This document shows, one piece after another, positions 1-64,000 of a DNA stretch of 64,000 nt (positions within the stretch are counted from its first letter, which is position 1; every line of letters starts with the position of its first letter). The translations under genes and the position numbers were made by a program. The stretch comes from Candidatus Saccharicenans subterraneus (GTDB lineage: Bacteria; Acidobacteriota; Aminicenantia; Aminicenantales; Saccharicenantaceae). The stretch spans positions 43,525 through 107,524 of the forward strand of contig QUAH01000003.1 in the NCBI GenBank assembly GCA_003426165.1. Direction: 5' to 3'. The notes beneath the pieces were generated by a model that saw only the letters and a program-made list of their open reading frames with translations, searched no databases and was not told where the DNA came from.

Positions 1-1484
1 GCCAGGTCAGTTGGGTCATCGTCGATGAGACCGAGAAATTTCCCCCGGCCGCCATCTCCCTTAAAGAGTTGACCGGTGGAGTGCAGGTAGGCCGGTCCGT
101 AATTCCAGACACAGGGGAGGTGGAATTTTTCTGAAAGCTGCCGGGCCAGGTTGTCCAGGGCCACGTCCAGGTTGTCGTTCGGGGCCAGGAAGCAGAGCAG
201 GGCCAGGTACCCGGGCCGGCGCTGGTTGTCTTCGAAAAATGACTTAAGCTGCCGGGCCAGGTGGGCTTCGTCGCCAGACAGCAGATTGGCTTCCGCATTA
301 ATTGAAGTTCCGGCCGTCAGCACCTCCCTGGTCTTTTTCTTGGTCAGCTCCACGTCGGGCTGGTCAAAGGGGTTCAGTCCCAGAAAATGTCCGGCAACGG
401 CGGTGGCCAGCTCCCAGAGATAAAGATGGGCGGCCAGCTCTTCCGGGGTGAAAGAGATGTGGATGATGGGCCAGCCAGATTGTTTCAGCTTTTCCAGCCT
501 TTCCTGCCAGAAAAGGTCAGGCCGGGTCTCAAACTCGTAAAACACAAACAGCCTGTCCTGGCCGTAGCTTTCTTCCGATACCGGCAGGTTTTCCAGGACC
601 GGAAGAATCCCTTTCCCATCCTTGCCGGTGCTTTCGGCTATGAGCTGCTCCAGCCAGCGTCCGAGGCTTTTCAATTGTGAAGGAAGGAGCAGGGTGAGCT
701 TATCCCGACCGGCTCCGGCCATGACTCCGAGGATGCTCCCCAGAAGCAGCCCGGGATGAAGGGATTCTTTTCGGTTCAGCTGGCGAATACTTTCGGCAGC
801 CGGTTCCAGGAATTTATCCAGGTCCAGGCCGAGCAGGGCGGCCGGGAAAAGGCCAAAGGGAGAAAGAGCTGAGAAACGTCCGCCCACGTCCGGGAATCCG
901 TTGATGGTCAGGCCGAAGCCCAGTTCAACGGCCAGTTTTTCCAGCGGAGTTCCTGGGTCGGTTATGGCCACAAAATTCCTGGCGGCTTCGGGCCCGTGAA
1001 TTTCCTGCTCCCTGTGGTAAAAATAATTCAGCAAACTCAGGGTCTCGGTGGTGGTTCCGCTCTTGGACGATACCAGGAACAACGGCCTGGTGCCTGTTTC
1101 AGCTGTCAGGCGGGTGGCAGCTTCGACGGCAACCGGAGAGGTGGTATCCAGCATCAGCAACCGTGGCCAGCCCGGGACGGGGTTGATGATTTTGCTTATG
1201 GCCTCGGGAGCCAGGCTGGAGCCGCCCATGCCCAGCAGAACCAGCAGGTTGGTCCCTGCTTCCCGGATTTTTTCCGCCTGGCGCCGATAATCCCGGAGCA
1301 GGGGGGCCATCCTTTGCGGGCTGTCAAGCCAGCCCAGCCGGCTGGATATTTCCAGGTCCTGCTCTTTCCAGAGGGTGTGGTCTTTTCTGAGAAGTCGTCC
1401 GGCAAAATCAATTCTCCGCAGCTCGTCCTGAGCCGACTGCAGTTCTTTTTGCCAGCGGTCGAGATTGTAGGTTGTTAACTTCAT
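1..1484 (-). CDS. pgi: glucose-6-phosphate isomerase (5' complete, C-terminus runs off window start)
   Basis: My own translation of the minus strand from ATG at 1484 gives MKLTTYNLDRWQKELQSAQDELRRIDFAGRLL... with PGI motifs LLGMGGSSLAPEA and DVGGRFSALSPFG, then NPFDQPDVEL near the end. At least 494 aa are in the window. It is absent from the ORF track because it has no stop inside the window. The plus-strand ORFs listed over this region look like antisense artefacts. Confidence 0.75.
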   Translation of the reverse strand, partial: MKLTTYNLDRWQKELQSAQDELRRIDFAGRLLRKDHTLWKEQDLEISSRLGWLDSPQRMAPLLRDYRRQAEKIREAGTNLLVLLGMGGSSLAPEAISKIINPVPGWPRLLMLDTTSPVAVEAATRLTAETGTRPLFLVSSKSGTTTETLSLLNYFYHREQEIHGPEAARNFVAITDPGTPLEKLAVELGFGLTINGFPDVGGRFSALSPFGLFPAALLGLDLDKFLEPAAESIRQLNRKESLHPGLLLGSILGVMAGAGRDKLTLLLPSQLKSLGRWLEQLIAESTGKDGKGILPVLENLPVSEESYGQDRLFVFYEFETRPDLFWQERLEKLKQSGWPIIHISFTPEELAAHLYLWELATAVAGHFLGLNPFDQPDVELTKKKTREVLTAGTSINAEANLLSGDEAHLARQLKSFFEDNQRRPGYLALLCFLAPNDNLDVALDNLARQLSEKFHLPCVWNYGPAYLHSTGQLFKGDGGRGKFLGLIDDDPTDL

Positions 1485-1532
1485 GCTGTTAATTATACTA
1501 CACAACCCCGCGGGGAAAGGCAGCAAATGTGC

Positions 1533-1561
1533 TTGATTTTTGCGGGTCAAAATTATATTTA
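1533..1561 (+). promoter_or_regulatory. sigma-70-like promoter, TTGATT-N17-TATATT, upstream of the 1600 gene
   Basis: Hexamers read directly at 1533-1538 and 1556-1561. An AAGGAG RBS sits at 1584-1589 and the ATG at 1600. Confidence 0.35.
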
Positions 1562-1599
1562 ATCAACCAGATATTCAATTCAAGGAGAACAGAAAAACC

Positions 1600-2016
1600 A
1601 TGTCCAGGAAAATCTTGTTGATCATGCTGACCGGACTGCTCGTGGCCTTCACCTCGGCCCTGGTGGCCCAGGAAAAACCTACGGTCAAGCCCGAGAGCCT
1701 GGTGGGAAGCTGGGAGCTGACCGTCGAAGCCGGGGAAATGGTAATTACCCTGAAGCTGACCCTGGCCCTGGAGAACGGGGCCCTGTCCGGGAAAATCTCG
1801 GACTCCTTCGGCACTTTTTCCGAGGTGCCGGTAACCGACCTGAAAGTTGAGAACAGCAGCCTGAGCTTCAACCTGACCGTGCCTTCACCCCCGGATGGCC
1901 TGACCCGGACCTGGACCTTTGAACTCCAGGTGAGCGGGGAAGAGCTGGGCGGCATTGTCTATAATAACGACATCCAGGTCTCGGTTCCGGTCAGGGGCCG
2001 AAAAATTCAGCAGTAA
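1600..2016 (+). CDS. hypothetical secreted protein (signal peptide), 138 aa
   Basis: ATG at 1600 is preceded by AAGGAG. The N-terminus MSRKILLIMLTGLLVAFTSALVAQ is signal-like. I recognise no domain. Confidence 0.55.
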   Translation: MSRKILLIMLTGLLVAFTSALVAQEKPTVKPESLVGSWELTVEAGEMVITLKLTLALENGALSGKISDSFGTFSEVPVTDLKVENSSLSFNLTVPSPPDGLTRTWTFELQVSGEELGGIVYNNDIQVSVPVRGRKIQQ

Positions 2017-2253
2017 TTACTGCCCTGGCTGAAACTTCTTTCCAGGAAATGGCGCTGGCCGAAAGAGTGGGTTTTTCCCCTGGCTTCAGGGCCAAGGAGC
2101 TCGGCTTAGATTAATTTATCAGATTTTCCCGGGCTGGTTTTGATAAAAGAACCATCCTGGCAGAGATGGCAATTAATTTGCGCGTGGGAGCTCAACTGCC
2201 AGTTTTTTAATCGGGCCCGGCCCAAAAAACAGGGGTGACCTTTCTGAATAAGC

Positions 2254-2276
2254 AGGCCCCCGGGCCTCTTTTATCT
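2254..2276 (+). terminator. possible intrinsic terminator (AGGCC-loop-GGCCT followed by CTTTTATCTT)
   Basis: GC hairpin followed by a T-rich run, read from sequence. It lies about 240 nt past the stop of the 1600 gene, so the assignment is uncertain. Confidence 0.25.
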
Positions 2277-2290
2277 TGTATTCACTGCTC

Positions 2291-4018
2291 TTATTTTACA
2301 GCCTCGCTCCCGGCTTCCAGCTTTTCCAGCCGGCTCAAATCGGGATGTTTCAGGTGCCAGCCGGTGTCCTGCTGGTAGGCCCGGGCCAGCCGCAGCGCCT
2401 TCCCCTCTTCAAACAGGTTGCCGATGAAAGAAATGCTCAGAGGGTGTCCGCTGTCATCAAAGCCGCAGGGGACCACCACCGCCGGATGGCCGGTGAGATT
2501 GGTCAGGAGCAGGTTGGGGCCGGCCGATGGAGTGACGTAAACATCGATATCCTTGAGGATCCTGGCCATGTCCTCAATGAGCAGGGTCCGGATGCGGTTG
2601 GCCTGGATGTACTCGACCGCCGGGATGAAGCGAGCCTGGCGGAAGACGTTGGGCCAGGCATTTCGGCCCTGCCTGACCATCAGGTCGTCCTGGTCAGTCC
2701 TGGTCAACTCGTCAAAGGCGGCCGCGGCTTCGGCATTCAGGATGAAACTTATGATGTTGGGGTCGATGGATGGAAGCTTTATTTCCACCGGTTCAAGGCC
2801 CAGGGATTTCAGAACATCCAGGACCGCCAGGTATTTTTCCTTGTTGTTCCTGGCCCGGTCGAAAGCCTCTTTCAGGTAGCCGATTCTGATTTTTTTAAGC
2901 TCCTGCCGGCTGTGGTATGAAAACGGCAGGTCGTAAACCGTCCGGTCTTTTCCGTCCGGCCCGATGAGGTACTTAAAGATTAGAGCCAGGTCTTCGGCAC
3001 TCCTGGCAATCGGGCCGATTTTATCCATGCTCCAGCTCAGGGCCATGGCCCCGTAGCGGCTGACCCGGCCGAAGGTGGGGCGCAGGCCCGAGGTCCCGCA
3101 GCGGGTTGAAGGAGAGACTATGGAGCCCCAGGTTTCGGTCCCGATGGCAAAGGCCACCAGGCCGGCAGCCGTGGCCGAGGCTGACCCGGCCGAGGAACCG
3201 CTTGATCCCTGTTCCGGGTCCCAGGGATTCCTGGTCTGGCCGCCGAACCAGACGTCTCCCCAGGCCAGCTCCCCCATGCTCAGCTTGGCTACCAGCACCG
3301 CCCCGGCTTCGGTTAGCTTTTCATACACGGTGGAATTCACATCGAGCTGCTGCTCCTTAAAGATCGGGGAGCCCCAGGTGGTGGGATAACCCCGGGTGGC
3401 GAACAGGTCCTTCAGGCCGTAGGGTATGCCGTGAAGCGGCCCGCGGTAGATTCCGGCGGCCAGCTCCCGGTCGGCCCGGGCGGCCTGTTCCAGGGCCAGG
3501 TCCTCGGTGAGCGTTACCAGGCAGCGGAGCTTCGGTCCATATTTTTTTAGCCTCTCGAGGTAGAGCCGGGTCAGGAACTCGGAACCAATTCTCCTGTGCT
3601 TTATCAGCCAGGCCAGGTCGGTTACGGGGTAGAAAGCCAGGTCTTCCAGGTTTTCAGGCAGACTGACTTCGCCTGGCTCTTCAAACACGAACTCGGTCTC
3701 CTCCAGGAGCCGGGAGAAATCGAAGCCAGAAGGCAGGGGATTGAAGATAAGGGCAGGAGCTACCGAGTTTTCCAGGTTAATTTCCCTCATTTCCTGGAAG
3801 TTCTTAAGGTTGGTTTCCAGGTCCTCGAGCATCATCTTTTTTTCTTTCTGGTTGAACTTCAGACCTGATATCTTGGAAGCGGCGGAAACATCCTGAACGG
3901 TTATGACCCGGCCCTTAAAATGATAAAGGGCAAAGGCCCCGCCCAGGACCAGGATGATGCAGCCTATGATTCCCAGGGCGGCCAGGTTGACCTTTCCCGG
4001 AAGCAGGTTCTTTTTCAT
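2291..4018 (-). CDS. amidase-signature family enzyme with N-terminal membrane anchor
   Basis: 575 aa. The GSSGSSAGSASATAAG..GTETWGSIVSPS stretch matches the amidase signature (GGSSGG type). There is an N-terminal TM helix. ATG at 4018 follows an AGGAGA RBS. Confidence 0.75.
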   Translation of the reverse strand: MKKNLLPGKVNLAALGIIGCIILVLGGAFALYHFKGRVITVQDVSAASKISGLKFNQKEKKMMLEDLETNLKNFQEMREINLENSVAPALIFNPLPSGFDFSRLLEETEFVFEEPGEVSLPENLEDLAFYPVTDLAWLIKHRRIGSEFLTRLYLERLKKYGPKLRCLVTLTEDLALEQAARADRELAAGIYRGPLHGIPYGLKDLFATRGYPTTWGSPIFKEQQLDVNSTVYEKLTEAGAVLVAKLSMGELAWGDVWFGGQTRNPWDPEQGSSGSSAGSASATAAGLVAFAIGTETWGSIVSPSTRCGTSGLRPTFGRVSRYGAMALSWSMDKIGPIARSAEDLALIFKYLIGPDGKDRTVYDLPFSYHSRQELKKIRIGYLKEAFDRARNNKEKYLAVLDVLKSLGLEPVEIKLPSIDPNIISFILNAEAAAAFDELTRTDQDDLMVRQGRNAWPNVFRQARFIPAVEYIQANRIRTLLIEDMARILKDIDVYVTPSAGPNLLLTNLTGHPAVVVPCGFDDSGHPLSISFIGNLFEEGKALRLARAYQQDTGWHLKHPDLSRLEKLEAGSEAVK

Positions 4019-4162
4019 GGCCCTCTCCTTCTTTTATTAAATATGAGCTATTAAACTCTAAACCCCGGTCGGCGGTCAATACGGGCTGGCCAAGAGCTTT
4101 CTTGACTTATTTTCCGCCTTGTTATATTTTGCTGGCAAATATTTTTTTATAAGAGATGCGCC

Positions 4163-5491
4163 TTGGATGAACTGAGAGTAAAGGAAAAGGGATTGTTGAA
4201 CCCGGCCAGCAAGTTCTATCGCTTCCTGATGCTGGCCTTTATTGCCTCGCTGTCCTTCGGCAGTTATTTCGCCTATGACATCGTTTCGGCCATAGCTCCC
4301 TCGCTGATCGAAGAGCTCCGGGCGGCCCGGTCCACCGTCGGAACCTTTTTCACCATGTACAGCCTGGCGGCCATCCTGGCGGTGCTGGTCGGCGGCCTGC
4401 TGGTCGATAAGCTGGGCACCAGGAAGGCCAGCCTGCTTTTTTCCTGCCTGGTATTTATCGGGGCGGCCCTGGTCTGGAAGGCCAAAAGCATTCCGGTCTT
4501 TTTCCTGGGCCGGTTTATCTTCGGGGCCGGTTCCGAGCCGCTGATCGTGGCCCAGAGCGCCATGCTGGCCCGCTGGTTCCGGAGCAAGGAGCTGGCCTTT
4601 TCCTTCGGGGCCACCCTGACCGTCAGCCGGCTGGGCTCGCTTTTTGCCTTTAACACCGGGGAGCTGATTTCCCGCTACTTCGGAAGTTTTCGCTATGCCC
4701 TGCTGGCCGCGGTCCTGGCCTGCGCCGTGTCGCTGCTGGGAAACCTGTTCTACATCATCCTGGACCGGCGCGGCGAGAAGGTGCTCGACCTGAAGAAAGA
4801 GGCTGAAACCGAAAAAATTAACCTTAAAGATATAAAAGAATTCAAGCCAACTTTCTGGTACATAACTGCCCTGTGCTTCACCTTCTATTCGGCCATCTTT
4901 CCCTTTACCGCCCTGTCCACGGACTTTTTTGTGGACAAGTGGGGGATTGCCAGGGCGGCCGAGTCCTCGGGCGGATTCCTGGCCCAGGTCTTCAATAATT
5001 TCCTGCACATGTTCAGCACGGCCGGGGGCATCAGCTCCATAATCATTTTTGCTTCCATGGTCTTTGCCCCGTTTGCCGGCAGCCTGGTGGACCGGATAGG
5101 ACGGCGGGCGACGCTGATGATTTTTGGTTCCCTGATTCTCATTCCCTGCCACCTGCTGATGGGCTTGACCAGGATTTACCCGGCCTACCCCATGGTTTTC
5201 CTGGGAATTGCCTTTGTCCTGGTGCCGGCGGCCATGTGGCCCTCGGTGCCGATGGTGGTCAGGGAAGAACGGACCGGCACTGCCTTTGGCCTGATGACGG
5301 CCATCCAGAATATCGGGCTCGGCCTGTTTCCGCTGGTTAACGGCTTCCTCCGCGATAAAACCCATTCCTATACCGCTTCTTCCGTCATGTTTGCCAGCCT
5401 GGGAATGGTCGGCCTGGTGTTCGCCCTCTTGCTGAAAAGGGCCGATGGCCGGGAGAGTAACATCCTGGAAAAGACCACCAGAAAGTCTTAA
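4163..5491 (+). CDS. MFS transporter
   Basis: 442 aa with about 12 predicted TM segments and an MFS-like loop pattern. The start is uncertain: TTG at 4163 or ATG at 4229. The 481-aa minus ORF 4076-5521 is a G/Q/H-rich antisense artefact. Confidence 0.65.
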   Translation: MDELRVKEKGLLNPASKFYRFLMLAFIASLSFGSYFAYDIVSAIAPSLIEELRAARSTVGTFFTMYSLAAILAVLVGGLLVDKLGTRKASLLFSCLVFIGAALVWKAKSIPVFFLGRFIFGAGSEPLIVAQSAMLARWFRSKELAFSFGATLTVSRLGSLFAFNTGELISRYFGSFRYALLAAVLACAVSLLGNLFYIILDRRGEKVLDLKKEAETEKINLKDIKEFKPTFWYITALCFTFYSAIFPFTALSTDFFVDKWGIARAAESSGGFLAQVFNNFLHMFSTAGGISSIIIFASMVFAPFAGSLVDRIGRRATLMIFGSLILIPCHLLMGLTRIYPAYPMVFLGIAFVLVPAAMWPSVPMVVREERTGTAFGLMTAIQNIGLGLFPLVNGFLRDKTHSYTASSVMFASLGMVGLVFALLLKRADGRESNILEKTTRKS

Positions 5492-5639
5492 ATTCAGGAC
5501 CTCGGTTTGAGCCGGAGCCAATCCCGGGTCCGCGGTTTTTCCATTTGAATAATGGCCGGCCCTTTTCTTCTTCCAGTTTATTGAAACCGGCCCTCAGCTC
5601 TTTCCCGGCGGCATTCTGAACTCTTCGGCCAGCCGGGAC

Positions 5640-6044
5640 TCAGTCTTTGCCAGACTCGAGCAACCTGACCCAGACCTGCCTGCTCCGGGGGCCGTCAAAC
5701 TCGCAAAGAAAGATTCCCTGCCAGGTGCCCAGCAGCAACTCACCTTTTTCAATCATGACTGTCAGAGAGCTTCCGACCAGCGAAGTTTTGATGTGGGCGG
5801 GGGAGTTGCCCTCGGTGTGGGCATAGGGCAGGTGGTCGGGCACGATTTTTCTCAGGGCCATCAGGATATCGGCCCTGACATCTGGGTCAGCCTGCTCGTT
5901 GATGGTCAGGCCGCAGGTGGTGTGGGGGCAGAAAATTACTGCCAACCCGGACCTTATTCCTGAGGCCCGGACCAGGGCCTGAATTTTTCCGGTTATGTTC
6001 AGAAATTCTTCTTTCCTGGAGGTTTCAAGGCTCAACTGATGCAC
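5640..6044 (-). CDS. YjbQ/UPF0047 family protein (secondary thiamine-phosphate synthase-like)
   Basis: 134 aa. GTG start with an AGGAGG RBS. Sequence resembles the YjbQ family (HTTCGLTINE.. HLKTSLVGSS). Confidence 0.7.
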   Translation of the reverse strand: MHQLSLETSRKEEFLNITGKIQALVRASGIRSGLAVIFCPHTTCGLTINEQADPDVRADILMALRKIVPDHLPYAHTEGNSPAHIKTSLVGSSLTVMIEKGELLLGTWQGIFLCEFDGPRSRQVWVRLLESGKD

Positions 6045-6090
6045 TTTTTCCTCCTGAAAAAATTTTATTAAAAAAAGTTCATTTTCCCAC

Positions 6091-6119
6091 TTGACAAAGC
6101 ATTTTTTATGTATTTATAT
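6091..6119 (+). promoter_or_regulatory. sigma-70 promoter of the nrd operon: TTGACA, about 17 nt spacer, TTATAT/TATATA
   Basis: Perfect -35 TTGACA at 6091-6096 and an AT-rich -10 near 6114-6120, inside an AT-rich 230-bp intergenic stretch. A GGGAGG RBS lies before the ATG at 6277. Confidence 0.4.
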
Positions 6120-6131
6120 ATATTGCCGAAA

Positions 6132-6147
6132 GCACAAGATTTAGTAT
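6132..6147 (+). promoter_or_regulatory. possible NrdR-box-like 16-mer overlapping the predicted transcription start
   Basis: GCACAAGATTTAGTAT matches acaCwAtATaTwGtgt, the NrdR consensus as I recall it from memory, at about 12 of 16 positions. I could not find a convincing second box. Weak. Confidence 0.2.
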
Positions 6148-6276
6148 CCAGGAGCCATGAACAGCACTAAATATTGTTTTTTCAGGCTTTTTTTCTGCCT
6201 GGGAAATAATAGCATAAAAGGGGCGCCTGGGGTTAGCGTGGAATCCGAAAAATTTTAGGTTTATAGGGAGGAAGGG

Positions 6277-8355
6277 ATGGTCAAGACCAGTAAAATCACC
6301 CGCATTAAAAAACGGGATGGCGCTATCGTTGATTTCACCCAGGACAAGATAACCAACGCCATCTACAAGGCGATGCAGTCCCAGGGCATCGACGACCACA
6401 TGGAAGCCCAGCATGTTTCTGACATCGTGGTTTTTGTCCTGGAGGAAAAATTCGGTGGCTACACGATTCCCTCGGTGGAGCAGATCCAGGACATCGTGGA
6501 AATGGTGCTGATGAAGCAGGGCTACCACGAGGTGGCCAAGGCCTACATTCTTTACCGCGAGAAGCACAAGGCCATCCGCGAGGCCAAGGAGACCGGCATC
6601 AACCTGGAAAGGCTGATCAAGGATTACATCAACGACCACGACTGGAAGGTCCGGGAAAACAGCAACGAGGGCGTGGTCAGCTTTTCCGGCCTGAACGCCA
6701 GGATTTCGGGTGAGGTCCTGTCCAACTTTGCCCTGAACAACCTTTATTCAGAGAGAATCAAGAAAGCCCACCTGGAGGGTGATTTTCACATCCATGACCT
6801 TTCCTACCCCATAGTCGGCTACTGCGCCGGCTGGTCCATGGAGAACCTGCTGCGCAAGGGTTTCGGCCATGTGCCCAACCAGGTCCATTCTCACCCGGCC
6901 AAGCACCTGGAAACGGCCACCCTGCACATGGTGAACTACATCGGCACCATGCAGGCCGAGTTTGCCGGGGCCCAGGCTTTTTCCAGCGTTGACACCTTCC
7001 TGGCCCCGTTTGTCCGGGCCGACGGCCTGAGCTATGACCGGGTCAAGCAGGACATCCAGAAACTCATTTTCGGGTTGAACGTTCCCTGTCGCTGGGGCTG
7101 GCAGACACCCTTCTCCAACCTGACCTTCGACTGGACGGTGCCCGAAGACCTGAAAAACAAGAAGGTCATCGTGGGTGGGGAAGAACTTGACTCCTGCTAC
7201 GGCGACTACCAGGAAGAAATGGACATGATCAACCGGGCCTTCCTGGAACTGATGATCGAGGGCGACCTCAAGGGCCGGGTTTTTACCTTTCCCATCCCGA
7301 CCTACAATATCACCAAGGACTTTGACTGGGACCATCCCAACGCCAGGCTGCTGTTTGAAGCCACGGCCAAGTACGGCATTCCCTATTTCCAGAATTACCT
7401 CGGGACCAACCTCAACCCGGGCGACATCCGGGCCATGTGCTGTCGGCTGAACCTGGACATGAGGGAACTGAAGACCCGTCCCGGGAACATGTGGGGAGCC
7501 GGCGACCAGACCGGGTCGATCGGAGTGGTCACCATCAACCTCAACCGCATCGGTTACGAAGCCCAGAGCAAGCAGGAGTTTTTCGACAAGCTGAGGGAGA
7601 TGATGGTCCTGGCCAAGGAATCGCTGGAGACCAAGCGGGAAGTGGTCAATAACATGCTGGAGCGGGGCCTGATGCCCTACACCAAGGTCTATCTCGGCCA
7701 CTTCGAGAACCATTTCTCAACCATCGGCATCTGCGGCATGCACGAGGCCTGCATGAATTTCCTGCACAAGGGCATCGGCACGCCGGAGGGCAAGGAATTT
7801 ACCATCGAGACCCTCAACTTCATGCGCGAGGTGCTCAAGGATTTCCAGGAAGAGACCGGGCATCTATACAACCTGGAGGCCTCCCCGGCCGAGTCCACCT
7901 CCTACCGCCTGGCCCGGCTGGACCGCCAGAAATACAAGAACATTTACACTTCCGGCACGGACAAGCACCCCTACCTGACCAACTCCACCCAGCTCAACGT
8001 CGACGCCACCAGGGATATCTTTGAAGCCCTGAAGCACCAGGAGGATATCCAGCCGCTCTACACCGGCGGGACCATCTTCCATGCTTTTCTGCCGGAAGCC
8101 ATTGACTGGAAGACCTGCCGCAAGCTGGTCCGGAAAATTGCCGAAACCAGGCTCCCGTATTACAGCATCACCCCGACCTTCAGCGTCTGTGACAACCACG
8201 GTTATCTCAAGGGGCAGCATCCTGCCTGTCCCGAGTGCGGCGCGGAAACGGAAGTGTTTTCCAGGATCGTTGGCTACCTGCGGCCGGTCAGGACCTGGAA
8301 TGACGGCAAGCAACAGGAGTTCAGCGACCGGGTAACCTATTCCAAGCTGGACTGA
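6277..8355 (+). CDS. nrdD: anaerobic ribonucleoside-triphosphate reductase (class III RNR)
   Basis: 692 aa. N-terminal ATP-cone (KITRIKKRDGAIVDF). C-terminal Zn ribbon CPECG and a glycyl-radical motif RIVGYLRPV. Confidence 0.9.
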   Translation: MVKTSKITRIKKRDGAIVDFTQDKITNAIYKAMQSQGIDDHMEAQHVSDIVVFVLEEKFGGYTIPSVEQIQDIVEMVLMKQGYHEVAKAYILYREKHKAIREAKETGINLERLIKDYINDHDWKVRENSNEGVVSFSGLNARISGEVLSNFALNNLYSERIKKAHLEGDFHIHDLSYPIVGYCAGWSMENLLRKGFGHVPNQVHSHPAKHLETATLHMVNYIGTMQAEFAGAQAFSSVDTFLAPFVRADGLSYDRVKQDIQKLIFGLNVPCRWGWQTPFSNLTFDWTVPEDLKNKKVIVGGEELDSCYGDYQEEMDMINRAFLELMIEGDLKGRVFTFPIPTYNITKDFDWDHPNARLLFEATAKYGIPYFQNYLGTNLNPGDIRAMCCRLNLDMRELKTRPGNMWGAGDQTGSIGVVTINLNRIGYEAQSKQEFFDKLREMMVLAKESLETKREVVNNMLERGLMPYTKVYLGHFENHFSTIGICGMHEACMNFLHKGIGTPEGKEFTIETLNFMREVLKDFQEETGHLYNLEASPAESTSYRLARLDRQKYKNIYTSGTDKHPYLTNSTQLNVDATRDIFEALKHQEDIQPLYTGGTIFHAFLPEAIDWKTCRKLVRKIAETRLPYYSITPTFSVCDNHGYLKGQHPACPECGAETEVFSRIVGYLRPVRTWNDGKQQEFSDRVTYSKLD

Positions 8356-8396
8356 TAAAAATTTTTCCTGAATAACTCTGCGAAGAGAGGCAAAGG

Positions 8397-8663
8397 ATGG
8401 ATTATCTGGTTTTTACCCTCCCCGGATGCGCCAAGTGCGATAAAATAAAGGACCTGCTGAAAGCCAGGGGCTTCCAGGCCGTCGAGTACGACGTCAGCAC
8501 CAAGGAGGGGCGCAACAAGATCCGGGAGTACATCAAGATGCTGCGCCGCGACAGTTCGGGCAGCGTCATCATCCCCACCCTGATCATCGAGGACAACGGC
8601 CAGGCCACGGCCGTGCTCAACTCGGCTGAGGAGCTGGACCTTTGGTTGAAATCAAGGGTTTAG
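8397..8663 (+). CDS. glutaredoxin-like / NrdH-like redoxin
   Basis: 88 aa with a CAKC active-site pair (LPGCAKCDKIK) in a thioredoxin-fold pattern. It sits between nrdD and nrdG. Confidence 0.65.
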   Translation: MDYLVFTLPGCAKCDKIKDLLKARGFQAVEYDVSTKEGRNKIREYIKMLRRDSSGSVIIPTLIIEDNGQATAVLNSAEELDLWLKSRV

Positions 8664-9340
8664 AGAAGTTTGCCTCCAGGGATTTCCCGGGCCACATTTC
8701 GTCCACCGTGTTTGTCGGTGGCTGCAATTTTCGCTGCCCCTTCTGTCATAATGCTGACCTGGTGCTAAACCCGGGCCGGTTGCCCTCCCTGGACCTTAAC
8801 CTGTTCCTCGGCTACCTTGATTCCCGCCGGGGCTGGCTGGACGGGCTGTGCCTGAGCGGTGGGGAGCCGCTGCTCCACGAGGACATTGAAGTCCTGGCCA
8901 GGGTGATCAAGGACCGGGGTTTCCTGGTCAAGGTCGATACCAACGGCTCGTTTCCTGACCGGCTGGAATATTTAATAAACCAGGGACTGGTGGACTGGCT
9001 GGCCATGGACATCAAGGCCCCGCTGGCCAGGTATCCCGAGGTGGTCAGGGCCGATGTCGATACCGGGAAAATCCAGCAGAGCGTGGAGCTCATCCGCGGC
9101 TGCGGACTGCCCTATGTTTTTAGAACCACCGTTGTCCCCGGCTTGCTGGATGAGGCGGACCTGCTGGAGATTGCGGCCTGGCTGAAAGGGGCCAGCTGCT
9201 TCCAGCTCCAGCAGTTTGTGCCCCAGAATACCGTTGACCCGGCTTTCTTAAAAGTTGAACCTTACCCGGCCGAGAAGCTCAGGCTCTGGGCCGAAGAACT
9301 CAGACCCTATTTTGATGAAGTCCTGGTGGAAGGAGTTTAA
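8642..9340 (+). CDS. nrdG: anaerobic RNR activating protein (radical SAM)
   Basis: Contains GGCNFRCPFCHN (CxxxCxxC). TTG start at 8642 with a GAGGAG RBS. Overlaps the redoxin gene by 22 nt. Confidence 0.85.
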   Translation: MVEIKGLEKFASRDFPGHISSTVFVGGCNFRCPFCHNADLVLNPGRLPSLDLNLFLGYLDSRRGWLDGLCLSGGEPLLHEDIEVLARVIKDRGFLVKVDTNGSFPDRLEYLINQGLVDWLAMDIKAPLARYPEVVRADVDTGKIQQSVELIRGCGLPYVFRTTVVPGLLDEADLLEIAAWLKGASCFQLQQFVPQNTVDPAFLKVEPYPAEKLRLWAEELRPYFDEVLVEGV

Positions 9341-9343
9341 GCC

Positions 9344-9766
9344 ATGAAGGTTCTGATAAAAAAAATCTCGCCCGAGGCCCGGACCCCGGTCTACGGGCAC
9401 AAGGGTGATGCCGGTTTTGACCTTTTTTCCTGTGTCCAGATGACACTCAACCCCGGGGAAACGGCGGCCGTGCCCACCGGGCTGCAGATGGCCATACCTT
9501 CCGGGTATGTCGGCCTGATCTGGGACAAGAGCGGGATTGCCCTGGGCGGGGTTCATCGCCTGGCCGGGGTGGTGGATGCCGGCTACCGGGGCGAGGTCAG
9601 GGTGGTCCTGACCAACCTGGGCAAGCAGCCTTTCCTCATAAACAGCGGGATGAAAATCGCCCAGATGCTCATTCAGCCGGTGCAGACGGTTGACATCGTC
9701 GAGGTTGATTCGCTCGACCAGACCAGCCGGGGCGAGGGCGGTTTCGGCTCGACCGGGCTGTACTGA
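9344..9766 (+). CDS. dut: dUTP diphosphatase
   Basis: 140 aa with GDAGFDLF and the other dUTPase motifs. AAGGAG RBS. Starts 4 nt after the nrdG stop. Confidence 0.85.
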   Translation: MKVLIKKISPEARTPVYGHKGDAGFDLFSCVQMTLNPGETAAVPTGLQMAIPSGYVGLIWDKSGIALGGVHRLAGVVDAGYRGEVRVVLTNLGKQPFLINSGMKIAQMLIQPVQTVDIVEVDSLDQTSRGEGGFGSTGLY

Positions 9767-9940
9767 CCGGGCCTGCCCTGCCAATAAAATCCAGTTTTCT
9801 AATTTCAGAATTAATTGGTAATAGATAAAGAGAAATTAATTCCCAGTTGCTGAATTAGAGGCTTCCCGCCAGAGGGGCTTAATAAAAAGATGAATCACTA
9901 AAAGGCCGGCAGCGCCGGCCGGCAGACCGGCTTCAATTAT

Positions 9941-10378
9941 TTATTGGTATTTCCCCATGATGTAATTCTGGAGATGCTCGATCGTAATTTTCTGGCTGGT
10001 GATGACCGACTTGACCACGTCGCCGATGGAGATGACCCCGACCAGCTTGTTTTCCTGGATAACCGGCAGGTGGCGGATTCTCTTTTCGGTCATCAGGGCC
10101 ATGCATTCTTCGGCCGTGCATTCCGGGTTGACGAAGTAGACCTGGGTGGTCATGATTTCCCTGACCGGAGTTTCCAGGGAGGATTTCCCCTTGAGGACAA
10201 CCTTGCGGGCGTAATCCCGCTCCGAGATAACGCCAACCACCTGGCCGCCTTCGACCACGATCAGGGCGCCGATTTCCCTTTCGGCCATGATTTTCAGGGC
10301 CTCGTAGACGGTGGTGTCCGGCGATACGGTCCAGACCTGGTGCCCTTTTTCCTCGAGCATTTGCTTAACCGTGATCAT
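9941..10378 (-). CDS. CBS domain pair protein
   Basis: 145 aa with two CBS repeats (GALIVVEGGQVVGVISERD; HLPVIQENKLVGVISIGD). AGGAGG RBS. Confidence 0.75.
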   Translation of the reverse strand: MITVKQMLEEKGHQVWTVSPDTTVYEALKIMAEREIGALIVVEGGQVVGVISERDYARKVVLKGKSSLETPVREIMTTQVYFVNPECTAEECMALMTEKRIRHLPVIQENKLVGVISIGDVVKSVITSQKITIEHLQNYIMGKYQ

Positions 10379-10465
10379 TCTCCCTCCTTGAAAAAAGCCG
10401 GCTGCCGAATTCAGAAGCCCGGCGCTATTTATATATTAGAATCCGCACCCGGTGTCAAATCGGCC

Positions 10466-11812
10466 TCAGTCAAAATAACCGGTCAGGTCGTCGCGGTTGA
10501 GCTTCTGCTCCAGGGCTACCCTGGCCACGGCCCTGGCCACGTTGCGATGCAATCCCCGGTCCAGGGCATTGGGCACAATTTCTCCGGTCGGGGCATAGTC
10601 GGCGATGGCCCTGGAGGCGGCCAGCAGCATTTCCCGGGTAATCCGGGGGACGTTGGCGTCCACCGCCCCGCGGAAGATGCCCGGAAAACCGAGGACGTTG
10701 TTGATGACCTTGCCGTCGGCGGCATAGGCCGCCCCGGCGGCCATGGCCTCTTCGGGTTCAATTTCCGGGTTGGGGTTGGACAGGGCCAGGATGATCTGGT
10801 CTTTTCTGACCATGTCTTTCTTGATAAGGCCGGGGACTCCGGTGGTGGCGATGACCACCTGGCAGGAGGCCATTATTTCCTTGAGGTCTGAAACCAGGCC
10901 GCCGGCCTGCTGGAGGCGGGCCGTGGCCTCCGGGTTGATGTCAGCTCCCTTGACCGGCCTGTCCAGGAAAAACATCAGCATCCGGGACAGGGCCAGCCCG
11001 GCCGCCCCCAGGCCGATAACCCCGATGCAGCTCTTTTTAAGGTCCCGGCCGGTCACCTTCGAAATATTAATCAGGGCGGCGGTCACCACGCAGGCGGTGC
11101 CGTGCTGGTCATCGTGCATGACCGGGATATCCAGCCGGGATTGCACCTGTTCTTCTATGTAGAAGCAGCGGGGAGCGGAAATATCTTCGAGCTGAATGGC
11201 GCTGAAGGTCGGCGCTATGTTGACCACGGTCTCGATGATTTGATCCGGGTCCTTGGTGTTGAGCAGAACGGGAACGGCTGACAGCCCGGTCAGGGTTTCC
11301 ATCAGGCTGGCCTTGCCTTCCATCACCGGCATGGCCGCCAGCGGGCCGACGTCTCCCAGCCCCAGGACGGCGCTGCCGTCGGTAACAATGGCCACCAGGT
11401 GGCGGATGGCCGTGTAACGCCTGGCCAGGGCCGGGTTTTTCTTGATGAGCAGGCTGACCTCGGCCACGCCCGGGGTATAAACTTTCCTGAGGACGCTGAT
11501 GTTATTAATCTCGTATCGGGAGCGCACGGCGATTTTGCCACCCTGGTGCATCTCCAGGACCTCGTCCCTTACTTCCAGCAGTTCGGCCCGGGGATAGGCC
11601 TTGACCGCTCTAATCACCCGCTCCAGGTGGGCCTCGTCGTCGACGAAGATGGTGATGTCTCTGTCCATGTAGTTCGTGCCCATGTGGATGATCTTGATTT
11701 CACCCACGTAGGCCTGTTCGGCCCCGATGGCCGACAGCAGGCCGCCAAAGATGCCTGGCTTCTGCAGCAGGCGGCAGCGCAGGGTCCGGACTAATTTATC
11801 TTCCCACCACAT
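10466..11812 (-). CDS. NAD(P)-dependent malic enzyme with N-terminal ACT-like domain
   Basis: 448 aa. VYTPGVAEV motif, Rossmann GLGAAGLAL, and a regulatory-domain-like N-terminus. AAGGAGA RBS. Confidence 0.8.
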   Translation of the reverse strand: MWWEDKLVRTLRCRLLQKPGIFGGLLSAIGAEQAYVGEIKIIHMGTNYMDRDITIFVDDEAHLERVIRAVKAYPRAELLEVRDEVLEMHQGGKIAVRSRYEINNISVLRKVYTPGVAEVSLLIKKNPALARRYTAIRHLVAIVTDGSAVLGLGDVGPLAAMPVMEGKASLMETLTGLSAVPVLLNTKDPDQIIETVVNIAPTFSAIQLEDISAPRCFYIEEQVQSRLDIPVMHDDQHGTACVVTAALINISKVTGRDLKKSCIGVIGLGAAGLALSRMLMFFLDRPVKGADINPEATARLQQAGGLVSDLKEIMASCQVVIATTGVPGLIKKDMVRKDQIILALSNPNPEIEPEEAMAAGAAYAADGKVINNVLGFPGIFRGAVDANVPRITREMLLAASRAIADYAPTGEIVPNALDRGLHRNVARAVARVALEQKLNRDDLTGYFD

Positions 11813-12288
11813 GATTTTTCTCCTTCTTTCTGGTTGGGAAACCTAATTATATAACTTTTTCTCGCGGGGCGGTATGGCTTTAGGCCCGGGTCTACCTGAT
11901 GTTTCTGGCAGGCCTGGGCCTGGAAATAAGTTTCAGAGCCAATTTATTTCATAATAAAGTCCTGCTGACTAAAGATTTCATTTAAGAACCGAAAGATGGC
12001 CAGGCCGAGAGCTGAACGTCCACGTTAAGGGAAGCAGTAACCTGTCGGTCAGGCTGCTTTCTGAATGCAAAGATGGGAGCTGGCAAACAGGGACCGGGCT
12101 GTGTCCTGAAAAATAATTGTCCTGAGGACCCTGGCCGGCTGGTCCATCAGGGCAGGATGGACGCAAATCAAGGCCAGCAGGTCCCGATCATAATAGAAAC
12201 TCATAACTACCTCAGCCATGGAATCAAAAAGTTGTGGAACGAGTTCGGGACTTGCGGACCGATCGGGCTTGGTTGCTTTAACTTGCGG

Positions 12289-15200
12289 TCAGAACTTCTT
12301 GCGGCTGAAATGATAATAGAAAATTGGAATCACCACGAATATGAACAGGGCCGAGGCGGTCAGCCCGCCCAGGGTGGCCAGGGCCAGGCTGGACCAGATC
12401 TGGCGCCGGCCGCTTTCCAGCTGTATCAGCAGCAGGGGAAGCAAGCCGAAGACCGTGGTGGCCGTGGTCATGAACACCGGACGGATTCTCTCTCTGGTGC
12501 CTTTAATAACCGCTTCCACCAGGCTCAACCCGGAATTCTTCCTGGTGTAATTGATGTGGTCAACCAGGATGATGGCGTTGTTGACCACGATCCCGGCCAG
12601 AAGTATCAGCCCGATGTAAGCCGAAGAGTCGAAAGGATAACCGGCGATGACGAAGGCCAGGAAAACACCGGCCAGAGACAGCGGAACCGCCAGCATGACT
12701 ATAAAGGGCTGGATGAATGACTCGTAAAGAGCGGCCAGGATGACGAAGATGATGGCCAGGGCGGCCAGCAGCCCGAACTTCAGCTGGGATTTTTCCTCGG
12801 TGGTCATAAAGTAGCTGTATTCCATGGTGGCGGTAAAACCCGGCGGCAGGCTGAGGGCTGAAAAAACAGCCTTGCGGTAATTTTCGGCAGCCTTGTAGGG
12901 TCCCTTGAATTCCCACATGACCGTCATCTGGAATTGCTGGTTTTCCCGGTAGATGGAGCCGGGTATCTGCTTTTCTTCCAGGGCCAGCAGGTCCCTGACC
13001 TGGAGCTGCTCTCCGGAAGGGGAGACCAGCAGCATCTCCAGCAGCCGGTTGAGCTCCTGGTTCTCGGCCTCGGGAAACTTGATTTCGATAAACCTTTCCT
13101 TCCCCTGGATGACGGCCTGGAGCCTGAGGCCGAAGGTTCCCCGGACCATGCTCTGCAACTGGTAGAAAACATAATTGGGGTCGAGGTTGTACCTGGCCAG
13201 GGCTTCTTCCTTGATCCTGAGCACGTACTCGGTCGAGGTGACGTCGCCCCAGTAGTACTGCCCGGTGATGGACTTGATTTCGCCCACCCTGGGATTCCGC
13301 CTGAGCCTGGTCTCCAGGTCAGAAGCGATGTCCTGAAGCTTTTTCAGGTTGTAGCCGTAGATCCTTATGTAGGAATCGAGGTAGCGGCCGGCGCTCATGG
13401 CTGAATAATAGCCCTGGGGGTCAAAGCCATAGACACCGATGCTGACCCCGGCAAAGTTGGTGGCCAGCCTGATGAGCTCGTCTTTCAGGATGTAGGGATG
13501 GGCCGAGAGTTCCACCTCGGGCGGGAAGGTTATGTCCAGGAAGCCCCGTTCGCTGAAGACCTGGCTGTTGACCTGTTTTTCGCAGGGGTAGGCCAGGGCC
13601 CGGTCTTCGAATTTCCGGATGAGCTCGTCGGTGGCCTCGATCCTGGTTCCGGCTGGCATGGTAACCGAAACGTTAAGCCGGTCCCGGGAATACCAGCGGA
13701 AAAACTCTCCGATGGTCACGTTTTTCTTGAAAGTCCGGTAGCTGCCGAAGGTGATGAGCCCGATTATCAGCAGGATTTCTACCGGGTGCTTCAGGCTGAA
13801 GCGGAGAATTTTTTCAAAAACAGAAAAGAAACGGCTGCCCGGCTTTTTCTTCCTCAGGAAAAGCAGTCGCGGGCTGAGGGCAGGGATCAGGGAAAAAGAG
13901 ACCAGGAGCGAGGTGGTAAGGGCCAGGGACATGACTATTCCCAGCGGCAGGTAGTAGATGCGCAACCTGCCCTGGAAAAACGGGAAACAGAAAAAGACCC
14001 CGATGGTGGTCAGGGTCGAGGCCAGCACCGGGGTAATGACCTGGCGGGCCCCCTCGACCGCGGCTTCCTTCGGTTCCAGGCCGGACTCCCTGAGCCTGAG
14101 GATGTTTTCAAAAACCACGATGGAATTGTCGACAAAAATCCCAAAACCCAGGGCCAGGGCTCCCAGGGTCAGCATGTTAAGGGAAATCTTGAAGAGGTAG
14201 ATGAAATTGAAGGATATGACCGCCGAAAAGATAACCGAGGACAGGATAAGCAGCGAGGGCGATAGCCTCCTGATGATGATGAAGATCATCAGGAAGATGA
14301 TCAGGGTGATGACCGCGGCCAGAAGGTAAAGATGGCGGAGGTTATCCAGGATTTCCTGGCTTTCGTCATCAACCACCCTGAAAATCAGGTCGGCCGGCAG
14401 GTTCTTCTTGACCTGTTCCAGCCGGTCCTTGACCTGCCTGGCCACTTTCAGGGTGTTCTTGCCCTTTTCCTTGAGGACCCGGAGCATGATGGTGGGCTGA
14501 CCGTTAATCCGGTTCAGGTGAAAAATCTCGGCGTACTCCAGGCTGATGGTGGCCACATCCTTCACCCTAACCGGGACCGGGCCCTGGTGACGCACTATCA
14601 ATTCACCCAGGTCCCGGGTGTCAGCGGGAGCCATGGCCACCCGCAGCAGGTATTCTTCCCGGTCTTTCTGGACCCTGGCCGAGGGGTAAACCTCGAGGGC
14701 CTGGACCAGGGCCTGGACAATCATATAAGGATGAAGGCCCAGGTCCCTCAGCTTTTTCTGGTCGAGGGTCAGGCGGACGTTGAGGTCAGAACCGCCGCTG
14801 ACTTCCACTTTGGAAACGCCGTTAATCGACCCCAGCCCGATTTCCAGCCGGTCCTTGACAATTTCCCTGAGGGTCTGCAGCGGGTAATTGCCGGAGATGG
14901 TGTAGGTCAGGAAGGGCCTGACCCTGAAATCCTCGGGAATGTATGGCTCAACCACCGGCTTGACCCCGTAGGGGAGCTCCGGTAGAACCCGCCCGATGGC
15001 TTCTCTCAGGGCCAGGTTGGCGAATTCCAGGTTGACCTTGGGGTCGAATTCAATGGTCAGCCGGCAGGAGCCAATGTTGCTGGTGGAGCTGATCTTGCGA
15101 ATGCCCCTGACGGTCAGGACCGCTTCTTCCAGGATGGCTGTGACCTGGGTCTGCATGACCTCGGGCGAGGCTCCGGGCCAGGAGGCGGACAGGTCAACCC

Positions 15201-15321
15201 GGGGAAATTCCTCCTGGGGGGCCAGTTCCAGCGGAATGTGGAACAGAGAATAAAGACCGAGGGCCAGCAGGGCCAGGTAGACCATCAGGGTGGCCACCGG
15301 TCGCTCTATGAAGAATTTCAT
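12289..15321 (-). CDS. RND efflux permease (AcrB/HAE1 family, MdtC-like second permease)
   Basis: 1010 aa with 12 TM segments and two large periplasmic loops. N-terminus MKFFIERPVATLM. Starts 22 nt after the upstream RND stop. Confidence 0.85.
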   Translation of the reverse strand: MKFFIERPVATLMVYLALLALGLYSLFHIPLELAPQEEFPRVDLSASWPGASPEVMQTQVTAILEEAVLTVRGIRKISSTSNIGSCRLTIEFDPKVNLEFANLALREAIGRVLPELPYGVKPVVEPYIPEDFRVRPFLTYTISGNYPLQTLREIVKDRLEIGLGSINGVSKVEVSGGSDLNVRLTLDQKKLRDLGLHPYMIVQALVQALEVYPSARVQKDREEYLLRVAMAPADTRDLGELIVRHQGPVPVRVKDVATISLEYAEIFHLNRINGQPTIMLRVLKEKGKNTLKVARQVKDRLEQVKKNLPADLIFRVVDDESQEILDNLRHLYLLAAVITLIIFLMIFIIIRRLSPSLLILSSVIFSAVISFNFIYLFKISLNMLTLGALALGFGIFVDNSIVVFENILRLRESGLEPKEAAVEGARQVITPVLASTLTTIGVFFCFPFFQGRLRIYYLPLGIVMSLALTTSLLVSFSLIPALSPRLLFLRKKKPGSRFFSVFEKILRFSLKHPVEILLIIGLITFGSYRTFKKNVTIGEFFRWYSRDRLNVSVTMPAGTRIEATDELIRKFEDRALAYPCEKQVNSQVFSERGFLDITFPPEVELSAHPYILKDELIRLATNFAGVSIGVYGFDPQGYYSAMSAGRYLDSYIRIYGYNLKKLQDIASDLETRLRRNPRVGEIKSITGQYYWGDVTSTEYVLRIKEEALARYNLDPNYVFYQLQSMVRGTFGLRLQAVIQGKERFIEIKFPEAENQELNRLLEMLLVSPSGEQLQVRDLLALEEKQIPGSIYRENQQFQMTVMWEFKGPYKAAENYRKAVFSALSLPPGFTATMEYSYFMTTEEKSQLKFGLLAALAIIFVILAALYESFIQPFIVMLAVPLSLAGVFLAFVIAGYPFDSSAYIGLILLAGIVVNNAIILVDHINYTRKNSGLSLVEAVIKGTRERIRPVFMTTATTVFGLLPLLLIQLESGRRQIWSSLALATLGGLTASALFIFVVIPIFYYHFSRKKF

Positions 15322-15342
15322 CTTGGCTCAACCCGTAAAGAT

Positions 15343-18300
15343 TCAAGCCTCCCGCTTCCTGAGCCTGGTCTCCACGAATTCATAAAGAACCGGGATGAGA
15401 ACCAGGGTCAGAAAGAGCGAGGAGGTCAGCCCGCCGATGACGGCTATGGCCAGCGGCCGCAGCAGTTCGGCTCCCCGCCCCAGGCCCAGGGCCATGGGAA
15501 TCAGCCCGGCCACCGTGCTCAGGGTCGACATCATGATCGGCCGCAGACGGGTGGCCGTTCCTTCCACCACCGCCCGCCGCAGTGGGTGCCCCTCGCGCCG
15601 CAGCTGGTTGATGTAATCTATCTCCACTATGGCATTGTTGACCACGATGCCCACCAGGACCACCACCCCGATCAGGGAGATGACGTTCAGGCTCTGCCCG
15701 GTGGCCAGGAGCAGCAGGACAGTTCCTACTAATCCCATCGGAATAGTAAACATTATCAGGAAGGGGTGGAGCAGGGACTCGAACTGGGCGGCCATGATCA
15801 TGTAAATCAGGACCACGGCCATCAGGAAGGCCAGGAGCAGCGAGCGGAAGCTGGTGGTCATTTCCTCCCTCTCGCCGCCAAACAGGATGCGGTATTCGGC
15901 CGGCAGGTTCATCTGCCGGATCAGGCCCTGGATGTCCGGGACTACCCGGCTGAACTTCCGGCCCCTGAGGTTGGCCGTGATCAGGATTTCCCGCTCCTGG
16001 TTTTCGCGCCTGATCTCATTCATTCCCTCCACCGGCTCGTAGCTGACCAGTTCCCGCAGCGGGATGAGCGACTGGCCGAAAGGATAGAAGGAATCGAGCA
16101 CCCGGTCGACCGTCTTCCTGGATTCCGGTTCCAGCCAGACCCGGACGTCGTACTTCTTTTCCATTTCCCGGTACTTGGTGGCCAGCGTTCCCCTGATGGC
16201 CTGGACCAGGAAGCTGGCCAGCTCTCCGGGGGACAGGTTGGGATACCGGGCCAGGGCCTCCCGGTTTATTTTTATCAGGAGTTGAGGTTTTCCCTTTTGC
16301 AGGTTGAGGTTGACATCGGTCAGGCCGGGAACGGCCCGCAATTTCCCGGCAAACTCCTGGGCCACCCGTCGCAGGATGTCCAGGTTCTGACCCTTGACCT
16401 TGAGCATGACCTGGCCCGAAGTCAGGGCCAGGAATTCGCCCAGGGTGGTCTGCTCCCGGCTGACGGAATAGGCCAGTTCCGGGAAACCGGACAGGTATTT
16501 CCTGGTGCTGGCCATCAGTCCCTCCAGCGCCCTGGAATTCCTGGCTTCAACCGTCACCACCGCCGAATTGACCGAGACATCAGGGCGGAAGGATTCGCTG
16601 CTGGAAATTATGCCCACCTGGGAAAAGACGCGGCGGCAATCCGGTTGCTGGCGCAGCCAGTTTTCAACCAGCGAAACGATTTCCTCGGTCTGCGGCAGCG
16701 AATATTCGGCCGGGGTCTTCAGGCTGAGGCTGAAACTTGAGGTCCGGATGGGCGGCATCAGTTCCCGCGGCAGAACCAGGCCCAGCACCAGGATCAGCGA
16801 GAAAAGAACTGCGGCCAGGTAGAAGGTGGTTTTCTTGTGGTCGAGCGACCAGTTCAGGTAGAAAGAATGCCGGCCCACGAATTTCTGGTAGGTCCGGTTA
16901 AAAGACCGGAAGATGGCCTCGAAAACTGGTTTCAACAGGCCTGAGATGAAGCCTAAAATCCGGCCCAGAACCCAGCCGACTCCTCTGGCCGCGGTGGCCA
17001 GCAACCAGGATAGCAGCAGGACCAGGTTGTATAGTACGAACTTGAGACCCAGCCAGGGATAGAGCCACCAGCCCCTTGCTCCGGCTTCGGTCTGAATTTT
17101 CCTGAAGCCAAGGAAATTCAAGCGGGGCAGGACTCGTTCCGGCCAGGATATCAATCTTTCGCGAGAGGCCAGCATCGGCAGCAGGGTGACCGAGACCAGC
17201 AGGGCCGAAAGCAGGGTATAGGTCACGGTCAGGGCCGTGTCCCTGAACAGCTGCCCGGCCAGGCCCTTAACGTAAATCACCGGCAGAAAAACCACGATGG
17301 TGGTCAGGACTGAAGCCACCACCGGGCTGATAACCTCGCGGGTGCCCAGGCTGGCCGCTTCCCTGACCGGCCTTCCCAGCTGGCGGTGCCGGAAGATGTT
17401 TTCCGAAACCACCACGGCCGTATCGTCCAGCATGCCCACTCCCAGGGCCAGGCCTCCCAGCGACATCAGGTTCAGCGTGATGTCGCGGAGAAAAAGAATG
17501 TTAAAAACCCCGATGATGGAGATGGGGATGACCGTTCCTATGATCAGCGGCGACTTCCATTCCTGGAGGAAAATCAGCAGGGTCAGGAAGGCCAGGATGG
17601 CTCCCTGGATAATCTCTTCCCTGGTGGAGTCTATGGCGCTCTGGATGTAGCCGGCCTGCTCGGAGATGACCTCGAGATTTATCTCCGGGTTTTCTTTCCT
17701 GATTTGCTCAATGACCTCCCTGGCGGCCCGGGTGACTTTCACCGTGTTGGTCCCGTATTCTTTTCTGACCAGCAGCCCGATGCTATCCTGGCCGTTCAAC
17801 CTGGTGGTGCCCTCGCGTTCCTTGATGGTGTCAACCACCCGGCCGATATGTTTCAACAGGACCACGCCCCCATCCCCGGTGAACTTGACCGGGATGTCTT
17901 CAATTTGGCCGACCCGGCTGAACTCTCCGGCGATCCTGAGAGAATAGATGAATTTTCCCTTGAGGATGGTCCCGCCCTGCAGGCTGCGGTTAAAACTGGC
18001 TACCTTCTGGGAGACGGTCTCAATGTTCAGCCCGTAGGCGGCCAGCTTTTCCGGGTCCACCTCCACCTGGATTTCTCTTTCCACCCCGCCGGTTATTTCT
18101 ACCGCGGCGATTCCTTCAATCTGCTCCAGCCTGGGCTTGATCATTTCCTCGGCCAGTTCCTTTAGTTCCAGCAGGCTTCGCTCCCCGGTCAGGGCCAGGG
18201 TCATGATGGGACTGCTCTGGGGGTCGAGCGAGATGATGACCGGCTTTTCGCAGCCCTCGGGCAGGCTGTCCCGGGCCGAGTCCAGCCGTTCCCGGGTGTG

Positions 18301-18618
18301 GAGCAGGGCAAAGTCCATGTCGGTGCCCCAGGTGAACTCTAGGCTGATAAAGGAAAAACCCTCCTTGGACACGGACTCCATCCGGCGCAGCCCGGGAATC
18401 CGGCTGACCGAGGTTTCCAGGGGTACGGTAACCAGCATTTCCACTTCTTCCGGGGCCACTCCCGGATACTGGGTGATGACCGACAGGCGCGGATAACTGA
18501 TGGAAGGAAGAAGGTCGATACTGAGATGACCGAGTGAGACCACCCCCAGCAAAATGATGGCAATGAAGAACATCAGGGTGGTGACCGGTCGCTCTATGGA
18601 AAATCGGGCGGGGTTCAT
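15343..18618 (-). CDS. RND efflux permease (AcrB/HAE1 family, MdtB-like first permease)
   Basis: About 1092 aa counted from the internal ATG at 18618 (MNPARFSIERPVTTLM), which has a GGAGG RBS 7 nt upstream. The track's 18672 start adds 18 non-conserved residues. Confidence 0.85.
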   Translation of the reverse strand: MNPARFSIERPVTTLMFFIAIILLGVVSLGHLSIDLLPSISYPRLSVITQYPGVAPEEVEMLVTVPLETSVSRIPGLRRMESVSKEGFSFISLEFTWGTDMDFALLHTRERLDSARDSLPEGCEKPVIISLDPQSSPIMTLALTGERSLLELKELAEEMIKPRLEQIEGIAAVEITGGVEREIQVEVDPEKLAAYGLNIETVSQKVASFNRSLQGGTILKGKFIYSLRIAGEFSRVGQIEDIPVKFTGDGGVVLLKHIGRVVDTIKEREGTTRLNGQDSIGLLVRKEYGTNTVKVTRAAREVIEQIRKENPEINLEVISEQAGYIQSAIDSTREEIIQGAILAFLTLLIFLQEWKSPLIIGTVIPISIIGVFNILFLRDITLNLMSLGGLALGVGMLDDTAVVVSENIFRHRQLGRPVREAASLGTREVISPVVASVLTTIVVFLPVIYVKGLAGQLFRDTALTVTYTLLSALLVSVTLLPMLASRERLISWPERVLPRLNFLGFRKIQTEAGARGWWLYPWLGLKFVLYNLVLLLSWLLATAARGVGWVLGRILGFISGLLKPVFEAIFRSFNRTYQKFVGRHSFYLNWSLDHKKTTFYLAAVLFSLILVLGLVLPRELMPPIRTSSFSLSLKTPAEYSLPQTEEIVSLVENWLRQQPDCRRVFSQVGIISSSESFRPDVSVNSAVVTVEARNSRALEGLMASTRKYLSGFPELAYSVSREQTTLGEFLALTSGQVMLKVKGQNLDILRRVAQEFAGKLRAVPGLTDVNLNLQKGKPQLLIKINREALARYPNLSPGELASFLVQAIRGTLATKYREMEKKYDVRVWLEPESRKTVDRVLDSFYPFGQSLIPLRELVSYEPVEGMNEIRRENQEREILITANLRGRKFSRVVPDIQGLIRQMNLPAEYRILFGGEREEMTTSFRSLLLAFLMAVVLIYMIMAAQFESLLHPFLIMFTIPMGLVGTVLLLLATGQSLNVISLIGVVVLVGIVVNNAIVEIDYINQLRREGHPLRRAVVEGTATRLRPIMMSTLSTVAGLIPMALGLGRGAELLRPLAIAVIGGLTSSLFLTLVLIPVLYEFVETRLRKREA

Positions 18619-18643
18619 GGTCGCTCCTCCCGCTTCGTTTTCT

Positions 18644-19882
18644 TCATTCCACCACACGAACTGGCGAGTCATGGGCCAGAGTCAGGTGTCCCTCGACGAT
18701 GACCTGTTCTCCTTCCTTAACCCCGTCCAGCACTTCCACGAACTGCTCGTTTTCTTCCCCGGTCTGGATGTAACGCCACTTGGCCAGGCCGTTTTCTATT
18801 ACGAAAACCAGCGGCCGGCCACCCCGGACCAGGACCGCCGCCTGTGGTACAAGCAGCCGGCCCGGGAAAACCTCGGAAACTATTTCCACCTCGGCATGCA
18901 TGCCGGGCTTTATTTCTCCAGAGGGATTGTCCAGGTGGATGAAAACGCTGCAGGTCTTTTCCGTGGGGCTGACCAGCGGACTGATGGCCGCCACCCGGCC
19001 TCGAAAAACCTTTCCCGGGTAAGCCGAGAAACGGACATCGGCTTCCCGGCCGAGCCTGACCTTGCCGATCAGGGTCTCCAGGACCTTGGCTTCAATTTTA
19101 AGCTGGCCGAGGTTGACCAGGGTGCATATTTCCCGTCCAATCTCAATGTTTTCTCCGGGAGCTACTTTGATCTGGGTGACCACCCCGGAAAATGGGGCGG
19201 TGATCCTGGTCTTTTCCAGTTCCATCTTGGCCCGCTTGACGCTGACCTCGGCCTGGGTCAGTCCCTTGGAAGCAGCAATGATCTCATCCCTCTTAAGGCC
19301 GCTGCCGATCAGGGCCAGTTCATACTCACGGCGGGCCCGGTCCAGCTCGGCCTGACCTAATCGGCCCTCACTGTAGGCGGCCTCGGCCTGGAGAAAGGTC
19401 TCCTCCGCTTTTTTAAGCTTTTCCAGGTCTTCAGGGCTTCCGCTGAGGTCGGGTTGCTGGAAAAAACGGTCCAGCAGCAGCTCCGACAGGGCCTTAAGCC
19501 GGGTGGCCTCTTCCTGCTCCAGTTGCAGCCGGTAGGGTGTGTCGTCCAGCTCGGCCAGGACTTCCCCGGCGCGAACCGCCTGGCCTTCCTGGATGTTGAG
19601 CTTTTTAAGCACTCCCTTGACCTCGGCCTTGAGGACAACTTTTCTCTCGGTGAAGACTTCGCCCGGAGACTTGATCCTTTTTTCCAGGTCGGCCACCCGG
19701 GCCGTGGCCACCTTGACCGGGAGGGGAGCTGCGGTCTGGGTTTCGGTGGCGGCGGTAGCCGAAGCGGATTCGGCCCCGCCCGAATTTCCCCCGGGCGTTT
19801 TTCTTAAAAGCCGCCAGGCACCCAGGGAAAGAACAATAATAATGATAAGGGTGATGACCAGGAGCCTTGACCTTTTACTCAT
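18644..19882 (-). CDS. RND efflux periplasmic adaptor (membrane fusion protein, HlyD family)
   Basis: 412 aa. N-terminal TM anchor, coiled-coil region, then beta-barrel/lipoyl-like segments. Ends 26 nt before the RND start, so operon order is MFP-RND-RND. Confidence 0.8.
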   Translation of the reverse strand: MSKRSRLLVITLIIIIVLSLGAWRLLRKTPGGNSGGAESASATAATETQTAAPLPVKVATARVADLEKRIKSPGEVFTERKVVLKAEVKGVLKKLNIQEGQAVRAGEVLAELDDTPYRLQLEQEEATRLKALSELLLDRFFQQPDLSGSPEDLEKLKKAEETFLQAEAAYSEGRLGQAELDRARREYELALIGSGLKRDEIIAASKGLTQAEVSVKRAKMELEKTRITAPFSGVVTQIKVAPGENIEIGREICTLVNLGQLKIEAKVLETLIGKVRLGREADVRFSAYPGKVFRGRVAAISPLVSPTEKTCSVFIHLDNPSGEIKPGMHAEVEIVSEVFPGRLLVPQAAVLVRGGRPLVFVIENGLAKWRYIQTGEENEQFVEVLDGVKEGEQVIVEGHLTLAHDSPVRVVE

Positions 19883-19950
19883 TTTTTCCGCCTGTAGCCG
19901 ATTTAAATTTACATTACTTTATAACGACGTAAAAAGTCAAAAGTTTTCTC

Positions 19951-19975
19951 ACCGGTTTCGACCGGTACGACCGGT
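19951..19975. promoter_or_regulatory. three phased copies of the palindromic hexamer ACCGGT (candidate operator)
   Basis: ACCGGTttcgACCGGTacgACCGGT read directly. The copies are 9-10 bp apart and lie 70-95 bp upstream of the MFP start, inside the divergent intergenic region. Confidence 0.3.
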
Positions 19976-20179
19976 GGAATTTATCCGGCAAATGAGATTT
20001 TTTCGCCAAAAATAGATATAATATCCGCTTCTGGTGTTTCGGCAGTGCTTTCCTGGATGCCAGGTTGCTGCCGGAGGCTGTGCATCTGTTTTGCCCGGTT
20101 GTAGTTTATTATAATTGATAAAGCGGGCCGGTCGCACCAGACCGGGGCCTGCCGGGAAATAATGACAGGAAGGTTGAGC

Positions 20180-23100
20180 ATGAAATCTGGAAAGGGAAAA
20201 CCGGTAAGCGGAGGACGGGTTTTCGGGTTGGCTGGCCTGGTGGCTTCAGCCGCGGTCCTGGCCGCTTTTATTCTGATCGGGTTCAGGACTGTCTCGAACG
20301 CACCGGCCAATGAAAAACCTGTCACAACTCCCCGGGTGGCCCTGGCCGGGATTTCTCTTCCCTTTGTGCCAAACGAAGGACAATGGGATAGCCGCCTGAA
20401 GTTCCGGGCAGACCTGTTTACCGGGACCCTGGCCGTGACCGACCGGGAATTGATATTCAGCCTGCTGTCTTTCAAAGCCGGTCGGGCTGAAGGCCAAGCC
20501 GGGGATACCGATCTTCCTGAAGCCGCTCGGCGCAGGGGCCGGCTCCTGGTCTTCAAGGAGAGGTTCTTGAGCGCTAAGGGACAACCGGCAGTTTTTGCTT
20601 TGTCCGGCAAGCAGCCGGCTGGTACCAGGGTAGCCTATTTCCGCGGGCAGAATTCAGGGACCTGGAAGAGCAAGCTTGCCGGCTACAATTCTCTCGGGTT
20701 GGGCGAAATTTATCCGGGAATAGAAGTTGAACTCCGGGCTTCGGGCGGGAACGTCGAGAAGTTTTTCTACCTGCGCCCGGGCTCAAAGGTTGAGGACATA
20801 AATATTAAGGTTGAAGGAGTGGAAGCTCTCGGCCTTTCGGATGAAGGCCATCTGGTTCTGCACACGGCAGCCGGACCGCTGGAGATGGTTAATCCGGTGG
20901 GCTACCAGGAAATTGAGGGCCGGCGGGAATACGTGGATGTGGCCTACGAGGTCAGGGCCCGGGACGAGTACGGCTTCCAAATCCGGGGTCCCTACAACCC
21001 GGAGTATACCCTGGTCATCGACCCCGCCTTGAGCACTCTTTCTGCTTCCACTTATATCGGAGGTACGGGTAACGACCGCGGCTACTGTGTCGGCGTTAAC
21101 GCCGAAGGCCAGGTCTATGTAGCCGGCTATACCGTGTCCGTTTTTCAATCCGATTTCCCGACCACTACCGGCGTAATCGATACTTCCGCCAACGGGAGCT
21201 TTGATATTTTCATTTCCAGGCTCAACAATTCTCTGACCCAGCTTGAGGCTTCTACCTATCTGGGCGGCCAGGGAGCCGATTATGTCAACGGGCTGGGCAT
21301 TGACGGGGAAGGCAATGTATATCTTACCGGTATCACTTCCTCCCGGGACTTCCCGGTAACTACCGGGGCTTTCCAGACCCAGTACCGGGGCGGAGATTAT
21401 GACACTTTTGTGGTCAAGATTGCCCCCAACCTGGACCTGCTGCTGGGCGGAACTTACCTCGGGGGAAGCGGGACAGATTACTCGGCAGCCCTGGCCCTGC
21501 TACCTGCCCAAGATGCCGTGGTGATTGGTGGGATGACCGATTCAGCCAATTTCCCGGTAACCGAAGGAACTTACAGCACCAGCCTTAGTGGGAGCCAGGA
21601 CGCCTTTGTGGCCATCCTTGGCGGTGGGCTTGATAGCCTGGCCGCGGCCACCTTTATCGGTGGCGGCGATTATGACATAGCCTCGGCCGTGGCGGTCGAT
21701 GGCCTCGGTCATTTCTGGGTAGCCGGGCGCACCCGGTCGACGAATTTTCCAGTCACCGCCGGTGCTTATGATGGAACTTATAACGGAGACTATGACGGGT
21801 TCGTGGTGCATCTCAGCCCGATGCTTGATTTCATATATTCTTCAACCTATATCGGGGGCAGCGGGGCCGATTTTCTCTATGCCCTGGCTCTTGACGGGGC
21901 GGTCAACCCGGCTGTTTACGTGGCCGGATACACCAGCAGCAGCGATTTCCCGGTCACCGAGGGCGCTTATGACACCATCTTTTCCGGCCTGACCGATATC
22001 TTCGTCAGCAAGTTTGACAGCGCACTGGGTTCTCTCATCGGCTCCACCTTCGTGGGTGGGGTGTCCGATGACCGCTGCCGGGCCCTGGTGGTGGACGACC
22101 GTGGAAATCCTTACCTGGCCGGCTGGACCAGGTCAGCCGGGTATCCGATAACCACCGGTACCTACGACCCCAGCCACAATGGCGGCTGGGATGCCGTGGT
22201 CACCAAGCTGTCGGTCAAGCTGGGCGCGGTTCTGGCCTCCACCTTTCTCGGCGGAGTGGCTGATGACCTGGCCTATGGCCTGGCCCTTGATGCCCAGGGG
22301 AATGTCTATGTAACCGGCTATACTCAATCCTCGGCTTTCCCGGTGACCAATGATACTTATGACAAGGAAATCAGCGGAACTGACGTGTTCGTGGCCAGGT
22401 TTGCCGCAGTCGGCAGCTACCAGCTCACCATCAGCAGGGCTGGAACGGGGAGCGGACTGGTCAGCAGCCAGGACGGCGGAATAGATTGCGGGTCCGATTG
22501 CTCTGAATCGTATGACGAAGGATATACTGTTACCCTGACCGCCACCCCGGGCGAGGGCTCGGTCTTTGGCGGCTGGAGCGGGGATGTGACCGGCCCTGAT
22601 AATCCCATCAAGATTGTCATGGATTCTGATAAATCAATTACGGCCAAGTTCGTCCCGGCCGAAGATACCTATACCCTGACCGTGCTCAAGTCGGGCCCGG
22701 GAAACGGAACGGTGACCAGCGAGGATGAAGAGATAGACTGTGGTGAAGTCTGCTCGGCTACCTACCCGGCCGGGACCCTGGTGAAGCTGACAGCCACGCC
22801 GGATGAATTCTCGGGTTTTGACAGCTGGCAGGGAGATATTTCCGGCACATCAAAGACCATCAGCTTCATAATGGATGGCGATAAAACGGCCGTGGCCGTC
22901 TTCGGGCCCTATCCTCTGGCCGACCTGACCGGGGAATGGAGCAGCCTGAAAGTGTCCCGGTTCCTGGGCCGGACCATAATCCTGACCGGTTTCCTGAAGA
23001 TGATCAACGACGGCGACGGGGAACTTAAAGGCAATTACAAGATAGCCTATTATCTTTCACCCGACGGCCAGAACCTGGGAACACTCCTGGAGACCAGGAG

Positions 23101-23359
23101 CCTGAGTTACAACCTGCTGGCCGATTCCACCCGGCTCCTGGCCTTTGTCCAGTATCTCAGCCAGAGCCAGAACCCGGTGGGCAAGTACCTGATAGCGGTG
23201 ATGGATGTGGACAACGAGATAGAGGAAAAGAACGAAGACAATAATCGCGTGGTTTACGGGCCGATTACTGAATCCACCGGGAGCGGGACCGGAGAGCAGG
23301 GACAGCGGCTGGAACTGAAAAAGCTGTCTGAGGCCATCAAGAACAAGCTGGGGAAATAA
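20180..23359 (+). CDS. large secreted/anchored adhesin-like protein: beta-propeller (SBBP-type) repeats, two InlB-B-repeat-like domains, CARDB-like C-terminus
   Basis: 1059 aa. N-terminal signal/anchor. At least 7 repeats ending in DFPVT.GAY/TGT. Two units of the form GTGSGLVSSQDGGIDCGSDC...TLTATP. The C-terminus (YKIAYYLSPDG...EEKNEDNN) fits the CARDB pattern. GGAAGG RBS before the ATG at 20180. Confidence 0.7.
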   Translation: MKSGKGKPVSGGRVFGLAGLVASAAVLAAFILIGFRTVSNAPANEKPVTTPRVALAGISLPFVPNEGQWDSRLKFRADLFTGTLAVTDRELIFSLLSFKAGRAEGQAGDTDLPEAARRRGRLLVFKERFLSAKGQPAVFALSGKQPAGTRVAYFRGQNSGTWKSKLAGYNSLGLGEIYPGIEVELRASGGNVEKFFYLRPGSKVEDINIKVEGVEALGLSDEGHLVLHTAAGPLEMVNPVGYQEIEGRREYVDVAYEVRARDEYGFQIRGPYNPEYTLVIDPALSTLSASTYIGGTGNDRGYCVGVNAEGQVYVAGYTVSVFQSDFPTTTGVIDTSANGSFDIFISRLNNSLTQLEASTYLGGQGADYVNGLGIDGEGNVYLTGITSSRDFPVTTGAFQTQYRGGDYDTFVVKIAPNLDLLLGGTYLGGSGTDYSAALALLPAQDAVVIGGMTDSANFPVTEGTYSTSLSGSQDAFVAILGGGLDSLAAATFIGGGDYDIASAVAVDGLGHFWVAGRTRSTNFPVTAGAYDGTYNGDYDGFVVHLSPMLDFIYSSTYIGGSGADFLYALALDGAVNPAVYVAGYTSSSDFPVTEGAYDTIFSGLTDIFVSKFDSALGSLIGSTFVGGVSDDRCRALVVDDRGNPYLAGWTRSAGYPITTGTYDPSHNGGWDAVVTKLSVKLGAVLASTFLGGVADDLAYGLALDAQGNVYVTGYTQSSAFPVTNDTYDKEISGTDVFVARFAAVGSYQLTISRAGTGSGLVSSQDGGIDCGSDCSESYDEGYTVTLTATPGEGSVFGGWSGDVTGPDNPIKIVMDSDKSITAKFVPAEDTYTLTVLKSGPGNGTVTSEDEEIDCGEVCSATYPAGTLVKLTATPDEFSGFDSWQGDISGTSKTISFIMDGDKTAVAVFGPYPLADLTGEWSSLKVSRFLGRTIILTGFLKMINDGDGELKGNYKIAYYLSPDGQNLGTLLETRSLSYNLLADSTRLLAFVQYLSQSQNPVGKYLIAVMDVDNEIEEKNEDNNRVVYGPITESTGSGTGEQGQRLELKKLSEAIKNKLGK

Positions 23360-23380
23360 GGAATCATCGTGGAGGCCAGG

Positions 23381-24193
23381 ATGAAGAAAATAAGAGCGTT
23401 GCTGGTTGCTTTTCTGATACTTGCCACGGCGGCCATCGGGGCGGAGCCCCGGCTGGCCTTTTCGCTCCGCGGCAGCTACTACGTCCCTTCTTCCACCACC
23501 TTTAACAAGGAATACGTTCCGGCGGTCAATGCCAGCCTGAAGCAGCTCTCGGATTTCCTGGCTGAACTCGGCCTGGCCGGGACCAGCCGGAACCTGGCCG
23601 AAATAAGTGGAACCTTTTCTTTCGGAGGCGAACTGGAGTTCAAGGCCGGGCCACAATTTTTTGTGGCCCTGGGAGCCGAGTATATTTTCAAGAATGTCCA
23701 GAGCGAGCTGAACGTCAGCGGGACGGTGGACCAGGTGGCCATCGAAGTGGCCCAGCAGGGCAAGGTCGGGCTGTCCAGCCTGCCGTTGCTGCTGACCATC
23801 AGGATCAATCTTCCCATCACCACGCTGCGGGTTTACCTGGGTGGTGGCGCCGGCTATTATTTCAACCGGGCGGTAATCACCGAAAGGTGGCGCTGGCTGG
23901 AGAATCTGATGAAGATCTCAGAGGGCGACCGGAAGATCGTGGCCACCTCCCAGAATATCTTTCCCCATGCCAACCTCGGGGCCGACCTGGCCGTCTCCTC
24001 GAGGTTCTATCTTAGCGGTGATATCAGGGTGCCCTTTGGCACGGTCAAGGCCTTTAAGATAAAAAGCGATTCGCTGGATTCCACCACGGTTGGGCAGAAC
24101 TTGACCTTCATTAATGGCGAGGGCCAGGAAACTGATTTCAAATGGGAGCTCATCGGGCCGGTTATTTCCGTCAGCCTGAAATATAAGTTTTAA
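23381..24193 (+). CDS. putative outer-membrane beta-barrel protein (signal peptide, C-terminal ...LKYKF)
   Basis: 270 aa with alternating amphipathic strands and a terminal Phe. GGAGG RBS. Lies 22 nt downstream of the giant protein. Confidence 0.45.
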   Translation: MKKIRALLVAFLILATAAIGAEPRLAFSLRGSYYVPSSTTFNKEYVPAVNASLKQLSDFLAELGLAGTSRNLAEISGTFSFGGELEFKAGPQFFVALGAEYIFKNVQSELNVSGTVDQVAIEVAQQGKVGLSSLPLLLTIRINLPITTLRVYLGGGAGYYFNRAVITERWRWLENLMKISEGDRKIVATSQNIFPHANLGADLAVSSRFYLSGDIRVPFGTVKAFKIKSDSLDSTTVGQNLTFINGEGQETDFKWELIGPVISVSLKYKF

Positions 24194-24199
24194 GCACAA

Positions 24200-24214
24200 C
24201 CGTCTATCAGACGG
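24200..24214 (+). terminator. hairpin CCGTCT-atc-AGACGG after the barrel gene, followed by a T-rich tract
   Basis: Perfect 6-bp inverted repeat 7 nt after the stop, then TTTCCCCTTTCGCTTT. Confidence 0.4.
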
Positions 24215-24531
24215 GACAATTTCCCCTTTCGCTTTAATTAAAATTGAACGGGATTCCCTTTGGCTACAAAGCTTGCTCCCCACGATATCCGATCTTCTTC
24301 TAACCATGGGAGCGCGACCATCTGGGCCACCGCTCGCACATGTCGGAACCGGGCTTCCAGCCAGGTTAACCTAAGTAACTGACCGGCCGGTGTTCAGATT
24401 TCAGCCCGCGCCCGCGGATTACTTTCAGTAAAGATTCCTGTTGATTTTTTGATTTATTTAATGCTATATAAGAACCGGGAAGCGGGGCCAGAAGGATTGG
24501 CTGGCAATCGGGCAGGGTAACAGGAGGGAAG

Positions 24532-25455
24532 ATGCCCGGAGCAGGCAAGAAGGTTTTTTCAGGTCAGCGTTTTGAAACCACCATCGCCATCATCATCGTC
24601 CTGGCCATAGTGACCACCAACATCCTGGTTCATTACAAGCCTTACCTGCTGAATTTTTTCTTTCTGCCGGTAATTTTTGCCGGCTATTACCTGGGCCGCC
24701 GCCGGGCGGTGACCATAGCCATCAGCTGTATCCTGCTGGAAGCTCTCTACCTGGTTTTTTCCCGGCAGGTATTTGGCGTTCAGCTTGGTCTTAACCGGGA
24801 TGACCTGATCTTTCTAATTTCCTGGGCCGTCTTCCTGTTGCTAACGGCCTGGATTGTCGGGGTGCTGAGTGAAAAACGGGAAAAAGAAGTATTCAACCTG
24901 AAGAGGGCCTATGCCGGTATCCTGTCCATCGTCCTGAAATACCTGGAGGTGGGCGAGCAGGGCAAATCACAGGCCGAGCAGGTCTCGGAACTGGCCGGGA
25001 AAATTGCTTCGGTCATGGAGATCAACAAGGTTGAAGTGGAGAACATAAAATCGGCTGCCCTGCTGAGCGATATCCCGGAACTCCAGAACTGCCTGCCGCT
25101 CTTCAGCCAGACCACCCGGTACATGGAGCAGGAAAGCCTGGCCCAGCTCCAGCTGAATGACCGGGAAAAAATAATGCTGAAAACCGCGGCCCTCATCCTG
25201 ACCGAAATTCAGCCGCTCCTGCAGAGCTATTACGTGCATTACCGGCAGAAAGCCGGGGAGATGGACAAGAGCCTGAACTCCATCCCGCTGGGTGCGGCCA
25301 TCATCGCCCTGGCCGAGCTATACGTCAGGCTGGCCCGGCAGGGAAAGGTCAAGGTCGGTCCGGAAGAAATTTCTTCGCTGGAAGATCTGCAGAAACTCAA
25401 GGGCCGCTATTTCCCGGACAGGGCGGTGGAGGCCTTAAGGCTTGTTATCTACTGA
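24532..25455 (+). CDS. membrane protein with a degenerate (His-to-Ser) HD-type cytoplasmic domain
   Basis: 307 aa. 3-4 N-terminal TM helices. LAGKIASVMEINKVEVENIKSAALLSDI aligns with the HD-domain block ..IA..LGL..E.E.L..AALLHDIGK but has SD instead of HD. No GYP motif. AGGAGG RBS. Confidence 0.4.
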   Translation: MPGAGKKVFSGQRFETTIAIIIVLAIVTTNILVHYKPYLLNFFFLPVIFAGYYLGRRRAVTIAISCILLEALYLVFSRQVFGVQLGLNRDDLIFLISWAVFLLLTAWIVGVLSEKREKEVFNLKRAYAGILSIVLKYLEVGEQGKSQAEQVSELAGKIASVMEINKVEVENIKSAALLSDIPELQNCLPLFSQTTRYMEQESLAQLQLNDREKIMLKTAALILTEIQPLLQSYYVHYRQKAGEMDKSLNSIPLGAAIIALAELYVRLARQGKVKVGPEEISSLEDLQKLKGRYFPDRAVEALRLVIY

Positions 25456-25488
25456 AGCGACCGGAGATAAACCCCGGGTGCCATCCCG

Positions 25489-26163
25489 ATGACAACCCGG
25501 CTGACCAGAATTGTGGGCCTCGACCTGGCCGGTTCTCCGCACAGGCCAACGGGCTTCTCTCTTATCAAGGGCAGGGCAATTTTCACCTCGGTTCTTTTCA
25601 CCGACCAGGAAATCTTCGAGGCAGTGCGAAAAGCCGACCCGCTGCTCGTGGCCATCGATGCGCCATTGAGCCTGCCTCCCGGCCGGCGAGACATCGAGGA
25701 CCGGAGGGGTGGTCATTTCCGGAGCTGTGACCTGGAGCTGAGAAAGCGTGGCATCCGCTTCTTCCCCATAACCCTGGGCCCGATGCGCGCTCTGACCCGG
25801 AGGGGCCTGAAGTTAAAGTCAGAGTTTCTCCGGTCGGGGTATGAGGTGATAGAAATCTATCCTGGCGGCGCCCAGGATATCTGGGGATTGCCCAGGGCCG
25901 GCCAGGGCAGGGAAAAGCTGGCCAGCGGCCTGGAAAGGCTATCCCGGAAAGAATTTGGGCTGCGTCTCAGCCGAAAAGCAAAGCCGTGGCCGGGGATGTC
26001 GGCCGACGAGCTGGACGCGGTCAGCGCGGCCCTGGTCGGGCTTTTGTACTGTCAGGGGCGGGCCGAGCTTTATGGAAGGGGAAAAAAGATAATAGTCATG
26101 CCGGCAGGAAGGGGACAGGGGTCGGGTAGATCGGTTAATAAGCCTGGCCGGTCAAAAAGTTAA
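25489..26163 (+). CDS. DUF429-like (RNase H-fold predicted nuclease) protein
   Basis: 224 aa. IVGLDLAGS..TGFSL and LVAIDAPLSLPPG resemble the DUF429 N-terminal blocks. It starts 33 nt after the previous gene. Confidence 0.4.
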   Translation: MTTRLTRIVGLDLAGSPHRPTGFSLIKGRAIFTSVLFTDQEIFEAVRKADPLLVAIDAPLSLPPGRRDIEDRRGGHFRSCDLELRKRGIRFFPITLGPMRALTRRGLKLKSEFLRSGYEVIEIYPGGAQDIWGLPRAGQGREKLASGLERLSRKEFGLRLSRKAKPWPGMSADELDAVSAALVGLLYCQGRAELYGRGKKIIVMPAGRGQGSGRSVNKPGRSKS

Positions 26164-26282
26164 ATTTCCCCGGAATAAAAAAAGCCAGAGCTTCAAAGAA
26201 ATCAAAACTGCCTGTGAATTATGGGCACATCCAGAGCTGACTCGGGCCCGGTTACCACCGGTTAAAAACTGACCGCGCACTC

Positions 26283-28370
26283 TTAGATCCGGAAGAGATA
26301 AGATACCTTGAGGGTGGTGGAATGCCCTCTTTCTGTCTCCAGGAACTCTCGCCGCTGGCTTTTCTTGAAACTGAGCTGGATGATGCTTCCGGCCCCGAGG
26401 TAATAGCCGGCCAGGAAATCAAAGCTGTACTGGTTCTCCCTTGTTTCGCCCAGCAGCATGGTGCTGAGAAAGAGTTTTTGAGTTATCTGGTAATGGAGGG
26501 AGGCTTCGTAGGTCAGCCCCTCGAATACCTCTTCCCCGGTGGCTGACAGCAGCTGCCTGATGTAATCCGCGCCGAAGGACAGTTCGATGTTGCTCCTGGG
26601 TTTCAAGGAGATACTGCCTTCCAGGCTGAGCTGGCTCCCGGGACTTACGGCCGTAAAGTCTTCATTATAGATGCCCCTTCTCTGCCAGCCGCTCTCCAGG
26701 CTTATTTCTTTCAGGAAGCCGCCCCTTTCCCAGTCGAAGTCGAAGCTGGCGCCATAGTTTTTCAGGAACTGGCCGTTCCAGACCAGGTTATCTTCCGGGG
26801 TCAGAACCTGGTACTGGCTCTTCCCGGTGAAAACTCCGTAGTGGAATTCTATCCGGTTGAACAGGTCCCAGAACATCATGAACTCCAGCTGCTCGCTCAC
26901 TTTTCGACCGTAAGAGTCCTGATTAACATTGCCCGAGATGTCCCAGCTCAGCCTCTGGACCGTGCCCCGGTTGAAACGCCAGGCATAGCCCAGCATGGCC
27001 TCCAGGGCTTGAAAATCAACCCGGTTGAGGTAGCCCGCCCTGAGCCTGGCGTTATCTTCTATCCGTTCAAAGCCGGCGGCCAGCTGCAGCCCGGCATCGG
27101 GCTCACGCTGGAACTCGATCTGGTGTATTCCATTTCTGGAATTGTCGCCGTCCGAGTTGAAACAGAAAATGCTGGCTCCCCGAATATAATAGATATCCTT
27201 GAAGTTGAAGCTGTAATCAAAGGCCAGGTTCTGGCTGGTGGAGTCCTGCTCGTCGACTCCGGTGTAATAAATCCCGATCTGTGAGTTTTTGAAGATGTCA
27301 CGCTTGAGACGGAACACCCCGAACTTGGATGAGCCGTAGTCCGTCTTGTTGAGGGCGCCCAGTATGCCGAAGGAATATTTGCCTGTCTTACCCGAAATCT
27401 TGGCGGCCAGCCTCGGGTCCCTGATCCGCCGGGAATAGAAGATCCTGGTACCGGTGGCCAGGCTGAAGTACTGGCTGCCCTCGGTGAAGAACGGGCGGTT
27501 TTCCTGAAGGTAGTTTTCGTAGGGCGAGAGCTGGTAGAGAAACGGGTCGGACTCGACCTGGCTGAAATCGGGACTGGCCGTGACATCAAGGTAAAGGTTG
27601 GGCTGGATGCCGTATTTCACGTCCACTCCCACCGCCAGCTTGTCGTCCTTCTCATCCTCCCAGCGAGAAGAACGCACCCCGGCATAAGGAAAGATTTCCA
27701 GGTTGTGACCGGCCTTGATTCCACTGAGTCCCCTCAACTCGGCCATCTGGTGGAGGCGGGGCAGGTCCCTCTTGACCTCGGTCCAGTAGTCGGTTTCGTT
27801 GAGCCGGTGAATGTACCGGGAAAAGTTTATTCCCCAGACCTGCTCGGAGGCGGTGGAGAAACGAAGGGACTTGAAGGGGATGGCCATCTCGGCCGACCAG
27901 CCGTCCTCCCTGATCTTTGCTCCTGATTTCCAGATGGTCTCGACCGAGTTTTTCTGGACCCCCTTGGGGTTGAGGGTGAAGGAAATGCTGGTTCTCTTGT
28001 CGTTGTAAGTGTCCAGGATGACCTGGATGGAATCGTTATTCTCGAATTCATTCCGGGGCGTGAGTTCGGCCCAGATCCGGTCGGGGTGGGAGTCCTTCAT
28101 CAGGAAGGCAAAATAGATGTATCTGTCATCGTAGGCGGCCCAGACATAGGTTTCCTCGGAGGCCGGGGCCCCGTTGACGGGATTGTACTGGATAAAGCCG
28201 GAAACGGGCTGGAGGTTTTGCCAGCAGTCGTCGTCCAGCAACCCGTCTATCCGGGGAGGCCGGTCTGTTCTCTTTATTTCCAAAACTTTGGACCTATCCT
28301 GGGCAGGCAGAGCCAGGACTTGAACAACCAGGATAACCATCAGGATAAGAAAACCTTTGCTTCTGTTCAT
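26283..28370 (-). CDS. DUF5916 / carbohydrate-binding family-9-like secreted hydrolase-type protein
   Basis: About 695 aa from the ATG at 28370 (the track's 28394 start is a TTG). Signal peptide. The N-terminal IDG.LDD..W block is typical of the CBM9-like domain of DUF5916 proteins. Confidence 0.5.
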   Translation of the reverse strand: MNRSKGFLILMVILVVQVLALPAQDRSKVLEIKRTDRPPRIDGLLDDDCWQNLQPVSGFIQYNPVNGAPASEETYVWAAYDDRYIYFAFLMKDSHPDRIWAELTPRNEFENNDSIQVILDTYNDKRTSISFTLNPKGVQKNSVETIWKSGAKIREDGWSAEMAIPFKSLRFSTASEQVWGINFSRYIHRLNETDYWTEVKRDLPRLHQMAELRGLSGIKAGHNLEIFPYAGVRSSRWEDEKDDKLAVGVDVKYGIQPNLYLDVTASPDFSQVESDPFLYQLSPYENYLQENRPFFTEGSQYFSLATGTRIFYSRRIRDPRLAAKISGKTGKYSFGILGALNKTDYGSSKFGVFRLKRDIFKNSQIGIYYTGVDEQDSTSQNLAFDYSFNFKDIYYIRGASIFCFNSDGDNSRNGIHQIEFQREPDAGLQLAAGFERIEDNARLRAGYLNRVDFQALEAMLGYAWRFNRGTVQRLSWDISGNVNQDSYGRKVSEQLEFMMFWDLFNRIEFHYGVFTGKSQYQVLTPEDNLVWNGQFLKNYGASFDFDWERGGFLKEISLESGWQRRGIYNEDFTAVSPGSQLSLEGSISLKPRSNIELSFGADYIRQLLSATGEEVFEGLTYEASLHYQITQKLFLSTMLLGETRENQYSFDFLAGYYLGAGSIIQLSFKKSQRREFLETERGHSTTLKVSYLFRI

Positions 28371-28505
28371 CTTGTCTTCCGACTTCTTCCTCAACCAAAT
28401 TTCCTATTAAGACGTCAGCCTGTTAAATTTCTTCCATTTAAGGCTGGATTTTAATGGATAAATGGATTGCTGTAAATGCGCGTCTTTTCAGATGCAGGCC
28501 GGCGC

Positions 28506-29411
28506 TCACTCCAGGGTCAGCAGGTACTGGTCAAGAAGGTATGGCAGATTAAACCGGTACCCGTAGGCTCGCAGGAACTCAATTATGGTCACAAAATCAG
28601 TCTGGCCGGAGCGGTATTGTTGGAGGAGCTTCAGGAAGTGCTTTCTCTCGCCCGGCGTCAGTTTGGGTGAGGCATACCCGAACATGTGGTTCAGGGCGTT
28701 GAGCAGGTTTGATTTCCTGATGGGCCGGCTCAAAATCCGGTAAAAAGTCTGCCGGTAATCTTCAAGGGTTTGTTCAAAATTGCCCTTGCGGTGAGCGGCC
28801 AGAATCCGGCCCAGGTCCTGAAGGTCCTTCTGGCAGATGGACATCAGCAGGTACTTGGCCCGGGAATGGAAGTCTATGAGCGACTTGATATCCCGGCTTG
28901 ATTTACGGAAGAGAAAGTGCAGGTAAACCCGGGCCAGGAATTCCCAGCGCAGCTCGCGGTTATTGAGCCTTCCTTCGTCAATTAACGGCAGGTGGGGGCG
29001 CAGCCTCCTGACCGTGGCCGGGAAGAGGCCGTCATCCTTGCCCAGGATGTTGGTGCCCTCCCGGTTGCCGAAGACCTTGGCGCTTTTGACACCGCAACTG
29101 GGAGACTTGGCCTTGAGGATGAAGCCGTCCACCTCCGGCAGGTTATTTATGGTTTTCTCCGAATAGTCCAGGAGTTTCTGGGTTACGTTTAGCCCGGTCT
29201 CCCGTTGAATGACCTCGATCCTGTCGCCAAGCTTGAACAGGCTGACCGTCTTGCGGGGAATGCCCAGGCCTATTTCCACTTCGGGGCAGACGGTTATAAG
29301 CTCGAACCTCGGCTTGAGGGCATTAACGTTATCGTCGCTGACCGTTCCGCCGTTATAACGGTTGAAAAAGCCGTTAAGGCAGGCGCTGATGACCACGGTT
29401 GGCTTGTCCAT
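28506..29411 (-). CDS. DUF523 (TudS-like, Cys-rich) plus DUF1722 fusion protein
   Basis: N-terminus VVISACLNGFFNRYNGG...TVCPEV...KSPSCG matches the DUF523/TudS cysteine pattern. The C-terminal half is DUF1722-like. Start is ATG 29411 (family-like MDKPTVV) or TTG 29432. Confidence 0.6.
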   Translation of the reverse strand: MDKPTVVISACLNGFFNRYNGGTVSDDNVNALKPRFELITVCPEVEIGLGIPRKTVSLFKLGDRIEVIQRETGLNVTQKLLDYSEKTINNLPEVDGFILKAKSPSCGVKSAKVFGNREGTNILGKDDGLFPATVRRLRPHLPLIDEGRLNNRELRWEFLARVYLHFLFRKSSRDIKSLIDFHSRAKYLLMSICQKDLQDLGRILAAHRKGNFEQTLEDYRQTFYRILSRPIRKSNLLNALNHMFGYASPKLTPGERKHFLKLLQQYRSGQTDFVTIIEFLRAYGYRFNLPYLLDQYLLTLE

Positions 29412-29749
29412 GATTATTGATTTTATAGACAATCGGGCTGAAATTCCAGCCAGGGTAATAATTTATTTTTCTCCGCAATATTGATTTCAATCGTGGAATC
29501 GAGCCGCCGCGGGCAACTGGGTGGAGGTTAATCAAATGTCTAACGGGTCCGAAATTTTATCATAGGTACTTAATACGATGCCGTCCCTTAAAATGGTCAC
29601 GGCCAGGGTTTTATAGATTTGACTGGCCCTGCGGGTTATGTGACATGACCGCCAGGAAATTTATCACCGCCGCGATGTCTTGAAAAAATCCCGGGCGTAG
29701 TTTATAAAGGGAACAGCTTTAGCCCGATGACCAGAGGATTGGAGGTCGG

Positions 29750-30322
29750 ATGTTTGGCCATGGAAAAGCGATTAAAAGCCGGCCCTGGTGGCTGGCCTCG
29801 CTGGTAACTCTTATCTTCTTTCAGTTCTCGCTGACCGTTGCCGGTTCAAACGGGACGATGAGCCCGCGGCTCCAGGGGTCTCTATCCGCCGCAGAAATCA
29901 GGAACCTGGCCCGGAACTTTGAGTACAGCCTGGTGGACGGCTCCAGGTACAGGTTGAAGAATGGAATGTATGAATCGGGAAATGGGCTGGATGATTATGT
30001 CAGCCTGAAACTGGCGGCCCTGGCTCTGGGCGACCTCAACGGCGACGGGCAGCCCGAGGCCGCGGTTATCCTGGTTTCCAATTTCGGGGGAAGCGGCTCC
30101 TTTTACGAGATAACGGTTCTAATCAACCGGGGCCAGGACCTGGAACAGACCAATAACCTGGAGTTGGGAGACCGGGTGGAGATAAAAAAGCTGGCCATCA
30201 CTGGAGGCAGAATCAGGCTTGACCTGCTGACACATGGCCCTGACGACCCGATGTGCTGCCCCAGCCAGAAGGCCACTCTTCTCTTCGGGTTGGCTTCGGG
30301 CCGGCTGCAGCTCCTGGAATGA
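29750..30322 (+). CDS. hypothetical secreted protein
   Basis: 190 aa. GGAGG RBS. Signal-like N-terminus. Contains a GDLNGDGQPE (FG-GAP-like Ca-binding) motif. Confidence 0.5.
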   Translation: MFGHGKAIKSRPWWLASLVTLIFFQFSLTVAGSNGTMSPRLQGSLSAAEIRNLARNFEYSLVDGSRYRLKNGMYESGNGLDDYVSLKLAALALGDLNGDGQPEAAVILVSNFGGSGSFYEITVLINRGQDLEQTNNLELGDRVEIKKLAITGGRIRLDLLTHGPDDPMCCPSQKATLLFGLASGRLQLLE

Positions 30323-30499
30323 CCAAGAGCACCGGCTTTATGGCAGATCGTTACCCGCGCTGGTCTCTTAGGAAAACTTCAATTGTAGGCTGATTATAAT
30401 TCTTCACTATCCTGGAGAGGAAGCTTGAATTACAGACTGCTTTTCCCGGGACAGCCAGGCCTCAAGCCTGGAGTAATATAAGGATTCTGCCGTCTGCTC

Positions 30500-31153
30500 T
30501 TAAAAACCGATTCCCAGGAGAACCGAGAAGCCGGTATTCCGGGCCTTGTCGGTCGGAACTGATGAGCCTTCCGACAGGATGTTGCCCAGCCCGTAATGGT
30601 AGCGGGCATCGACCGAGACCTTAAACAGAAGCGGTATCTTGATATCCAGGCCGAGTCCGCCAACCGCGGCCAGGGCGTTGCTCCTGAAATCGCTCTTGAT
30701 GTCTTCTTCTTCGCTGGTTCCCATGTAGGTCATCCTGACCTTGGCCTTTTGCAAAAAGCCGTAGGAGGGACCACCGAAAATGTAGAATTTTACCGGCCCG
30801 GCCGGAATGATGTTCAGCCTGACCAGAAGAGGTATTTCAATATAATCCAGCATGAGCCGAGCCTGGGCCAGGGAGGCCGGGTCGGTTGGGTCCAGCAGAA
30901 CCTGGGCTTCCATCCCGCGGCGGGAATAGAGAACTTCGGGCTGAAGGCCAATCGGCCCGAAATTGAGGCTGAGGAAAGCGCCAAAACAGTAGCCCTGAAG
31001 GTATTTCTGACCGGGCATGTCGATGGCCGGGCTGAAGACAATCTTGGAATTATTCAGTCCGCCCTTAACCCCGAAGGTGACCAGGGCTCGGGCCGGTGAA
31101 GCGGCCAGTGCCATGAACAATAGAATCAGGGAAATAACAAGCGTCTTCTTCAT
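30500..31153 (-). CDS. small outer-membrane beta-barrel protein (OmpA-like 8-strand barrel family)
   Basis: 217 aa. Signal peptide, AGGAGG RBS, terminal Phe. Paralogous to 36067-36690 (shared EVLY..., Y(V/I)EIPLL blocks). Confidence 0.65.
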   Translation of the reverse strand: MKKTLVISLILLFMALAASPARALVTFGVKGGLNNSKIVFSPAIDMPGQKYLQGYCFGAFLSLNFGPIGLQPEVLYSRRGMEAQVLLDPTDPASLAQARLMLDYIEIPLLVRLNIIPAGPVKFYIFGGPSYGFLQKAKVRMTYMGTSEEEDIKSDFRSNALAAVGGLGLDIKIPLLFKVSVDARYHYGLGNILSEGSSVPTDKARNTGFSVLLGIGF

Positions 31154-31447
31154 CGCAACCTCCTTCGAACTAATCTAATAAATTTGCCCTGCCCGTGGCA
31201 AGAAATTTTTAGGGGCAGGCCAATCTTTTCTGCCTGTTATATTAGTCGGTTGGCCGAGAAATTCTTGAAATTGGGCCGGTTCTGGTTTTGCCCTTTTTCT
31301 GGATAAATATGTTCGATTATCGTTCCGGACTTATCAATACGACGTTCCCGCCTTAATCAGTCCTGTCTTTCAACAATAAGTACTTCAGTCTCAATTCAGG
31401 TTTTTGTTATACTTTTCATGATCGTTGAGAACACTTGAGGATAGGTT

Positions 31448-32599
31448 ATGAAAATTGGAAGATTGTTTAGTGCAGCCATTTTTGTTTTGACACTTCTTCT
31501 TCTTTTCACCTTCTCTCCTGCCGGCCAGACTGGAGAGCGCTGGGTGCATCCGGCCTGCCAACCCCTGGAAGTGAGCAAGAAGGGACCATTTGTCCTGATG
31601 CCTGACGGCGCCCTGGCCGCGGTCGATGACCGGGGCTTTTCGGTAAGCCGGGACGGTGGACAAACCTGGTCGCCACCCGTCTTCATCTGCCAGGGGCTCA
31701 ACCCGGCCGAGCCGGCTTCCTATTACCTTTTGTGCACCAGGAATAACGTTCTTATCCTGGTTTATTTGAATTTCGAAGGCAGGAAGTTCAGCTGGGATAA
31801 CGAGAGAAACGAGCCGGGCGATTGCCGCCTGGAAGTCTGGGCCGTAAGGAGCCTGGATGGAGGCCGGACCTGGGTTGACAACCAGCGGATACTCGAGGGT
31901 TATAACCCAAATTTCTTCGGGCTGGTCCAGCTATCAGGCGGCCGGGTGGTGGTGCCGTTGCAGCACCTGGTCTCCGACCCCGGGCGTCTGGTGGTCTGTT
32001 CTTTTTATTCTGACGATGACGGCCTGACCTGGAGGCGCAGCAACTGGATTGACCTGGGCGGGCACGGTCATCATGACGGGGCCTTCGAACCGACGATTGC
32101 CGAGCTGCCAGACGGTCGGGTCTTGATGCTGATCAGAACCGGGCTGGACCGTTTCTGGCAGGCTATTTCCGAGGACGGAAAATACTGGCGCACGATACAG
32201 CCATCAAGAATCGATGCCAGCAGTTCTCCCGGTTATCTCCTCCGCCTCAGCAGCGGTCGCTATGCCCTGGTCTGGAACAGGCTGAATCCGGAAGGCCGGG
32301 TCTTTGAAAAAACCAGGCCCACGCCTTTCCATTCAGAACTTCCGGCTTCCTGGCACCGGGAGGAGCTGAGCCTGGCCTTTTCGGATGATGGATTTAACTG
32401 GTCTCGGCCGGTGGTCATCGCCCGGCAGCCTGGCGGCCAGCTCAGCTATCCCTATGTCTTTGAACCCGAGCCAGGCGTGCTCTGGGTTATTGCTGGCTTT
32501 GCCTTCAAAAAATTCTGGCAGGACCCGGCTCCGCTGGCCCTGAAGCTGCGCGAGGCGGATTTTGTCGGGTCCGGGAAGATTAAGAATTCAAAAAGGTGA
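31448..32599 (+). CDS. BNR-repeat (sialidase/GH33-like beta-propeller) protein
   Basis: 383 aa with a signal peptide and five BNR motifs SxDxGxTW (SRDGGQTW, SLDGGRTW, SDDDGLTW, SEDGKYW, SDDGFNW). Confidence 0.65.
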   Translation: MKIGRLFSAAIFVLTLLLLFTFSPAGQTGERWVHPACQPLEVSKKGPFVLMPDGALAAVDDRGFSVSRDGGQTWSPPVFICQGLNPAEPASYYLLCTRNNVLILVYLNFEGRKFSWDNERNEPGDCRLEVWAVRSLDGGRTWVDNQRILEGYNPNFFGLVQLSGGRVVVPLQHLVSDPGRLVVCSFYSDDDGLTWRRSNWIDLGGHGHHDGAFEPTIAELPDGRVLMLIRTGLDRFWQAISEDGKYWRTIQPSRIDASSSPGYLLRLSSGRYALVWNRLNPEGRVFEKTRPTPFHSELPASWHREELSLAFSDDGFNWSRPVVIARQPGGQLSYPYVFEPEPGVLWVIAGFAFKKFWQDPAPLALKLREADFVGSGKIKNSKR

Positions 32600-32698
32600 A
32601 AGATTGAAGCCGGCTGGCAGGCTTTATCGAAGCAGGAGTAGCTTGACCGGATCAAATAGATTAGATATGGTTCACTTAATTATAACGGGGAGGAAGAA

Positions 32699-33598
32699 AT
32701 GAAAAACAGAGCAGGCCTGGGTTTGCTGTTGGCGGTCCTGTTTGCCTTCCTAGCCTGGCCGCTGTCAGGTCAGGACCGAAAGCCCAAGATTTATATCTCG
32801 GTTGACATCGAGGGCATTGCCCACGTGGTCAATGCCCAGACCGCGGCCGGGCAGTTTGATTATGAACGCGGTAGGAGATTGATGACGGGAGAAGTGAATG
32901 CGGCCATCGAAGGCTGCCTGGCGGCCGGGGCGGGGGAGATTGTCGTTTCAGACTCGCACGGCAACGCCCAGAACATTATTCCCGAAGAGCTTAATGAAAA
33001 GGCCCATCTGATCAGGTCCTTTCCTCGTCCGCTGCTGCAGATGGAAGGGATTGACGGCAGCTTTGACGGGGTCATTTTCATCGGCTATCACCCGAAGGAG
33101 GGAACTCCCGAGGCCAACCTTTCCCACACCATCTGGGGAACCAAGTTTGCCGAGATCAGGGTAAACGGCCTGGTGATTTCCGAGGCCCTGTTCAACGCGG
33201 CCGTGGCCGGTCATTTTGGTGTCCCGGTGATCATGGTCTGCGGGGACCAGAATGTGGTAAGAGAGGCCCGGGAAAATCTTGGCCCGGTGGAAACCGTCAT
33301 GACCAAGGAATCGCTGGGATTCCTCGTGGCCAAGTCGGCCCATCCCAGGGTCATCCAGGCCGAAATCAAACAGAAAGCGGAACAGGCCGTCAGGAGAATC
33401 CGGGAATTCAAGCCTTACTCCGTGAAGAAACCGGTCATCCTCGACCTGTCTTTTAAGAATATTTTCGATGCCGAGACCACGGCTTACCTGCCCTGGGTTA
33501 AGAGAACGGAAGGAAAGGCGGTTCGGGTGGAATTCAGGGACATGCTGGAGGCCAACCGCTTTATAACTGCCCTTTTTGCCATCAACAACCGGACCTGA
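32699..33598 (+). CDS. M55 family D-aminopeptidase (DppA-like)
   Basis: 299 aa. KIYISVDIEGIAHV and SDSHGN motifs typical of M55. Signal peptide. GGGAGG RBS. Confidence 0.7.
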   Translation: MKNRAGLGLLLAVLFAFLAWPLSGQDRKPKIYISVDIEGIAHVVNAQTAAGQFDYERGRRLMTGEVNAAIEGCLAAGAGEIVVSDSHGNAQNIIPEELNEKAHLIRSFPRPLLQMEGIDGSFDGVIFIGYHPKEGTPEANLSHTIWGTKFAEIRVNGLVISEALFNAAVAGHFGVPVIMVCGDQNVVREARENLGPVETVMTKESLGFLVAKSAHPRVIQAEIKQKAEQAVRRIREFKPYSVKKPVILDLSFKNIFDAETTAYLPWVKRTEGKAVRVEFRDMLEANRFITALFAINNRT

Positions 33599-33838
33599 GA
33601 GCAGATCTAACCGGACAGGAGTCCAGCTAAATGCACCCGGGCCAGAGAGTCCTGGTTGGCCCTGGGGGTAAGATTCAGGCAGCATCTATCTGCCGATGCT
33701 AACAGAAATTTTCGTAATCATCGTCCAACTGTCATCAGGGCCCGGCGGCGACCCGGCTAACTTCAGGTTGCCATAACCCCGGATTTGTTGTAATTAAAGG
33801 AAGTTCAGGCTTCTGATTTTTTCGAGAAAGCAAGTCCA

Positions 33839-35812
33839 ATGACGCTTTTCCTTCTGGCCGAGCTGCTGACGGTCCTGCTGGCTTCGATTCTGGTAATTGT
33901 CCTCTTCAACCGGCTGCGAATTCCGGCGGTGGTCGGCTTCCTGATTACCGGCATCATCATCGGACCCGGCGGTCTGGCCCTGGTCAAGAACCCGGGGATG
34001 ATCAATGCCCTGGCCGAGATCGGGGTGATGATGCTGCTTTTTATCATCGGCATCGAATTCTCGCTGGAGCGGCTGCAGAGAATCCAGCGCTATTTCTGGT
34101 TCGGCGGCAGCCTGCAGGTGCTGATAACCGTGGCCGTGGTCAGCCTGCTTTCCCGGTTCCTGGGGGCCACGGTAGAGGTGGCCATTACCTATGGATTCCT
34201 GGTGGCCCTGAGTTCCACGGCGGTGGTACTGAAGTTGCTGTCCGACCGGGGACAGGTGGATGCCCCCCACGGCCAGATTTCCATGGGTATCCTGATTTTT
34301 CAGGACATGGCCCTGGTGCCCATGCTGGCTCTGATTCCTCTTCTGGCCAATCTTCAGGCCGTGTCACTGACAGCCCTGAGCGGGCGTTTCTTGCTGAGCC
34401 TGGCGGCAGTGGCGGCCGTTTTCTTCGTGGCCAGGAAGGTCATGCCAGCCATCATCTCGGTTATCGTCAGGACCAGGATCAAGGAGATTTTCCTGATGTC
34501 GGCCCTGCTGGCCTGCCTGGGGATGGCCTACCTGACCTCGTCTCTCGGCCTGTCGCTGGCCCTCGGGGCTTTTCTGGCCGGCATAATAATCTCCGAATCT
34601 TACTACAGCCACCAGGTGGTTTCTGACATCCTGCCCTTCAAAGATGTCTTTAATAGCCTGTTCTTTGTGTCCATCGGCCTGCTGCTAGATACCCGGCTGG
34701 CCTGGAACCTGGGCTGGCGGGTACTGGCCGTGGTGGCCGGCATTATTCTGGTTAAGTTAGGCATCGTGTTTTTAACGGTCAGATTGCTTGGATTCAACTC
34801 CAGGGTTTCCCTGCTGACTGCCCTGGGTCTGGCCCAGATCGGGGAGTTTTCCTTTGTCCTGGCCGGGGTGGCCAGGGAAAATGGACTGCTGACCGGGCAG
34901 GTCTTCCAGGTGTTCATGGCTTCTTCGGTGCTGACCATCCTGGTTACCCCGCTGCTCATGGCAATTGGTCCCCGGCTGGCTGAAAGAATTCGAGACAGGT
35001 TGGGCCGGCCGGTCAGCCCGGAGCTGGCCAGCATTAAAGCCCAGTCACTTCAGGACCATGTAATCATTGCCGGATTCGGTCTCAACGGTCGAAACCTGGC
35101 CCGGGTGCTGAAGGAAACCGGAATTTCTTATGTGATTGTCGAGATAAATCCTGACACTTTCCGGGTCGCCTGCCAGGGCGGAGAACCTATAATTTTCGGA
35201 GACGCTTCCAGCCAGGTAATCCTGAAAGAAGCCGGACTGGACCGGGCCCGTTCCCTGGTGGTGGCCATCTCCGACCCGGACGGGGCCAGGAGGGCGGTTC
35301 ATACCGCCAGGAATCTGAACCCGGAAATCTTTATAATCGTCCGGACCCGTTTCGCTTCGGAAATTGAGGAGCTGTATTCTCTCGGCGCCAATGATGTCAT
35401 TCCCGAGGAGTTTGAAACCTCGATTGAAATCTTTGTCCGGGTCCTGGAAAAGTATCACCTGCCGCGAAACATCATCAATACCCAGGTGCAGATTATCCGG
35501 AGTGAACGGTATGGTATCCTGCGGGGAGCCCGTTCCTCGTCCCGCCGCCTCTCGGAAAAAATCTACGATTACCTGGAAGCCGGGGTGGTGGAAACCTACC
35601 TGGTGCCAGCCGGATCCTGGGTGGCCGGAAAAACCCTGGGTGAAATCGACCTGCGGGGAAAAACCGGGGTTACGGTCATCGCCGTGGTCAGGAATGAGAA
35701 GACCCATAGCGGTCCCGGGGCTGAATTCCGACTGGACGAGCGTGATATCCTGGTCCTGGTGGGAGACCACCGGGCCATGGACGAGGCTTTTGCCTATCTG
35801 GGCAGGGAGTAA
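33839..35812 (+). CDS. CPA2-family cation:proton antiporter with C-terminal TrkA-N and TrkA-C domains (Kef-type)
   Basis: 657 aa. A 12-13 TM Na/H exchanger domain, then a Rossmann IIAGFGLNGRNLAR and a TrkA-C-like end. Confidence 0.8.
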   Translation: MTLFLLAELLTVLLASILVIVLFNRLRIPAVVGFLITGIIIGPGGLALVKNPGMINALAEIGVMMLLFIIGIEFSLERLQRIQRYFWFGGSLQVLITVAVVSLLSRFLGATVEVAITYGFLVALSSTAVVLKLLSDRGQVDAPHGQISMGILIFQDMALVPMLALIPLLANLQAVSLTALSGRFLLSLAAVAAVFFVARKVMPAIISVIVRTRIKEIFLMSALLACLGMAYLTSSLGLSLALGAFLAGIIISESYYSHQVVSDILPFKDVFNSLFFVSIGLLLDTRLAWNLGWRVLAVVAGIILVKLGIVFLTVRLLGFNSRVSLLTALGLAQIGEFSFVLAGVARENGLLTGQVFQVFMASSVLTILVTPLLMAIGPRLAERIRDRLGRPVSPELASIKAQSLQDHVIIAGFGLNGRNLARVLKETGISYVIVEINPDTFRVACQGGEPIIFGDASSQVILKEAGLDRARSLVVAISDPDGARRAVHTARNLNPEIFIIVRTRFASEIEELYSLGANDVIPEEFETSIEIFVRVLEKYHLPRNIINTQVQIIRSERYGILRGARSSSRRLSEKIYDYLEAGVVETYLVPAGSWVAGKTLGEIDLRGKTGVTVIAVVRNEKTHSGPGAEFRLDERDILVLVGDHRAMDEAFAYLGRE

Positions 35813-35985
35813 AGAGACAGGGTTGTAAGCTGGCGGTTGAAACTGGCCAAACCGTCTCTGGTTTCTTAAAAAACAAATCTTTCCGAAGCCGGTGGCAGCC
35901 AGCCGCTGGAAAGGGATAAAAAAATAAAAATCGCGCCGGGCTATCTTATCCCGTCCTGGTCAGGGACCGACCATAAAATAATTCT

Positions 35986-36026
35986 AAAAAAAAGAGCCCT
36001 CCTCCAGACTGGCGGAGAGCTCTTCT
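35986..36026 (-). terminator. intrinsic terminator of the 36067-36690 gene (hairpin followed by an 8-U run on the minus strand)
   Basis: AAGAGC...GCTCTT stem with an A8 run on the plus strand, which is U8 after the stem on the minus strand. Confidence 0.5.
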
Positions 36027-36041
36027 CGTGACTCAATGAGC

Positions 36042-36058
36042 CCAGGCCTAAGGCCTGG
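36042..36058 (-). terminator. second hairpin CCAGGCC-taa-GGCCTGG immediately after the stop (tandem with the terminator above)
   Basis: Perfect 7-bp inverted repeat starting 9 nt past the stop codon. Confidence 0.35.
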
Positions 36059-36066
36059 AGCGAAAG

Positions 36067-36690
36067 TTAAAAAGCAATTCCGATGGTGGCCGACCAGACG
36101 CCGTTCTTGACATCCGGCTGAATGCCTTCATCGATGGCAGTCAACACTTTTTTCAGGCCCAGGCTGTACCTGACGTCGATCATGAAATGACGACCGAAAT
36201 CCAGCCCGGCGCCAAAGATGGCCCCGTAGTCGTTATTTTCCAGCACGTTTTCTTCCAGCGGAACATCCTCGCCATTCAGCTGGAATTTTTCTCTGAGTTT
36301 AAAACCGACGGATGGTCCGGCAAAGATGGCCGGCTGGATGCCGGGGGTGGGAATCCTGATTTTCAGCAGCAGGGGAATTTCCACGTAGTCGCCGTAGAGT
36401 TTCCCGGTATACTCCCCGAGCGGGTCGTTGATCTGGGAGCCCTTCATGGTGTACAGAACTTCCGGCTGTATGGTGACAATTTTCCCGATGTTGATGGCCA
36501 GGAATATTCCGGCCACCAGTCCGACTTTGTTCTTGATGGTTCCTTCCAGGTCCTGGATGTCCGCTCCGGTCAACTTGGCCGCGTTACCCCCGCCGCGGAT
36601 TCCGAACTGGATGCCTGCCTGGGCCGCGCTCTGGCCAGCAACCAGGCAGAGGAACATGGCAATCAGAACCGAGGTGAAAAGTTTTTTCAT
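36067..36690 (-). CDS. small outer-membrane beta-barrel protein (paralog of 30500-31153)
   Basis: 207 aa. Signal peptide, AGGAGG RBS, ends ...TIGIAF. Confidence 0.65.
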   Translation of the reverse strand: MKKLFTSVLIAMFLCLVAGQSAAQAGIQFGIRGGGNAAKLTGADIQDLEGTIKNKVGLVAGIFLAINIGKIVTIQPEVLYTMKGSQINDPLGEYTGKLYGDYVEIPLLLKIRIPTPGIQPAIFAGPSVGFKLREKFQLNGEDVPLEENVLENNDYGAIFGAGLDFGRHFMIDVRYSLGLKKVLTAIDEGIQPDVKNGVWSATIGIAF

Positions 36691-36896
36691 AATAACCTCC
36701 TATTCATAGCTCGCCCAGATGATAAGTCCGGAGGCGTCTTCCCGCCATACCCCTTAGGGGTGAACTGGCGGGCTATTTTTTGGTGCCTGACAGGGTTGAG
36801 TCCTGGATTTGACCCGGGTTTTAATATCTTGGCGCGGGTTGACCGATGGGGTAAAATACAGGAGCAGAATTTATAGAGAAGATACGGAGGCTTCTA

Positions 36897-37300
36897 TGAA
36901 CGACAGGGAAATCCGGGTGACCTTTGAGGGCAACCTGAAAGTGAAAGCTGAATACAGGGGTATGAGTATCCTGACCGACCAGCCGGCCTATGCCGGCGGA
37001 GACGGGTCCGCGCCCGCTCCGTTCGACCTTTTCCTCGCTTCCCTTGCCACCTGTGCTGGCTACTATGTGCTGGCCTTTTGCAAGCAGAGAGGCCTGGCCA
37101 CGGAAGGCATCTACCTGACCATGTCCATGGAAAAGGGGCCGGCCTCCAAGATGATCGAAAAAATAAGAATAGAAATACACCTGCCGTCAGGTTTTCCGGA
37201 GAAGTATAAAGAAGCTGTGGTCAGGGCCGCCGACCAGTGCGCGGTGAAAGCTCACATCCTCAAGGCCCCGGCTTTTGAGGTGCTGACCGTTCAGGACTGA
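36897..37300 (+). CDS. OsmC/Ohr family peroxiredoxin-like protein
   Basis: 134 aa from the ATG at 36897 (GGAGG RBS). The conserved Cys pair and DLFLASLATCAGYYV block match OsmC. Confidence 0.75.
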
Positions 37301-37326
37301 CCCGAAGGCAGGTAGCCGCCATAATC

Positions 37327-38205
37327 ATGAGCCAAGAGTCAGGCCGGGCCAAGCTGTTTCCGGCGGAAAAGCTAATCATCCTTTCGGTTTCCTTTTTTTC
37401 TTTTATCCTCCTGGTTGATTACTTTTTAAGAGGGAACCGTGAAGTTTTCCTGGTCCCGGTCAGCCTGGCCGTAATTTTAATCTTTTTATACCTGCCTCAG
37501 CTCCGGCAGAGATACGCCGAAAATCGAACGCGCCTTTTCCTTTTATCGGCCCTTACTCTGCCCGGTTATGCCTATCTTTATAAACTGGCCGGGGCCCTGG
37601 TTCAGTTTCTCCGGCGCCCGTGGCAGGATGAGCTCCTGGCCCGCCTGGACCTGGCCATCTTTGGCTTTAGTCCCAACCTGGCCCTGAGCGGCTTTCAGCC
37701 AGCCTGGCTGACCGAGCTGATGATGTTTTCCTACCTGGCCTATCTGCCACTGGTGGTCTGGCTGGCCTATGCGCTTTTTCGAAACAGGGACCAGGCCGGT
37801 CTCCAGTCTTATACTTTTACCCTTGGACTGGCTTACCTGACCTGTTTCCTCCTTTTTATCCTGGTCCCGGCCTCCAGCCCCAGGTTCTACTTCCAGGGGC
37901 TGACCCCGGAAGGCGGGTTTCTTTTTCGTCGCTTGATGAACCTGGTGGAGACCTCGGCTCAATACCGCGGCGGCTCTTTTCCCTCGGCTCACTGTGCTGC
38001 CGGGACGGTTATGCTGTATTTCTCGTTGAAGGCTGGAAAAAAAGTGGCCCTGGTGGTCATCCCTCTCATCATCCTTTTTTTTGTCAGCACGGTCTATGGC
38101 CAGTATCATTATGCGGTAGATGTGCTGGCCGGAATCATTGTCGGGTTGGTCGCTATTCCAATTTCTAAGATGATTCTTGGCGACAGGTTACCAGGTTTAA
38201 AATGA
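37327..38205 (+). CDS. PAP2-superfamily membrane phosphatase/transferase
   Basis: 292 aa with 6 TM segments. PAP2 motifs SFPSAH and YHYAVDV. Confidence 0.7.
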   Translation: MSQESGRAKLFPAEKLIILSVSFFSFILLVDYFLRGNREVFLVPVSLAVILIFLYLPQLRQRYAENRTRLFLLSALTLPGYAYLYKLAGALVQFLRRPWQDELLARLDLAIFGFSPNLALSGFQPAWLTELMMFSYLAYLPLVVWLAYALFRNRDQAGLQSYTFTLGLAYLTCFLLFILVPASSPRFYFQGLTPEGGFLFRRLMNLVETSAQYRGGSFPSAHCAAGTVMLYFSLKAGKKVALVVIPLIILFFVSTVYGQYHYAVDVLAGIIVGLVAIPISKMILGDRLPGLK

Positions 38206-38289
38206 CCGTTGGTTTCTGGCCACGACCTGAAAAATGGTCTATTAAAAAAAATGAAGCGGCACTTCCTCGACTTGTCTGCCGGTTGACGG

Positions 38290-39294
38290 TCAATCTTGCC
38301 TTGAACTTTTTGTTCTGTAACCGAGCCATTCGCAGGTGGCTTTAAGGCCAGCCCGCAGGCCCCGGGGTTGATAACCGAGTTCGTTTTGGGCTTTTTTAAT
38401 TGAAACTTCCCAGTCCTGGAGGAAAGTCCGGACCCAGCCTTCCGTTATCAATGGATAGATTCCCAGCCTTCTGGCTTTCCAGCCTTCCAGCCTGGCCAGG
38501 GCCAGGGCCAGCGAAGGCGGTATAGCCAGGCGCAGGGCGCGGCGGCCGGAGACCTCTTCCAGCAGGTCATAAAAACCGGCCAGAGAAATATTTTCATCAC
38601 CCAGAAAATAGGCCTGGCCGGCCCGACCCCCGCTCATCAGCAACTTCAAGCCCGTGACCACGTCTTCCACGTAAACGTAATTGCCCCTCTGCTGGCCCCG
38701 TTTCAAGACCGGGCAGAACCTGAATTTCAAATAGTACTTGATAAGTCTGGTGACGGAGTTGGCTTCTGACATCAAACCCGGCCCGTAAACCCTGGTCGGG
38801 CGACCGACAACTATTTCCAGGCCCCGTTTCAGGTATTCGGGAATTATTTTTTCAGAAAGGGCCTTGCTGGCCTCGTAGGCGGTAAAGTAAGGAATTTGGT
38901 CCCGGTTGTTGTCTTCTGTTGCCGGGACGGAGCCAGAGGGGCCGCAGACCACGGAGGAGCTGACGTATACCACCCTTTGCAGGCCGGCAGCCAGCGCAGC
39001 TTCCAGGATGTTCCGGAAACCTTCCACGTTAATTCTGTAAAATGCCCTGTCGTCCGGGGCCCAGTTTCTGGCGTAGGCGGCCAGGTGGTAGAGCCGGTGG
39101 CAGCCGGTTAGGGCTCTTTTAAGAGCGGACGGGTCCAACAGATCGACCCTGACCGTTTCTGCGGAAGATTCCTGAAGCCAATCGGGTCTTTTAGGACTGC
39201 GGACCAACAAGCGGAGATTTTCCCCGTCGCTTAGAAGTCTGCGGACCAGGTGCCTTCCGATAAACCCGGTGCCGCCGGTTAAAGCCGTAATCAT
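38290..39294 (-). CDS. NAD-dependent epimerase/dehydratase (extended SDR)
   Basis: About 334 aa from the ATG at 39294 (MITALTGGTGFIGRHLV; GAGG RBS). The track start at 39354 is a long unconserved extension. Confidence 0.75.
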   Translation of the reverse strand: MITALTGGTGFIGRHLVRRLLSDGENLRLLVRSPKRPDWLQESSAETVRVDLLDPSALKRALTGCHRLYHLAAYARNWAPDDRAFYRINVEGFRNILEAALAAGLQRVVYVSSSVVCGPSGSVPATEDNNRDQIPYFTAYEASKALSEKIIPEYLKRGLEIVVGRPTRVYGPGLMSEANSVTRLIKYYLKFRFCPVLKRGQQRGNYVYVEDVVTGLKLLMSGGRAGQAYFLGDENISLAGFYDLLEEVSGRRALRLAIPPSLALALARLEGWKARRLGIYPLITEGWVRTFLQDWEVSIKKAQNELGYQPRGLRAGLKATCEWLGYRTKSSRQD

Positions 39295-39423
39295 TTCTTC
39301 CAACCCTCGGCCTCGATCTTTCCGGATTATAGATTTAATCCAGGCCGGCGGCAACTTCTGGTGGACGTTGGGCAGCGGTTTGTGGATAATCAGAGTGAAC
39401 TCATCACCAACTGGAGGTCCAGC

Positions 39424-40632
39424 ATGAATGCCAAAAAAATTATCAGCGTCCTGGTTCTCGGTCTTTTGCTTTGTCCTCTGGCCGGCCTGAGCCAGGAGAA
39501 ATTCTCCGGCAGTTCACTCCTGGATGACCTGGCCCGGTTGAAGAATTATCAGCGGCTCAGGATATCCAGCTATGACCGGAGCGGCAAGAATTCGGATTCT
39601 CTCAAGATTCAACCCGGAGAAACGGCCGAGCTGGCCCGGATCGAGGGGGCGGGTATCATCACCCACATCTGGATTACCGTGTCCTGCCCCGACCCGATGA
39701 TCAGGCGCAACGCGGTGCTGCGCATGTACTGGGACGGGGAGAAGAACCCCAGCGTGGAATGTCCGCTGGGCGATTTCTTCGGCCAGGGCTGGGGCGAGAA
39801 ATATAACTTCGTCAGCCTGCCCCTGGCCGTATCACCGGGGAACGGCAACGGTCTGAACAGTTATTTCCCCATGCCTTTCAGCAACGGGGCCCTGGTCACC
39901 CTGGAGAACCAGTCCGACCAGCCCATCAACGCTTTTTACTACTATATCGATTACGAGAAACACAAAACCCTTCCGGCCGACCTGGGACGCTTTCACGCTT
40001 TCTGGAACCGGGAACTGACCGACCCGGGCCCGGACGGAGAGAACGAGTGGTCGGTGCTCGGCCCGCAGTCTCCCAACCTGGACGGGGCTGCCAACTATGT
40101 CATTGCCGACATCGAGGGGAAGGGACAGTTTGTCGGCATCAATTATTATGTGGACAATCCTTCCCCCATGTGGTACGGGGAGGGTGATGACATGTTTTTC
40201 ATTGACGGGGAAAAGTGGCCGCCGTCGCTTCATGGAACCGGCACCGAAGACTTCTTCAATTCCTCCTGGAGTCCAAAAGAAATCTACCAGCATCCTTTCT
40301 TCGGCTATGCCCGGGTCAACCACGAAACCGGCTGGCTGGGCCGGACTCACTGCTACCGCTTCTTCCTGGAATCGCCCATCACCTTTGAAAAATCGCTCCG
40401 GGCCACCATTGAACACGGGCACAATAACTGCCTGATCCTGGACCTGGTGACCGTGGCCTACTGGTACCAGAAGGAACCGCACAAGCCCTTCCCGGCCCTG
40501 AGGCCCAAAGAGGAAAGGCAGAACAGGCCGCCGGTGGGAGTGGTGGAAATTCATCGCTGGCGGGAAGCCTGGCGCCAGTCTCAGGGCGGCGGTAAGCTCT
40601 GGGGGAACGAACGAAAAGAAGAAAAGAAATAG
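39424..40632 (+). CDS. DUF2961 / glycoside hydrolase family 172-like protein
   Basis: 402 aa from the ATG at 39424 (GGAGG RBS). Signal peptide. GTGTEDFF and other DUF2961 blocks. Confidence 0.6.
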   Translation: MNAKKIISVLVLGLLLCPLAGLSQEKFSGSSLLDDLARLKNYQRLRISSYDRSGKNSDSLKIQPGETAELARIEGAGIITHIWITVSCPDPMIRRNAVLRMYWDGEKNPSVECPLGDFFGQGWGEKYNFVSLPLAVSPGNGNGLNSYFPMPFSNGALVTLENQSDQPINAFYYYIDYEKHKTLPADLGRFHAFWNRELTDPGPDGENEWSVLGPQSPNLDGAANYVIADIEGKGQFVGINYYVDNPSPMWYGEGDDMFFIDGEKWPPSLHGTGTEDFFNSSWSPKEIYQHPFFGYARVNHETGWLGRTHCYRFFLESPITFEKSLRATIEHGHNNCLILDLVTVAYWYQKEPHKPFPALRPKEERQNRPPVGVVEIHRWREAWRQSQGGGKLWGNERKEEKK

Positions 40633-40670
40633 GCAGAAGCAATCACGCTGTCAGTTTCAGAAGCCTTTTC

Positions 40671-41642
40671 TTAAACCCGTGGCTGGTCTTCAGACGCGTT
40701 TCCCTGGTTAACCAGGAAGCGAGCTGCTTTCTTCCTGTTCCCGGTTACCTTGATCGCAGCCGGCAGCACCTTCACTCTTACCGAATCCAGGGAACCCAGG
40801 TACTCGCCATTATACTGGACTTCGAGTCCCTCTCCCTTGATGACCACTTCCCTGGCCTTGAAGTGCCTCAGCTTTCTCTGTACCCAGCCGAAATAGATGA
40901 GAGGAAACAGGAAAATGTAGATCAGGGGCGGCATCTCAAAAAGGATTATATCCAGGTAGCCGTCGTCCAGCCTGGCCTGGGGAGCCACCAGCCAGCTATA
41001 GCCGAAATAGTTGCTGTTGCCGATCACGCAGTCGAGGAAACGGCTGGTTACGGTCAGGTTGTCATACTGGCGGCCTTCCTGGTCAACTGCCCCCCTCAGC
41101 TCTAATACGTTTTGTTTTCTCTTATAAAACAGCAGCTTGCGGGCGGCCAGCAGGTGACCGAACAGGCCCGGGATGGAATGCCTCATTTTTTCTCCGGTGA
41201 CCGCGGCCGTTGAGCCGACACTGGCAAAGGCAGCCACCCGGTCTTCAATCTGGATCAGGTCGATGCTGAAAATATCGCCCTCGAGGATGTACTTGATGGC
41301 CTTGAAGGGATTGCGGGGAATACCCAGGGATTTTCGGAAAGCGTTGCCACTGCCGAAGGGAATCACCCCGAAAACCACCCGGTCCTGCCTTCCGGACTCA
41401 AAAATGCCCTGGAGGACGTCGGCTATGGTCCCGTCACCGCCGACGGCTACCACCAGGTCGGCCGAGGGGCAGATCGACCGGGTCATTTCCACCGTTTCTT
41501 CTTTGGTCTTCGGCGTGTCAAGGCAACTGCCGGGCAGCCTTTTGACCAGTTCAGCCCGTAGTTTGCGCCGCCTCTTCCAGCGCTTGTTGGCAGCCAGAGG
41601 ATTGATAAGACAAACAATTTTTCTGTCGCTGCTGTTTTCCAT
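40671..41642 (-). CDS. DAGK_cat lipid kinase (YegS/BmrU-like)
   Basis: AVGGDGT and PFGSGN motifs. Start is ambiguous between GTG at 41645 and ATG at 41642. Confidence 0.7.
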   Translation of the reverse strand: MENSSDRKIVCLINPLAANKRWKRRRKLRAELVKRLPGSCLDTPKTKEETVEMTRSICPSADLVVAVGGDGTIADVLQGIFESGRQDRVVFGVIPFGSGNAFRKSLGIPRNPFKAIKYILEGDIFSIDLIQIEDRVAAFASVGSTAAVTGEKMRHSIPGLFGHLLAARKLLFYKRKQNVLELRGAVDQEGRQYDNLTVTSRFLDCVIGNSNYFGYSWLVAPQARLDDGYLDIILFEMPPLIYIFLFPLIYFGWVQRKLRHFKAREVVIKGEGLEVQYNGEYLGSLDSVRVKVLPAAIKVTGNRKKAARFLVNQGNASEDQPRV

Positions 41643-41690
41643 CACCTTAACAATGACCGGGAAATATTGAATGAAACTCTCTTATTTATA

Positions 41691-44165
41691 TCACGGGCAT
41701 CTGGAGCTGTCAAAGGTACGCCCGGCCCGGGGAGCGTCGAACAGGCCGTTACCGTCGACGTCCACAAAAACCGGGTTGGTAATGGCGTAGGGCACCGCGG
41801 CCTCTTCGGGCTCTCCGTTTCTGGCCGGCTGTTGAACCACTGGATAAAGGGACTGCGTACCAATAACTTCAACCAGCAGGTAGGCATCCGAAGTGAGCTC
41901 TATATCAAATTTCCTGTCAAATTTCTCGGTCTCGACGGCTGGGGTCACCACCGGGAAAATAATTTTTCTTTCGCCGTTGACAATGACCCTGACCTCGCTG
42001 ACTTCTATCCAGGGTGCCGATTGAACCCGGATCCAGGCTCTGACCTTTCTGTCACGGTCGGTAAGCAGGTCTCCCGGCTGAAACTTGCGGTTGACCGTGA
42101 ATTCGACCACAGGCCCGTTGGTGACGAAAGACTGCCCCTTCTTCAGGGCCGAGGCCAGGTCTTCCCAGCTCAGGTCCTTGAGTTTTTTCGGAAGCCGCAC
42201 AACCACCCGTGAGTACCCGGGCTCTCCGCCGGCGGCCCCATGAGAATCGGAAGAGCCGACCGCCGTGAAACGGTAACCCTGGCTCAACAGGTTGAGCCAG
42301 TCGGTTACCGCCTGGTCATTACCCCGGTGAAAACTGGCCCCGTTCATGATTTCAATCAGGTCAAAACCCAGTGACAGGTCGCCCTGGGCCGATTCGGCCG
42401 TTTTCTTGTCGAGACCGGCATTTTCAAAATAGCCCAGGTTCCCGGCCCGGGGGTGATTGAGCTGCAGGAGTGAGGTCGGGTTTTTCTGGCGGCAGGAGTT
42501 GAACAGGTCGGCGACTTTTTCAAAGAGGGGAATGATGGCTCCCCTGGTTTTCTCTTCTGGCTTGATTACCACCGGGTAGTTGTTGAAATGGATGTAACTG
42601 TTCAGGGGCGTGACCTCAAACCCCGGGAAGACCCGGAGGTAGTCGCTGAGCCCCAGCCGGTTCAGTTCCGGTTGATAGTCGGTGACGTAGTTGTGGTCAG
42701 TGGCTATGGCCACGTCCAGGTTCTCGGCCACTATCGACCTTAGCCTCTCCGCCACACTCAGTGTCCCGTCAGAGTTGATGGTGTGAAGATGCGGGTCAAT
42801 TGAAATATACCCCTTGAGGTTGACCGCCTTATCCAGGGTGAAGGTAATTTCCCGGCTCTGTCCGGAGAGAACTTCTACCACCTGACGGTCGCTGGTGTAT
42901 AGAGGTCCGTAGGAGGCGACCAGCAGGTAGCGGCCGGCGGCCAGTTCTATTTCCAGGGGCTGGGGATGGAGATAAACCGAATTCTTGAACCTCTCCCAGC
43001 TCCGGCCGCTCTCCACCGGGTTCTCGGGAGCAAAATAGGGTGTCCTGGTTCCCTCCAGGCCGAAGACTGAAATCTTCCCGGGCAGGGGCTTTCCTTTCCT
43101 GTCGACCAGCTTCAGCTTGAGCTGTCCTCCGGCCGGGCGGGTCAGTTCAATCTGGTGGTCGCCGCTTTTACTCACCCGAACGGTCTTTTCGATGATGGCC
43201 GGGAAAAAGTGGGCCCGGACGCGGTAAGTGCCCTCGGGCAGTAAGGCTTGGAGCTTTCCCTCGCCACGAACATAGTGCCTGAAGAAAACCGAGGAGGACA
43301 GGACTTCTTCCACCACCACTTCGGCCGGGGCCTCCTGGCCGTTTTTCAGGTTGATTTCCACCGGCACCACTTCTTTTTTCAGGAGGCCGTAGATTGAGGT
43401 CAGAAGTTCGGAAACATCTTTCCTGACCAGAAGAGCGTAGTTAAGCTCCATGGCCTGACCGGGGAGGAGTTTCTCCGGCAGTTCGGCCGGACGGCTGCCC
43501 AGGTTAACCCAGCCCAGGTACAGGGTCTTTTTCTGATAAACCCGGAAATTCAAGTTGGGGAAATATTCCCGGTGGTATGGGTTGAAATTGTAGAAATGCA
43601 TGGCGTTGAAATAGAGTGAGAGAGACAGCCTGTCGATGGGCTTCTGGCCCTGGTTCCGGAAGGTGCTCTTGATCATTACCTGTCCTTTTTCGGGCGGGAT
43701 GGTGTAGCTGGTGCTGACGGTAGCTTTGGCCCCGTCCCGGCTCTCAAAATCGGCTTTAAGGTCTATGGTCAGGGGAGCAGTTTTTGTTCTGGGGGCGGTG
43801 GTTTTGACCACCGTGTAGCCCGGGTAATAATAATTGAGCCCCGTTCTGACCTGGACCTGGCCGGCCAGGATCTTATTTCCGGCCGGCGAATCAGCCGGGA
43901 CCAGGGTCAGCAGGGCTCCGCGGCCGTCGGGCTGCGGGTAATAATTTATTTCTGGAAAGTCCCGGGGTTCAATGGCGATCAGGTAGAGGTATTTTCCGTC
44001 GTTAACCAGGTAATCTCCGGCTCTGGCCAGGGAAGCCAGTTCGCCGGGAAGTTCATCGGGCCGGCTGACCTTTTTGAGCTCGATGGCAGCTTCCAGCCCT
44101 GAGGCCAGGGCCAGCATGATGAGCATCGTCATCAATAGGGCAGCTATTCTATTAGGCTGATTCAT
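41691..44165 (-). CDS. PHP-domain metallohydrolase (CehA/McbA-like) with large secreted N-terminal region
   Basis: About 824 aa from the ATG at 44165 (GGAGG RBS). Signal peptide. IDPHLHTINSDG and ATDHNY PHP-type His clusters. Confidence 0.6.
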   Translation of the reverse strand: MNQPNRIAALLMTMLIMLALASGLEAAIELKKVSRPDELPGELASLARAGDYLVNDGKYLYLIAIEPRDFPEINYYPQPDGRGALLTLVPADSPAGNKILAGQVQVRTGLNYYYPGYTVVKTTAPRTKTAPLTIDLKADFESRDGAKATVSTSYTIPPEKGQVMIKSTFRNQGQKPIDRLSLSLYFNAMHFYNFNPYHREYFPNLNFRVYQKKTLYLGWVNLGSRPAELPEKLLPGQAMELNYALLVRKDVSELLTSIYGLLKKEVVPVEINLKNGQEAPAEVVVEEVLSSSVFFRHYVRGEGKLQALLPEGTYRVRAHFFPAIIEKTVRVSKSGDHQIELTRPAGGQLKLKLVDRKGKPLPGKISVFGLEGTRTPYFAPENPVESGRSWERFKNSVYLHPQPLEIELAAGRYLLVASYGPLYTSDRQVVEVLSGQSREITFTLDKAVNLKGYISIDPHLHTINSDGTLSVAERLRSIVAENLDVAIATDHNYVTDYQPELNRLGLSDYLRVFPGFEVTPLNSYIHFNNYPVVIKPEEKTRGAIIPLFEKVADLFNSCRQKNPTSLLQLNHPRAGNLGYFENAGLDKKTAESAQGDLSLGFDLIEIMNGASFHRGNDQAVTDWLNLLSQGYRFTAVGSSDSHGAAGGEPGYSRVVVRLPKKLKDLSWEDLASALKKGQSFVTNGPVVEFTVNRKFQPGDLLTDRDRKVRAWIRVQSAPWIEVSEVRVIVNGERKIIFPVVTPAVETEKFDRKFDIELTSDAYLLVEVIGTQSLYPVVQQPARNGEPEEAAVPYAITNPVFVDVDGNGLFDAPRAGRTFDSSRCP

Positions 44166-44256
44166 GATTACCTCCACTAAAATATTTTACATCTTATCAA
44201 AAATCAGCCCGGCCATAAATTCATTTTTGCCGTGGAAATGATAAAATTAGACCGCC

Positions 44257-45231
44257 ATGTTAAATCTGCCGGAAAAGGTCATAAAGATCAGGGACAAGAA
44301 GTTCTTGTTCAGGGTGGAAGATAGCCATCAGGCAGCCGATTATAAAAAATATGAAGACCTCCGCCAGGCGGTCTGGCAGTTTGCCGAAGATCACATGGCT
44401 GGAACCAGGAACCTGCTCTGTGAAAATTTTCTGCACGAGGGGAGCAGCCTCTTCCTGGGCGTGTTTGAAGAGGCTGAGGACGGCGGCTTTACCCTGGATG
44501 GTCAACACCTGGTCGGATTCAGTTACGGCTTTGTCGGTCTGAAGGATAAATCCCTGGGATTTGACCGGCCCTCCAACCTCTGGTTCTATTCCCAGTTCCT
44601 GGGAGTCAGACCGGACCGCTTGAACTACGGACTGGGGATTCTGATCAAGGAGTTTCAACGAGAGGTATTGCTGGAGGTCCTGCATATCGAGACCGTGGTC
44701 TGCACCTACGACCCGCTGACCGCGGTCAACGCTTATCGCAATGTCCGCCACTTCGGGATGAAGGTCCTGGAATACCGGGTGGCCCCTTACGGAGAATACG
44801 GTGGCCGGCTCAACCGCCAGGATGTCCCTTCCGACCGGTTCTTCATGAGCTGGAATCTCAGGGAAAGCTTCTGCCCGCCAGTTCCCGAGCCCGAGGTCGG
44901 AAGTTACCTGGAGCGGTGGCCCCGGACCATCCGGGTGGACTATCGTTGGCTGGAGACCGAAAAAGGTCGGGCTAACCTGGAGGTGGCCTCGGGTCCGATT
45001 CTGGACCTGGAGGAAGAATACCTCCTGGTGCCGGTTCCGGCCGATTTCTACCTGATGTTGAACCTGACCGACGTTGAGGACCCTGAAGTTCGCCGGATAC
45101 CGGTCAACTGGCGCTTCCAGACCAGGGAAGTATTCCTGCACTATTTCCAGCGTGGCTACCGGGTAGTGGATTTTCTTAAGGCGCCAGCTGACCGGAAAAG
45201 GTGCTGCTATCTTTTAAAACGTAACCGATGA
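44257..45231 (+). CDS. hypothetical protein, possible GNAT-fold
   Basis: 324 aa of protein-like composition. The antisense ORF 44260-45141 is Q/V/P-rich and rejected. LNYGLGILIKEF...NAYRNVRHFGMKV loosely resembles GNAT motifs A/B. Confidence 0.35.
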   Translation: MLNLPEKVIKIRDKKFLFRVEDSHQAADYKKYEDLRQAVWQFAEDHMAGTRNLLCENFLHEGSSLFLGVFEEAEDGGFTLDGQHLVGFSYGFVGLKDKSLGFDRPSNLWFYSQFLGVRPDRLNYGLGILIKEFQREVLLEVLHIETVVCTYDPLTAVNAYRNVRHFGMKVLEYRVAPYGEYGGRLNRQDVPSDRFFMSWNLRESFCPPVPEPEVGSYLERWPRTIRVDYRWLETEKGRANLEVASGPILDLEEEYLLVPVPADFYLMLNLTDVEDPEVRRIPVNWRFQTREVFLHYFQRGYRVVDFLKAPADRKRCCYLLKRNR

Positions 45232-45370
45232 ACTGATAACAAAAAAGTTGTGGGGTCCAGACCCCGGCTTTGCTATAATCTGATTCTTTGAGCAAGACCA
45301 TGAAGAACGACCGATGCCGGGAGTCCGAGAGAGCCAATTGGTTCCGACCGGCATGCGGCCTCACGAAAGG

Positions 45371-46657
45371 ATGAACATGCGCTTCACCAATTTTCCAAGC
45401 TCCAAGCTTCTGGCGCCGGTAGCGGTGCTGTTATTACTCCTGCTTTTCCCGGCCTGCCGTCAGCCCAGGGTCGAAGTTTCGGCCACGGACTATGAGCTTC
45501 AGGCGCGGCAAATACACAAGAAAATCGTTACGGTTGATACCCACTGCGACACGGCCATGTGGCTGCTGCGGGGCAACTGGAATCCGGCCGAAAGACACGA
45601 CCCGGCTGCTCCCGGCAGCAGCAGGATTGACCTGCCCCGGATGAAAGAGGGCGGGCTGGACGCCGAGTTTTTTGCCGCCTTCGTCGGGCAGGGGCCCCGG
45701 ACGGAGGAAGGCTATGCCCAGGCCAGGAAGAGGACCGAAGAACTCATCCAGGCGGTCAGGAAAATGGTCGAAGTCAACCGTTCCATCATCGGGCTGGCCC
45801 TCAGCCCGGAAGAAGCTTATAGCCTGAAGAAACAGGGGAAATTGACCGCTTTCCTGGGAATAGAAAACGGCTATGCCATCGGGCGAGACCTAAGCCTGAT
45901 AAAGCATTTCTATGACCTCGGGGTTCGTTATATAACGCTATGTCACTCTTCTGATAACGATATCTGCGATTCTTCGACCGACAGGTCCGAACCTGAAGAC
46001 AAGGGATTGAGCGATTTCGGTCGCCAGGTGGTTCGGGAGTGCAACCGGGTGGGGATGATCGTGGATATCTCCCATGCCTCCGACCGTAGCTTCTATGATG
46101 TTCTTAAGACCAGCCAGGCTCCCATCATCGCCTCTCATTCCTGTGCCCGGGCTGTCTGTGACAATCCCAGGAACCTGACCGACGATATGATCAGGGCCCT
46201 GGCGGCCAGGGGCGGGGTGGTACAGATCTGTTTCCTTTCGGCCTACGTTAAAAAACCGCGGCCCAACCCGGAGAGGGATAAGGCCCTGGCCGAGTTCCGG
46301 GCCAAGTACGGCAACTGGCGGAACATCCAGGACGAGGACGAGCGCCGGAAGATAATGGAAGAGATGCAGGAGCTAAACCGCCGCTACCCGGCTGACCTGG
46401 CCACCGTCCGGGACCTGGTGGACCACATCGACCACGTGGTCAAGCTGGTCGGGGTGGATTACGTGGGTATCGGGACCGATTTTGACGGTGGCGGTGGGGT
46501 CCTCGGTTGCAACGACGTCAGCCAGATGATTAACGTCACAATTGAACTGCTGCGCCGGGGCTACAGCCAGAAGGACATAGAAAAAATCTGGGGTAAAAAT
46601 TTCTTCAGGGTTTTTAACCAGGTCCGTGAAGTGGCCAGAAAATTGAGCCAGTCCTGA
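45371..46657 (+). CDS. M19 family membrane dipeptidase (lipoprotein)
   Basis: 428 aa from the ATG at 45371. Lipobox-like LLLFPAC. HCDT, HSSDND and GTDFDGGGG motifs of renal-dipeptidase-type M19 enzymes. Confidence 0.8.
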   Translation: MNMRFTNFPSSKLLAPVAVLLLLLLFPACRQPRVEVSATDYELQARQIHKKIVTVDTHCDTAMWLLRGNWNPAERHDPAAPGSSRIDLPRMKEGGLDAEFFAAFVGQGPRTEEGYAQARKRTEELIQAVRKMVEVNRSIIGLALSPEEAYSLKKQGKLTAFLGIENGYAIGRDLSLIKHFYDLGVRYITLCHSSDNDICDSSTDRSEPEDKGLSDFGRQVVRECNRVGMIVDISHASDRSFYDVLKTSQAPIIASHSCARAVCDNPRNLTDDMIRALAARGGVVQICFLSAYVKKPRPNPERDKALAEFRAKYGNWRNIQDEDERRKIMEEMQELNRRYPADLATVRDLVDHIDHVVKLVGVDYVGIGTDFDGGGGVLGCNDVSQMINVTIELLRRGYSQKDIEKIWGKNFFRVFNQVREVARKLSQS

Positions 46658-46768
46658 AAACGGTCCGGCTGGTAGAGGTTAAAGCCTGGCTGGAACGGCT
46701 GGCGGTAACCGCTCCACCTGCTGTTGGCGGGTGATTTTAGGGAAAGTTTAAGCTATTATTAATAAGCA

Positions 46769-48385
46769 ATGGAATTTTCTGTGAGGACTTCCGGGCGGCG
46801 AGCGGGCCTGGTCGTTTCCCTGGCCCTGGCTGCCATGCTGGTCCTGGGCCTGTTCCTGGGTGCTTCCGTCCAGGAAGAGACCCCCAGGCCCAAGCCAGGG
46901 GGAGAACTAAGGGTCAGGCCTTATGGTTCAGCTTTGAATACCGACCTGGACCCGGCCGGAAACGGTTATTCCCTGGTGGTGGGAAATCTTTACGAAGGCC
47001 TGGTCAGGCTGGACCAGAACCTGAACGTCGTTCCCGGCCTGGCTGACTACTGGTCGGTCTCTGAAAACGGCCGGAAAGTTACCTTCTACCTCAGGAAGCA
47101 AGCTGTCTTTCATAATGGACAGGCGGTTACCGCCTCCGATGTCAAGTTTTCTTACCAAAGGCTATTCCAGCTGAAGAGCCGGCCTGTCTTTTATGAGTTT
47201 GCCAGCAGGATCGAGGGGGGAGAGGAATTCTGGCGGGGGGCCGCTTCCGAGGTCAGCGGGCTCAGGGTGGTGGATGATAAGGTCCTGGAGATTTACTGGA
47301 AGCAACCGGGCGTTACCAATTTCTACTTCCTGGCAGCTGGCTTCGCCGGGATTCTCCCGGCCGGCCCGGTTCAGTCTCAGAAAAAAAGATTTTTTGACAG
47401 GCCGGTTGGAGCCGGCCCCTTCAAGTTCGATTACTGGCTGCGGGACAGGCGCCTTAACATCATCGGCGTCAGGCTGGTCAGGAATGATAATTATTTTACC
47501 AGGAAACCGTTCCTGGAAGCGGTCGAGGTCAGTCCTTTTTTCCAGCTGGATGATTTCCTTCAGAACGAAATCCAGGTTATTCCCTACCTGACCTTCAGGA
47601 TATCCAGGGATAAGTACCAGATCCTGGAAAGCAACCTGCTCCAGCTGAATTATCTCTTCTTCAGCTGCCACCTGCCACCCTTTGACCGGCCAGAAGTCCG
47701 CCGGGCCCTGCAGGCCTTTGTTGAAAAAAGACAGCTGGCCGGGCTGGCTTCGACCACGGCCAATTTTTGCCAGCCGATGGACAGCTTTATCCCTCCTTTC
47801 CTTCCCGGTTTTATGCCTGAAGGCGCCTGGCCGGAACAGAGCCTGAGCCAGGTGTTGAAAGTCCTGGAAGAGGCGGGACTTGGCCGGGTGGACCGGCCCC
47901 TGGTGGTCAATGCCTATTTCCAGGTAACCAATAAAGACCTCATCCCGAGCATCTATGAGTTCTTGAGAGAGGAGCTAAGACCGGCCGGGATTAAACTGGA
48001 GCTGAAGTCAAATTATTCGGCCGAGGAGCTGGCCAGGGACAACACCCCGTTCATTTTTTTCCTGGAATGGAGCCCCGAACTGCCCGACCCGGAATTCATT
48101 CTCCGGCCGCTGTTTCATTCCGCCGGTTCTGCGAACCGGGAGCTATTTCATTACCGGAACCCGAAGGTTGACGAACTCCTGGAACTTCAGAAGAACGGCC
48201 TGAGCTTTGAGCGCCGGGTTAACCTCTTCAGGGAAATCGAGAAGATTCTGCAGGCTGATACCCCGGCCCTGCCTCTCTTTTTCCATAAGCAGAGGCTGGC
48301 CTACCAGCCCTATCTTAAGAACCTGAAAGCCCAGCCTCAGGGCCTGCTCTGCCTGAATCTCCGGGATGTCTGGATGGACCGATGA
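46769..48385 (+). CDS. extracellular solute-binding protein, family 5 (peptide/nickel/opine type)
   Basis: 538 aa with a signal peptide and a family-5 SBP fold pattern. No ABC permease or ATPase genes are adjacent. It is translationally coupled to the histidine kinase. Confidence 0.65.
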   Translation: MEFSVRTSGRRAGLVVSLALAAMLVLGLFLGASVQEETPRPKPGGELRVRPYGSALNTDLDPAGNGYSLVVGNLYEGLVRLDQNLNVVPGLADYWSVSENGRKVTFYLRKQAVFHNGQAVTASDVKFSYQRLFQLKSRPVFYEFASRIEGGEEFWRGAASEVSGLRVVDDKVLEIYWKQPGVTNFYFLAAGFAGILPAGPVQSQKKRFFDRPVGAGPFKFDYWLRDRRLNIIGVRLVRNDNYFTRKPFLEAVEVSPFFQLDDFLQNEIQVIPYLTFRISRDKYQILESNLLQLNYLFFSCHLPPFDRPEVRRALQAFVEKRQLAGLASTTANFCQPMDSFIPPFLPGFMPEGAWPEQSLSQVLKVLEEAGLGRVDRPLVVNAYFQVTNKDLIPSIYEFLREELRPAGIKLELKSNYSAEELARDNTPFIFFLEWSPELPDPEFILRPLFHSAGSANRELFHYRNPKVDELLELQKNGLSFERRVNLFREIEKILQADTPALPLFFHKQRLAYQPYLKNLKAQPQGLLCLNLRDVWMDR

Positions 48386-49866
48386 TCAGAATTCCCAGAC
48401 CGCGAATTTCCATCTACGTCCAGCTGGTCTTCTGGACTTCGGTTATCATTCTGCTTTTGATGTTCGGGGTCCTGTACGTAATCCAGACCAGGGAAGTTAA
48501 GGCCATTTACCAGGAGAAGAGGGAGCGCGGCCTGGTTATGGTCAGGTACATTTCCGAGATGAATGTCAGGAGCCTGGTGCTCGGAGACCTGGAGTCCATA
48601 GATGAAAACATTTCGGGATTGATCAGGGAAGACCTGGCCTACGTAATTTTTTACGATGCCGACAGCAAGCCGGTCGTGGTCAGCGAGAGCATTGCCGACA
48701 ATGCCGAGGTGATCAACCAGACCAGCTGTGCCGGCGAGGTGTCCCCAGGCGACGTTTTTTATAACACCATCAGGTTGAACCGTGGCCGGAGCTTTCAGGA
48801 AGTGATGGAGGTCGAGGTCCCGGTTTTCGTTCCCGGTTCCGAGAAAAAGTGGGGTTCGGTTAAAATCGGCTTGAAACTGGAAGACGTTTTCCGCCGGGTC
48901 CAGAGAACCCGGCTGGTGCTCCTGGGCTTCGGGCTGGCTGCCTTTCTGCTGACGGTGCTCGGGGCCAACCTGCTGGCCAGGAGGATTACCCGGCCCATCA
49001 AGAACCTGGTCGAAGGTACACGTCGAATTTCCCGGGGGGATTTTAGCTACCGGATTCCGGTTATCTCCAGGGATGAAATCGGAGACCTGACCCGCAGCTT
49101 CAACCAGATGGCCGAGGAATTGCTCCGGGCCCGGGAGCAGATGGAAGAGGCCAACCGGCGCCTGCTCCAGGCCGAGAAACTGGCCTCCATCGGCCGGCTT
49201 TCGGCCACCATCGCCCACGAAATCCGCAACCCGCTGACCTCGGTTAAGTTAAACATCCAGAAGCTGGCCGAGATATCGACCCTGGATGAGCTGGAGAGAG
49301 AGCACCTGGCCATTGCCCAGGCCGGCATCGAGCAGATCGAGAAGTTCATCAAGGACTTGCTGAGCTACACCCGGGCCTCCAGCCTTCAGAAGGATTATTT
49401 TTCGCTGGCCGAAGTCCTGGACGAATCTCTGAAATTGTTGCAGCCTTCCCTGAAGGAAAAAGAAATCGTGGTGGAAAAGGACTACCAGCCGGACTTGCCG
49501 CCGGCCTACGTCGATGCCGACCGGCTGCGCCAGGTCTTCTTAAATGTTCTTCGCAATGCCTACGAGGCGGTGGACCAGGGAGGCAGGATAGAAATTTCTC
49601 TCCGGATGAACCGGGCAGAAGACGGTTCCTGTTTCGAGGTCCGGATCAGCGACAATGGCTGTGGCATTCAGGAGAAGGACCGGGAAAATATCTTTGAACC
49701 ATTCTTCACCACCAAGAGTTCCGGGGCCGGCCTGGGGCTGGCCAACGCCCGCCGGATCCTGGACCAGCACGGGGGCACCATCCGGGTAGTTGATAAAGAG
49801 GGACGGGGTAGCTGTTTTCTGATCATTCTGCCCTGTCCGGAAAGCAAGCAGGAGGCTCAGACATGA
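48382..49866 (+). CDS. sensor histidine kinase (2 TM, HAMP, HisKA, HATPase)
   Basis: H-box SIGRLSATIAHEIRNPL and GxGxG ATPase motifs. ATGA overlap with the SBP gene. Confidence 0.85.
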   Translation: MIRIPRPRISIYVQLVFWTSVIILLLMFGVLYVIQTREVKAIYQEKRERGLVMVRYISEMNVRSLVLGDLESIDENISGLIREDLAYVIFYDADSKPVVVSESIADNAEVINQTSCAGEVSPGDVFYNTIRLNRGRSFQEVMEVEVPVFVPGSEKKWGSVKIGLKLEDVFRRVQRTRLVLLGFGLAAFLLTVLGANLLARRITRPIKNLVEGTRRISRGDFSYRIPVISRDEIGDLTRSFNQMAEELLRAREQMEEANRRLLQAEKLASIGRLSATIAHEIRNPLTSVKLNIQKLAEISTLDELEREHLAIAQAGIEQIEKFIKDLLSYTRASSLQKDYFSLAEVLDESLKLLQPSLKEKEIVVEKDYQPDLPPAYVDADRLRQVFLNVLRNAYEAVDQGGRIEISLRMNRAEDGSCFEVRISDNGCGIQEKDRENIFEPFFTTKSSGAGLGLANARRILDQHGGTIRVVDKEGRGSCFLIILPCPESKQEAQT

Positions 49867-51227
49867 CCAGAGTTCTGGTAATAGAGGATGATTCCTTGGT
49901 CAGCCGGACCATCGCCACGCATCTCCGGAAAAAAGGCTTCGAGCTGAAGCTGGCCGAGACCGGCGAGGAAGGGTTGAAGCTCTACAAAGATTTTCAACCG
50001 GACTTAACCCTGCTGGACGTCAAGCTGCCCGACATCAATGGCCTGGAGGTGCTCAGGCAGATCAGGCAGACCAGCAAGAACGCGGCCGTGGTGGTGATGA
50101 CCGCCTTTGACGATATGAAAACCACGGTGGAAGCCATCAAGGCCGGGGCCTTTGAATACCTGGTGAAGCCGCTGGACTACCTGGAGCTGGACCTGACCAT
50201 CGACAAGGCCTTCCAGCTCAAGGCGCTGGAAGAAAAGGTCAGCTACCTGATCGAAGAAAAGCAAAAGGAATACCAGATAGACAACATCATCGGTCGGTCT
50301 CCCCAGATGCGGGAGGTCTTCAAGATGATAGGCTCGGTGGCCAATACCAGGACCAACGTCCTGATCCAGGGAGAGAGCGGGACCGGCAAGGAGCTGGTGG
50401 CCAAGGCCATCCATTACAACAGCCCCTTCCGGGATGAGCCCTTCATCGTCATTAACTGCTCGGCCATTTCCGATACCCTGCTGGAGTCAGAGCTCTTCGG
50501 CCATGTCAAGGGAGCTTTTACCGACGCCGTCAGCGAGACCCGCGGCAAGTTTGAGATCGCCGGCAAGGGAACGCTGTTCCTGGATGAAATCGGGGACATC
50601 TCTCCCAACCTCCAGTCCAAGCTCCTCCGGGTCATAGAAACCAGGGATTTCATGAAGGTTGGAGGCGAGAAGATATTGAAGACCGAGGCCAGGATAATTG
50701 CCGCCACCAACCAGAACCTTAAGGAGCTGGTCAGCCAGGGCAAGTTCCGGGAAGACCTGTACTACCGTCTCAAGGTGGTGGAGATAACCCTGCCGCCGCT
50801 CCGGGACAGGCGCGAGGACATTCCCGAGCTGGTGGCCTACCTGCTGGAAAAGATAAACCGGGAGTTGAAGAAAAATGTCAGGAAAGTTCCACCCGAAGTC
50901 ATGGACTATCTGGTCAACCAGCCCTGGAAGGGTAATGTCCGGGAACTGGAGAATGCCCTGACCAGGGCCGTCATCCTGGCCAAGGGAGATGTCATTCTGA
51001 AAGAACACCTGCCTTTTGAGCCGGCCCCTCAGGCCCAGGCCCAGGACAGGTTTCAGCTGCCCAAGGAAATGGTGCCGCTTTGGGAAATAGAGAAAAGGTA
51101 CATCCAGTATGTGCTGGAAGCCACGCGGGGCAGCAAGACCAGGGCCTGCCAGATACTGGAAATCAGCCGGCCAACCCTCGATAAAAAAATCAAGGATTAC
51201 GACCTCAAGGTGGAAACCTCGGAGTGA
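49863..51227 (+). CDS. sigma-54-dependent response regulator (NtrC family: REC, AAA+, HTH)
   Basis: GESGTGKE Walker A, the GAFTDA motif (GAFTGA-type sigma-54 contact), and C-terminal Fis-type HTH. ATGA overlap with the kinase gene. Confidence 0.9.
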   Translation: MTRVLVIEDDSLVSRTIATHLRKKGFELKLAETGEEGLKLYKDFQPDLTLLDVKLPDINGLEVLRQIRQTSKNAAVVVMTAFDDMKTTVEAIKAGAFEYLVKPLDYLELDLTIDKAFQLKALEEKVSYLIEEKQKEYQIDNIIGRSPQMREVFKMIGSVANTRTNVLIQGESGTGKELVAKAIHYNSPFRDEPFIVINCSAISDTLLESELFGHVKGAFTDAVSETRGKFEIAGKGTLFLDEIGDISPNLQSKLLRVIETRDFMKVGGEKILKTEARIIAATNQNLKELVSQGKFREDLYYRLKVVEITLPPLRDRREDIPELVAYLLEKINRELKKNVRKVPPEVMDYLVNQPWKGNVRELENALTRAVILAKGDVILKEHLPFEPAPQAQAQDRFQLPKEMVPLWEIEKRYIQYVLEATRGSKTRACQILEISRPTLDKKIKDYDLKVETSE

Positions 51228-51350
51228 TGGGGTCTGGCCTGCTCCCAGTCCTCCTGTAAAAAAAATTAACAGGCTGCAAAGTTTATTGGGGGAAGGGGCG
51301 ATAGTTCTCGGGGTGGCTGTCCTGGTTTCCCCTGAAATTTTTTCGATTTC

Positions 51351-51366
51351 TGGCACGAAACCTGCT
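51351..51366 (+). promoter_or_regulatory. sigma-54-type promoter TGGCAC-N5-CTGCT upstream of the orphan receiver gene
   Basis: GG at 51352-53 and GC at 51364-65 have the correct 10-nt separation. The predicted TSS is about 13 nt before the ATG at 51390. Confidence 0.45.
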
Positions 51367-51389
51367 CTCTACCGGGAACAGGTAGTATC

Positions 51390-51749
51390 ATGCTGGATAA
51401 GAAAATAGTTATAGTTGATGACGATGAATCCATAAGAAAGACCTTTTTTCTGCTTCTTTCCGATAAATACAATGTTTACCTGGCCGGGGATGCCGGGGAA
51501 GCCCTGGCCAGGTTTGAAAAAGCCCCGGTTGATATGATCATAGCCGATCTCCGGCTTCCCCAGAAAAATGGTCTCCAGATGATTGTCGATTTCAGGCGAT
51601 CGGGTTACCAGGGGCGCATCATACTAATTTCTGCCTGTGCTGACCAGGTCAAGCCGGAGGACCTGGAAAAACTGGGTGTGGACCGGCTGTTCATAAAACC
51701 CCTGGACCTCAAGTTACTGACCGACACCATCGACAGCCTGCTGGCCTGA
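51390..51749 (+). CDS. single-domain response regulator (REC only)
   Basis: 119 aa with the phospho-acceptor pocket VDDDESIR...IIADLRLP. Confidence 0.8.
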   Translation: MLDKKIVIVDDDESIRKTFFLLLSDKYNVYLAGDAGEALARFEKAPVDMIIADLRLPQKNGLQMIVDFRRSGYQGRIILISACADQVKPEDLEKLGVDRLFIKPLDLKLLTDTIDSLLA

Positions 51750-51965
51750 AGCCCGGCCTGGCCCCACCACCGGTCTCAGTTTTTTGGGCAGGCTTTCTGG
51801 CCGGAACCATTATCCAGGCATATGCGAGCTGTAACCCAAGGGCTGCCCGGATTTGTTCCAGGACTTCCCCGGGCCGGCTATTTGAAGCAGTGAAACTGAT
51901 ACTGATCAGTTCAATCTGGCTGCTCGCCCCTTAAATTGTCTGGCCGAAAATGCTAAACTGCCTCC

Positions 51966-52832
51966 ATGAAAGCTGAGTCCGAATGCTATCTCTGCCTCCT
52001 GGGGCAGGTGCTGAGAACGGCCGGCGTCCTGGGGCTGGAGGAACCGGCAGCCAGGGAACTGGCCCGCGAAGCCTGCGCCTTTCTGGCCGGGGCTGATTTT
52101 AACCGGACTCCTCCCGAGATTTCAGAAGACCTTTATTCCCTCCTGGCCCGTCTAACCGGCAATCCTGACCCTTACCGGGGGCTGAAAAAAGAACATATCG
52201 ACCGGGCCCTGAAGCTTTATCCTCAATTGCAAAACCTGGCCAGAACCTCAGCTGACCCGCTTCGGGCCGCCCTGGAGATTTCGCTGGCCGGGAACGTGAT
52301 AGATTTCGGGGCCAATTCCGACGAAGACTGGTTGAAAGACGGGAGATTCTTAACGCCGGGGCCCTTCGGGATCGATGATTACCCGCTCTTGAAAGAAGAC
52401 CTGGAAAAGGCCGAGCGAATCGTCTTCCTGGGCGATAATGCCGGGGAAACAGTCTTTGACCGGCTGTTCATAGAAGTGTCCGGACGAAGGCCAGTATATG
52501 CGGTCCGAGAGGCGCCCATAATCAATGATGCCACCCTGCAAGAAGCGATTGATTCCGGCCTGGCCGGGGTGGCTGACCTGGTCACGAGCGGCTGCCGGGC
52601 GCCGGGAACGGTTTACGGTCAGTGCTCACCCGCCTTCAAAAAAATCCTGGAACAGGCTGACCTGATCATCAGCAAGGGCCAGGGGAATTTTGAATGCCTG
52701 GAACAGGTCAGGGGCCCTTTTTATTTTCTATTGAAGGCCAAGTGCCGCGTGGTCTCCAGGTACCTGGGGGTTCCACAGGGAAGCCTGATCATCATGAGGT
52801 CCAGGAATTATAGCCCCCGTCTGCTGGCCTGA
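51966..52832 (+). CDS. DUF89 (ARMT1-like damage-control phosphatase) family protein
   Basis: 288 aa. N-terminal CxxC and the GDNAGE block are characteristic of DUF89. Confidence 0.6.
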   Translation: MKAESECYLCLLGQVLRTAGVLGLEEPAARELAREACAFLAGADFNRTPPEISEDLYSLLARLTGNPDPYRGLKKEHIDRALKLYPQLQNLARTSADPLRAALEISLAGNVIDFGANSDEDWLKDGRFLTPGPFGIDDYPLLKEDLEKAERIVFLGDNAGETVFDRLFIEVSGRRPVYAVREAPIINDATLQEAIDSGLAGVADLVTSGCRAPGTVYGQCSPAFKKILEQADLIISKGQGNFECLEQVRGPFYFLLKAKCRVVSRYLGVPQGSLIIMRSRNYSPRLLA

Positions 52833-52896
52833 CAGGCTGTCTGTTATCATTTTTCGTAAAAGCAGGGCCTGTGTTTTCTATTTCCAAACCTTATTT

Positions 52897-52915
52897 CCGT
52901 AAAGTATTTTTACGG
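52897..52915 (+). promoter_or_regulatory. palindrome CCGTAAAgtattTTTACGG (candidate enhancer/activator site) about 75 bp upstream of the sigma-54 promoter
   Basis: Perfect 7-bp inverted repeat. A related half-site TTTCGTAAAAG lies at 52851-52861. Confidence 0.3.
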
Positions 52916-52985
52916 TCCTTAAACTTTTTTTATGGTTTATTCGTCCAATTTCCTAACTTTTAAGGGAATTTCAGGTCCAAAATTT

Positions 52986-53001
52986 TGGCACAAATCTTGC
53001 T
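52986..53001 (+). promoter_or_regulatory. consensus sigma-54 promoter TGGCAC-N5-TTGCT
   Basis: Exact -24 TGGCAC and -12 TTGC with canonical spacing, read directly. It sits in a low-GC island and a sigma-54 activator gene lies 1.7 kb upstream. Confidence 0.6.
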
Positions 53002-53095
53002 TATATAAATGGCGGGTAGAGAAAATGGCTGGAAGAAGCAGAGCAACGAGAACAAACGAGAGACAGTTATTATACATAGATACTTTTGCTGGTCC

Positions 53096-53152
53096 GGGGA
53101 GGGAGATATTGAGATTTGACGGGCTGAACAGAAAGTCAATCTCTCCCTCCCC
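53096..53152 (+). repeat. 17-bp stem (1 mismatch) with 23-nt loop: GGGGAGGGAGATATTGA...TCAATCTCTCCCTCCCC
   Basis: Inverted repeat read directly, inside the small transcript. Confidence 0.5.
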
Positions 53153-53254
53153 CTCTATTTATTCGATAGGCGATGAGCGCACCCATAAATTTATAAATGC
53201 CTCCTTTTTGCCCTTCTTTGCCCTTCTTTCCATTCCCCCTTCCTTCAATTAAAC

Positions 53255-53293
53255 AGAGGGGTGCACGGCGGCACCCCTCTCTTTCTTTTTTCT
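53255..53293 (+). terminator. intrinsic terminator: AGAGGGGTGC-acggcg-GCACCCCTCT plus CTTTCTTTTTTCT
   Basis: Perfect 10-bp GC-rich stem and a U-run immediately after the ORF stop. It could also act on the converging NTPase gene. Confidence 0.7.
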
Positions 53294-53351
53294 AAGCTAA
53301 ATCAAAGCAGGAAAGTATTTTTGAGCCTGGTTGGCCCGACTGTATTCCTGT

Positions 53352-53894
53352 TCAAACCGGGCCAAGCAGGGTCTTGATTTTTTCCAGCAACTCGGACTGT
53401 AGTCTCTCCCGGTTGGCCGGGGTAAGCTCGTAGAGCTGCGTGTCCGGGCTGGACTTTATCCGTTCTATGAACGGCGTTCCCCGCCAGGCGATGGTGGCCA
53501 GGAGATGACCCGGAGCCGAAACCAATCGCAGCACGATTTCCCGAAATTTTTCCGAGAGACATTCCATTTTGCCTATCTCGTCTATGACCACCAGCCTGGT
53601 TTCGGGCGCGAAGAACCCGACCGATGCCAGGAAATTTTCAAAGCCGCGAAGGTCCACCCGGTATTTTCCCACCCGGTAAGGTGTCTTGAATTCAACATGG
53701 CTGAGAACGGCCCGCCGTCCGTCGGGGCTCATCAATTCGAAGCCGAGCCTGGTTCCCTTTTCTCTTATTTCCCGGGTAATAAAGCCGGCAATCCCGTTCT
53801 TGTCCGGCAGCCGCTCGAGAAGGCCGGCCACCAGGGTGGTTTTGCCGGAACCGGGCAGCCCCGTCACCAGGATTTTAAGCCCTTTATCGGTCAT
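53352..53894 (-). CDS. THEP1-type nucleoside-triphosphatase (P-loop NTPase)
   Basis: 180 aa with Walker A GLPGSGKTT and Walker B VVIDEIGKME. Overall resembles archaeal/Thermotoga-type NTPase THEP1. GGAGAAG RBS. Confidence 0.6.
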   Translation of the reverse strand: MTDKGLKILVTGLPGSGKTTLVAGLLERLPDKNGIAGFITREIREKGTRLGFELMSPDGRRAVLSHVEFKTPYRVGKYRVDLRGFENFLASVGFFAPETRLVVIDEIGKMECLSEKFREIVLRLVSAPGHLLATIAWRGTPFIERIKSSPDTQLYELTPANRERLQSELLEKIKTLLGPV

Positions 53895-54073
53895 TTAATT
53901 CTTCTTCTCCGGGCTGACTATCTGTCAATCATTAAATGATAGAAATGTCCCCAAGTCAAAGGGCACAAAGCCCCTCGTGAAGGCCAACCGGTTTCACCGA
54001 CAGTTTTGATTGCATGGAGCCCGCAATTTTATTAAACTCAGTCTGCGATAAATATTTGCCGAGGAAAGCTGAC

Positions 54074-55414
54074 ATGGTGAAAAAGGCTCTATTCATGGCA
54101 GTTCTGGTCGGTCTGCTGCTGGCTCTGATGGCCCAGGCGCAGGCTCCGGCTGGCTATTCTGCGGCCGAGTTCGAGAAACGCCGGCTGGCCCTGATGGAGG
54201 CTACCGGAAACGGGCTGATCATTCTATTGGCCAGCCCGGGAAACACGGGGGCCGGGCATTTCCGCCAGGACAACGATTTCTATTATTTTACCGGTTGCGA
54301 GGATGCCAACGCCATCCTGGTCATGATTCCGGCCACCAAGGACAGTTATCTTTTTGTTCCCCAGAAAACCGACCGGGAAAAGATGATGGAGGGCGGGAAC
54401 AGCCTGGATGACCCGGGGGCCAGGGAAAAGCTCAAGCTGAAGGCAATCTACCCGGTCAGCTATTTTGACGAGTTTCTCTCCAGGCTATCCGGTCGCCAGG
54501 ACCAGGTTATCTATTTGAGGCTATCGCCCGAGGACTCGGTTGGAGAAGCCCGTTCGGAAACCGCCCTGTTTCAGGCCCGGCGCGCGCGGAATCCCTACAA
54601 CGCCCAGCTCAGCCTGAATCAGTTCCGGGCCGAGAGGTTTCGCCAGCTTTATCCCGCGGCCGAGCTGAAAGATATCACTCCCCGGATTGATGTCCTGCGG
54701 ATGATTAAGACCCCGGAAGAAATTGCCATCCTAAGGCAAAACGGTCGGATTTCAGCCGAAGCCGTGAAAAGGGCCATGCTGGCTTCGAGGCCGGGAGCCT
54801 TCGAGTACGAACTGGAAGCGGCCGCGGTGGAAGTCCTGCTCAGGAACGGCTGCCGGGGGCCGGCCTATCCGCCCATCATTGGCTCTGGACCGAATACCTG
54901 CATTCTGCATTATGAAAAAAATAACCGGGCCATGCAGGCCGGTGAACTGGTACTGATGGACTTCGGCGGCGACCTCAATTACCTGACGATGGACATTACC
55001 AGGACCTGGCCGGTTTCCGGCAAGTTCAGCGAAGAGCAAAAAAAGGTTTACCGGGCTGTGCTGGAAGTGCAGAAGGCCTGCATTGAGGCTTTTAAGCCGG
55101 GAGTTACCGGTCGGGATGTTCAGGAGTACGTGGCCAGGAGGATGAAAGAAAGGGGAATTGACCCGCTGGGCCTGCGCGGTGGCCTGGGTCACCTGGTGGG
55201 CATGTCCGTGCATGATGTCCAGTCTCCGGAGCTGGTTCTCCAGGAAGGCATGGTCATGGCCATCGAGCCAGGGCTCTATTATCCCGAGAAAAACCTGGGC
55301 ATCAGGATTGAAGACACCGTACTGATAACCAGGGACGGCTGCGAGGTACTGACGGCCGGAGTTCCCAAAGAAATCGATGAAATTGAAGCCCTGCTGGCCA
55401 GGAGAAAGTTCTGA
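54074..55414 (+). CDS. Xaa-Pro aminopeptidase (M24B, PepP-like), secreted
   Basis: 447 aa from the ATG at 54074. Signal peptide. M24 metal-ligand pattern (MDFGG, HLVGMSVHD, EPGLY..IRIED). Confidence 0.8.
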   Translation: MVKKALFMAVLVGLLLALMAQAQAPAGYSAAEFEKRRLALMEATGNGLIILLASPGNTGAGHFRQDNDFYYFTGCEDANAILVMIPATKDSYLFVPQKTDREKMMEGGNSLDDPGAREKLKLKAIYPVSYFDEFLSRLSGRQDQVIYLRLSPEDSVGEARSETALFQARRARNPYNAQLSLNQFRAERFRQLYPAAELKDITPRIDVLRMIKTPEEIAILRQNGRISAEAVKRAMLASRPGAFEYELEAAAVEVLLRNGCRGPAYPPIIGSGPNTCILHYEKNNRAMQAGELVLMDFGGDLNYLTMDITRTWPVSGKFSEEQKKVYRAVLEVQKACIEAFKPGVTGRDVQEYVARRMKERGIDPLGLRGGLGHLVGMSVHDVQSPELVLQEGMVMAIEPGLYYPEKNLGIRIEDTVLITRDGCEVLTAGVPKEIDEIEALLARRKF

Positions 55415-55475
55415 CGGAATCCTCTGGAGTGAAACCTTGCAAGTTTGTTGATAAGCTTGTTGTGAAGAAGGCTCT

Positions 55476-56711
55476 ATGTTGCACCAGGCTGGCCTGATTG
55501 CTCCATTCTCTCTGCTCATCTTAATAATTTACCTGTCTGTTGAAGCCGTTCATTTTCGCCGCCGGCTGAAGAAAATTCCCGTGAGGATAGCTGTCGGCGG
55601 CATCAGGGGAAAGTCCAGCATAACCAGGCTGATCGCCTGGGGGCTGCGGCAGGCCGGGTTGAAGGTGATGGCCAAGACTACCGGTTCCAGGCCGGTTCTG
55701 ATCTATCCCGATGGACACGAGCAGGAAATCAGCCGGCGGGGCCGGCCGACCATCCTGGAGCAGAAGAAGCTGGTGGAGGTGGCTGCGGCCGCAGAGTCGG
55801 ATTTCCTGGTCAGCGAGATGATGAGCATTCAGCCCGAATGCCTTGGAGCCGAGGGGCGGCATCTTTTGCGACCACAGGTCCTGGTGCTTAGCAATTTCCG
55901 GCCTGACCATACTGAATTTCTCGGGAGGCACAGGGAGGAGGTGGCCCGGGCCCTGCTGGAAGCGGTTCCTGCGGGCACCATCGTTTTTATTCCCGAAGAA
56001 GAATTCCAGCCCTGGATGGGGAACCTGGCCCGGGAAAAAGGATTTGAGCTGATGGCGGTCAGGAGCAGTATCGAATCTGCCCGCCTGACCGAGATTCTTC
56101 CATACCCGGAATTTGAGCCAAATGCCAGGCTGGCCCTGGCCGTCCTGCAGCATTTTGGCCTGTCGGCCGAGCGAGTCCAGGACGGCTGGTCTGGTTTGAA
56201 CCCAGACCTTGGCCGGCCCAGGGTCTGGCGAGTCAGAGTGTCGGGGAAACATCACTTTCACCTGGTCAGCCTGTTTGCGGCCAACGACCCGGAGTCAAGC
56301 CTGCTGGCCATGGAGCTAATAACCAGAAGGCTGGGCTGGCAGGAAGCCCGTAAAATCGGGCTGCTGAGCCTGCGGGCTGACCGCGGCGACCGGAGCCGGC
56401 AATGGGTTGAGTTCCTTCAGTCGGGGGCGGCAGACTTCCTGGAATCACTGATTCTAATCGGACCGGGAGCCAGGGCAGTGGGCCGAAAACTCAGAAACTG
56501 GTCCCGGAAAACTGGCCGCCCGCTATTAATTCTGCCTGAGAGGGAACCGGAGAAGGGTCTTGAAGAAATAAAAAAACTGGTTGCCGACTGCCAGAAAAGA
56601 CTGCCCGGCGCGGAAGAGAGATGCCTGGTCTTCGGGCTGGGCAACATTGGCGGCTTCGGCCGCAAACTTATAGAATACCTGGAAAGGACCGCCGATGCCG
56701 TCAGAATATAG
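55476..56711 (+). CDS. pgsB: poly-gamma-glutamate synthase, Mur-ligase-like subunit
   Basis: 411 aa. PVRIAVGGIRGKSSITRL...AKTTGS...GRPTILEQKK lines up residue by residue with Bacillus CapB/PgsB (PVRVNINGIRGKSTVTRL...GKTTGT...NIGEQKE). C-terminal VFGLGNIGGFG matches IYGVGNIHGAA. Confidence 0.85.
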   Translation: MLHQAGLIAPFSLLILIIYLSVEAVHFRRRLKKIPVRIAVGGIRGKSSITRLIAWGLRQAGLKVMAKTTGSRPVLIYPDGHEQEISRRGRPTILEQKKLVEVAAAAESDFLVSEMMSIQPECLGAEGRHLLRPQVLVLSNFRPDHTEFLGRHREEVARALLEAVPAGTIVFIPEEEFQPWMGNLAREKGFELMAVRSSIESARLTEILPYPEFEPNARLALAVLQHFGLSAERVQDGWSGLNPDLGRPRVWRVRVSGKHHFHLVSLFAANDPESSLLAMELITRRLGWQEARKIGLLSLRADRGDRSRQWVEFLQSGAADFLESLILIGPGARAVGRKLRNWSRKTGRPLLILPEREPEKGLEEIKKLVADCQKRLPGAEERCLVFGLGNIGGFGRKLIEYLERTADAVRI

Positions 56712-57129
56712 TTCCCTTTTTCTCGGCCTGGTGCTGGCTCTTATTTTCAGCGAGCTAACCGGGATTTCACCCGGGGGACTGATAGTTCCCGGCTATTTCG
56801 CCCTTTACCTGGACCAGCCCTGGCGCCCGCTGGCCACCCTGGCCGTGGCTTTCCTGGCCCTCGGCCTCTACCGCCTGGCCGGCAATTACCTCATCCTTTT
56901 CGGCCGGCGTCGCTTTGTCTTCATGATTCTGGTGGGAGTGGTCCTGGCCCAGCTCTGGAACCTGCTGCTGCCGGGGTCGCTGGCCGAGCCGATTTCGCTC
57001 AGGGTCATTGGCTGGGTGGTGCCCGGGCTCCTGGCTTCCAACCTGGAGAGGCAGAAGATTCTGCCGACCCTGGCTTCCTTGATTCTTGTTTCTGTCTTAA
57101 CTTTTCTTCTGGTCGGGCTCTTTTTCTGA
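56695..57129 (+). CDS. pgsC: poly-gamma-glutamate biosynthesis membrane protein PgsC/CapC
   Basis: 144 aa. LIFSELTGISPGGLIVPGYFALYLDQP, ILFGRRRF and IGWVVPGLLASNLERQ match CapC blocks. 17-nt overlap with pgsB. Confidence 0.8.
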   Translation: MPSEYSSLFLGLVLALIFSELTGISPGGLIVPGYFALYLDQPWRPLATLAVAFLALGLYRLAGNYLILFGRRRFVFMILVGVVLAQLWNLLLPGSLAEPISLRVIGWVVPGLLASNLERQKILPTLASLILVSVLTFLLVGLFF

Positions 57130-58247
57130 TGGGCAACGGAAAAAAACTTTTCACCCTGGTCGGCCTGGCCGTCCTCAGCCTGGTCTTTCTTGGCCTCTAC
57201 CTCGGTCTTGGCCAGGATGTCAACCGCTGGTCGAGGCCTGACCCGGAGGGAATGGAGGCCGCCCGGTTGATGTCAGAAGCCCAAAAAATCATCTTTAACT
57301 GCCGGAAAAGCAGAGGAATTCAGCCCGAAAATAATGAGTTCGACCCCAATCAAACGGGTTTAATCGGCCTGGAAAACAGCCCCCTGACCACCACTCTCGG
57401 CAATCTCCAGGCCAAGAGAACCGCCACCAACCCGGAGCTGGCCGCTCTCCTGGTCCACCTGCTCAGAAAGGCAGGAGTGAAGAGGGGAGAGGTGGTGGCC
57501 CTCGGCGCCTCAGCTTCTTTTCCTTCCCTGGTTGTCGCCAGTTATTGTGCCGCCCGGGCCCTGGACCTGGAACTTCTGGCGATTGTTTCGGTTGGGGCTT
57601 CCCAGTGGGGGGCCAACCACCCGGAATTTTCCTGGCTGGACATGGAAGACTGCCTTCGCCAGCACGGGTTCACCCGGCACCGGCTGCTGGCCGTGGCCTG
57701 GGGCGGTGAAGACGATTCCGGGAAAGAGTATCCGGAAGAAGTAAAAAAACGGCTTCAGGCCTTGGCCCGAAAGCTCGACCTTCAATTTCTCCCGGCCGGG
57801 AGCCTGGAGGACAGGGTCAGGCAGCACCTGGACCTTTTTCTGGCCGCAGCCGGTCAGAGCAAAATAAAGGCGTTCATCAATATCGGCGGCAGCTCGGTCA
57901 ACCTCGGGGCTGACTCTTCTGTCCTGGAACTTCAACCGGGATTGACCGGGGTTAGAAAAATTCCACCGGCGCCAAGACGGGGTCTTATCCAGGAGATGGC
58001 CCGGCGAGGAATTCCAGTTATCCACCTTCTGAACATCAGAAAGCTGGCGGAAATTTATGGACTTCCCTGGGACCCGAAGCCGTTACCGCCAGCCGGCGCC
58101 CCTGGTTTCGAGCCGGAAAAAAGAATGGATAAGACCACGGCCAGGTTGATTTTTGGCGGTTATGTTCTCAGCTGTGTGCTCTGGCTGACGGTAGCAGGAA
58201 TTATTCGTAAAAGAGCCTTCCGGCCGGCGCCAGGTCGGGATTCTTAA
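57129..58247 (+). CDS. membrane-anchored poly-gamma-glutamate system accessory protein (non-CapA third subunit)
   Basis: 372 aa with N- and C-terminal TM helices. 1-nt overlap with pgsC. No metallophosphatase (CapA) motifs. The call rests on context; it may belong to the poly-gamma-glutamate system protein family (from memory, a TIGRFAM such as TIGR04332). Confidence 0.45.
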   Translation: MGNGKKLFTLVGLAVLSLVFLGLYLGLGQDVNRWSRPDPEGMEAARLMSEAQKIIFNCRKSRGIQPENNEFDPNQTGLIGLENSPLTTTLGNLQAKRTATNPELAALLVHLLRKAGVKRGEVVALGASASFPSLVVASYCAARALDLELLAIVSVGASQWGANHPEFSWLDMEDCLRQHGFTRHRLLAVAWGGEDDSGKEYPEEVKKRLQALARKLDLQFLPAGSLEDRVRQHLDLFLAAAGQSKIKAFINIGGSSVNLGADSSVLELQPGLTGVRKIPPAPRRGLIQEMARRGIPVIHLLNIRKLAEIYGLPWDPKPLPPAGAPGFEPEKRMDKTTARLIFGGYVLSCVLWLTVAGIIRKRAFRPAPGRDS

Positions 58248-59376
58248 GGTAGAAGCCGGTTCCCCTGGCAATAACTTCGGCGTAGCGTGGAACATTTTCC
58301 ATCTGGATTGGCCGCTCGGGGTGGAGTTCGGTCCAGACCTTGAAAATCTGGATGATCGAGGACAGGTGGCGGCCTACCCGGACGTCTATCGGCCAGCCGT
58401 TCTCATCCAGCTTTTCAAACAGCAGGCCGTGGCGGCCGGCCTTCATCACGAATTCATCCTTTCCGGTCAGAAGAAGGGCCCGGTCGGTCCGGCCCCGGGT
58501 GGCATCCAGGAAGGGTTCTGGCGTCTCCAGCAGAAGGGGGATGGCCTGGGTGTGGTCGCCTATTTCCCGGTGGGACAGGCCGCGCAGCGCCACCGGGGAG
58601 TATTCAACCCCGATGTTGAAACCCTCCTCGCCGCTGATCATCATCGAGGCCAGGGCGGCCAGGTCTTCACCCTTCTGGTGGGCCACGATGGTGCTGATCA
58701 CCGGGTACTGCAGCTCGGCCTCGTGCAGGTCGATGACCAGGTCGATCTTTTCCTTGATTATCAACTGGGTCATGGCATAGCAGGTCTTCTCGGTCATGGT
58801 GCCGTCGGGACGTCCGGGCCAGGTGCGGTTCTGGTTCCTGATATCCATGTAGGCCAGCTGCTGTCTGGAAGGATAATGAATGTAGACCTCGGGGTCAGGC
58901 CACTGGTCGAGCGGGTTGGACCAGCGGTCACCCTGCCTGAATTTCTGTCGGCCCCAGGGCGTTGGTATTTCGTAATCGGGAGGATAGGCCCCGCCAGGCC
59001 TGGTGGAGGTAGAAGCGCTGGGATTGGCTGACAGGATGACAAAGAGGCGCCCCCTTTCTAACCTGGCGTTTTCCACCAGCAGCCAGGCGGCCAGGCGACC
59101 GGCCGGCTCTTCCGCATGGGAACCACCCAGGACCAGGGCGGCCCCGTCAGCAGAACCGGTAGTTCCCTTCCCCAGGATGTAAACGCTGGCATCGTTGATG
59201 CGGCCTCTCAGGCCAGGAAAGTAGTGGCTGAGCTTTCTAACTTCCAGAAGTCCATCGCCAGCCACCACCGGCTCTTTCAGGTGCCGGCTCCGGTAAAAGC
59301 TCAGGCCAGAGAACAGAAAAACCAGCAAGAAAGCCGCCGTGAAAATCGCTTTTCGCCTGATGAGTTGGTTTTTCAT
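58201..59376 (-). CDS. M14-like zinc hydrolase of the succinylglutamate-desuccinylase/aspartoacylase (AstE/AspA) type, secreted
   Basis: 391 aa. N-terminal anchor. GGSHAEEPAG (HxxE Zn ligands) and LVIDLHEAE (third His). GAGG RBS. Its 3' end overlaps the converging gene by 47 nt. Confidence 0.5.
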   Translation of the reverse strand: MKNQLIRRKAIFTAAFLLVFLFSGLSFYRSRHLKEPVVAGDGLLEVRKLSHYFPGLRGRINDASVYILGKGTTGSADGAALVLGGSHAEEPAGRLAAWLLVENARLERGRLFVILSANPSASTSTRPGGAYPPDYEIPTPWGRQKFRQGDRWSNPLDQWPDPEVYIHYPSRQQLAYMDIRNQNRTWPGRPDGTMTEKTCYAMTQLIIKEKIDLVIDLHEAELQYPVISTIVAHQKGEDLAALASMMISGEEGFNIGVEYSPVALRGLSHREIGDHTQAIPLLLETPEPFLDATRGRTDRALLLTGKDEFVMKAGRHGLLFEKLDENGWPIDVRVGRHLSSIIQIFKVWTELHPERPIQMENVPRYAEVIARGTGFYLKNPDLAPAGRLFYE

Positions 59377-59383
59377 GCAGACC

Positions 59384-59539
59384 TCATTTCAACCGGAAAA
59401 GGCGCAGGAGAAACGGCAACAGGACTATCAGGTAAAGAACCTCGCTCTGCCAGTTCCTGGACCGCCTGAAGTTCCATATAAAGCAGGCGGCGAAAAAAGC
59501 CACCATCAGGTAATAGAGAAATGTGATGAAAGCGGCCAT
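59384..59539 (-). CDS. 51-aa hydrophobic micro-protein (single/double TM)
   Basis: My own translation: MAAFITFLYYLMVAFFAACFIWNFRRSRNWQSEVLYLIVLLPFLLRLFRLK. GGAGACAGGA RBS. Not in the ORF track (under 60 aa). Lies between the permease and the M14 genes. Confidence 0.35.
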   Translation of the reverse strand: MAAFITFLYYLMVAFFAACFIWNFRRSRNWQSEVLYLIVLLPFLLRLFRLK

Positions 59540-59548
59540 TCCTGTCTC

Positions 59549-60841
59549 CTAAAAAAGCGTCAGGAAAGAAAGTTTCTTGCTGAAAATAACCATCAGCGTT
59601 CCCAGCAGGGCGATGATGGCAGCCGGGACCAGGCACATCTTCAGGAAAGTCGAGTAACGCTCTTTGACTCCGACTGTATCCATGGTCAGGCGCCCGATGA
59701 TGGCCGTTGGGGGCAGGGCATCGCCCAGCGGCCAGATAATACTCATCCCGGCCAGGGCTACCACCGGGTCCAGCCCCCGTGTGTTAAAGAGGAGGACCAG
59801 GGGCACTCCCAGGACCGGGGCCGCTCCCCACATCAACACGGCTTCGGACAGGGGAAGGGTCAGGAAAAGAGAGGCAATGACCACGGCTGCCGGCAGGGTG
59901 ACGACGGAAACCGAGATTAAACCCCTGACCCCGGTTAAGGTCATGACCTGGACCAGGACTCCCACGCAGGTCAGGGTGCCCACCAGGGGCAGCAGCTGTT
60001 CGGCCGTGGCCAGTGAGGTCTTCCATATGTTCAACCTGACCGGAGAAACCAGGACGGCCACAACCGCGGTCAGGGCAAAAATCAACGGCAGGCCCAGGAT
60101 GGGGAAGCTGAACGGAAAAATCCTTCCGGCCAGGACCAGGACCAGGAAGGCGGCAAAGGGCAGTCCCAGCCGCCACCAGTTCATCCTTTCGGGCGGAACC
60201 GGAAGTTCGGCCAGGGCTTTTTCGAGGTCGACCGGCCTGGCCTTGCGGCCCAGGATAAATATGGTCAACAGAGCTCCGAGGACACAGGGGATAAGAAGCG
60301 GCAGAAAAAAGCCAACGTAGGGCATGTTGATGCCGGCCGCGGTCAGCATGGCCCACAGGCTGACCGGCGGGGCCGCGGCGCTGAGTCCGGCTATCAAAAA
60401 AATGATGGCGGCCACCCTGACTTCACTCAGGCCGGTGTATTTCAGGACCACGGCCACCAGCGAGCCAGTTATCAGGACGGTGACGCTGCCGGCACCGGTC
60501 AGGGCACCTGGAATTAACAGCAAGAAAACCAGGAGCAAAAAGAGCATGAACCGGCGGCGATGAAATTTTTTCAGGATGGCCCGGACGGCAAAGGCCACTC
60601 CTCCGGCTTCTTTCAGCAGGTTCATGAACAGCGTGGCCGTCAGGAAGATCAGGCAGATGTCCAGGTAGGTGATGGCCCCCTCGGCCAGGTGCCGGACCGG
60701 AAGTCCATAGCCCCCGGCCAGGGCTCCGGCCACCGCGGCCAGGAACAACGATAGTTCGGTGGAGACCTTTAATATTTTGGCCAGCGCGTAAGCGGCCACC
60801 ATTACCGACAGGATGAGAAGAGCGCTCTGGGTTGGGGACAC
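59549..60841 (-). CDS. DctM-like (TRAP-type large permease family) membrane transporter
   Basis: 430 aa with 12+ TM segments. The GG..FAV.....GAGSV......AAAPPVS pattern resembles DctM. GTG start with an AAGGAG RBS. No DctP or DctQ gene is nearby. Confidence 0.45.
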   Translation of the reverse strand: MSPTQSALLILSVMVAAYALAKILKVSTELSLFLAAVAGALAGGYGLPVRHLAEGAITYLDICLIFLTATLFMNLLKEAGGVAFAVRAILKKFHRRRFMLFLLLVFLLLIPGALTGAGSVTVLITGSLVAVVLKYTGLSEVRVAAIIFLIAGLSAAAPPVSLWAMLTAAGINMPYVGFFLPLLIPCVLGALLTIFILGRKARPVDLEKALAELPVPPERMNWWRLGLPFAAFLVLVLAGRIFPFSFPILGLPLIFALTAVVAVLVSPVRLNIWKTSLATAEQLLPLVGTLTCVGVLVQVMTLTGVRGLISVSVVTLPAAVVIASLFLTLPLSEAVLMWGAAPVLGVPLVLLFNTRGLDPVVALAGMSIIWPLGDALPPTAIIGRLTMDTVGVKERYSTFLKMCLVPAAIIALLGTLMVIFSKKLSFLTLF

Positions 60842-60866
60842 TCCTGGTTATCTCCTTCCGGCCCGG

Positions 60867-61478
60867 TTAATATCTCCGGCTGTCGACGATGATCCTGGAA
60901 ATGGCATTGTAGCTCTGCAGGGTGTTTTTCTGCTGGAAAAGGGCTCTTTCCACGATCAGGGTTCCGAGGGGATAGTCGTCCCAGCGGTAAATCCCCACGT
61001 CGGTTTGATTCCCGGTTATGGTCACCAGTTCTTTTGCTCCATGACTGACCCTGGGCAGCTTGAGCTGGTCGAGTACCAGGTTCAGTGATTCCGGGTCTTC
61101 TATGGTGAAGGTCCGGCCGTTGGGGTCCATGACCAGCTTGAGCTCGGGCGGAGCGGGCACAGTTGAGTTGCGGTCCAGCTGGTCGCCGCTGATGAAGGTG
61201 TAGATTGTCCGGTGCGAGTAAATGGTATCCGACTCGGAAACGGTATAGTAATATTCGGGAATGTTGGGCGGGAAGAGGTCGTTCTTGATGGCCTTGAAGC
61301 TCAGGACCGTCAATCTGGTGGTCTGGAGATAGCCCAGGATTATTCCCAGCAGGACAATGAAGACGATGGTGCGGACCAGGCTTTCGGTATGGCCCCGGAA
61401 CAGGATGTAAATCAGCCAGATGACATTGATGGCCAGAAGGGCGGTTACAATGTTGATGGCCAGTGAAGTGGAAATCAT
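60867..61478 (-). CDS. hypothetical membrane protein (2 N-terminal TM plus extracytoplasmic domain)
   Basis: 203 aa. RBS GAGGCAGGTGA. First gene of the minus-strand operon. Confidence 0.45.
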   Translation of the reverse strand: MISTSLAINIVTALLAINVIWLIYILFRGHTESLVRTIVFIVLLGIILGYLQTTRLTVLSFKAIKNDLFPPNIPEYYYTVSESDTIYSHRTIYTFISGDQLDRNSTVPAPPELKLVMDPNGRTFTIEDPESLNLVLDQLKLPRVSHGAKELVTITGNQTDVGIYRWDDYPLGTLIVERALFQQKNTLQSYNAISRIIVDSRRY

Positions 61479-61630
61479 ATTTTCACCTGCCTCTCTTTAT
61501 TGAATTTTAGCAAAATCAGTATCAAATTTACATAGCGGGTCCAGGGCAGAAACTTTTCTTTTGCAAATTCGTTCTATAGTTTATAGAATTCTTTACTTGG
61601 TTTATATCCTATTGCTCAAAGGAGTCGGAC

Positions 61631-63712
61631 ATGAAAAAACATCTGGCGGCCCTGCTGGTTCTGTTGTTCCTGGTTTCGGCAGCCCTGGCCCAGCCCCAGG
61701 AAAAGCTGCCGAGAACTCTGCTGTCGCTCAGGTTGCTCCAGGATATTATCAACGAGGCCAACGGAGAGCTGGCCCTGCAGAATGAAATCTATCTCACTGC
61801 GGTCAACCGCAACCGGAAAGCCGAAGAGTACGCCACCGGCTATTTTGAGACCGGGTTCATCCTGGAAAAACTCAAAGAGTACGGCTACGATGAAGCCCAG
61901 GTCCTGGAGCTGCCCTCCCGCGACCAGACCGTCTGGGATGCCGAGGAAGCCGAGCTGTGGATGGTGGAGCCGGTAAAAAAGAAGATTGCTGACCTCAAAG
62001 AAATTCCAGCGGTCCTCTGCTCGGGCAGCGCCTCGACTGACGTAACAGCCGAGCTGGTGGAAGTGGGGCCCGGCTTCAGCGAGGACCACTATAAAAACAA
62101 GGATGTTAAAGGAAAGATTGTTCTCGTCTACGGCTCTCCTGAGGCGGCCAGGCGCCTGGCCGTGGAAAAATTCGGGGCGGTCGGCCTTATCGGCTGCTCT
62201 TCCAGCCACCCGGAATTTGACAGGGATCAAATTGGCTGGAGTTCCATCAGGGTTGGACCCAAGGACAAGCCGACCTTCGCCTTCATGGTGTCGGAGAGAA
62301 CATATTTTGACCTGAAGATGGCCCTGGAAAGGAAAACCAGGATTGTGCTCAGGGCCCTGGTCAAGACCCAGCGGGTTCCGGCCAGGGAAGAGATGGCCGT
62401 CGGGTTGATAAAAGGAGCGGAAAAACCGGAAGAAGAACTGGTCCTGACCGCACATCTTTTTGAAGGCTATGCCAAGCAGGGGGCCAACGATGATGCTTCA
62501 GGCTGCGTGGCCATCCTGGAGGCCGGTCGGGTTCTTAAGAAGATGATGGCCGACGGGACCATCCCGCCGCTTAAAAGGTCAGTTCGCTTTCTCTTCGTTC
62601 CGGAGATTTCGGGCACCAGGGCCTATATCCAGAAATATCCTGAGGTAGCCCGCCGGTTTTTTGCCAACATCAACGAAGACATGGTGGGTGAGGCCCTGGT
62701 CAAGAACCTGAGCGCCTTCCGCCTTGAAGTCACTCCATATTCTCTGCCAACTTACCTCAACGACGTGGTAGCCTCTTTCGTCGAGTGGATGGGGGCCAGC
62801 CAGCGCATTTCCCAGGACGGGGGCTGGAAGGAACTGGCCGTTCTCTCGCCGGCCGGAAGCCGCGACCCCTTCTATTATTCCATCGACCCCTATTCCGGCG
62901 GCAGCGACCATATCGTTTTCATAGACGGAGCGGTTAAAGTTCCGGCCGTGATGTTCATCTGCTGGCCGGACATGTGGTACCACACCAGCGGCGACCTGCC
63001 CGATAAATCCGACTCCACCCAGCTAAAGAGAGTGGTCACACTGACCGTGGCTTCGGCTATTTTCCTGGCCAACGCCGGTCCGGAAGAAGCCCGGGCCATC
63101 CTGAACGAAGTCAGTGCCAGGAGCCTGGGACGCCTTGGCCGGGAAAAAGGTCGGGCCATCGAGATGATCATGAAGGCCGAGAGTAAGGGCCTGGCTGCGG
63201 CCAGGAAAGAAGCGGTTAATATTCTGCGGCAGGCGGTCGCCCGGGAAAAAGAAGCCCTGGAGTCGGCCAGGTTTTTCGCCGGGAACGATCGCCAATTTAC
63301 CTCCCTGCTGGCGGCCAAGCTTAACACCCTGGACCAGTTCCAGGTGGCCGGGCTCAATGAACTGGAGGAGCTGTACCGGCAGGGCTGCCAGCGGCATGGC
63401 CTGAAACCGGAAAAGCTGACCCTGACCCCTGATGAAGTGAGGTTGAGCCGGGTGGTCCCGGTCAGAAAACCGGCGGCCGGCGAAGGCGATCCCTGGATGG
63501 TGCTCATGAGACTGAGGGAAATGAACCTTCAGCTCTCGCCGCTGATTTACCGGGCGGAGTTTGAACTGCGCAATTTTATAGACGGGAAAAAATCCATACT
63601 CGATATCCGTAATGCGGCTTCAGCCGAGTACGACCCGCTTCCTCTGCTGGACGTGGAAAAATATTTCCAGGCCCTGGAAAAGGCCGGAATGGTGGAACTT
63701 AAAAAGAAGTAG
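61631..63712 (+). CDS. M28 family metallopeptidase with PA domain and C-terminal extension
   Basis: 693 aa. Signal peptide. NDDASGCVAILEAGR Zn-ligand block. AAGGAG RBS. Confidence 0.75.
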   Translation: MKKHLAALLVLLFLVSAALAQPQEKLPRTLLSLRLLQDIINEANGELALQNEIYLTAVNRNRKAEEYATGYFETGFILEKLKEYGYDEAQVLELPSRDQTVWDAEEAELWMVEPVKKKIADLKEIPAVLCSGSASTDVTAELVEVGPGFSEDHYKNKDVKGKIVLVYGSPEAARRLAVEKFGAVGLIGCSSSHPEFDRDQIGWSSIRVGPKDKPTFAFMVSERTYFDLKMALERKTRIVLRALVKTQRVPAREEMAVGLIKGAEKPEEELVLTAHLFEGYAKQGANDDASGCVAILEAGRVLKKMMADGTIPPLKRSVRFLFVPEISGTRAYIQKYPEVARRFFANINEDMVGEALVKNLSAFRLEVTPYSLPTYLNDVVASFVEWMGASQRISQDGGWKELAVLSPAGSRDPFYYSIDPYSGGSDHIVFIDGAVKVPAVMFICWPDMWYHTSGDLPDKSDSTQLKRVVTLTVASAIFLANAGPEEARAILNEVSARSLGRLGREKGRAIEMIMKAESKGLAAARKEAVNILRQAVAREKEALESARFFAGNDRQFTSLLAAKLNTLDQFQVAGLNELEELYRQGCQRHGLKPEKLTLTPDEVRLSRVVPVRKPAAGEGDPWMVLMRLREMNLQLSPLIYRAEFELRNFIDGKKSILDIRNAASAEYDPLPLLDVEKYFQALEKAGMVELKKK

Positions 63713-63782
63713 CCGGCAGCAACCGACCCCGCCACCATTTAAGGCGGGGGTGACTGCCCGGGCTAAGAACGGGTAGCCGGTT

Positions 63783-64000
63783 TTATTTGCCGTAAATCTT
63801 GCGCAGTTCCTCCACCAGGTCCATATTTTTTTCTACTTCGACCAATGGTATGTTCTTGCTCCTGGCTATGGTGGTGAAACGACCGTCGGAGTTGCCCTCC
63901 TTGTTGACCAGGAGAAGGTCCGACTGGGGAGCCACGGCGTCGATGCTTTGCTCATCGGTGGTGTCGCCGGCCGCTGCTCCCTGGGCTCTTCTCTTCATTC
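63783..64000 (-). CDS. 3' end of an unidentified gene (start beyond window end)
   Basis: Open frame ending ...NIPLVEVEKNMDLVEELRKIYGK stop at 63783 and continuing past 64000. Function not recognised. Confidence 0.35.
   Translation of the reverse strand, partial: MKRRAQGAAAGDTTDEQSIDAVAPQSDLLLVNKEGNSDGRFTTIARSKNIPLVEVEKNMDLVEELRKIYGK

Follow-up and report, generated by a model that had tools for sequence, protein, structure and literature searches.

A three-gene module of the uncultured Candidatus Saccharicenans subterraneus couples an orphan solute-binding protein (SBP) to a sensor histidine kinase and an NtrC-type sigma-54 activator, and we consider it likely that these proteins form a binding-protein-dependent two-component ('three-component') system with sigma-54 output. 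The module lies in a window of 64,000 nt (GCA_003426165.1, contig QUAH01000003.1, 43,525-107,524, forward strand), and its genes and sequence elements are on the + strand of this window. The gene content, the gene order, the missing permeases, the -24/-12 motifs, a shared palindrome, the PDC fold and the nucleotide constraint on a downstream RNA were computed. The comparison set consisted of related Aminicenantes loci, covering up to 10 kb on either side of the SBP orthologue. Systems of this design are already known; the Aminicenantes family itself and its predicted RNA output had not been described before. Every ORF, overlap and motif that a first-pass annotation of this DNA had marked was recovered in place.

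An orphan family-5 binding protein without nearby transporter genes

The first gene of the module (46769-48385) encodes a 538-residue family-5 SBP with an N-terminal hydrophobic export segment, which scores 177.5 bits against PF00496 (cut-off 32.4) over profile positions 1-367 of 368 (Pfam). The usual transport context of such a protein, cognate DppBC/OppBC-type permeases together with ATPases, does not surround it. Neither the 64-kb window nor the 18 related loci contain a detectable Opp/Dpp-type permease (tblastn, two permease queries), whereas the identical queries match beside 35-38 of 80 generic SBP_bac_5 loci (tblastn); the Pfam domains of the neighbouring genes agree with the absence of permeases around the SBP loci. 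The first-pass claim of an SBP without ABC partners is therefore borne out. The contrary case that it had envisaged, the same gene lying elsewhere beside ABC genes, was not encountered: the orthologues (36-84% identity) never adjoin ABC permeases and are always followed by the kinase and the activator, mostly with overlapping or near-abutting stop and start codons. They also form a distinct group, as identity falls sharply from at least 35% to at most 30%. We propose that the orphan SBP is the ligand sensor of the module.

It is distinctly improbable that the SBP mainly serves an Opp/Dpp-type importer encoded elsewhere, its adjacency to the kinase reflecting co-regulation or a double role. This explanation draws on the bona fide SBP_bac_5 character of the protein, on closest solved relatives that are transport SBPs and on the reach of the permease search, which covered 64 kb of the window genome and at most 10 kb on each side in the relatives. 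It also has a precedent, in that the known signalling SBPs Vibrio cholerae CBP and Pseudomonas aeruginosa GltB supply transporters as well (PMC8050422). Against it stand the distinctness of the orthologue group, its constant tie to the kinase, often through overlapping codons, and the lack of permeases within 10 kb in the related loci, when about half of the generic loci show one.

For the SBP as a ligand sensor, a short peptide seems the most plausible ligand. The closest solved relatives are peptide or dipeptide binders (8upi, 9e-33; DppE; DppA), E437 of the SBP (D in the family consensus) is aligned to the acidic D408 of DppA, and genes for exported M19 and M24 peptidases are conserved neighbours; together, these features hint at di- or oligopeptide binding. 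The argument is weak, because SBP_bac_5 members are known to bind nickel, haem, opines and oligosaccharides too, and because the equivalent of DppA R355 is not conserved, in a region where the alignment is poor. The M19 membrane dipeptidase gene (45314-46657; PF01244, E 1e-110), whose product has a lipoprotein-like signal sequence (LLLFPAC), is found immediately 5' of the SBP gene in all examined Aminicenantes loci except L002 and L005, and is possibly co-transcribed with the SBP operon.

A kinase with a PDC-like sensor domain and an NtrC-type activator

The SBP gene is followed by the genes of the kinase (48382-49866, 494 residues) and of the activator (49863-51227, 454 residues). Each start codon overlaps the preceding stop codon, and both junctions read ATGA, confirming the operon with two such overlaps that had been described for the three genes. 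Upstream of this operon, no promoter was identified in the window's own clade, and neither an RpoN box nor rpoN was found within the 64-kb window.

The kinase is composed of TM1, a periplasmic PDC/sCache domain (approximately residues 35-165), TM2, HAMP, HisKA and HATPase_c, the last three recognised by Pfam. Its periplasmic region models as a single PDC/sCache fold, the best structural matches of which are PDC domains including those of CitA and DctB, and the matches of the N-terminal model include LuxQ in complex with LuxP. The kinase is thus predicted to carry an extracytoplasmic sensor domain of the type through which LuxQ and AioS work with their binding proteins. Its catalytic core is most similar to that of ZraS. 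In the activator, Response_reg (PF00072), Sigma54_activat (PF00158, 231 bits), AAA_lid_14 (PF25601) and HTH_8 (PF02954) correspond to a receiver, an AAA+ domain and a Fis-type HTH. The receiver Asp region is conserved among the Aminicenantes orthologues, and the sigma-54 contact loop reads GAFTDA in 14 of 14 of them and GAFTGA in the outgroup locus L087. GAFTDA is among the variants expected to keep activity in the EBPs of D. vulgaris (PMC4641369).

The order SBP-kinase-activator-REC, REC being the receiver gene described below, is kept in every one of the 17 Aminicenantes loci long enough to show it, among them L001-L006, L081-L086 and L088-L091; the gene-order conservation that the first-pass annotation had put forward as a check thus came out in its favour. 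In these loci, the SBPs are 36-77%, the kinases 47-85% and the activators 71-93% identical to the window proteins. Beyond them, an SBP gene is paired with a kinase gene in L008, L009 and L087, which come from Binatia, Methylomirabilia and one further lineage and whose SBPs are 29-30% identical, so that the adjoining, co-oriented arrangement is conserved in the 17 Aminicenantes loci plus these three. In L087, the genes encode an SBP, a kinase with a Pfam-recognised sCache_3_2 domain and an activator.

The PDC domains of CitA and DctB bind small ligands on their own. The kinase might accordingly sense a ligand directly in its PDC/sCache pocket, with the SBP acting as a ligand-independent accessory, a modulator like ZraP or CpxP, or having nothing to do with signalling. 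The prominence of CitA/DctB-type ligand-binding domains among the structural matches and the resemblance of the kinase core to ZraS, whose system has a periplasmic accessory protein, speak for such an arrangement. However, for an accessory role the SBP would not have to stay complete, two-lobed and conserved, nor to keep its acidic position for anchoring a ligand, the adjacency of SBP and kinase genes persists across phyla, including beside the sCache_3_2 kinase, and AioS, which acts through AioX, is likewise sCache-like. We therefore regard this alternative as quite improbable. The SBP-dependent ligand sensing suggested in the first-pass annotation is supported by the fixed SBP-kinase-activator linkage, the absent permeases and the PDC/sCache domain.

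Two predicted sigma-54 promoters share an upstream palindrome

The stand-alone, CheY-like receiver gene REC (51390-51749) starts 162 bp after the activator stop, in agreement with the gap of about 160 bp noted earlier, and always comes after the activator gene in the examined Aminicenantes loci. Its 119-residue product has PF00072 as its only domain, and 14 orthologues keep DDD10-12, D53, S/T82 and K104. We propose that this protein is a feedback element.

REC is preceded by a -24/-12 promoter motif at 51351-51366 (TGGCACGAAACCTGCT), with one mismatch to TGGCAC-N5-TTGCW and a predicted transcription start at about 51376-51377. A second promoter motif at 52986-53001 (TGGCACAAATCTTGCT) matches TGGCAC-N5-TTGCW exactly, where 0.01 such sites per window are expected by chance, and has a counterpart in the same position in L001, L081-L085 and L088-L090. 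Both promoters are intergenic, have canonically spaced GG and GC elements and point at a gene. The distance from the T of TGGCAC to the A of ATG is 39 nt in either case, which bears out the equal predicted leaders of about 13 nt noted previously. Between REC and the second promoter lies an ARMT1-like (DUF89) gene (51966-52832; PF01937), which is present only in the closer clade (L001, L081-L084 and L088) and absent from this place in L089 and the sister clade; it probably falls outside the core module.

Across the window, sigma-54-like sites with at most one mismatch are not enriched (3 found, 1.98 expected), the third one, at 34224, falling within an ORF. The site at 51351 is thus not proven by the window alone, and the proof is comparative: a -24/-12 motif precedes REC in 17 of the 17 loci that extend that far, and TGGCAY-N5-NTGC is invariant in six aligned spacers that are otherwise 52% identical. 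Its conservation in relatives had been raised as a test of the motif, which is indeed kept in every orthologous spacer.

Upstream of both promoters, we found a candidate enhancer (UAS) of the form GTAAA-N5-TTTAC. UAS 1 (51256-51270, GTAAAAAAAATTAAC) has one mismatch and is centred 88 bp upstream of the REC -24 element, and UAS 2 (52899-52913, GTAAAGTATTTTTAC) is a perfect palindrome, reading CCGTAAA-N5-TTTACGG with its flanks, whose centre lies 80 bp before the second -24 element. With at most one mismatch, the palindrome occurs three times in the window against 0.69 expected, two of the copies being those 80-88 bp upstream of the promoters, and in the Aminicenantes loci it sits 68-96 bp upstream of sigma-54 promoters. 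Placement 40-160 bp upstream of a sigma-54-like motif was seen in 30 of 47 cases in the 18 Aminicenantes loci, and in none of 37 in 1.21 Mb of unrelated control loci. Sister-clade loci have a degenerate palindrome (at least two mismatches) before REC, and a palindrome with a sigma-54 motif lies directly 5' of their SBP gene (L002, L004, L006, L007, L085, L086, L090 and L091). This pairing ties the palindrome to the SBP-kinase-activator module, implying that the sister-clade operon may be autoregulated.

The palindrome is common to both promoters and is paired with sigma-54 motifs in the related loci but not in the controls. This pattern favours the adjacent activator, the candidate palindrome-binding protein, as the regulator of the two promoters. 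The same proposal in the first-pass annotation gains support from the palindrome and from the conserved motif at 51351. Sigma-54 promoters can also respond to activators encoded far away, and a distant activator serving both promoters, with the closeness of the adjacent one a coincidence, would be compatible with the lack of enrichment of near-matching motifs over the window. Such a coincidence would be very surprising, as the pair of promoter and palindrome accompanies the module in every locus, precedes the first gene of the module in the sister clade and is absent from the 1.21 Mb of controls.

A probable small RNA at the second promoter

The predicted sigma-54-dependent transcript from the second promoter runs to a terminator over about 280 nt (53011-53292) and contains a 75-codon ORF (53025-53252). 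Its predicted elements are a hairpin, H1 (53096-53152), with one compensatory change, a pyrimidine-rich single-stranded stretch (53200-53250) that contains CCUCCUU, and a 10-bp intrinsic terminator (53255-53280) with a U run. A block of about 125 nt starting at 53175 is invariant in six genomes. In the same genomes, the genes beside it share 61-84% DNA identity, and their identical residues share a codon in just 43-61% of cases. Thirteen Aminicenantes loci each carry a single copy of a motif of TTCCWT-N2-CCC..CCTTC plus the terminator, in every case 3' of the second promoter, and 73 other loci have none. The sister-clade versions are about 100 nt long and lack an initiation codon beyond their predicted transcription start.

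Because the 3' pyrimidine-rich block is invariant at the nucleotide level across genomes and common to the versions without an ORF, the unit is probably a regulatory small RNA, as judged from sequence comparison. It shows the features of a sigma-54 small RNA: a predicted promoter of its own, an intrinsic terminator and nucleotide conservation above that of the neighbouring coding genes. No known RNA family was matched in 51200-53500 (Rfam 15 cmscan, E up to 1); the lone hit, mir-122, was below threshold and spurious. A local target scan, for duplexes with start regions in the window, yielded nothing specific.

The first-pass annotation had listed a small ORF at 53025. The ORF is present, with its predicted leader of about 13 nt, but the unit is most likely a small RNA and not an ordinary small protein gene. 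That it is a plain small protein gene under sigma-54, with no regulatory RNA function, appears rather unlikely to us. The 75-residue product has a hydrophobic, invariant C-terminus (ASFLPFFALLSIPPSFN), purines precede the ATG, which lies about 13 nt past the predicted start, and 26 clusters of hypothetical proteins share the invariant C-terminus. Six of six close relatives keep the frame open through indels, one of them a 150-nt deletion in L088, where shuffling gives a probability of 0.02-0.045 per sequence that a frame stays open by chance. With the frame open in six relatives and the 26 clusters, a purely non-coding reading is not secure either, and the RNA possibly has a dual function, as RNA and as peptide message. 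On the other hand, no synonymous change is seen over about 25 consecutive codons in the six genomes, while in the neighbouring genes the codon differs for half of the conserved residues. In the variable half of the ORF, differences at codon positions 1:2:3 are flat (218:209:245), as compared to 181:89:391 in REC. The conserved pyrimidine core and terminator are present in sister-clade loci without an ORF after the start, the conserved AUACAUAGAU motif lies in a different reading frame in L003, and gene callers put ORFs on both strands at this position.

Proposed mechanism and comparison with known systems

From these features we infer the ligand, the SBP-kinase contact, phosphotransfer, activator binding at the palindrome, where transcription starts and what REC and the RNA do. 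The exported SBP, having no transporter, would capture a ligand in the periplasm, for which a short peptide is the most plausible candidate, and dock onto the single PDC/sCache domain of the kinase from the overlapping next gene. The kinase would set the phosphorylation state of the activator, which when phosphorylated would bind GTAAA-N5-TTTAC and turn on at least two local sigma-54 transcription units. In the first unit, the REC product would most likely feed back on the pathway, for instance by competing for the kinase and draining phosphate from it. The second would give the transcript of about 280 nt up to the strong terminator, with a conserved pyrimidine-rich stretch that resembles an anti-Shine-Dalgarno sequence; this small RNA would probably carry the signal to mRNAs encoded elsewhere, and the window's clade also keeps the short ORF open.

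The module resembles AioX-AioS-AioR, which senses arsenite in Agrobacterium and others, in its three adjacent genes, its dedicated periplasmic SBP encoded beside signalling genes and not beside a transporter, its sCache-like kinase and its sigma-54 NtrC-type activator (PMC8050422). AioX, however, binds arsenite and belongs to the phosphonate-binding family (PF12974), with no sequence-family relationship to the peptide-like SBP_bac_5 protein of the window, and AioR targets an oxidase operon, whereas the module activator is predicted to act on a stand-alone receiver gene and on a small RNA. In Vibrio quorum sensing (LuxP-LuxQ-(LuxU)-LuxO-Qrr), an SBP likewise docks on a periplasmic PAS/PDC-type kinase domain, that of LuxQ, which is among the structural matches, and a sigma-54 activator drives small regulatory RNAs, like the predicted output of the module (PMC10162802, PMC4878744). 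In contrast, LuxQ is a hybrid kinase with tandem PDC domains that needs the LuxU phosphorelay, while the module kinase has a single PDC domain and presumably transfers phosphate directly; LuxP is from another SBP family, and the Qrr RNAs are unrelated in sequence to the module RNA.

The chitin sensor CBP-ChiS of V. cholerae is the sole SBP_bac_5-kinase pair in the table of a 2021 review (PMC8050422). Unlike the module SBP, CBP binds chitin oligosaccharides and serves an ABC transporter too; its partner ChiS, a hybrid kinase of non-canonical type, binds DNA itself, and the pair has no sigma-54 activator. In GlrK-GlrR-GlmY and CbrA-CbrB-CrcZ, as proposed for the module, a classical kinase and an NtrC-type regulator act mainly through a small RNA, whose -24/-12 promoter has activator sites upstream of it (PMC7073468, PMC8871633), but neither system includes a binding protein. 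GlmY and CrcZ are protein decoys acting via defined motifs, whereas the pyrimidine-rich, anti-Shine-Dalgarno-like stretch of the module RNA points to base-pairing with ribosome-binding sites. In ZraP-ZraS-ZraR (envelope stress), the kinase core is similar, a third component likewise resides in the periplasm and the regulator is a sigma-54 activator; ZraP, however, is a small helical chaperone/repressor and not a two-lobed SBP, and the ZraS sensor domain and ZraR regulon differ from those of the module.

CCUCCUU is the anti-Shine-Dalgarno core. We tentatively suggest, as something close to an even call, that the module acts above all through a conserved RNA of a new regulatory family specific to Aminicenantes, which masks ribosome-binding sites of its target mRNAs via CCUCCUU and in the Saccharicenans clade is also translated into a peptide. 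To our knowledge, no regulatory RNA has been described for the phylum of the Aminicenantes. The Aminicenantes module would be comparable to AioXSR and to LuxP/Q-LuxO-Qrr. If the suggestion is true, the RNA of the Saccharicenans clade would be a dual-function RNA encoding a short peptide with an invariant hydrophobic tail, and periplasmic peptide availability would be linked to post-transcriptional control.

Gene organization and conservation of the module

The module is composed of four genes on the forward strand: an SBP_bac_5 solute-binding protein (SBP) gene (46769–48385, 538 amino acids, Pfam 177.5 bits), a histidine kinase gene (48382–49866, 494 amino acids, with Pfam HAMP, HisKA and HATPase_c domains), an NtrC-type sigma-54 activator gene (49863–51227, 454 amino acids, with Response_reg, Sigma54_activat, AAA_lid_14 and HTH_8) and a stand-alone receiver gene, REC (51390–51749, 119 amino acids, with Response_reg only). 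At both the SBP/kinase and the kinase/activator junctions, the stop codon overlaps the start codon in an ATGA. The gene set, the overlaps and the promoter positions had been described in a first-pass annotation and were found to be accurate on re-examination.

The SBP orthologue group is sharply bounded, with about 68 clusters of at least 35% identity, followed by generic peptide binders of at most 30%. We collected seven related loci from genome assemblies (L001–L007) and eleven by exact-protein look-up (L081–L091). All Aminicenantes loci of sufficient extent keep the order SBP, kinase, activator and REC, and the stop/start overlaps recur, both of them in L081, L082, L089 and others, and the first one in L083 and L088. 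Outside this group, a related kinase also follows SBPs of 29–30% identity in two MAGs, one of Binatia (L008) and one of Methylomirabilia (L009), and in the contig L087. Pfam recognises an sCache_3_2 domain in the L087 kinase, and a sigma-54 activator comes next. The MAGs L001, L002 and L006 are labelled 'uncultured Eubacteriales' or 'Clostridiales', yet they are fully syntenic with Aminicenantes genomes, and L001 matches the window gene for gene; these labels are probably wrong, unless the contigs are mis-binned.

No transporter partners found near the binding protein gene

As a control for the missing ABC partners, DppB/C-like permease queries were taken from a generic SBP locus (L011, L059). 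These queries match 35–38 of the 80 genome loci, but none in L001–L010, L081–L091 or the 64-kb window. Some related loci do have ATPase matches, but these are part of a MacB/FtsX-type exporter. Thus, the proposed absence of ABC partners holds, as the permease search of the related loci did not place this SBP beside permeases elsewhere. Together with the conserved SBP–kinase pairing, this supports the earlier suggestion of SBP-dependent ligand sensing, and the annotation 'ABC transporter substrate-binding protein' is probably misleading here.

The closest solved structures are peptide and dipeptide binders (8upi, DppE and DppA). E437 of the SBP aligns with D408 of DppA, a position where the family consensus is D and which, as we take from established structural work on DppA, holds the amino group of the bound peptide. 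In most Aminicenantes loci, the module is syntenic with a 324-residue protein without a Pfam match and an exported M19 dipeptidase upstream (44257–46657 in the window), as well as an exported M24 Xaa-Pro aminopeptidase downstream (54014–55414). The M19 gene, mostly directly 5′ of the SBP gene, encodes a lipoprotein-like signal sequence, and the M24 protein has a signal peptide. Given this synteny, the neighbourhood seems to be peptide-related. SBP_bac_5 proteins also have many non-peptide ligands, and a short peptide is our best guess for the ligand, held at somewhat less than even confidence.

Two further conserved features flank the module. At 55476–57129, a Mur_ligase_M protein is followed by a 144-codon ORF, the syntenic equivalent of which is Caps_synth_CapC, and the two look like a CapB/CapC-type pair for poly-gamma-glutamate synthesis. 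On the reverse strand, 41691–44177 encodes an 828-residue protein that has a signal peptide but matches no Pfam family; several relatives have it in the same position, with 43–74% identity.

The kinase sensor and the activator

The kinase shares 100% identity with a protein from Candidatus Saccharicenans subterraneus, a member of the Aminicenantes. Its residues 1–207 have no Pfam match. An AlphaFold model of the kinase N-terminus (24 homologues, pLDDT 83.7) has two transmembrane helices, the first one long, with short helices and a five-stranded sheet between them. In the activator, the sigma-54 contact loop (window 50490–50507, residues about 210–222) reads GAFTDA rather than GAFTGA in 14 of 14 Aminicenantes orthologues, drawn from loci L001–L005 and L081–L091, and the activator of the outgroup L087 has GAFTGA. 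According to a study of Desulfovibrio enhancer-binding proteins, the GAFTDA variant is compatible with activity (PMC4641369).

Sigma-54 promoters share an upstream palindrome

Two −24/−12 sites lie downstream of the activator gene, at 51351–51366 (TGGCACGAAACCTGCT) before REC and at 52986–53001 (TGGCACAAATCTTGCT), each with an ATG 39 nt downstream. An exact site such as that at 52986 is expected 0.01 times in the window. When mismatches are allowed, the window is not enriched in such sites, with 3 versus 1.98 expected at up to one mismatch and 16 versus 29.6 at up to two, and the case for 51351 therefore rests on the relatives. In six aligned activator–REC spacers, which are 52% identical overall, TGGCAY-N5-NTGC is invariant, and the promoter precedes REC in 17 of 17 loci; the 51351 motif is thus conserved. 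A third motif, at 34224–34239 (TGGTACTGAAGTTGCT, beginning TGGTAC), lies inside the ORF 33839–35812 without an upstream palindrome and is probably a chance match.

A TGTAAA..TT element upstream is also invariant in the six spacers, and corresponds to the palindrome GTAAA-N5-TTTAC. With up to one mismatch, the palindrome occurs three times in the window (0.69 expected), and two of the copies, at 51256–51270 and 52899–52913, lie 88 and 80 bp 5′ of the respective −24 elements. Across 18 Aminicenantes loci (393 kb), it is found 40–160 bp upstream of 30 of the 47 sigma-54-like motifs, as compared to none of the 37 in 74 unrelated loci (1.21 Mb). This common palindrome supports the earlier proposal that the activator may control both promoters.

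Promoter–palindrome pairs occur in three places. The first is before REC, where the window's clade has a good palindrome and the sister clade a degenerate one. The second place is a downstream "third site", which is 52986 in the window. The third place, directly 5′ of the SBP gene, is restricted to the sister clade, whose SBPs are 36–43% identical to that of the window. These promoters (L002:9829, L004:9828, L006:9807, L007:7538, L085:9924, L086:9940, L090:9924 and L091:9921) have perfect GTAAA-N5-TTTAC palindromes, lie 60–190 bp 5′ of the SBP gene and, in the majority of cases, precede a conserved leader motif, GGRAATGTGCATTTY. Their position implies that the SBP operon of the sister clade would be positively autoregulated. 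Given that the palindrome precedes the module's own first gene and always accompanies the module, it is most simply the predicted binding site of the module's own activator. In the window's clade, the SBP operon has no detected promoter of either the sigma-70 or the sigma-54 type, and transcription by read-through from the M19 gene is possible.

In loci without the pyrimidine-rich RNA described below, the third-site promoter and palindrome precede other genes, namely a rhodanese/tetrapyrrole-methylase fusion (L005:19060–20502) and a region ahead of the gene for a TolC-like outer-membrane efflux protein (L002:16975–18944). The regulon thus differs between lineages.

The receiver as a putative feedback element

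The acidic pocket, D53, S/T82 and K104 of REC are kept in all orthologues, and the protein is therefore presumably phosphorylatable. Since REC is proposed to be induced by the pathway, feedback would be its most economical role; it could, for instance, act as a sink for phosphate from the kinase. Directly 3′ of REC, two lineages have a small stand-alone ORF with little beyond a Fis-type HTH_8 domain (L002:14941–15372, 143 amino acids; L005:14967–15329, 120 amino acids). It may be a split regulator competing for the enhancer, which hints at feedback at the DNA level too. In the short REC leader (51366–51389), the Shine-Dalgarno-like AGGTAG is overlapped by an inverted repeat, CTACC-N7-GGTAG, which is not conserved in the relatives.

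A predicted regulatory RNA at the third site

Downstream of the third-site promoter lies a strong terminator (53255–53280, a 10-bp stem and a U run). As the next gene is convergent, promoter and terminator delimit a self-contained unit, ~280 nt long. Its 5′ half varies among six genomes of the window's clade, with about 150 nt missing from it in L088. On the other hand, the ~125 nt from GAGCGCACC (53175) up to and including the terminator are essentially invariant, whereas the neighbouring genes of the same genome pairs have diverged to 61–84% DNA identity and use the same codon for 43–61% of identical residues. This difference indicates nucleotide-level constraint on the block. At its core, flanked by two hairpins and the terminator, lie ~50 pyrimidine-rich nt (53200–53250, including CCUCCUU) that are predicted to stay unpaired.

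Hairpin H1 (GGGGAGGGAGA/UCUCCCUCCCC) shows one compensatory change, in L081, and RNAalifold gave a sensible consensus structure for the within-clade alignment (A4). For the alignment of both clades (A5), it missed the terminator due to a MAFFT offset of one base. The single-sequence fold z-score of the unit is only −1.9, and structure alone is thus weak evidence. In the sister clade, L003, L004, L085, L090 and L091 have a predicted transcript of ~100 nt behind the same kind of promoter, sharing CCUUCCAUAACCCUCCUUCUUU and a covarying terminator with the window's unit. A regular expression for the RNA core had a single match per locus in 13 Aminicenantes loci, in all cases downstream of this promoter and on the same strand, and no match in 73 other loci. 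An Rfam search of 51200–53500 matched no family.

The unit had been read as a small ORF (53025–53252), and the evidence for a plain small-protein gene is mixed. All six close relatives keep open an ORF of 37–76 codons that begins ~13 nt downstream of the predicted start (P 0.02–0.045 each by shuffling, for the five long copies tested), and its C-terminus is invariant in all 20 aligned protein clusters, of 26. However, substitutions in the variable half are flat over the codon positions (218:209:245, as compared to 181:89:391 in REC), the constraint on the block acts on nucleotides, and the sister-clade transcripts have no start codon after the predicted start; the reading frame through the conserved AUACAUAGAU motif is a different one in L003. 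Given the mixed codon-position and shuffling results, we keep the small protein as a rival. The promoter and short leader of the first-pass annotation stand, but we recast its small-protein gene as a conserved sigma-54-dependent RNA, which is probably regulatory as judged from sequence conservation, and which may also be translated in the window's clade.

When the pyrimidine-rich segment was scanned by duplex energy against 120 start regions of the window, the top matches were non-specific, many lying in spurious ORFs, and the neighbouring genes ranked 21st to 119th; we propose no target. Gene callers place a short ORF over the RNA locus on either strand, depending on the assembly (reverse strand in L081:16210–16440, L088:13675–13836 and L089:15404–15562; forward strand in L083:16069–16293). 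In the source genome, a 47-residue version is annotated as hypothetical protein OP8BY_1627, a label that is probably misleading.

Comparison with known systems

With its dedicated SBP, sCache-like kinase and sigma-54 activator, the module, as proposed from its genes, resembles AioX-AioS-AioR. Its predicted output, a small RNA controlled by a two-component system via sigma-54, resembles LuxP/LuxQ-LuxO-Qrr, GlrK/GlrR-GlmY and CbrA/CbrB-CrcZ. However, its SBP family is not that of AioX or LuxP, its RNA matches no Rfam family and, unlike CBP, its SBP has no detected transporter. By sequence family, the module is not a member of any of these four systems.

While the design is known, our analysis adds a candidate enhancer, evidence for sister-clade autoregulation and the recasting of a small ORF as an RNA. 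A dedicated SBP_bac_5 protein is thereby proposed to join the few binding proteins known to signal via kinases, in a complete circuit comprising a candidate sensor, a transducer, an activator, a candidate DNA site and two or three target promoters. The RNA, whose sequence is unusually strongly constrained, would be a new small RNA.

Aminicenantes (OP8), today assigned to the Acidobacteriota, are uncultured anaerobes that are abundant in sediments, aquifers and digesters. To our knowledge, next to nothing is known about their gene regulation, in a phylum without experimental genetics. Since GTAAA-N5-TTTAC is a defined candidate site, the regulon would be predictable genome-wide in any Aminicenantes assembly. 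The locus does not overturn current understanding; its value lies in the correction of annotations and in the entry point that it offers to regulation in the Aminicenantes.

Follow-up and report, generated by a model that had tools for sequence, protein, structure and literature searches.

The genome of Candidatus Saccharicenans (Aminicenantes) examined here is a MAG, and the whole stretch of 64 kb that was analysed is termed the window below. Aminicenantes (OP8) are abundant, uncultured anaerobes, and we know of no characterised regulatory RNA in this group. Within the window, a small transcription unit fills the 519-bp gap between two convergent genes. The gap contains an inverted repeat, a promoter of the form TGGCAC-N5-TTGC, a 75-codon open reading frame (ORF), a long hairpin and a terminator; when the palindrome, promoter, ORF, stem-loop and terminator were rechecked, all were found at the coordinates given in the original prediction. 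The low GC content reported for the unit also holds (41.3%, against the earlier figure of about 40%), and the island is the lowest-GC 516-nt stretch of the whole window, although the GC content of the window is 56.3% and not 59%.

The genes of a two-component system lie upstream on the same strand. A sensor histidine kinase with matches to the Pfam domains HAMP, HisKA and HATPase_c (48382-49866, + strand), the putative signal input, precedes a response regulator (49863-51227, + strand), which carries REC, AAA+ Sigma54_activat (E=6e-69) and HTH_8 domains. The sigma-54 enhancer-binding protein that the original prediction placed upstream is therefore present, and it is the candidate activator of the small promoter. 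The order kinase-activator-receiver-(ARMT1)-ORF is invariant among related loci, including those that lack ARMT1 or the downstream genes: synteny of kinase and transcript holds in the ten orthologous loci that extend upstream to the kinase, and the activator gene precedes the small ORF in every locus extending that far. With 82-99% identity across loci, the activator exceeds every neighbouring gene in conservation. The next gene downstream is a convergent NTPase in 12 of 16 loci; pgsB follows directly and is co-oriented in 4 of 16, while pgsB/pgsC come further on in the rest. Where the NTPase is missing, pgsB has its own conserved AT-rich upstream region.

The comparison set comprised 20 distinct orthologous loci. 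The promoter, ORF, hairpin and 3' block are kept in all 20, and the terminator was scored in the 19 complete copies, the contig of the remaining one (L085) stopping at the stop codon. This conservation across 20 orthologous loci, and not the promoter match or the fold alone, is what raises the unit above chance, and no flanking gene is as well conserved as the small transcript unit. The family appears restricted to Ca. Saccharicenans wherever a source names its organism, so its invariance covers a limited phylogenetic depth, though synonymous sites in the flanks have reached saturation (pS up to 0.8).

The sigma-54 promoter (52986-53000, + strand; -24 GG at 52987-52988, -12 GC at 52999-53000) predicts a transcription start near 53012. 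It is the sole exact match to TGGCAC-N5-TTGC in the 64 kb, and by itself the match is not significant, since at least one arises in 13 of 100 shuffles. The form TGGCA(C/T)-N5-TTGC recurs in 20/20 orthologous loci with varying letters in the N5 spacer; the -24/-12 element is thus present in every ortholog. No sigma-70-like promoter is predicted on the + strand of the unit. Centred further upstream is the inverted repeat CCGTAAA-N5-TTTACGG (52897-52915), a putative activator site 87 bp upstream of the -24 element. Its core, GTAAA-N5-TTTAC, is exact in 19 of the 20 loci, at -75 to -89 from TGGCAC, and with at most one mismatch has only 3 matches in 64 kb. The related half-site at 52851, which had been described together with this conserved palindrome, is retained in the closest relatives only. 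A degenerate second copy, TCCTTAAACTTTTTTTATGG, occupies 52916-52935 together with a conserved T-tract; spaced 20 bp from the first site, it repeats that site directly at 80%. All loci have a T-run and a (T)GTAAT/TTAAA motif near these positions, and the degenerate copy may serve as a further activator site or as a tract that bends the DNA.

The same pairing of repeat and promoter occurs once more within the gene cluster. A second sigma-54 promoter at 51351 stands ahead of the receiver gene, with a one-mismatch copy of the repeat 95 bp upstream. The combination of GTAAA-N5-TT(T/A)AC and TGGCAC-N5-YTGC before the receiver gene was found in 18 of the 19 loci checked (not in L014), and the distance between repeat and second promoter across loci is 82-96 bp. 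Conservation of the unit, the recurring repeat and promoter, and synteny together support the original proposal that it is a complete sigma-54 transcription unit linked to the enhancer-binding protein encoded nearby. The activator encoded at 49863-51227 probably controls the small-transcript promoter via GTAAA-N5-TTTAC, its predicted site.

Promoter geometry and terminator position predict a primary transcript of ~282 nt (53012-53293, + strand), and orthologous transcripts would span 270-291 nt in the 19 loci whose sequence covers the terminator. A terminator scan places the intrinsic terminator at 53255-53293 (+ strand), with a 10-bp stem, AGAGGGGUGC/GCACCCCUCU, a 6-nt loop and a U-rich tail; the stem-loop spans 53255-53280, with 7 GC of 10 bp, and the T-run extends to 53293. 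The terminator is kept in 19/19 copies whose contig reaches that far, its stem is identical in all 18 aligned sequences, the loop alone differing in one clade, and in all loci the stem begins 2-3 nt past the stop codon. The whole-transcript fold on the + strand is unremarkable (z -1.8). The minus strand folds better (z -4.9), in our reading with the help of G-U pairs; a transcript from the opposite strand was discarded, since promoter, U-tract and frame all belong to the + strand and neither a conserved ORF nor a conserved start occurs on the minus strand. Long-range pairing between 5' purines and the 3' CU-rich sequence, sequestering the start codon, was likewise set aside: with z between -1.6 and +1.2 against dinucleotide shuffles it is no better than these, and so is a composition effect only.

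The 75-codon ORF (53025-53252, + strand) begins with an ATG at 53025, 13 nt past the predicted start at 53012, and no clear Shine-Dalgarno (SD) sequence is found in this 13-nt leader. The start ATG is conserved and in frame at +5 to +15 across loci. Frame 0 has no stops in 20/20 copies, while each of the other frames has 1-7; the probability of such an open frame in shuffled sequences is 0.01-0.08 per sequence, and the copies represent at least six deeply diverged lineages. Each of the nine internal indels has a length divisible by 3, although the nucleotides were aligned without regard to codons, and 1-nt indels are confined to the leader and the region past the stop. The position of the stop codon is kept while TAA, TAG and TGA interchange. 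The frame is thus maintained, by all appearances through selection, and is probably translated in vivo. A conserved longer protein-coding gene spanning the region was sought and none was found.

Constraint on the encoded peptide is unevenly distributed. The N-terminal ~53 codons are variable and K/R-rich, with pN/pS near 1 (0.5-2.2), compared to 0.14-0.39 in ARMT1, and with substitutions evenly distributed over the three codon positions, a pattern consistent with a first two thirds that is without amino-acid constraint. The C-terminus, ...DERT(H/Q)KFINASFLPFFALLSIPPSFN, is invariant. Homologous proteins form 26 clusters, in which every named source record is Saccharicenans, and the C-terminal 17 residues are invariant in 26/26. 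AlphaFold2 predicts no fold for the 75-aa product besides a C-terminal helix (pLDDT 56, pTM 0.22). The suggestion of a small secreted peptide found no support, as neither a signal sequence nor any other secreted-peptide feature was detected in the product.

In MAG annotation the element is filed as a 'hypothetical protein' of a length varying from 47 to 130 aa, a label that hides an element at the RNA level. The gene calls of 101-130 aa run upstream past the promoter and are not conserved. Initiation at an internal TTG (53109), preceded by the SD-like GGAGGGAG, would yield the 47-aa gene calls (P0005, P0009-P0013); this start was discarded, the TTG being missing in at least six lineages and the SD lying inside the long hairpin.

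This hairpin, H1 (53096-53152, + strand), pairs a G-rich arm, GGGGAGGGAGA, with a C-rich arm, UCUCCCUCCCC, carries a lineage-specific extension and is followed by a U-rich tail. The arms (53096-53112 and 53136-53152) are 17 nt long, 94% complementary and separated by a 23-nt loop. H1 is part of the RNAalifold consensus, and its folding energy is -16 to -29 kcal/mol in all 19 lineages. Six of its 16 pairs have changed on both sides and 88% of cells are paired, a level equalled in 1 of 500 shuffles; in slid controls of the three-helix structure at most 66% are paired. In two loci (L088 and L091) compensatory G>A and C>U changes in H1 alter the encoded residues (E>K, P>S).

The 3' module (53172-53293, + strand), consisting of hairpin H2, a CU-rich tract and the terminator, is near-invariant in its nucleotides. 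In one locus (L011) it is 98% identical over 121 nt while the flanking protein is just 63% identical, and the last 78 coding nt show 0-3 differences in every pair. Within the 3' block, what little variation there is consists of a single synonymous TTC>TTT and of exchanges of one stop codon for another. A single codon is used at 16 of the last 17 codons in 20 genomes, compared to 2 of 95 invariant residues in the adjacent gene, ARMT1, of the same genomes, where the longest invariant nucleotide run is 5. The nucleotide-level constraint on the 3' third and the terminator thus exceeds what coding explains, and the near-invariance of the last ~110 bases suggests that they may have an RNA function of their own besides translation. 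An open frame without evident amino-acid constraint, joined to a nucleotide-invariant CU-rich tail, makes for an unusual evolutionary signature.

Hairpin H2 (53175-53203, + strand), GAGCGCA/UGCCUC with an AU-rich 16-nt loop, belongs to the RNAalifold consensus. Its stem is invariant and its loop variable, so it offers no covariation to test; H2 and the terminator, both invariant, thus contribute structure without covariation support. The CU-rich tract that follows, CUUUUUGCCCUUCUUUGCCCUUCUUUCCAUUCCCCCUUCCUUCAAU (53204-53249, + strand; ~46 nt), is unpaired in the consensus structure and predicted to be single-stranded. It is 85% pyrimidine (purine fraction 0.15), a composition that could in part be protein-driven, since F/L/S/P-rich peptides are necessarily CU-rich. 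The tract is nearly invariant in 20 genomes, with the single synonymous TTC>TTT in L087. It holds a tandem decamer, UUUGCCCUUC twice at 53207-53226, and this exact repeat is read in two codon frames, which makes it an RNA- or DNA-level feature. Together with the 3' arm of H2 (53198-53203), the tract spells CCUCCUUU, as in the 16S anti-SD, and H2 would partly sequester the anti-SD-like GCCUCC in the modelled structure. Complementarity of the tract to possible targets within the 64-kb window is at chance level, reaching 10-mers at most, and duplex energies are uninformative. A mobile or phage origin of the module was discounted, the invariant 33-mer being absent from viral contigs.

Searches for known families place the element apart. 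The kinship that had been envisaged with Qrr, GlmY or GlmZ was not borne out: there is no homology, and no Rfam match comes near any gathering score, nor does any of the 4227 Rfam models give a gathering-level match in the 64-kb window. The best permissive Rfam matches are sub-threshold hairpins of the miRNA type. RsaE is among the weak sub-threshold matches that are not plain hairpins of this type; the transcript is not an RsaE member, however, as it scores 18.3 bits (E=2.8) where the gathering score is 79. The 75-aa product has no match in Pfam, PADLOC or PHROG and nothing below E=0.85 in the PDB, and in NCBIfam, including the Pgs proteins, its one match is TcmP, at 17 bits where the cutoff is 53. 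When 1.84 billion representatives were searched with an HMM, only the Saccharicenans protein clusters already found were returned. A type I toxin, a RiPP precursor and a PgsE-like peptide were rejected, as there is neither a long hydrophobic helix nor a consistently adjacent maturation enzyme, nor any family match.

The original prediction offered a regulatory sRNA or a small peptide as alternatives. The selected frame and the nucleotide-level 3' constraint favour both at once, and the reading that we prefer, with a probability of roughly 0.55, is a genus-restricted, activator-controlled, dual-function RNA of ~280 nt, serving as the local output of the adjacent two-component system. The kinase (48382-49866) would phosphorylate the NtrC-type activator (49863-51227), which would bind the GTAAA-N5-TTTAC inverted repeat ~87 bp upstream and, across the T-tract, open the sigma-54 holoenzyme at TGGCAC-N5-TTGC. 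RNA synthesis would begin near 53012 and end at the 53255-53293 terminator, and ribosomes would translate the 75-codon frame, from +14 to 2 nt before the terminator stem. The resulting peptide would be largely disordered apart from a conserved helix at its C-terminus; alternatively, the act of translation itself may matter. The 3' ~110 nt would form an sRNA-like module of a small hairpin, ~46 nt of unpaired CU-rich sequence and the terminator. This CU-rich module is probably a riboregulator and most likely acts in trans, either by pairing with purine-rich (Shine-Dalgarno-type) regions of target mRNAs or by titrating an RNA-binding protein. It may be cleaved from the mRNA before acting, and the AU-rich loop of H2 is a plausible cleavage site. 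The locus offers a testable signalling chain, from sensor kinase through sigma-54 activator and a defined motif to one small transcript, and a clean natural case of how coding and riboregulatory functions share one RNA.

An unlikely alternative is an ordinary sigma-54-dependent small-protein gene, in which the 75-aa product is the sole output, through the helix ending in ...KFINASFLPFFALLSIPPSFN, and the nucleotide invariance serves mRNA stability, translation rate or terminator efficiency. The conserved frame, start, in-frame indels and stop-to-stop substitutions are as expected for such a gene, as are the invariant C-terminal residues in all protein clusters, their helix as the lone confident AlphaFold2 element and the hypothetical-protein calls in several public MAGs. 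Single-codon use at 16/17 positions, compared to 2/95 in the neighbour, is however far beyond what protein selection would produce. The non-coding terminator stem is equally invariant and the tandem decamer is out of frame, while two thirds of the protein have a pN/pS near 1 and the compensatory changes in H1 override amino-acid identity.

A second possibility, to be regarded as equally tentative, is a translation-gated riboregulator, the frame being kept as a track for ribosomes and not for the peptide. Whether the CU-rich module is synthesised in full, and whether it lies exposed or masked, would depend on ribosomes passing through H1 and reaching a point 2 nt short of the terminator. If true, this would couple a sigma-54 two-component signal to the translational state of the cell; to our knowledge, such a design is undescribed for activator-controlled sRNAs.

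Ribosome passage is also central to a translated leader or attenuator, which we judge to be distinctly improbable. Translation of the ORF would here control termination at H1 (stem and U-rich tail), at the final terminator or at both, and would gate read-through to pgsB and pgsC; a terminating or stalled ribosome would occlude the terminator stem, and the invariant C-terminus might be an arrest peptide. In all loci H1 indeed lies inside the ORF, whose end is 2-3 nt from the terminator stem, and the conservation upstream is of frame openness and not of residues, as expected if ribosome passage is what counts. In every lineage the 3' arm of H1 and the U-tail can pair with the stop-linker and the 5' arm of the terminator (-10 to -16 kcal/mol; 83% of cells paired, compared to at most 66% when slid), and the length of the invariant peptide (~17-24 aa) approximately fits the ribosomal exit tunnel. 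The alternative helix is however mostly G-U, with one compensatory pair and covariation measures within the shuffle controls. The position of pgsB, co-oriented and directly downstream in 4/16 loci and later in the rest, would suit read-through, but with the convergent NTPase next in 12/16 loci the read-through would be antisense, and pgsB has its own conserved upstream region in loci without the NTPase. An arrest peptide, moreover, leaves the invariance of synonymous sites unexplained. Least credible is a purely non-coding sigma-54-dependent sRNA, in line with the main proposal of the original prediction, its ORF being incidental and untranslated: the near-neutral pN/pS and even codon-position substitutions of the first 53 codons, the lack of a clear SD, a peptide without family or fold, and the RNA-level conservation with its sRNA-like 3' module agree with it, but the frame is open in 20/20 copies, where the other two have 1-7 stops each, indels are in frame in 9/9 cases, the in-frame ATG is conserved and the frame closes at the same position whether the stop is TAA, TAG or TGA.

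The dual-function RNA favoured here has partial parallels among known systems. In Pseudomonas, CrcZ lies directly downstream of cbrB and depends on CbrB and RpoN (PMC5113210). The present locus is organised like CbrA/CbrB-CrcZ (PMC5113210): genes for a kinase and an NtrC-family activator precede a co-oriented small transcript that has a separate promoter, predicted here to depend on RpoN and the activator. It also resembles CrcZ in its repeated short motifs, predicted to be single-stranded, yet there is no sequence or structure homology (no Rfam match). CrcZ is non-coding, ~400 nt long and bears A-rich Hfq/Crc motifs, whereas the present RNA is ~280 nt, CU-rich and has a conserved ORF; in addition, one or two genes (receiver, ARMT1) separate the activator from the transcript.

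Small RNAs with sigma-54 promoters and upstream activator sites, as predicted here, are also known from the GlrK/GlrR (QseE/QseF)-GlmY and LuxO-Qrr systems (PMC3045617, PMC6075780; Qrr bioRxiv 10.1101/2021.07.01.450815). GlmY is activated by GlrR/QseF from a sigma-54 promoter (PMC3045617, PMC6075780), and glmY adjoins its cognate two-component genes (PMC8745638). The present element has no homology to either: GlmY works by decoying a protein and Qrr base-pairs by means of a conserved 5' seed, neither with a conserved ORF, whereas the conserved segment here is 3'-proximal and overlaps coding sequence. Linkage to the regulator gene is found for Qrr as well, qrr1 being linked to luxO.

With respect to dual function, the closest comparisons are Spot 42/SpfP, AzuCR and VcdRP, which likewise combine a small ORF and a conserved RNA segment on one small transcript, both translation and regulation being putative here (PMC12612679). 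VcdRP, at 306 nt, is similar in size to the predicted transcript, and none of the three is reported in PMC12612679 to be sigma-54- or activator-dependent. In Spot 42/SpfP and AzuCR the sequence that is translated overlaps the one that base-pairs, so that ribosomes and base-pairing can interfere (PMC12612679). The ORFs of the three encode 15-30 aa, compared to 75 aa here in a frame that fills nearly the whole transcript, and the present RNA further differs in having N-terminal two thirds without apparent amino-acid constraint and a regulatory role that is putative. A 3' end (seed and terminator) conserved above the coding body is shared with GlnZ, from the NtrC/sigma-54-induced glnA mRNA; GlnZ is situated in the 3'UTR of a gene for a large enzyme (PMC9731577), whereas the present module takes in the final ~17 codons of a very short ORF. 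As in RsaE/RoxS (RF01820), sRNAs with C/U-rich seeds, unpaired C-rich motifs could pair with G-rich ribosome-binding sites, although architecture, phylum and promoter type all differ.

The wider neighbourhood of the unit is also conserved, with a peptide-binding protein and a dipeptidase upstream and poly-gamma-glutamate synthase downstream, which hints at a role in peptide or glutamate physiology.

The unit that contains the small transcript (predicted at 53012-53293, forward strand) fills a 519-bp gap separating two convergent genes, an ARMT1/DUF89-like gene (51966-52832, forward strand) and an NTPase_1 gene (53352-53894, reverse strand). The four genes upstream code for an SBP_bac_5 protein, a HAMP-HisKA kinase, a REC-AAA+-HTH_8 sigma-54 activator (49863-51227) and a single-domain receiver. 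The components of the unit lie where the original prediction had placed them, namely the palindrome (52897-52915), the TGGCAC-N5-TTGC promoter (52986-53000), the 75-codon ORF (ATG at 53025, end at 53252), the hairpin H1 (53096-53152) and the terminator (53255-53293). No other stretch of this length in the window is as low in GC as the proposed island (41.3%), and the background GC of 59% should read 56.3% for the window; other 516-nt stretches below 45% GC occur within the window only at about 5851-6566 and 31001-31516. A 16-nt inverted repeat, 88% complementary, at 53323-53373 overlaps the stop codon of the NTPase gene and is devoid of a T-run, and thus the hairpin at 53255-53280 may act as a bidirectional terminator for both convergent genes.

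Taken by itself, the promoter match carries little weight, since an exact match turns up at least once in 13 of 100 shuffles. The question of chance is settled by the comparative data, for which 10 species-level relatives from genome contigs (ARMT1 58-93% identical) and 10 loci retrieved by protein look-up gave, including the window, 20 distinct transcripts. The -24/-12 element expected in orthologous loci is present as TGGCA(C/T)-N5-TTGC in all 20, with a variable spacer, and GTAAA-N5-TTTAC occurs exactly in 19 of them, 75-89 bp upstream of the promoter. H1 and the near-invariant 3' block are kept in 20/20 loci, and the terminator in all 19 whose contig extends to it.

The reading frame is likewise preserved. 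Frame 0 is free of stops in 20/20 sequences, while frames 1 and 2 each contain 1-7 in the variable part; the probability of a stop-free frame in dinucleotide shuffles is 0.01-0.08 per sequence, and at least six deeply diverged lineages have the open frame. The nine internal gap blocks of a plain nucleotide alignment all measure 3, 6 or 9 nt, 1-nt indels being confined to the 13-nt leader and the positions directly after the stop codon, and every sequence has an in-frame ATG at +5 to +15. The changes in the 3' block comprise only one synonymous TTC>TTT and the stop-to-stop replacements TAA>TAG and TAA>TGA. From these patterns we conclude that selection keeps the 75-codon frame open, which would imply that it is translated. 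The G-rich arm of H1 (GGAGGGAG, 53096-53111) perfectly mimics a Shine-Dalgarno sequence and lies 6 nt upstream of a TTG at 53109, which is why several public annotations call a 47-aa protein from this codon; as the TTG is absent in at least six lineages, such a start is probably an artefact.

The first ~53 codons exhibit pN/pS values of 0.5-2.2 (mean near 0.9) and substitutions spread evenly across the three codon positions, compared to 0.14-0.39 and the usual third-position excess for ARMT1 in the same genome pairs. Most alignment columns of the peptide contain 4-12 different residues, and AlphaFold2 (26-sequence alignment) returned a pLDDT of 56 and a pTM of 0.22, with a C-terminal helix (residues 51-68) as the sole element. 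The 75-aa peptide had no match in Pfam, NCBIfam, PDB, PADLOC or PHROGs. By these measures the small ORF does not evolve like a protein. Amid its otherwise variable 5' half, an A/T motif, A(C/T)ATAGAT (encoding Y/H-I-D; 53079-53086, ATATAGAT region, alignment columns 79-86), is found in most lineages, and its ATA is invariant in all.

The constraint on the 3' part acts at the nucleotide level. The last 78 coding nucleotides differ by 0-3 in every pair, even where the flanking pS reaches 0.7-0.8, and 16 of the 17 final codons are represented by a single codon across all 20 genomes; in ARMT1 of the same genomes this holds for just 2 of 95 invariant residues, and the longest invariant nucleotide run is 5. 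In the related locus L011, 98% identity extends over 121 nt, although identity in ARMT1 falls to 63%. The terminator stem, which is not translated, shows no difference between any of the aligned sequences. Within the invariant block, the two copies of an exact tandem decamer (UUUGCCCUUC twice, 53207-53226) fall in different codon frames, so that this is not a peptide repeat. A plain small-protein gene would account for the open frame, yet it leaves the codon-level invariance, the invariant terminator and the out-of-frame repeat unexplained.

The RNAalifold consensus comprises three helices: H1 (core GGAGGGAG/CUCCCUCC), H2 (GAGCGCA/UGCCUC, 53175-53203) and the terminator, with a CU-rich tract of ~46 unpaired nucleotides (53204-53249) between the latter two. 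In all lineages H1 folds, with energies of -16 to -29 kcal/mol and lineage-specific extensions, and both sides have changed at 6 of 16 pairs, a level attained by only 1 of 500 shuffles. In the three-helix structure that was tested, 94% of cells are paired, and H1 by itself reaches 88%, against at most 66% in slid controls. H2 and the terminator are uninformative on structure, as they never vary. At one H1 pair, a compensatory G>A / C>U change converts GRE to GRK and SPSP to SSSP, so pairing takes precedence over the identity of the residues. A test of a specific 5'-3' closing helix showed only a composition effect, and this helix was rejected. The AU-rich H2 loop (AUAAAUUUAUAAAU, 53185-53198) closes with a (T)ATAAAT that hardly varies and directly precedes the CU tract; it could be a -10-like box from which transcription starts internally, or a site at which a ribonuclease cleaves to free the 3' module.

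Such an arrangement also invites the idea of a translated attenuator: the ORF spans H1, behind which lies a U-rich tail, and stops 2-3 nt short of the terminator stem, and the 3' arm of H1 can pair with the 5' arm of the terminator in all lineages. However, G-U pairs make up most of the alternative helix, which shows little covariation, and a convergent gene lies downstream in 12 of 16 loci. The original observation holds, and its interpretation was partly borne out, in that a sigma-54 unit lies beside the activator. A purely non-coding sRNA is contradicted by the frame statistics; in the suggested Rfam comparison nothing matched with a useful score.

The 3' ~110 nt resemble the body of a classical sRNA, in which a 5' hairpin is followed by a long unpaired seed and then by a terminator. 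Part of the seed, CCUCCUUU, is the same as the anti-Shine-Dalgarno core. On account of both features we favour an RNA with a dual function, in which the CU-rich module would act in trans, either through base pairing to purine-rich regions of mRNAs or by titrating a protein via its repeated motif. Within the 64 kb, no target of the CU-rich tract rose above chance. We infer that the small transcript is expressed, translated and trans-acting. Parallel locus logic is seen in CbrAB-CrcZ (PMC5113210) and GlrKR-GlmY (PMC3045617, PMC6075780); coding and pairing regions overlap in Spot 42/SpfP and AzuCR (PMC12612679), and GlnZ is a 3' sRNA released from a sigma-54-induced mRNA (PMC9731577).

The sequences thus appear to define a new family of sigma-54/activator-controlled small transcripts, situated beside their two-component system and bearing both coding and RNA signatures. 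Its breadth in metagenome contigs was judged via protein databases: searches gave 26 clusters, all ending ASFLPFFALLSIPPSFN, and the family is confined to Ca. Saccharicenans in every cluster whose source names the organism. An HMM search of 1.84 billion representatives found no further member, the single extra match being weak (E=4.7e-06) and to a 742-aa protein.

The gene order of kinase, activator, receiver, (ARMT1) and small ORF is invariable, both in loci without ARMT1 (L086, L087) and in those without the NTPase and M24 peptidase genes (L014, L086, L089, L094), where pgsB lies directly downstream. In the window, poly-gamma-glutamate synthase is encoded after the locus, at 55476-57129, by pgsB and pgsC (NCBIfam equivalogs). 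The SBP_bac_5 (peptide/nickel-type) binding-protein gene (46769-48385) runs into the beginning of the histidine kinase gene and is preceded by a Peptidase_M19 dipeptidase gene (L001 1-692), neighbours which hint at peptide sensing by the two-component system.

Within the cluster, conservation is highest for the activator (82-99% identity), which presumably binds the GTAAA-N5-TTTAC repeat. A second sigma-54-type promoter, TGGCAC-N5-CTGC (TGGCACGAAACCTGC, 51351-51365), lies 25 nt upstream of the receiver gene, with a GTAAA-N5-TTAAC repeat (51256-51270) 95 bp upstream of it. Of 19 orthologous loci that were checked, 18 have a matching promoter (L014 being the exception), nearly always with the repeat alongside, and thus the activator probably also drives receiver-ARMT1 transcription. 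Three distant loci were reached through ARMT1 homologs of 43-46% identity, L026 and L031 (labelled Aminicenantes) and L072 (labelled only 'Bacterium'). There, GTAAA-N5-TTTAC-like repeats occur 68-86 bp upstream of TGGCA(C/T)-N5-TTGC (L026 8268-8368, L031 3544-3634, L072 6391-6473), and the L026 promoter leads into a longer open frame, not the small transcript. The pair of activator and site seems to be older than the small transcript.

Follow-up and report, generated by a model that had tools for sequence, protein, structure and literature searches.

A poly-gamma-glutamate synthase locus with a non-CapA third subunit and a conserved accessory gene set for candidate gamma-glutamyl hydrolysis and uptake

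Introduction

To our knowledge, the biology of poly-gamma-glutamate (PGA) is based almost entirely on Bacillus. The coupling of a PGA synthase operon to a PGA hydrolase gene is established and generally known, pgdS of B. subtilis and capD of B. anthracis being examples (PMC4928254). Fusobacterium nucleatum has also been reported as a PGA producer (Candela et al. 2009, as cited in PMC3815933 and PMC4928254). Francisella has a capBCA locus in which the annotation of capA reads poly-gamma-glutamate system protein; two of its genes, capB and capC, have been reported to have no role in capsule production, and the function of the locus is called unknown (PMC5362203, PMC4688374). A preprint on PGA in Cloacimonadota covers CapA-type loci only.

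Here, we analyzed a 64,000-nucleotide stretch of DNA from Candidatus Saccharicenans subterraneus (the window), which contains most of a conserved multi-gene PGA system whose last gene, encoding a DUF6305 protein, is cut by the window end. The synthase core of this system is already known; what is new is the accessory gene set around it. No literature was found on four accessory families (an M14 hydrolase subfamily, DUF6305, a permease and a peptide of about 50 aa), and none of the four bears a curated NCBIfam name. Literature searches on DUF6305, on TIGR04332 and on succinylglutamate desuccinylase with pgsB likewise returned no paper, and the cassette as a whole seems not to have been described before.

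Results

Layout of the locus

An ORF check of the window recovered every open reading frame listed in the initial annotation at its assigned position. The features are as follows.

45314-46657: M19 dipeptidase, about 9 kb from the locus
54014..55414, plus strand: PepP, secreted Xaa-Pro aminopeptidase (M24B; PF00557, PF05195), 61 bp upstream of pgsB
55476..56711, plus strand: pgsB, membrane-anchored ATP-dependent amide ligase (Mur-ligase fold), poly-gamma-glutamate synthase (TIGR04012, PF08245)
56695..57129, plus strand: pgsC, small integral-membrane subunit (TIGR04011, PF14102), overlapping pgsB by 17 bp
57129..58247, plus strand: TIGR04332 "poly-gamma-glutamate system protein", in third-gene position next to pgsB and pgsC
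58201..58247, both strands: 47-bp overlap of the convergent 3' ends of the TIGR04332 and hydrolase genes, fixed by both stop codons
58201..59376, minus strand: M14-fold zinc hydrolase of a distinct AstE/AspA-like subfamily with an N-terminal membrane anchor, assigned from predicted fold and conserved active site
59384..59539, minus strand: 51-aa hydrophobic peptide, its gene always directly downstream of the permease gene
59549..60841, minus strand: 430-aa permease of the ion-transporter superfamily, divergent DctM/CitMHS-like (weak DctM match; orthologues match)
60867..61478, minus strand: 203-aa membrane protein with a conserved YRWDDY motif (31 orthologues aligned)
61631..63712, plus strand: 693-aa M28 peptidase (PF04389, E 9.1e-16; weak match to a PA domain)
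63783..64000, minus strand: DUF6305 protein, C-terminal 71 codons and stop; the gene runs past the window end

A minus-strand operon of four genes (203-aa protein, permease, 51-aa peptide and hydrolase) thus converges on plus-strand pgsB-pgsC-TIGR04332. Both the composition of this operon and its 47-bp overlap with the synthase genes agree with what had been annotated, the overlap following from the positions of the two stop codons. In the closest relatives, the tblastn matches to the TIGR04332 and hydrolase genes likewise overlap or abut, L006 being one example with an overlap of 41 bp. Neither a GGT nor a C69 gene was found in the window.

The synthase core

PgsB scored 253.9 bits against the curated NCBIfam equivalog model TIGR04012 (cut-off 222.7, only 31 bits lower), compared with 18.5 bits for folC and about 15 bits for cyanophycin synthetase. 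It also matched PF08245 (Mur_ligase_M) at E 1.7e-07, and the P-loop motif GGIRGKSS was seen in the translation. PgsC, encoded directly after pgsB, reached 129.4 bits against TIGR04011 (cut-off 96.45) and 124.6 bits against PF14102 (E 3.7e-36). Both initial assignments therefore hold, PgsB being placed by its curated model and not among the folC or cyanophycin ligases.

The third protein had been described as a membrane-anchored subunit other than CapA, and this proved correct: it belongs to TIGR04332 (324.5 bits against a cut-off of 100), a family already named by NCBI, and its homologues in public records bear the same name. It had no Pfam match even at E 10 and therefore contains no CapA/PGA_cap domain. 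Its predicted fold, in which a Rossmann-like domain is flanked by a single helix on either side, resembles generic Rossmann proteins only. A CapA/PgsA metallophosphatase is thereby ruled out for this position. A vague likeness between TIGR04332 and DUF6305 was rejected as well (profile-profile probability 1.8%). Sequence models and predicted fold together support a PGA-type synthase with a non-CapA third subunit.

A distinct M14-fold hydrolase

The convergent operon ends in a protein initially called M14/AstE-AspA-like. The Pfam evidence for this call is weak in the window protein (AstE_AspA_cat, PF24827, 20.1 bits against a gathering score of 25), but it is backed by the family, since 27 of 29 relatives match the same model (E up to 0.01; best E 1.9e-13). 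The predicted fold is the carboxypeptidase-like alpha/beta fold of M14, the closest solved structure being Csd4 at 16% identity, and MpaA also matches. Both are M14-type peptidases that cut gamma-D-Glu-mDAP.

In an alignment of 29 hydrolase sequences, no variation is seen at H87, E90, R151, R184, H218 or E284, and next to none at N183. These residues make up a complete carboxypeptidase-A-type site: the HxxE...H zinc ligands, an Arg and an Asn-Arg pair as carboxylate binders, and a catalytic Glu. The motifs align with those of DoeB and 2qj8, and an insertion of about 50 residues lies at roughly 120-175. The M14/AstE-AspA-like assignment thus missed the Pfam gathering score in the window protein itself and was upheld by fold, active site and relatives. 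The family comprises 573 cluster representatives, with relatives encoded on at least 575 stretches in a one-genome-per-species collection.

The suggested kinship with PghP-type gamma-glutamyl hydrolases was not borne out. PF05908 gave no match at E up to 10 in the window hydrolase and none among the 29 relatives. In PghP/PghL, His, Thr and Ser replace Arg127, Asn144 and Arg145 of carboxypeptidase A (PMC6506827), whereas the window hydrolase retains the corresponding R151 and N183-R184; a PghP-type enzyme was rejected on both grounds.

We propose this protein as a candidate gamma-glutamyl hydrolase. Each gamma-PGA unit is an N-acyl-glutamate with a free alpha-carboxylate, and such a site would therefore suit gamma-glutamyl bonds. 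The catalytic domain probably lies outside the cytoplasm, anchored by a single N-terminal helix.

The permease and its small partner

For the permease, annotated as DctM-like, the picture is similar: the window protein falls below the DctM gathering score (PF06808, 16.8 bits against 23.8), and the call is backed by its orthologues, 6 of 20 of which match DctM (best E 2.3e-08) and 4 of 20 CitMHS. No solved relative was found when the permease profile was run against the PDB.

The 51-aa ORF next to it is a real gene, judging from its dN/dS of 0.05-0.11 and from 67 orthologues, each about 50 aa long, whose C-terminal PFLLRLFRLK is conserved. Peptides of 47-57 aa are encoded at the equivalent place in Fusobacterium, Treponema and further loci, and the peptide is probably a subunit of the permease. 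Neither the peptide of about 50 aa nor DUF6305 matches the DctQ or DctP models.

DUF6305 and the 203-aa protein

The module is larger than first noted, as it includes the DUF6305 gene at the window end. The window fragment differs from the C-terminus of the L006 orthologue at two positions only. DUF6305 proteins carry a signal peptide, are predicted to be secreted and are about 170 aa long; a profile search found no PDB relative. In other loci, DUF6305 belongs to the core of the cassette, and in P0177 it is fused to an M14-like domain.

The 203-aa protein (dN/dS 0.07-0.14) has no Pfam or NCBIfam match and, among the loci surveyed, is limited to those of Aminicenantes type. Comparisons of this protein with DUF6305, and of a 171-aa gene of L085 with either, gave nothing, and these relationships were rejected.

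Conservation across genomes

The hydrolase-centred scan used a six-sequence alignment and kept 80 loci, all at least 61% identical; more distant contexts were therefore taken from single look-ups. The counts given here refer to the 38 species loci in which the hydrolase gene has 6 kb or more of sequence on either side. This synteny survey found pgsB, pgsC and the TIGR04332 gene within 10 kb of the hydrolase gene in 36 of the 38, so that the synthase and convergent-operon gene sets are paired, and no pgs genes within that distance in the other two. The permease gene was nearby in 38, DUF6305 in 37 and the gene for the peptide of about 50 aa in 34.

A TIGR04332-centred look-up revealed an identical gene order, all on one strand, in Fusobacterium (L089) and Treponema sp. 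OMZ 805 (L091): GGT, DUF6305, permease, 48-aa peptide, hydrolase, PgsB, PgsC and TIGR04332. The same set occurs in other orders in L092, L093 and L004, and no accessory genes were found within 7 kb of the TIGR04332 gene in L094. Clusters in Fusobacterium, Treponema and other lineages are co-directional and often headed by a GGT gene, or contain C69 dipeptidases instead; the Fusobacterium GGT scores above the TIGR00066 cut-off. Hydrolase relatives at 33-39% identity remain linked to pgs genes (L004, L085, L087). The window hydrolase does not group with aspartoacylases of unrelated context. In L087, a second hydrolase copy directly follows TIGR04332. Fusion proteins combine an M14-like domain with DUF6305, or with a region that matches C69 weakly (E 3e-4, short of the Pfam cut-off).

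Because the gene set is common to several bacterial phyla, we regard it as one conserved system, and its distribution strongly supports a functional coupling of the accessory operon to the synthase. Of the initially proposed module of synthesis with turnover and uptake, the linkage is confirmed by the 36 loci and the co-directional clusters, and turnover and uptake stand as the best inference.

The surrounding peptidases are less constant. PepP, M28 and M19 enzymes had all been annotated as flanking; the first two are adjacent to the locus, whereas the M19 gene is too distant to flank it. The PepP gene adjoins pgsB in only 6 of the 38 loci and is a neighbour in close relatives only. The M28 gene stands between the DUF6305 and 203-aa genes in the window's lineage, with the same position in 18 of 38 loci, and whether it is part of the system is uncertain. 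A relationship of this peptidase to glutamate carboxypeptidase II was rejected, as a PDB sequence search gave bacterial M28 aminopeptidases only, with 2ek8 and 6hc6 nearest.

Discussion

Proposed working of the cassette

Our preferred reading, which we hold to be probable if only by a little, is that PGA synthesis is coupled to hydrolysis of gamma-glutamyl bonds outside the cytoplasm and to import of the resulting products. PgsB would act as a cytoplasmic ATP-dependent ligase kept at the membrane and, with PgsC and TIGR04332, would polymerize glutamate through gamma-amide bonds and export the chain from the cytoplasm. The anchored M14 hydrolase, its catalytic domain probably outside, would cut gamma-glutamyl bonds together with secreted DUF6305, and the permease with its 51-aa subunit would import the released glutamate or short gamma-glutamyl peptides. 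In other phyla, the GGT or C69 dipeptidases of the same cluster may complete the breakdown. The non-ligase parts are placed outside the cytoplasm because of the N-terminal helix of the hydrolase, the terminal helices of TIGR04332 and the signal peptide of DUF6305. The analysis shows homology and fold, the conservation of both active site and linkage, and purifying selection; from these we infer the polymer, the hydrolase substrate, the topology of the extracytoplasmic proteins, and the cargo and direction of the transporter. Weighing against this reading are the sub-threshold Pfam scores of the window hydrolase and permease, the fact that the hydrolase is not of PghP type, the lack of a GGT or C69 gene in the window, the loci in which the two gene sets do not occur together (L094 and 2 of the 38), and Francisella capBCA with its reported lack of a capsule role.

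The accessory genes could instead serve production, the hydrolase trimming, releasing or sizing the nascent chain in the manner of PgdS or CapD, DUF6305 handling the polymer and the permease importing glutamate for synthesis. In B. anthracis, the role of the GGT homologue CapD is to anchor and release capsule, not to feed the cell; the accessory genes share an operon with pgsBC, upstream of it, in Fusobacterium and Treponema, and the second hydrolase copy of L087 points the same way. C69 dipeptidases and GGT in the same clusters, however, suggest full breakdown to glutamate. We consider this explanation rather unlikely as a replacement for recycling, and the two are not mutually exclusive.

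Less probable still is a different gamma-glutamylated product, on which the hydrolase, GGT and transporter would act in place of free PGA homopolymer. The narrow margin of the window PgsB over its cut-off is consistent with this, as is Francisella, where capB and capC are reported to lack a capsule role and the locus is listed without a known function (PMC5362203, PMC4688374). Yet the Fusobacterium locus, which is alike in architecture, encodes a PgsB of 472 bits, and F. nucleatum is among the reported PGA makers (Candela et al. 2009, through PMC3815933 and PMC4928254).

The structural matches to Csd4, the best, and MpaA would fit recycling of cell-wall peptides (gamma-D-Glu-mDAP) by a hydrolase and permease merely near pgs genes, a highly improbable reading given the GGT/C69 partners, the lack of murein genes and a linkage to pgsB, pgsC and TIGR04332 that holds for 36 of the 38 loci and spans phyla. 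Chance adjacency of unrelated operons, which the opposite strands in the window might suggest, is refuted by the synteny survey and has a negligible probability: other phyla have the same pairing, with proteins 29-43% identical, in one co-directional cluster.

The coupled synthesis, hydrolysis and uptake that we prefer may be extended, tentatively, to a self-contained extracytoplasmic PGA cycle of double-membraned bacteria, in which the polymer would be a managed reserve of glutamate, charge or osmotic capacity and not a capsule. It would be made and kept in or near the periplasm, trimmed by the new M14 subfamily with DUF6305, and its products re-imported through a new two-part transporter. 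If true, such a cycle would give functions to four unnamed families at once and offer a testable explanation of how Francisella capBCA has a virulence role despite its reported non-involvement in capsule.

Significance

From environmental Aminicenantes to species of Fusobacterium and Treponema, the CapA-less system is accompanied by a hydrolase, a transporter and two uncharacterized proteins of its own. Each of the four accessory families (M14 subfamily, DUF6305, permease and peptide of about 50 aa) thereby gains a concrete candidate function, and a candidate new class of gamma-glutamyl hydrolase is put forward for controlling PGA chain length. Fusobacterium is a tractable system for its study, and such work might also throw light on the related cap locus of Francisella, whose role is unexplained.

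Comparison with known systems

Like Bacillus pgsBCAE-pgdS and B. anthracis capBCADE, the window encodes PgsB and PgsC that are orthologous by curated models, and the gene for an enzyme of gamma-glutamyl-bond cleavage, here a proposed one, adjoins the synthase. A gene for a peptide of about 50 aa is also present, its likeness to CapE/PgsE being one of presence and size, but it follows the permease and not the synthase. Unlike those loci, the window has TIGR04332 (Rossmann-like) in the gene position of CapA/PgsA, an M14-fold zinc enzyme where PgdS is NlpC/P60, and a permease and DUF6305 in addition. In contrast to B. anthracis with CapD, it contains no GGT-family gene; GGT occurs in the Fusobacterium, Treponema and other clusters.

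PghP/PghL (PF05908) are likewise zinc enzymes whose metal site resembles that of carboxypeptidase A, and they act on the substrate proposed here, but they measure about 200 aa against about 390 aa. With AstE, aspartoacylase, DoeB and CphZ (PF24827), enzymes that hydrolyse N-acyl amino acids, the hydrolase shares the HxxE...H zinc site, the N-x-N-R-x-(F/W/Y)-P-G motif and the catalytic Glu; CphZ takes part in degrading an amino-acid polymer, a role like the one proposed here. The window protein differs from that family in its sub-threshold Pfam score, insertion of about 50 residues, membrane anchor and own small family. From Csd4 and MpaA it is set apart by an identity of only 16%, by genomic context and by the membrane anchor; the additional C-terminal domains of Csd4 are missing from it.

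As in TRAP transporters (DctPQM), a large, distantly DctM-related membrane subunit is encoded with a small membrane partner and a secreted protein. However, the partner has about 50 aa, DctQ being several times larger; DUF6305, at about 170 aa, shows no sign of kinship with DctP; and the DctM match is below the gathering score.

The TIGR04332-type loci, namely Fusobacterium and, by annotation, Francisella capBCA, share the three-gene core. Fusobacterium L089 also shares the accessory genes of the window, as one co-directional GGT-headed cluster, whereas the window has a convergent arrangement with no GGT and with the lineage-specific 203-aa and M28 genes.

Gene organization of the cassette

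Going by the names of close homologues, the window comes from Candidatus Saccharicenans (Aminicenantes). Open reading frame (ORF) analysis of the window resolved ten genes in 54014-64000:

54014-55414, plus strand: secreted M24B Xaa-Pro aminopeptidase
55476-56711, plus strand: pgsB
56695-57129, plus strand: pgsC, overlapping pgsB by 17 bp
57129-58247, plus strand: 372-aa gene (TIGR04332), its start overlapping the pgsC stop
58201-59376, minus strand: 391-aa hydrolase
59384-59539, minus strand: 51-aa peptide
59549-60841, minus strand: 430-aa permease
60867-61478, minus strand: 203-aa membrane protein
61631-63712, plus strand: M28 peptidase with a weak PA-domain match
63783-64000, minus strand: C-terminal fragment of a DUF6305 protein

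The initial annotation had described a poly-gamma-glutamate (PGA) synthesis locus meeting an operon for a membrane protein, a permease, a 51-aa peptide and an M14-like hydrolase. All four ORFs of this operon were found, spaced only 7-25 bp apart, and the 47-bp overlap between the converging plus- and minus-strand sets is real, both of its ends being fixed by stop codons. The last 218 bases of the window cover the C-terminal 71 residues of a DUF6305 protein; the rest of its gene lies past the window end. The translated fragment shows only two differences from the DUF6305 C-terminus of a 96%-identical relative. The cassette therefore extends beyond the 55476-61478 originally assigned to it and off the window.

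Several neighboring features were also recorded. The listed start of the Xaa-Pro aminopeptidase ORF is probably too early: a typical signal peptide (MVKKALFMAVLVGLLLALMAQAQA) starts with Met 21. At 45314-51749 (plus strand), about 4-9 kb ahead of pgsB, the gene for an M19 membrane dipeptidase precedes genes for an SBP_bac_5 protein, a HAMP histidine kinase and a probable NtrC-type response regulator (recognized from the translation alone), and a 119-aa ORF that on reading resembles a single-domain receiver; this stretch may be a peptide-sensing regulatory unit. With E allowed up to 1e-4, Pfam gave no match for the 828-aa ORF at 41691-44177 (minus strand) or the 324-aa ORF at 44257-45231 (plus strand). 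Next to their pgs genes, Aminicenantes-type loci repeatedly encode large M28 peptidases of about 700-780 aa (window 61631-63712, plus strand; L001 8429-10762; L094 3561-5774), with a mutual identity of only about 26%; those of L001 and L094 adjoin a CBM9/DUF5916 protein.

The synthase core

PgsB scored 253.9 bits on TIGR04012 (cut-off 222.7) and below 19 bits on the FolC and cyanophycin synthetase models, which upholds its identification against other Mur-ligase subfamilies. PgsC, likewise recognized at the outset, passes both TIGR04011 and PF14102. The 372-aa third protein had been judged not to be of the CapA type, and its 324.5 bits on TIGR04332, 'poly-gamma-glutamate system protein' (cut-off 100), bear this out; its homologues carry the same name in public records. 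By this match the third subunit belongs to a family already curated, and the synthase core itself is already known and named. At locus L085 (1478-6208), a 1576-aa protein fuses the whole TIGR04332 domain, C-terminal membrane helix included, with a regulator of the Y_Y_Y/Reg_prop, PAS and GerE type, suggesting that direct coupling of the third subunit to transcription control is possible.

The hydrolase and the other accessory genes

Taken alone, the sequence evidence for an AstE/AspA identity of the window hydrolase is weak, with 20.1 bits on AstE_AspA_cat (gathering score 25) and best PDB sequence matches at E ~1e-5. AstE_AspA_cat was matched by 27 of 29 full-length family members. Structural comparison gave 22.2 for Csd4, 17-19 for classical M14 carboxypeptidases, 18.1 for DoeB, 16.6 for CCP5, 15.7 for CphZ and 13.2 for MpaA, and Foldseek agreed on the family. 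Across the alignment of 29 members, residues H87, E90, R151, R184, H218 and E284 never vary and N183 hardly does; they correspond to the zinc ligands of carboxypeptidase A, the Arg and Asn-Arg holding the free alpha-carboxylate, and the catalytic Glu. The family is small and distinct, its 573 cluster representatives being counted at an E cut-off of 0.001.

The window hydrolase does not belong to the PghP type of gamma-PGA hydrolases: PF05908 was matched neither by the window hydrolase nor among its 29 relatives, and the hydrolase keeps the carboxypeptidase A residues where His/Thr/Ser stand in PghP and PghL (PMC6506827). In some clusters the M14-like hydrolase is present as two diverged copies (L004 3246-4355 and 5133-6242; L087 1077-2276 and 6674-7843); one of the two L087 copies lies in the same operon as the TIGR04332 gene and overlaps its end. 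Fusion proteins combine an M14-like domain with DUF6305 or with a weak C69 dipeptidase match (E 3e-4, below Pfam's cut-off).

The window permease matched DctM weakly (16.8 bits); among 20 orthologues, 6 matched DctM (up to 2.3e-08) and 4 CitMHS, and it is therefore a divergent carrier of the ion-transporter superfamily. The 51-aa ORF is a real gene, with 67 orthologues of like length, a PFLLRLFRLK end that hardly varies, and a dN/dS of 0.05-0.11. The 203-aa protein is likewise under purifying selection; of the loci surveyed, only those of the Aminicenantes type contained it.

Conserved linkage of synthase and accessory genes

The main result is the linkage of the synthase core with the accessory genes. 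Scanning a collection with a single genome for each species yielded at least 575 stretches encoding hydrolase relatives, from which the best 80 loci were kept.

Flanking genes at the 38 loci with 6 kb or more on each side, among the best 80 of at least 575
pgsB + pgsC + TIGR04332: 36/38
Permease: 38/38
DUF6305: 37/38
Peptide of roughly 50 aa: 34/38
C69 dipeptidase: 11/38

Among these same 38 loci, 28 are convergent like the window and 8 co-directional, the latter in the order pgsB, pgsC, TIGR04332, DUF6305, permease, peptide, hydrolase, C69. Linkage to pgs genes persists for distant hydrolase relatives of 33-39% identity. This conserved linkage strongly supports the proposed coupling of the convergent operon to the synthase.

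A second survey took the contexts of TIGR04332 homologues as its starting point. Fusobacterium and Treponema sp. OMZ 805 encode, on one strand, gamma-glutamyltransferase (GGT), DUF6305, permease, a 48-aa peptide, hydrolase, PgsB, PgsC and TIGR04332; the same set is found on two metagenomic contigs, and one locus (L094) has only an M28 peptidase beside the core. In a 70%-identical relative, C69 dipeptidase and DUF1847 genes are inserted between the hydrolase and TIGR04332 genes (L001 4599-5264 and L002 4920-5585, both minus strand), so the convergent junction is a site of gene gain.

Proposed function

A membrane helix or signal peptide is present on every component except the PgsB ligase domain, which is cytoplasmic. 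At every unit of PGA, an amide joins the gamma-carboxyl to the amine of a residue whose alpha-carboxylate is free. Csd4, MpaA and CCP5 cut this type of bond, and N-succinyl-glutamate, on which AstE acts, is chemically close to it; we therefore propose that the hydrolase would cleave the exported polymer. DUF6305 would be its partner, the permease and its putative small subunit, the 51-aa peptide, would import the cleavage products, and GGT or C69 enzymes would finish the breakdown in lineages encoding them, neither gene being present in the window. The main rival explanation is that the accessory genes serve production through trimming, release or glutamate supply, a role that may coexist with recycling. 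For the turnover/uptake module first proposed, the conserved linkage is observed directly, whereas we infer the substrates, the transport direction and the role in the cell's physiology. The initial observation is confirmed and its interpretation is supported.

Comparison with known systems

In Francisella, capA carries the annotation 'poly-gamma-glutamate system protein', and capBCA is needed for virulence, yet is reported to have no role in capsule production and to be of unknown function (PMC5362203, PMC4688374). Production of PGA by F. nucleatum is cited (PMC3815933, PMC4928254). NCBIfam holds no family for the hydrolase (beyond a weak DoeB match), permease, peptide or DUF6305, the Fusobacterium copies included, and our literature search turned up nothing on DUF6305 or TIGR04332, nor any article connecting an AstE-like gene with pgsB. 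As an extended set that spans phyla, the cassette appears to be undescribed. A PGA synthase operon with an adjacent hydrolase gene is a classical theme, as with pgdS and capD; the cassette in the window differs from such operons in its third subunit, in its hydrolase family, and in having a transporter and DUF6305.
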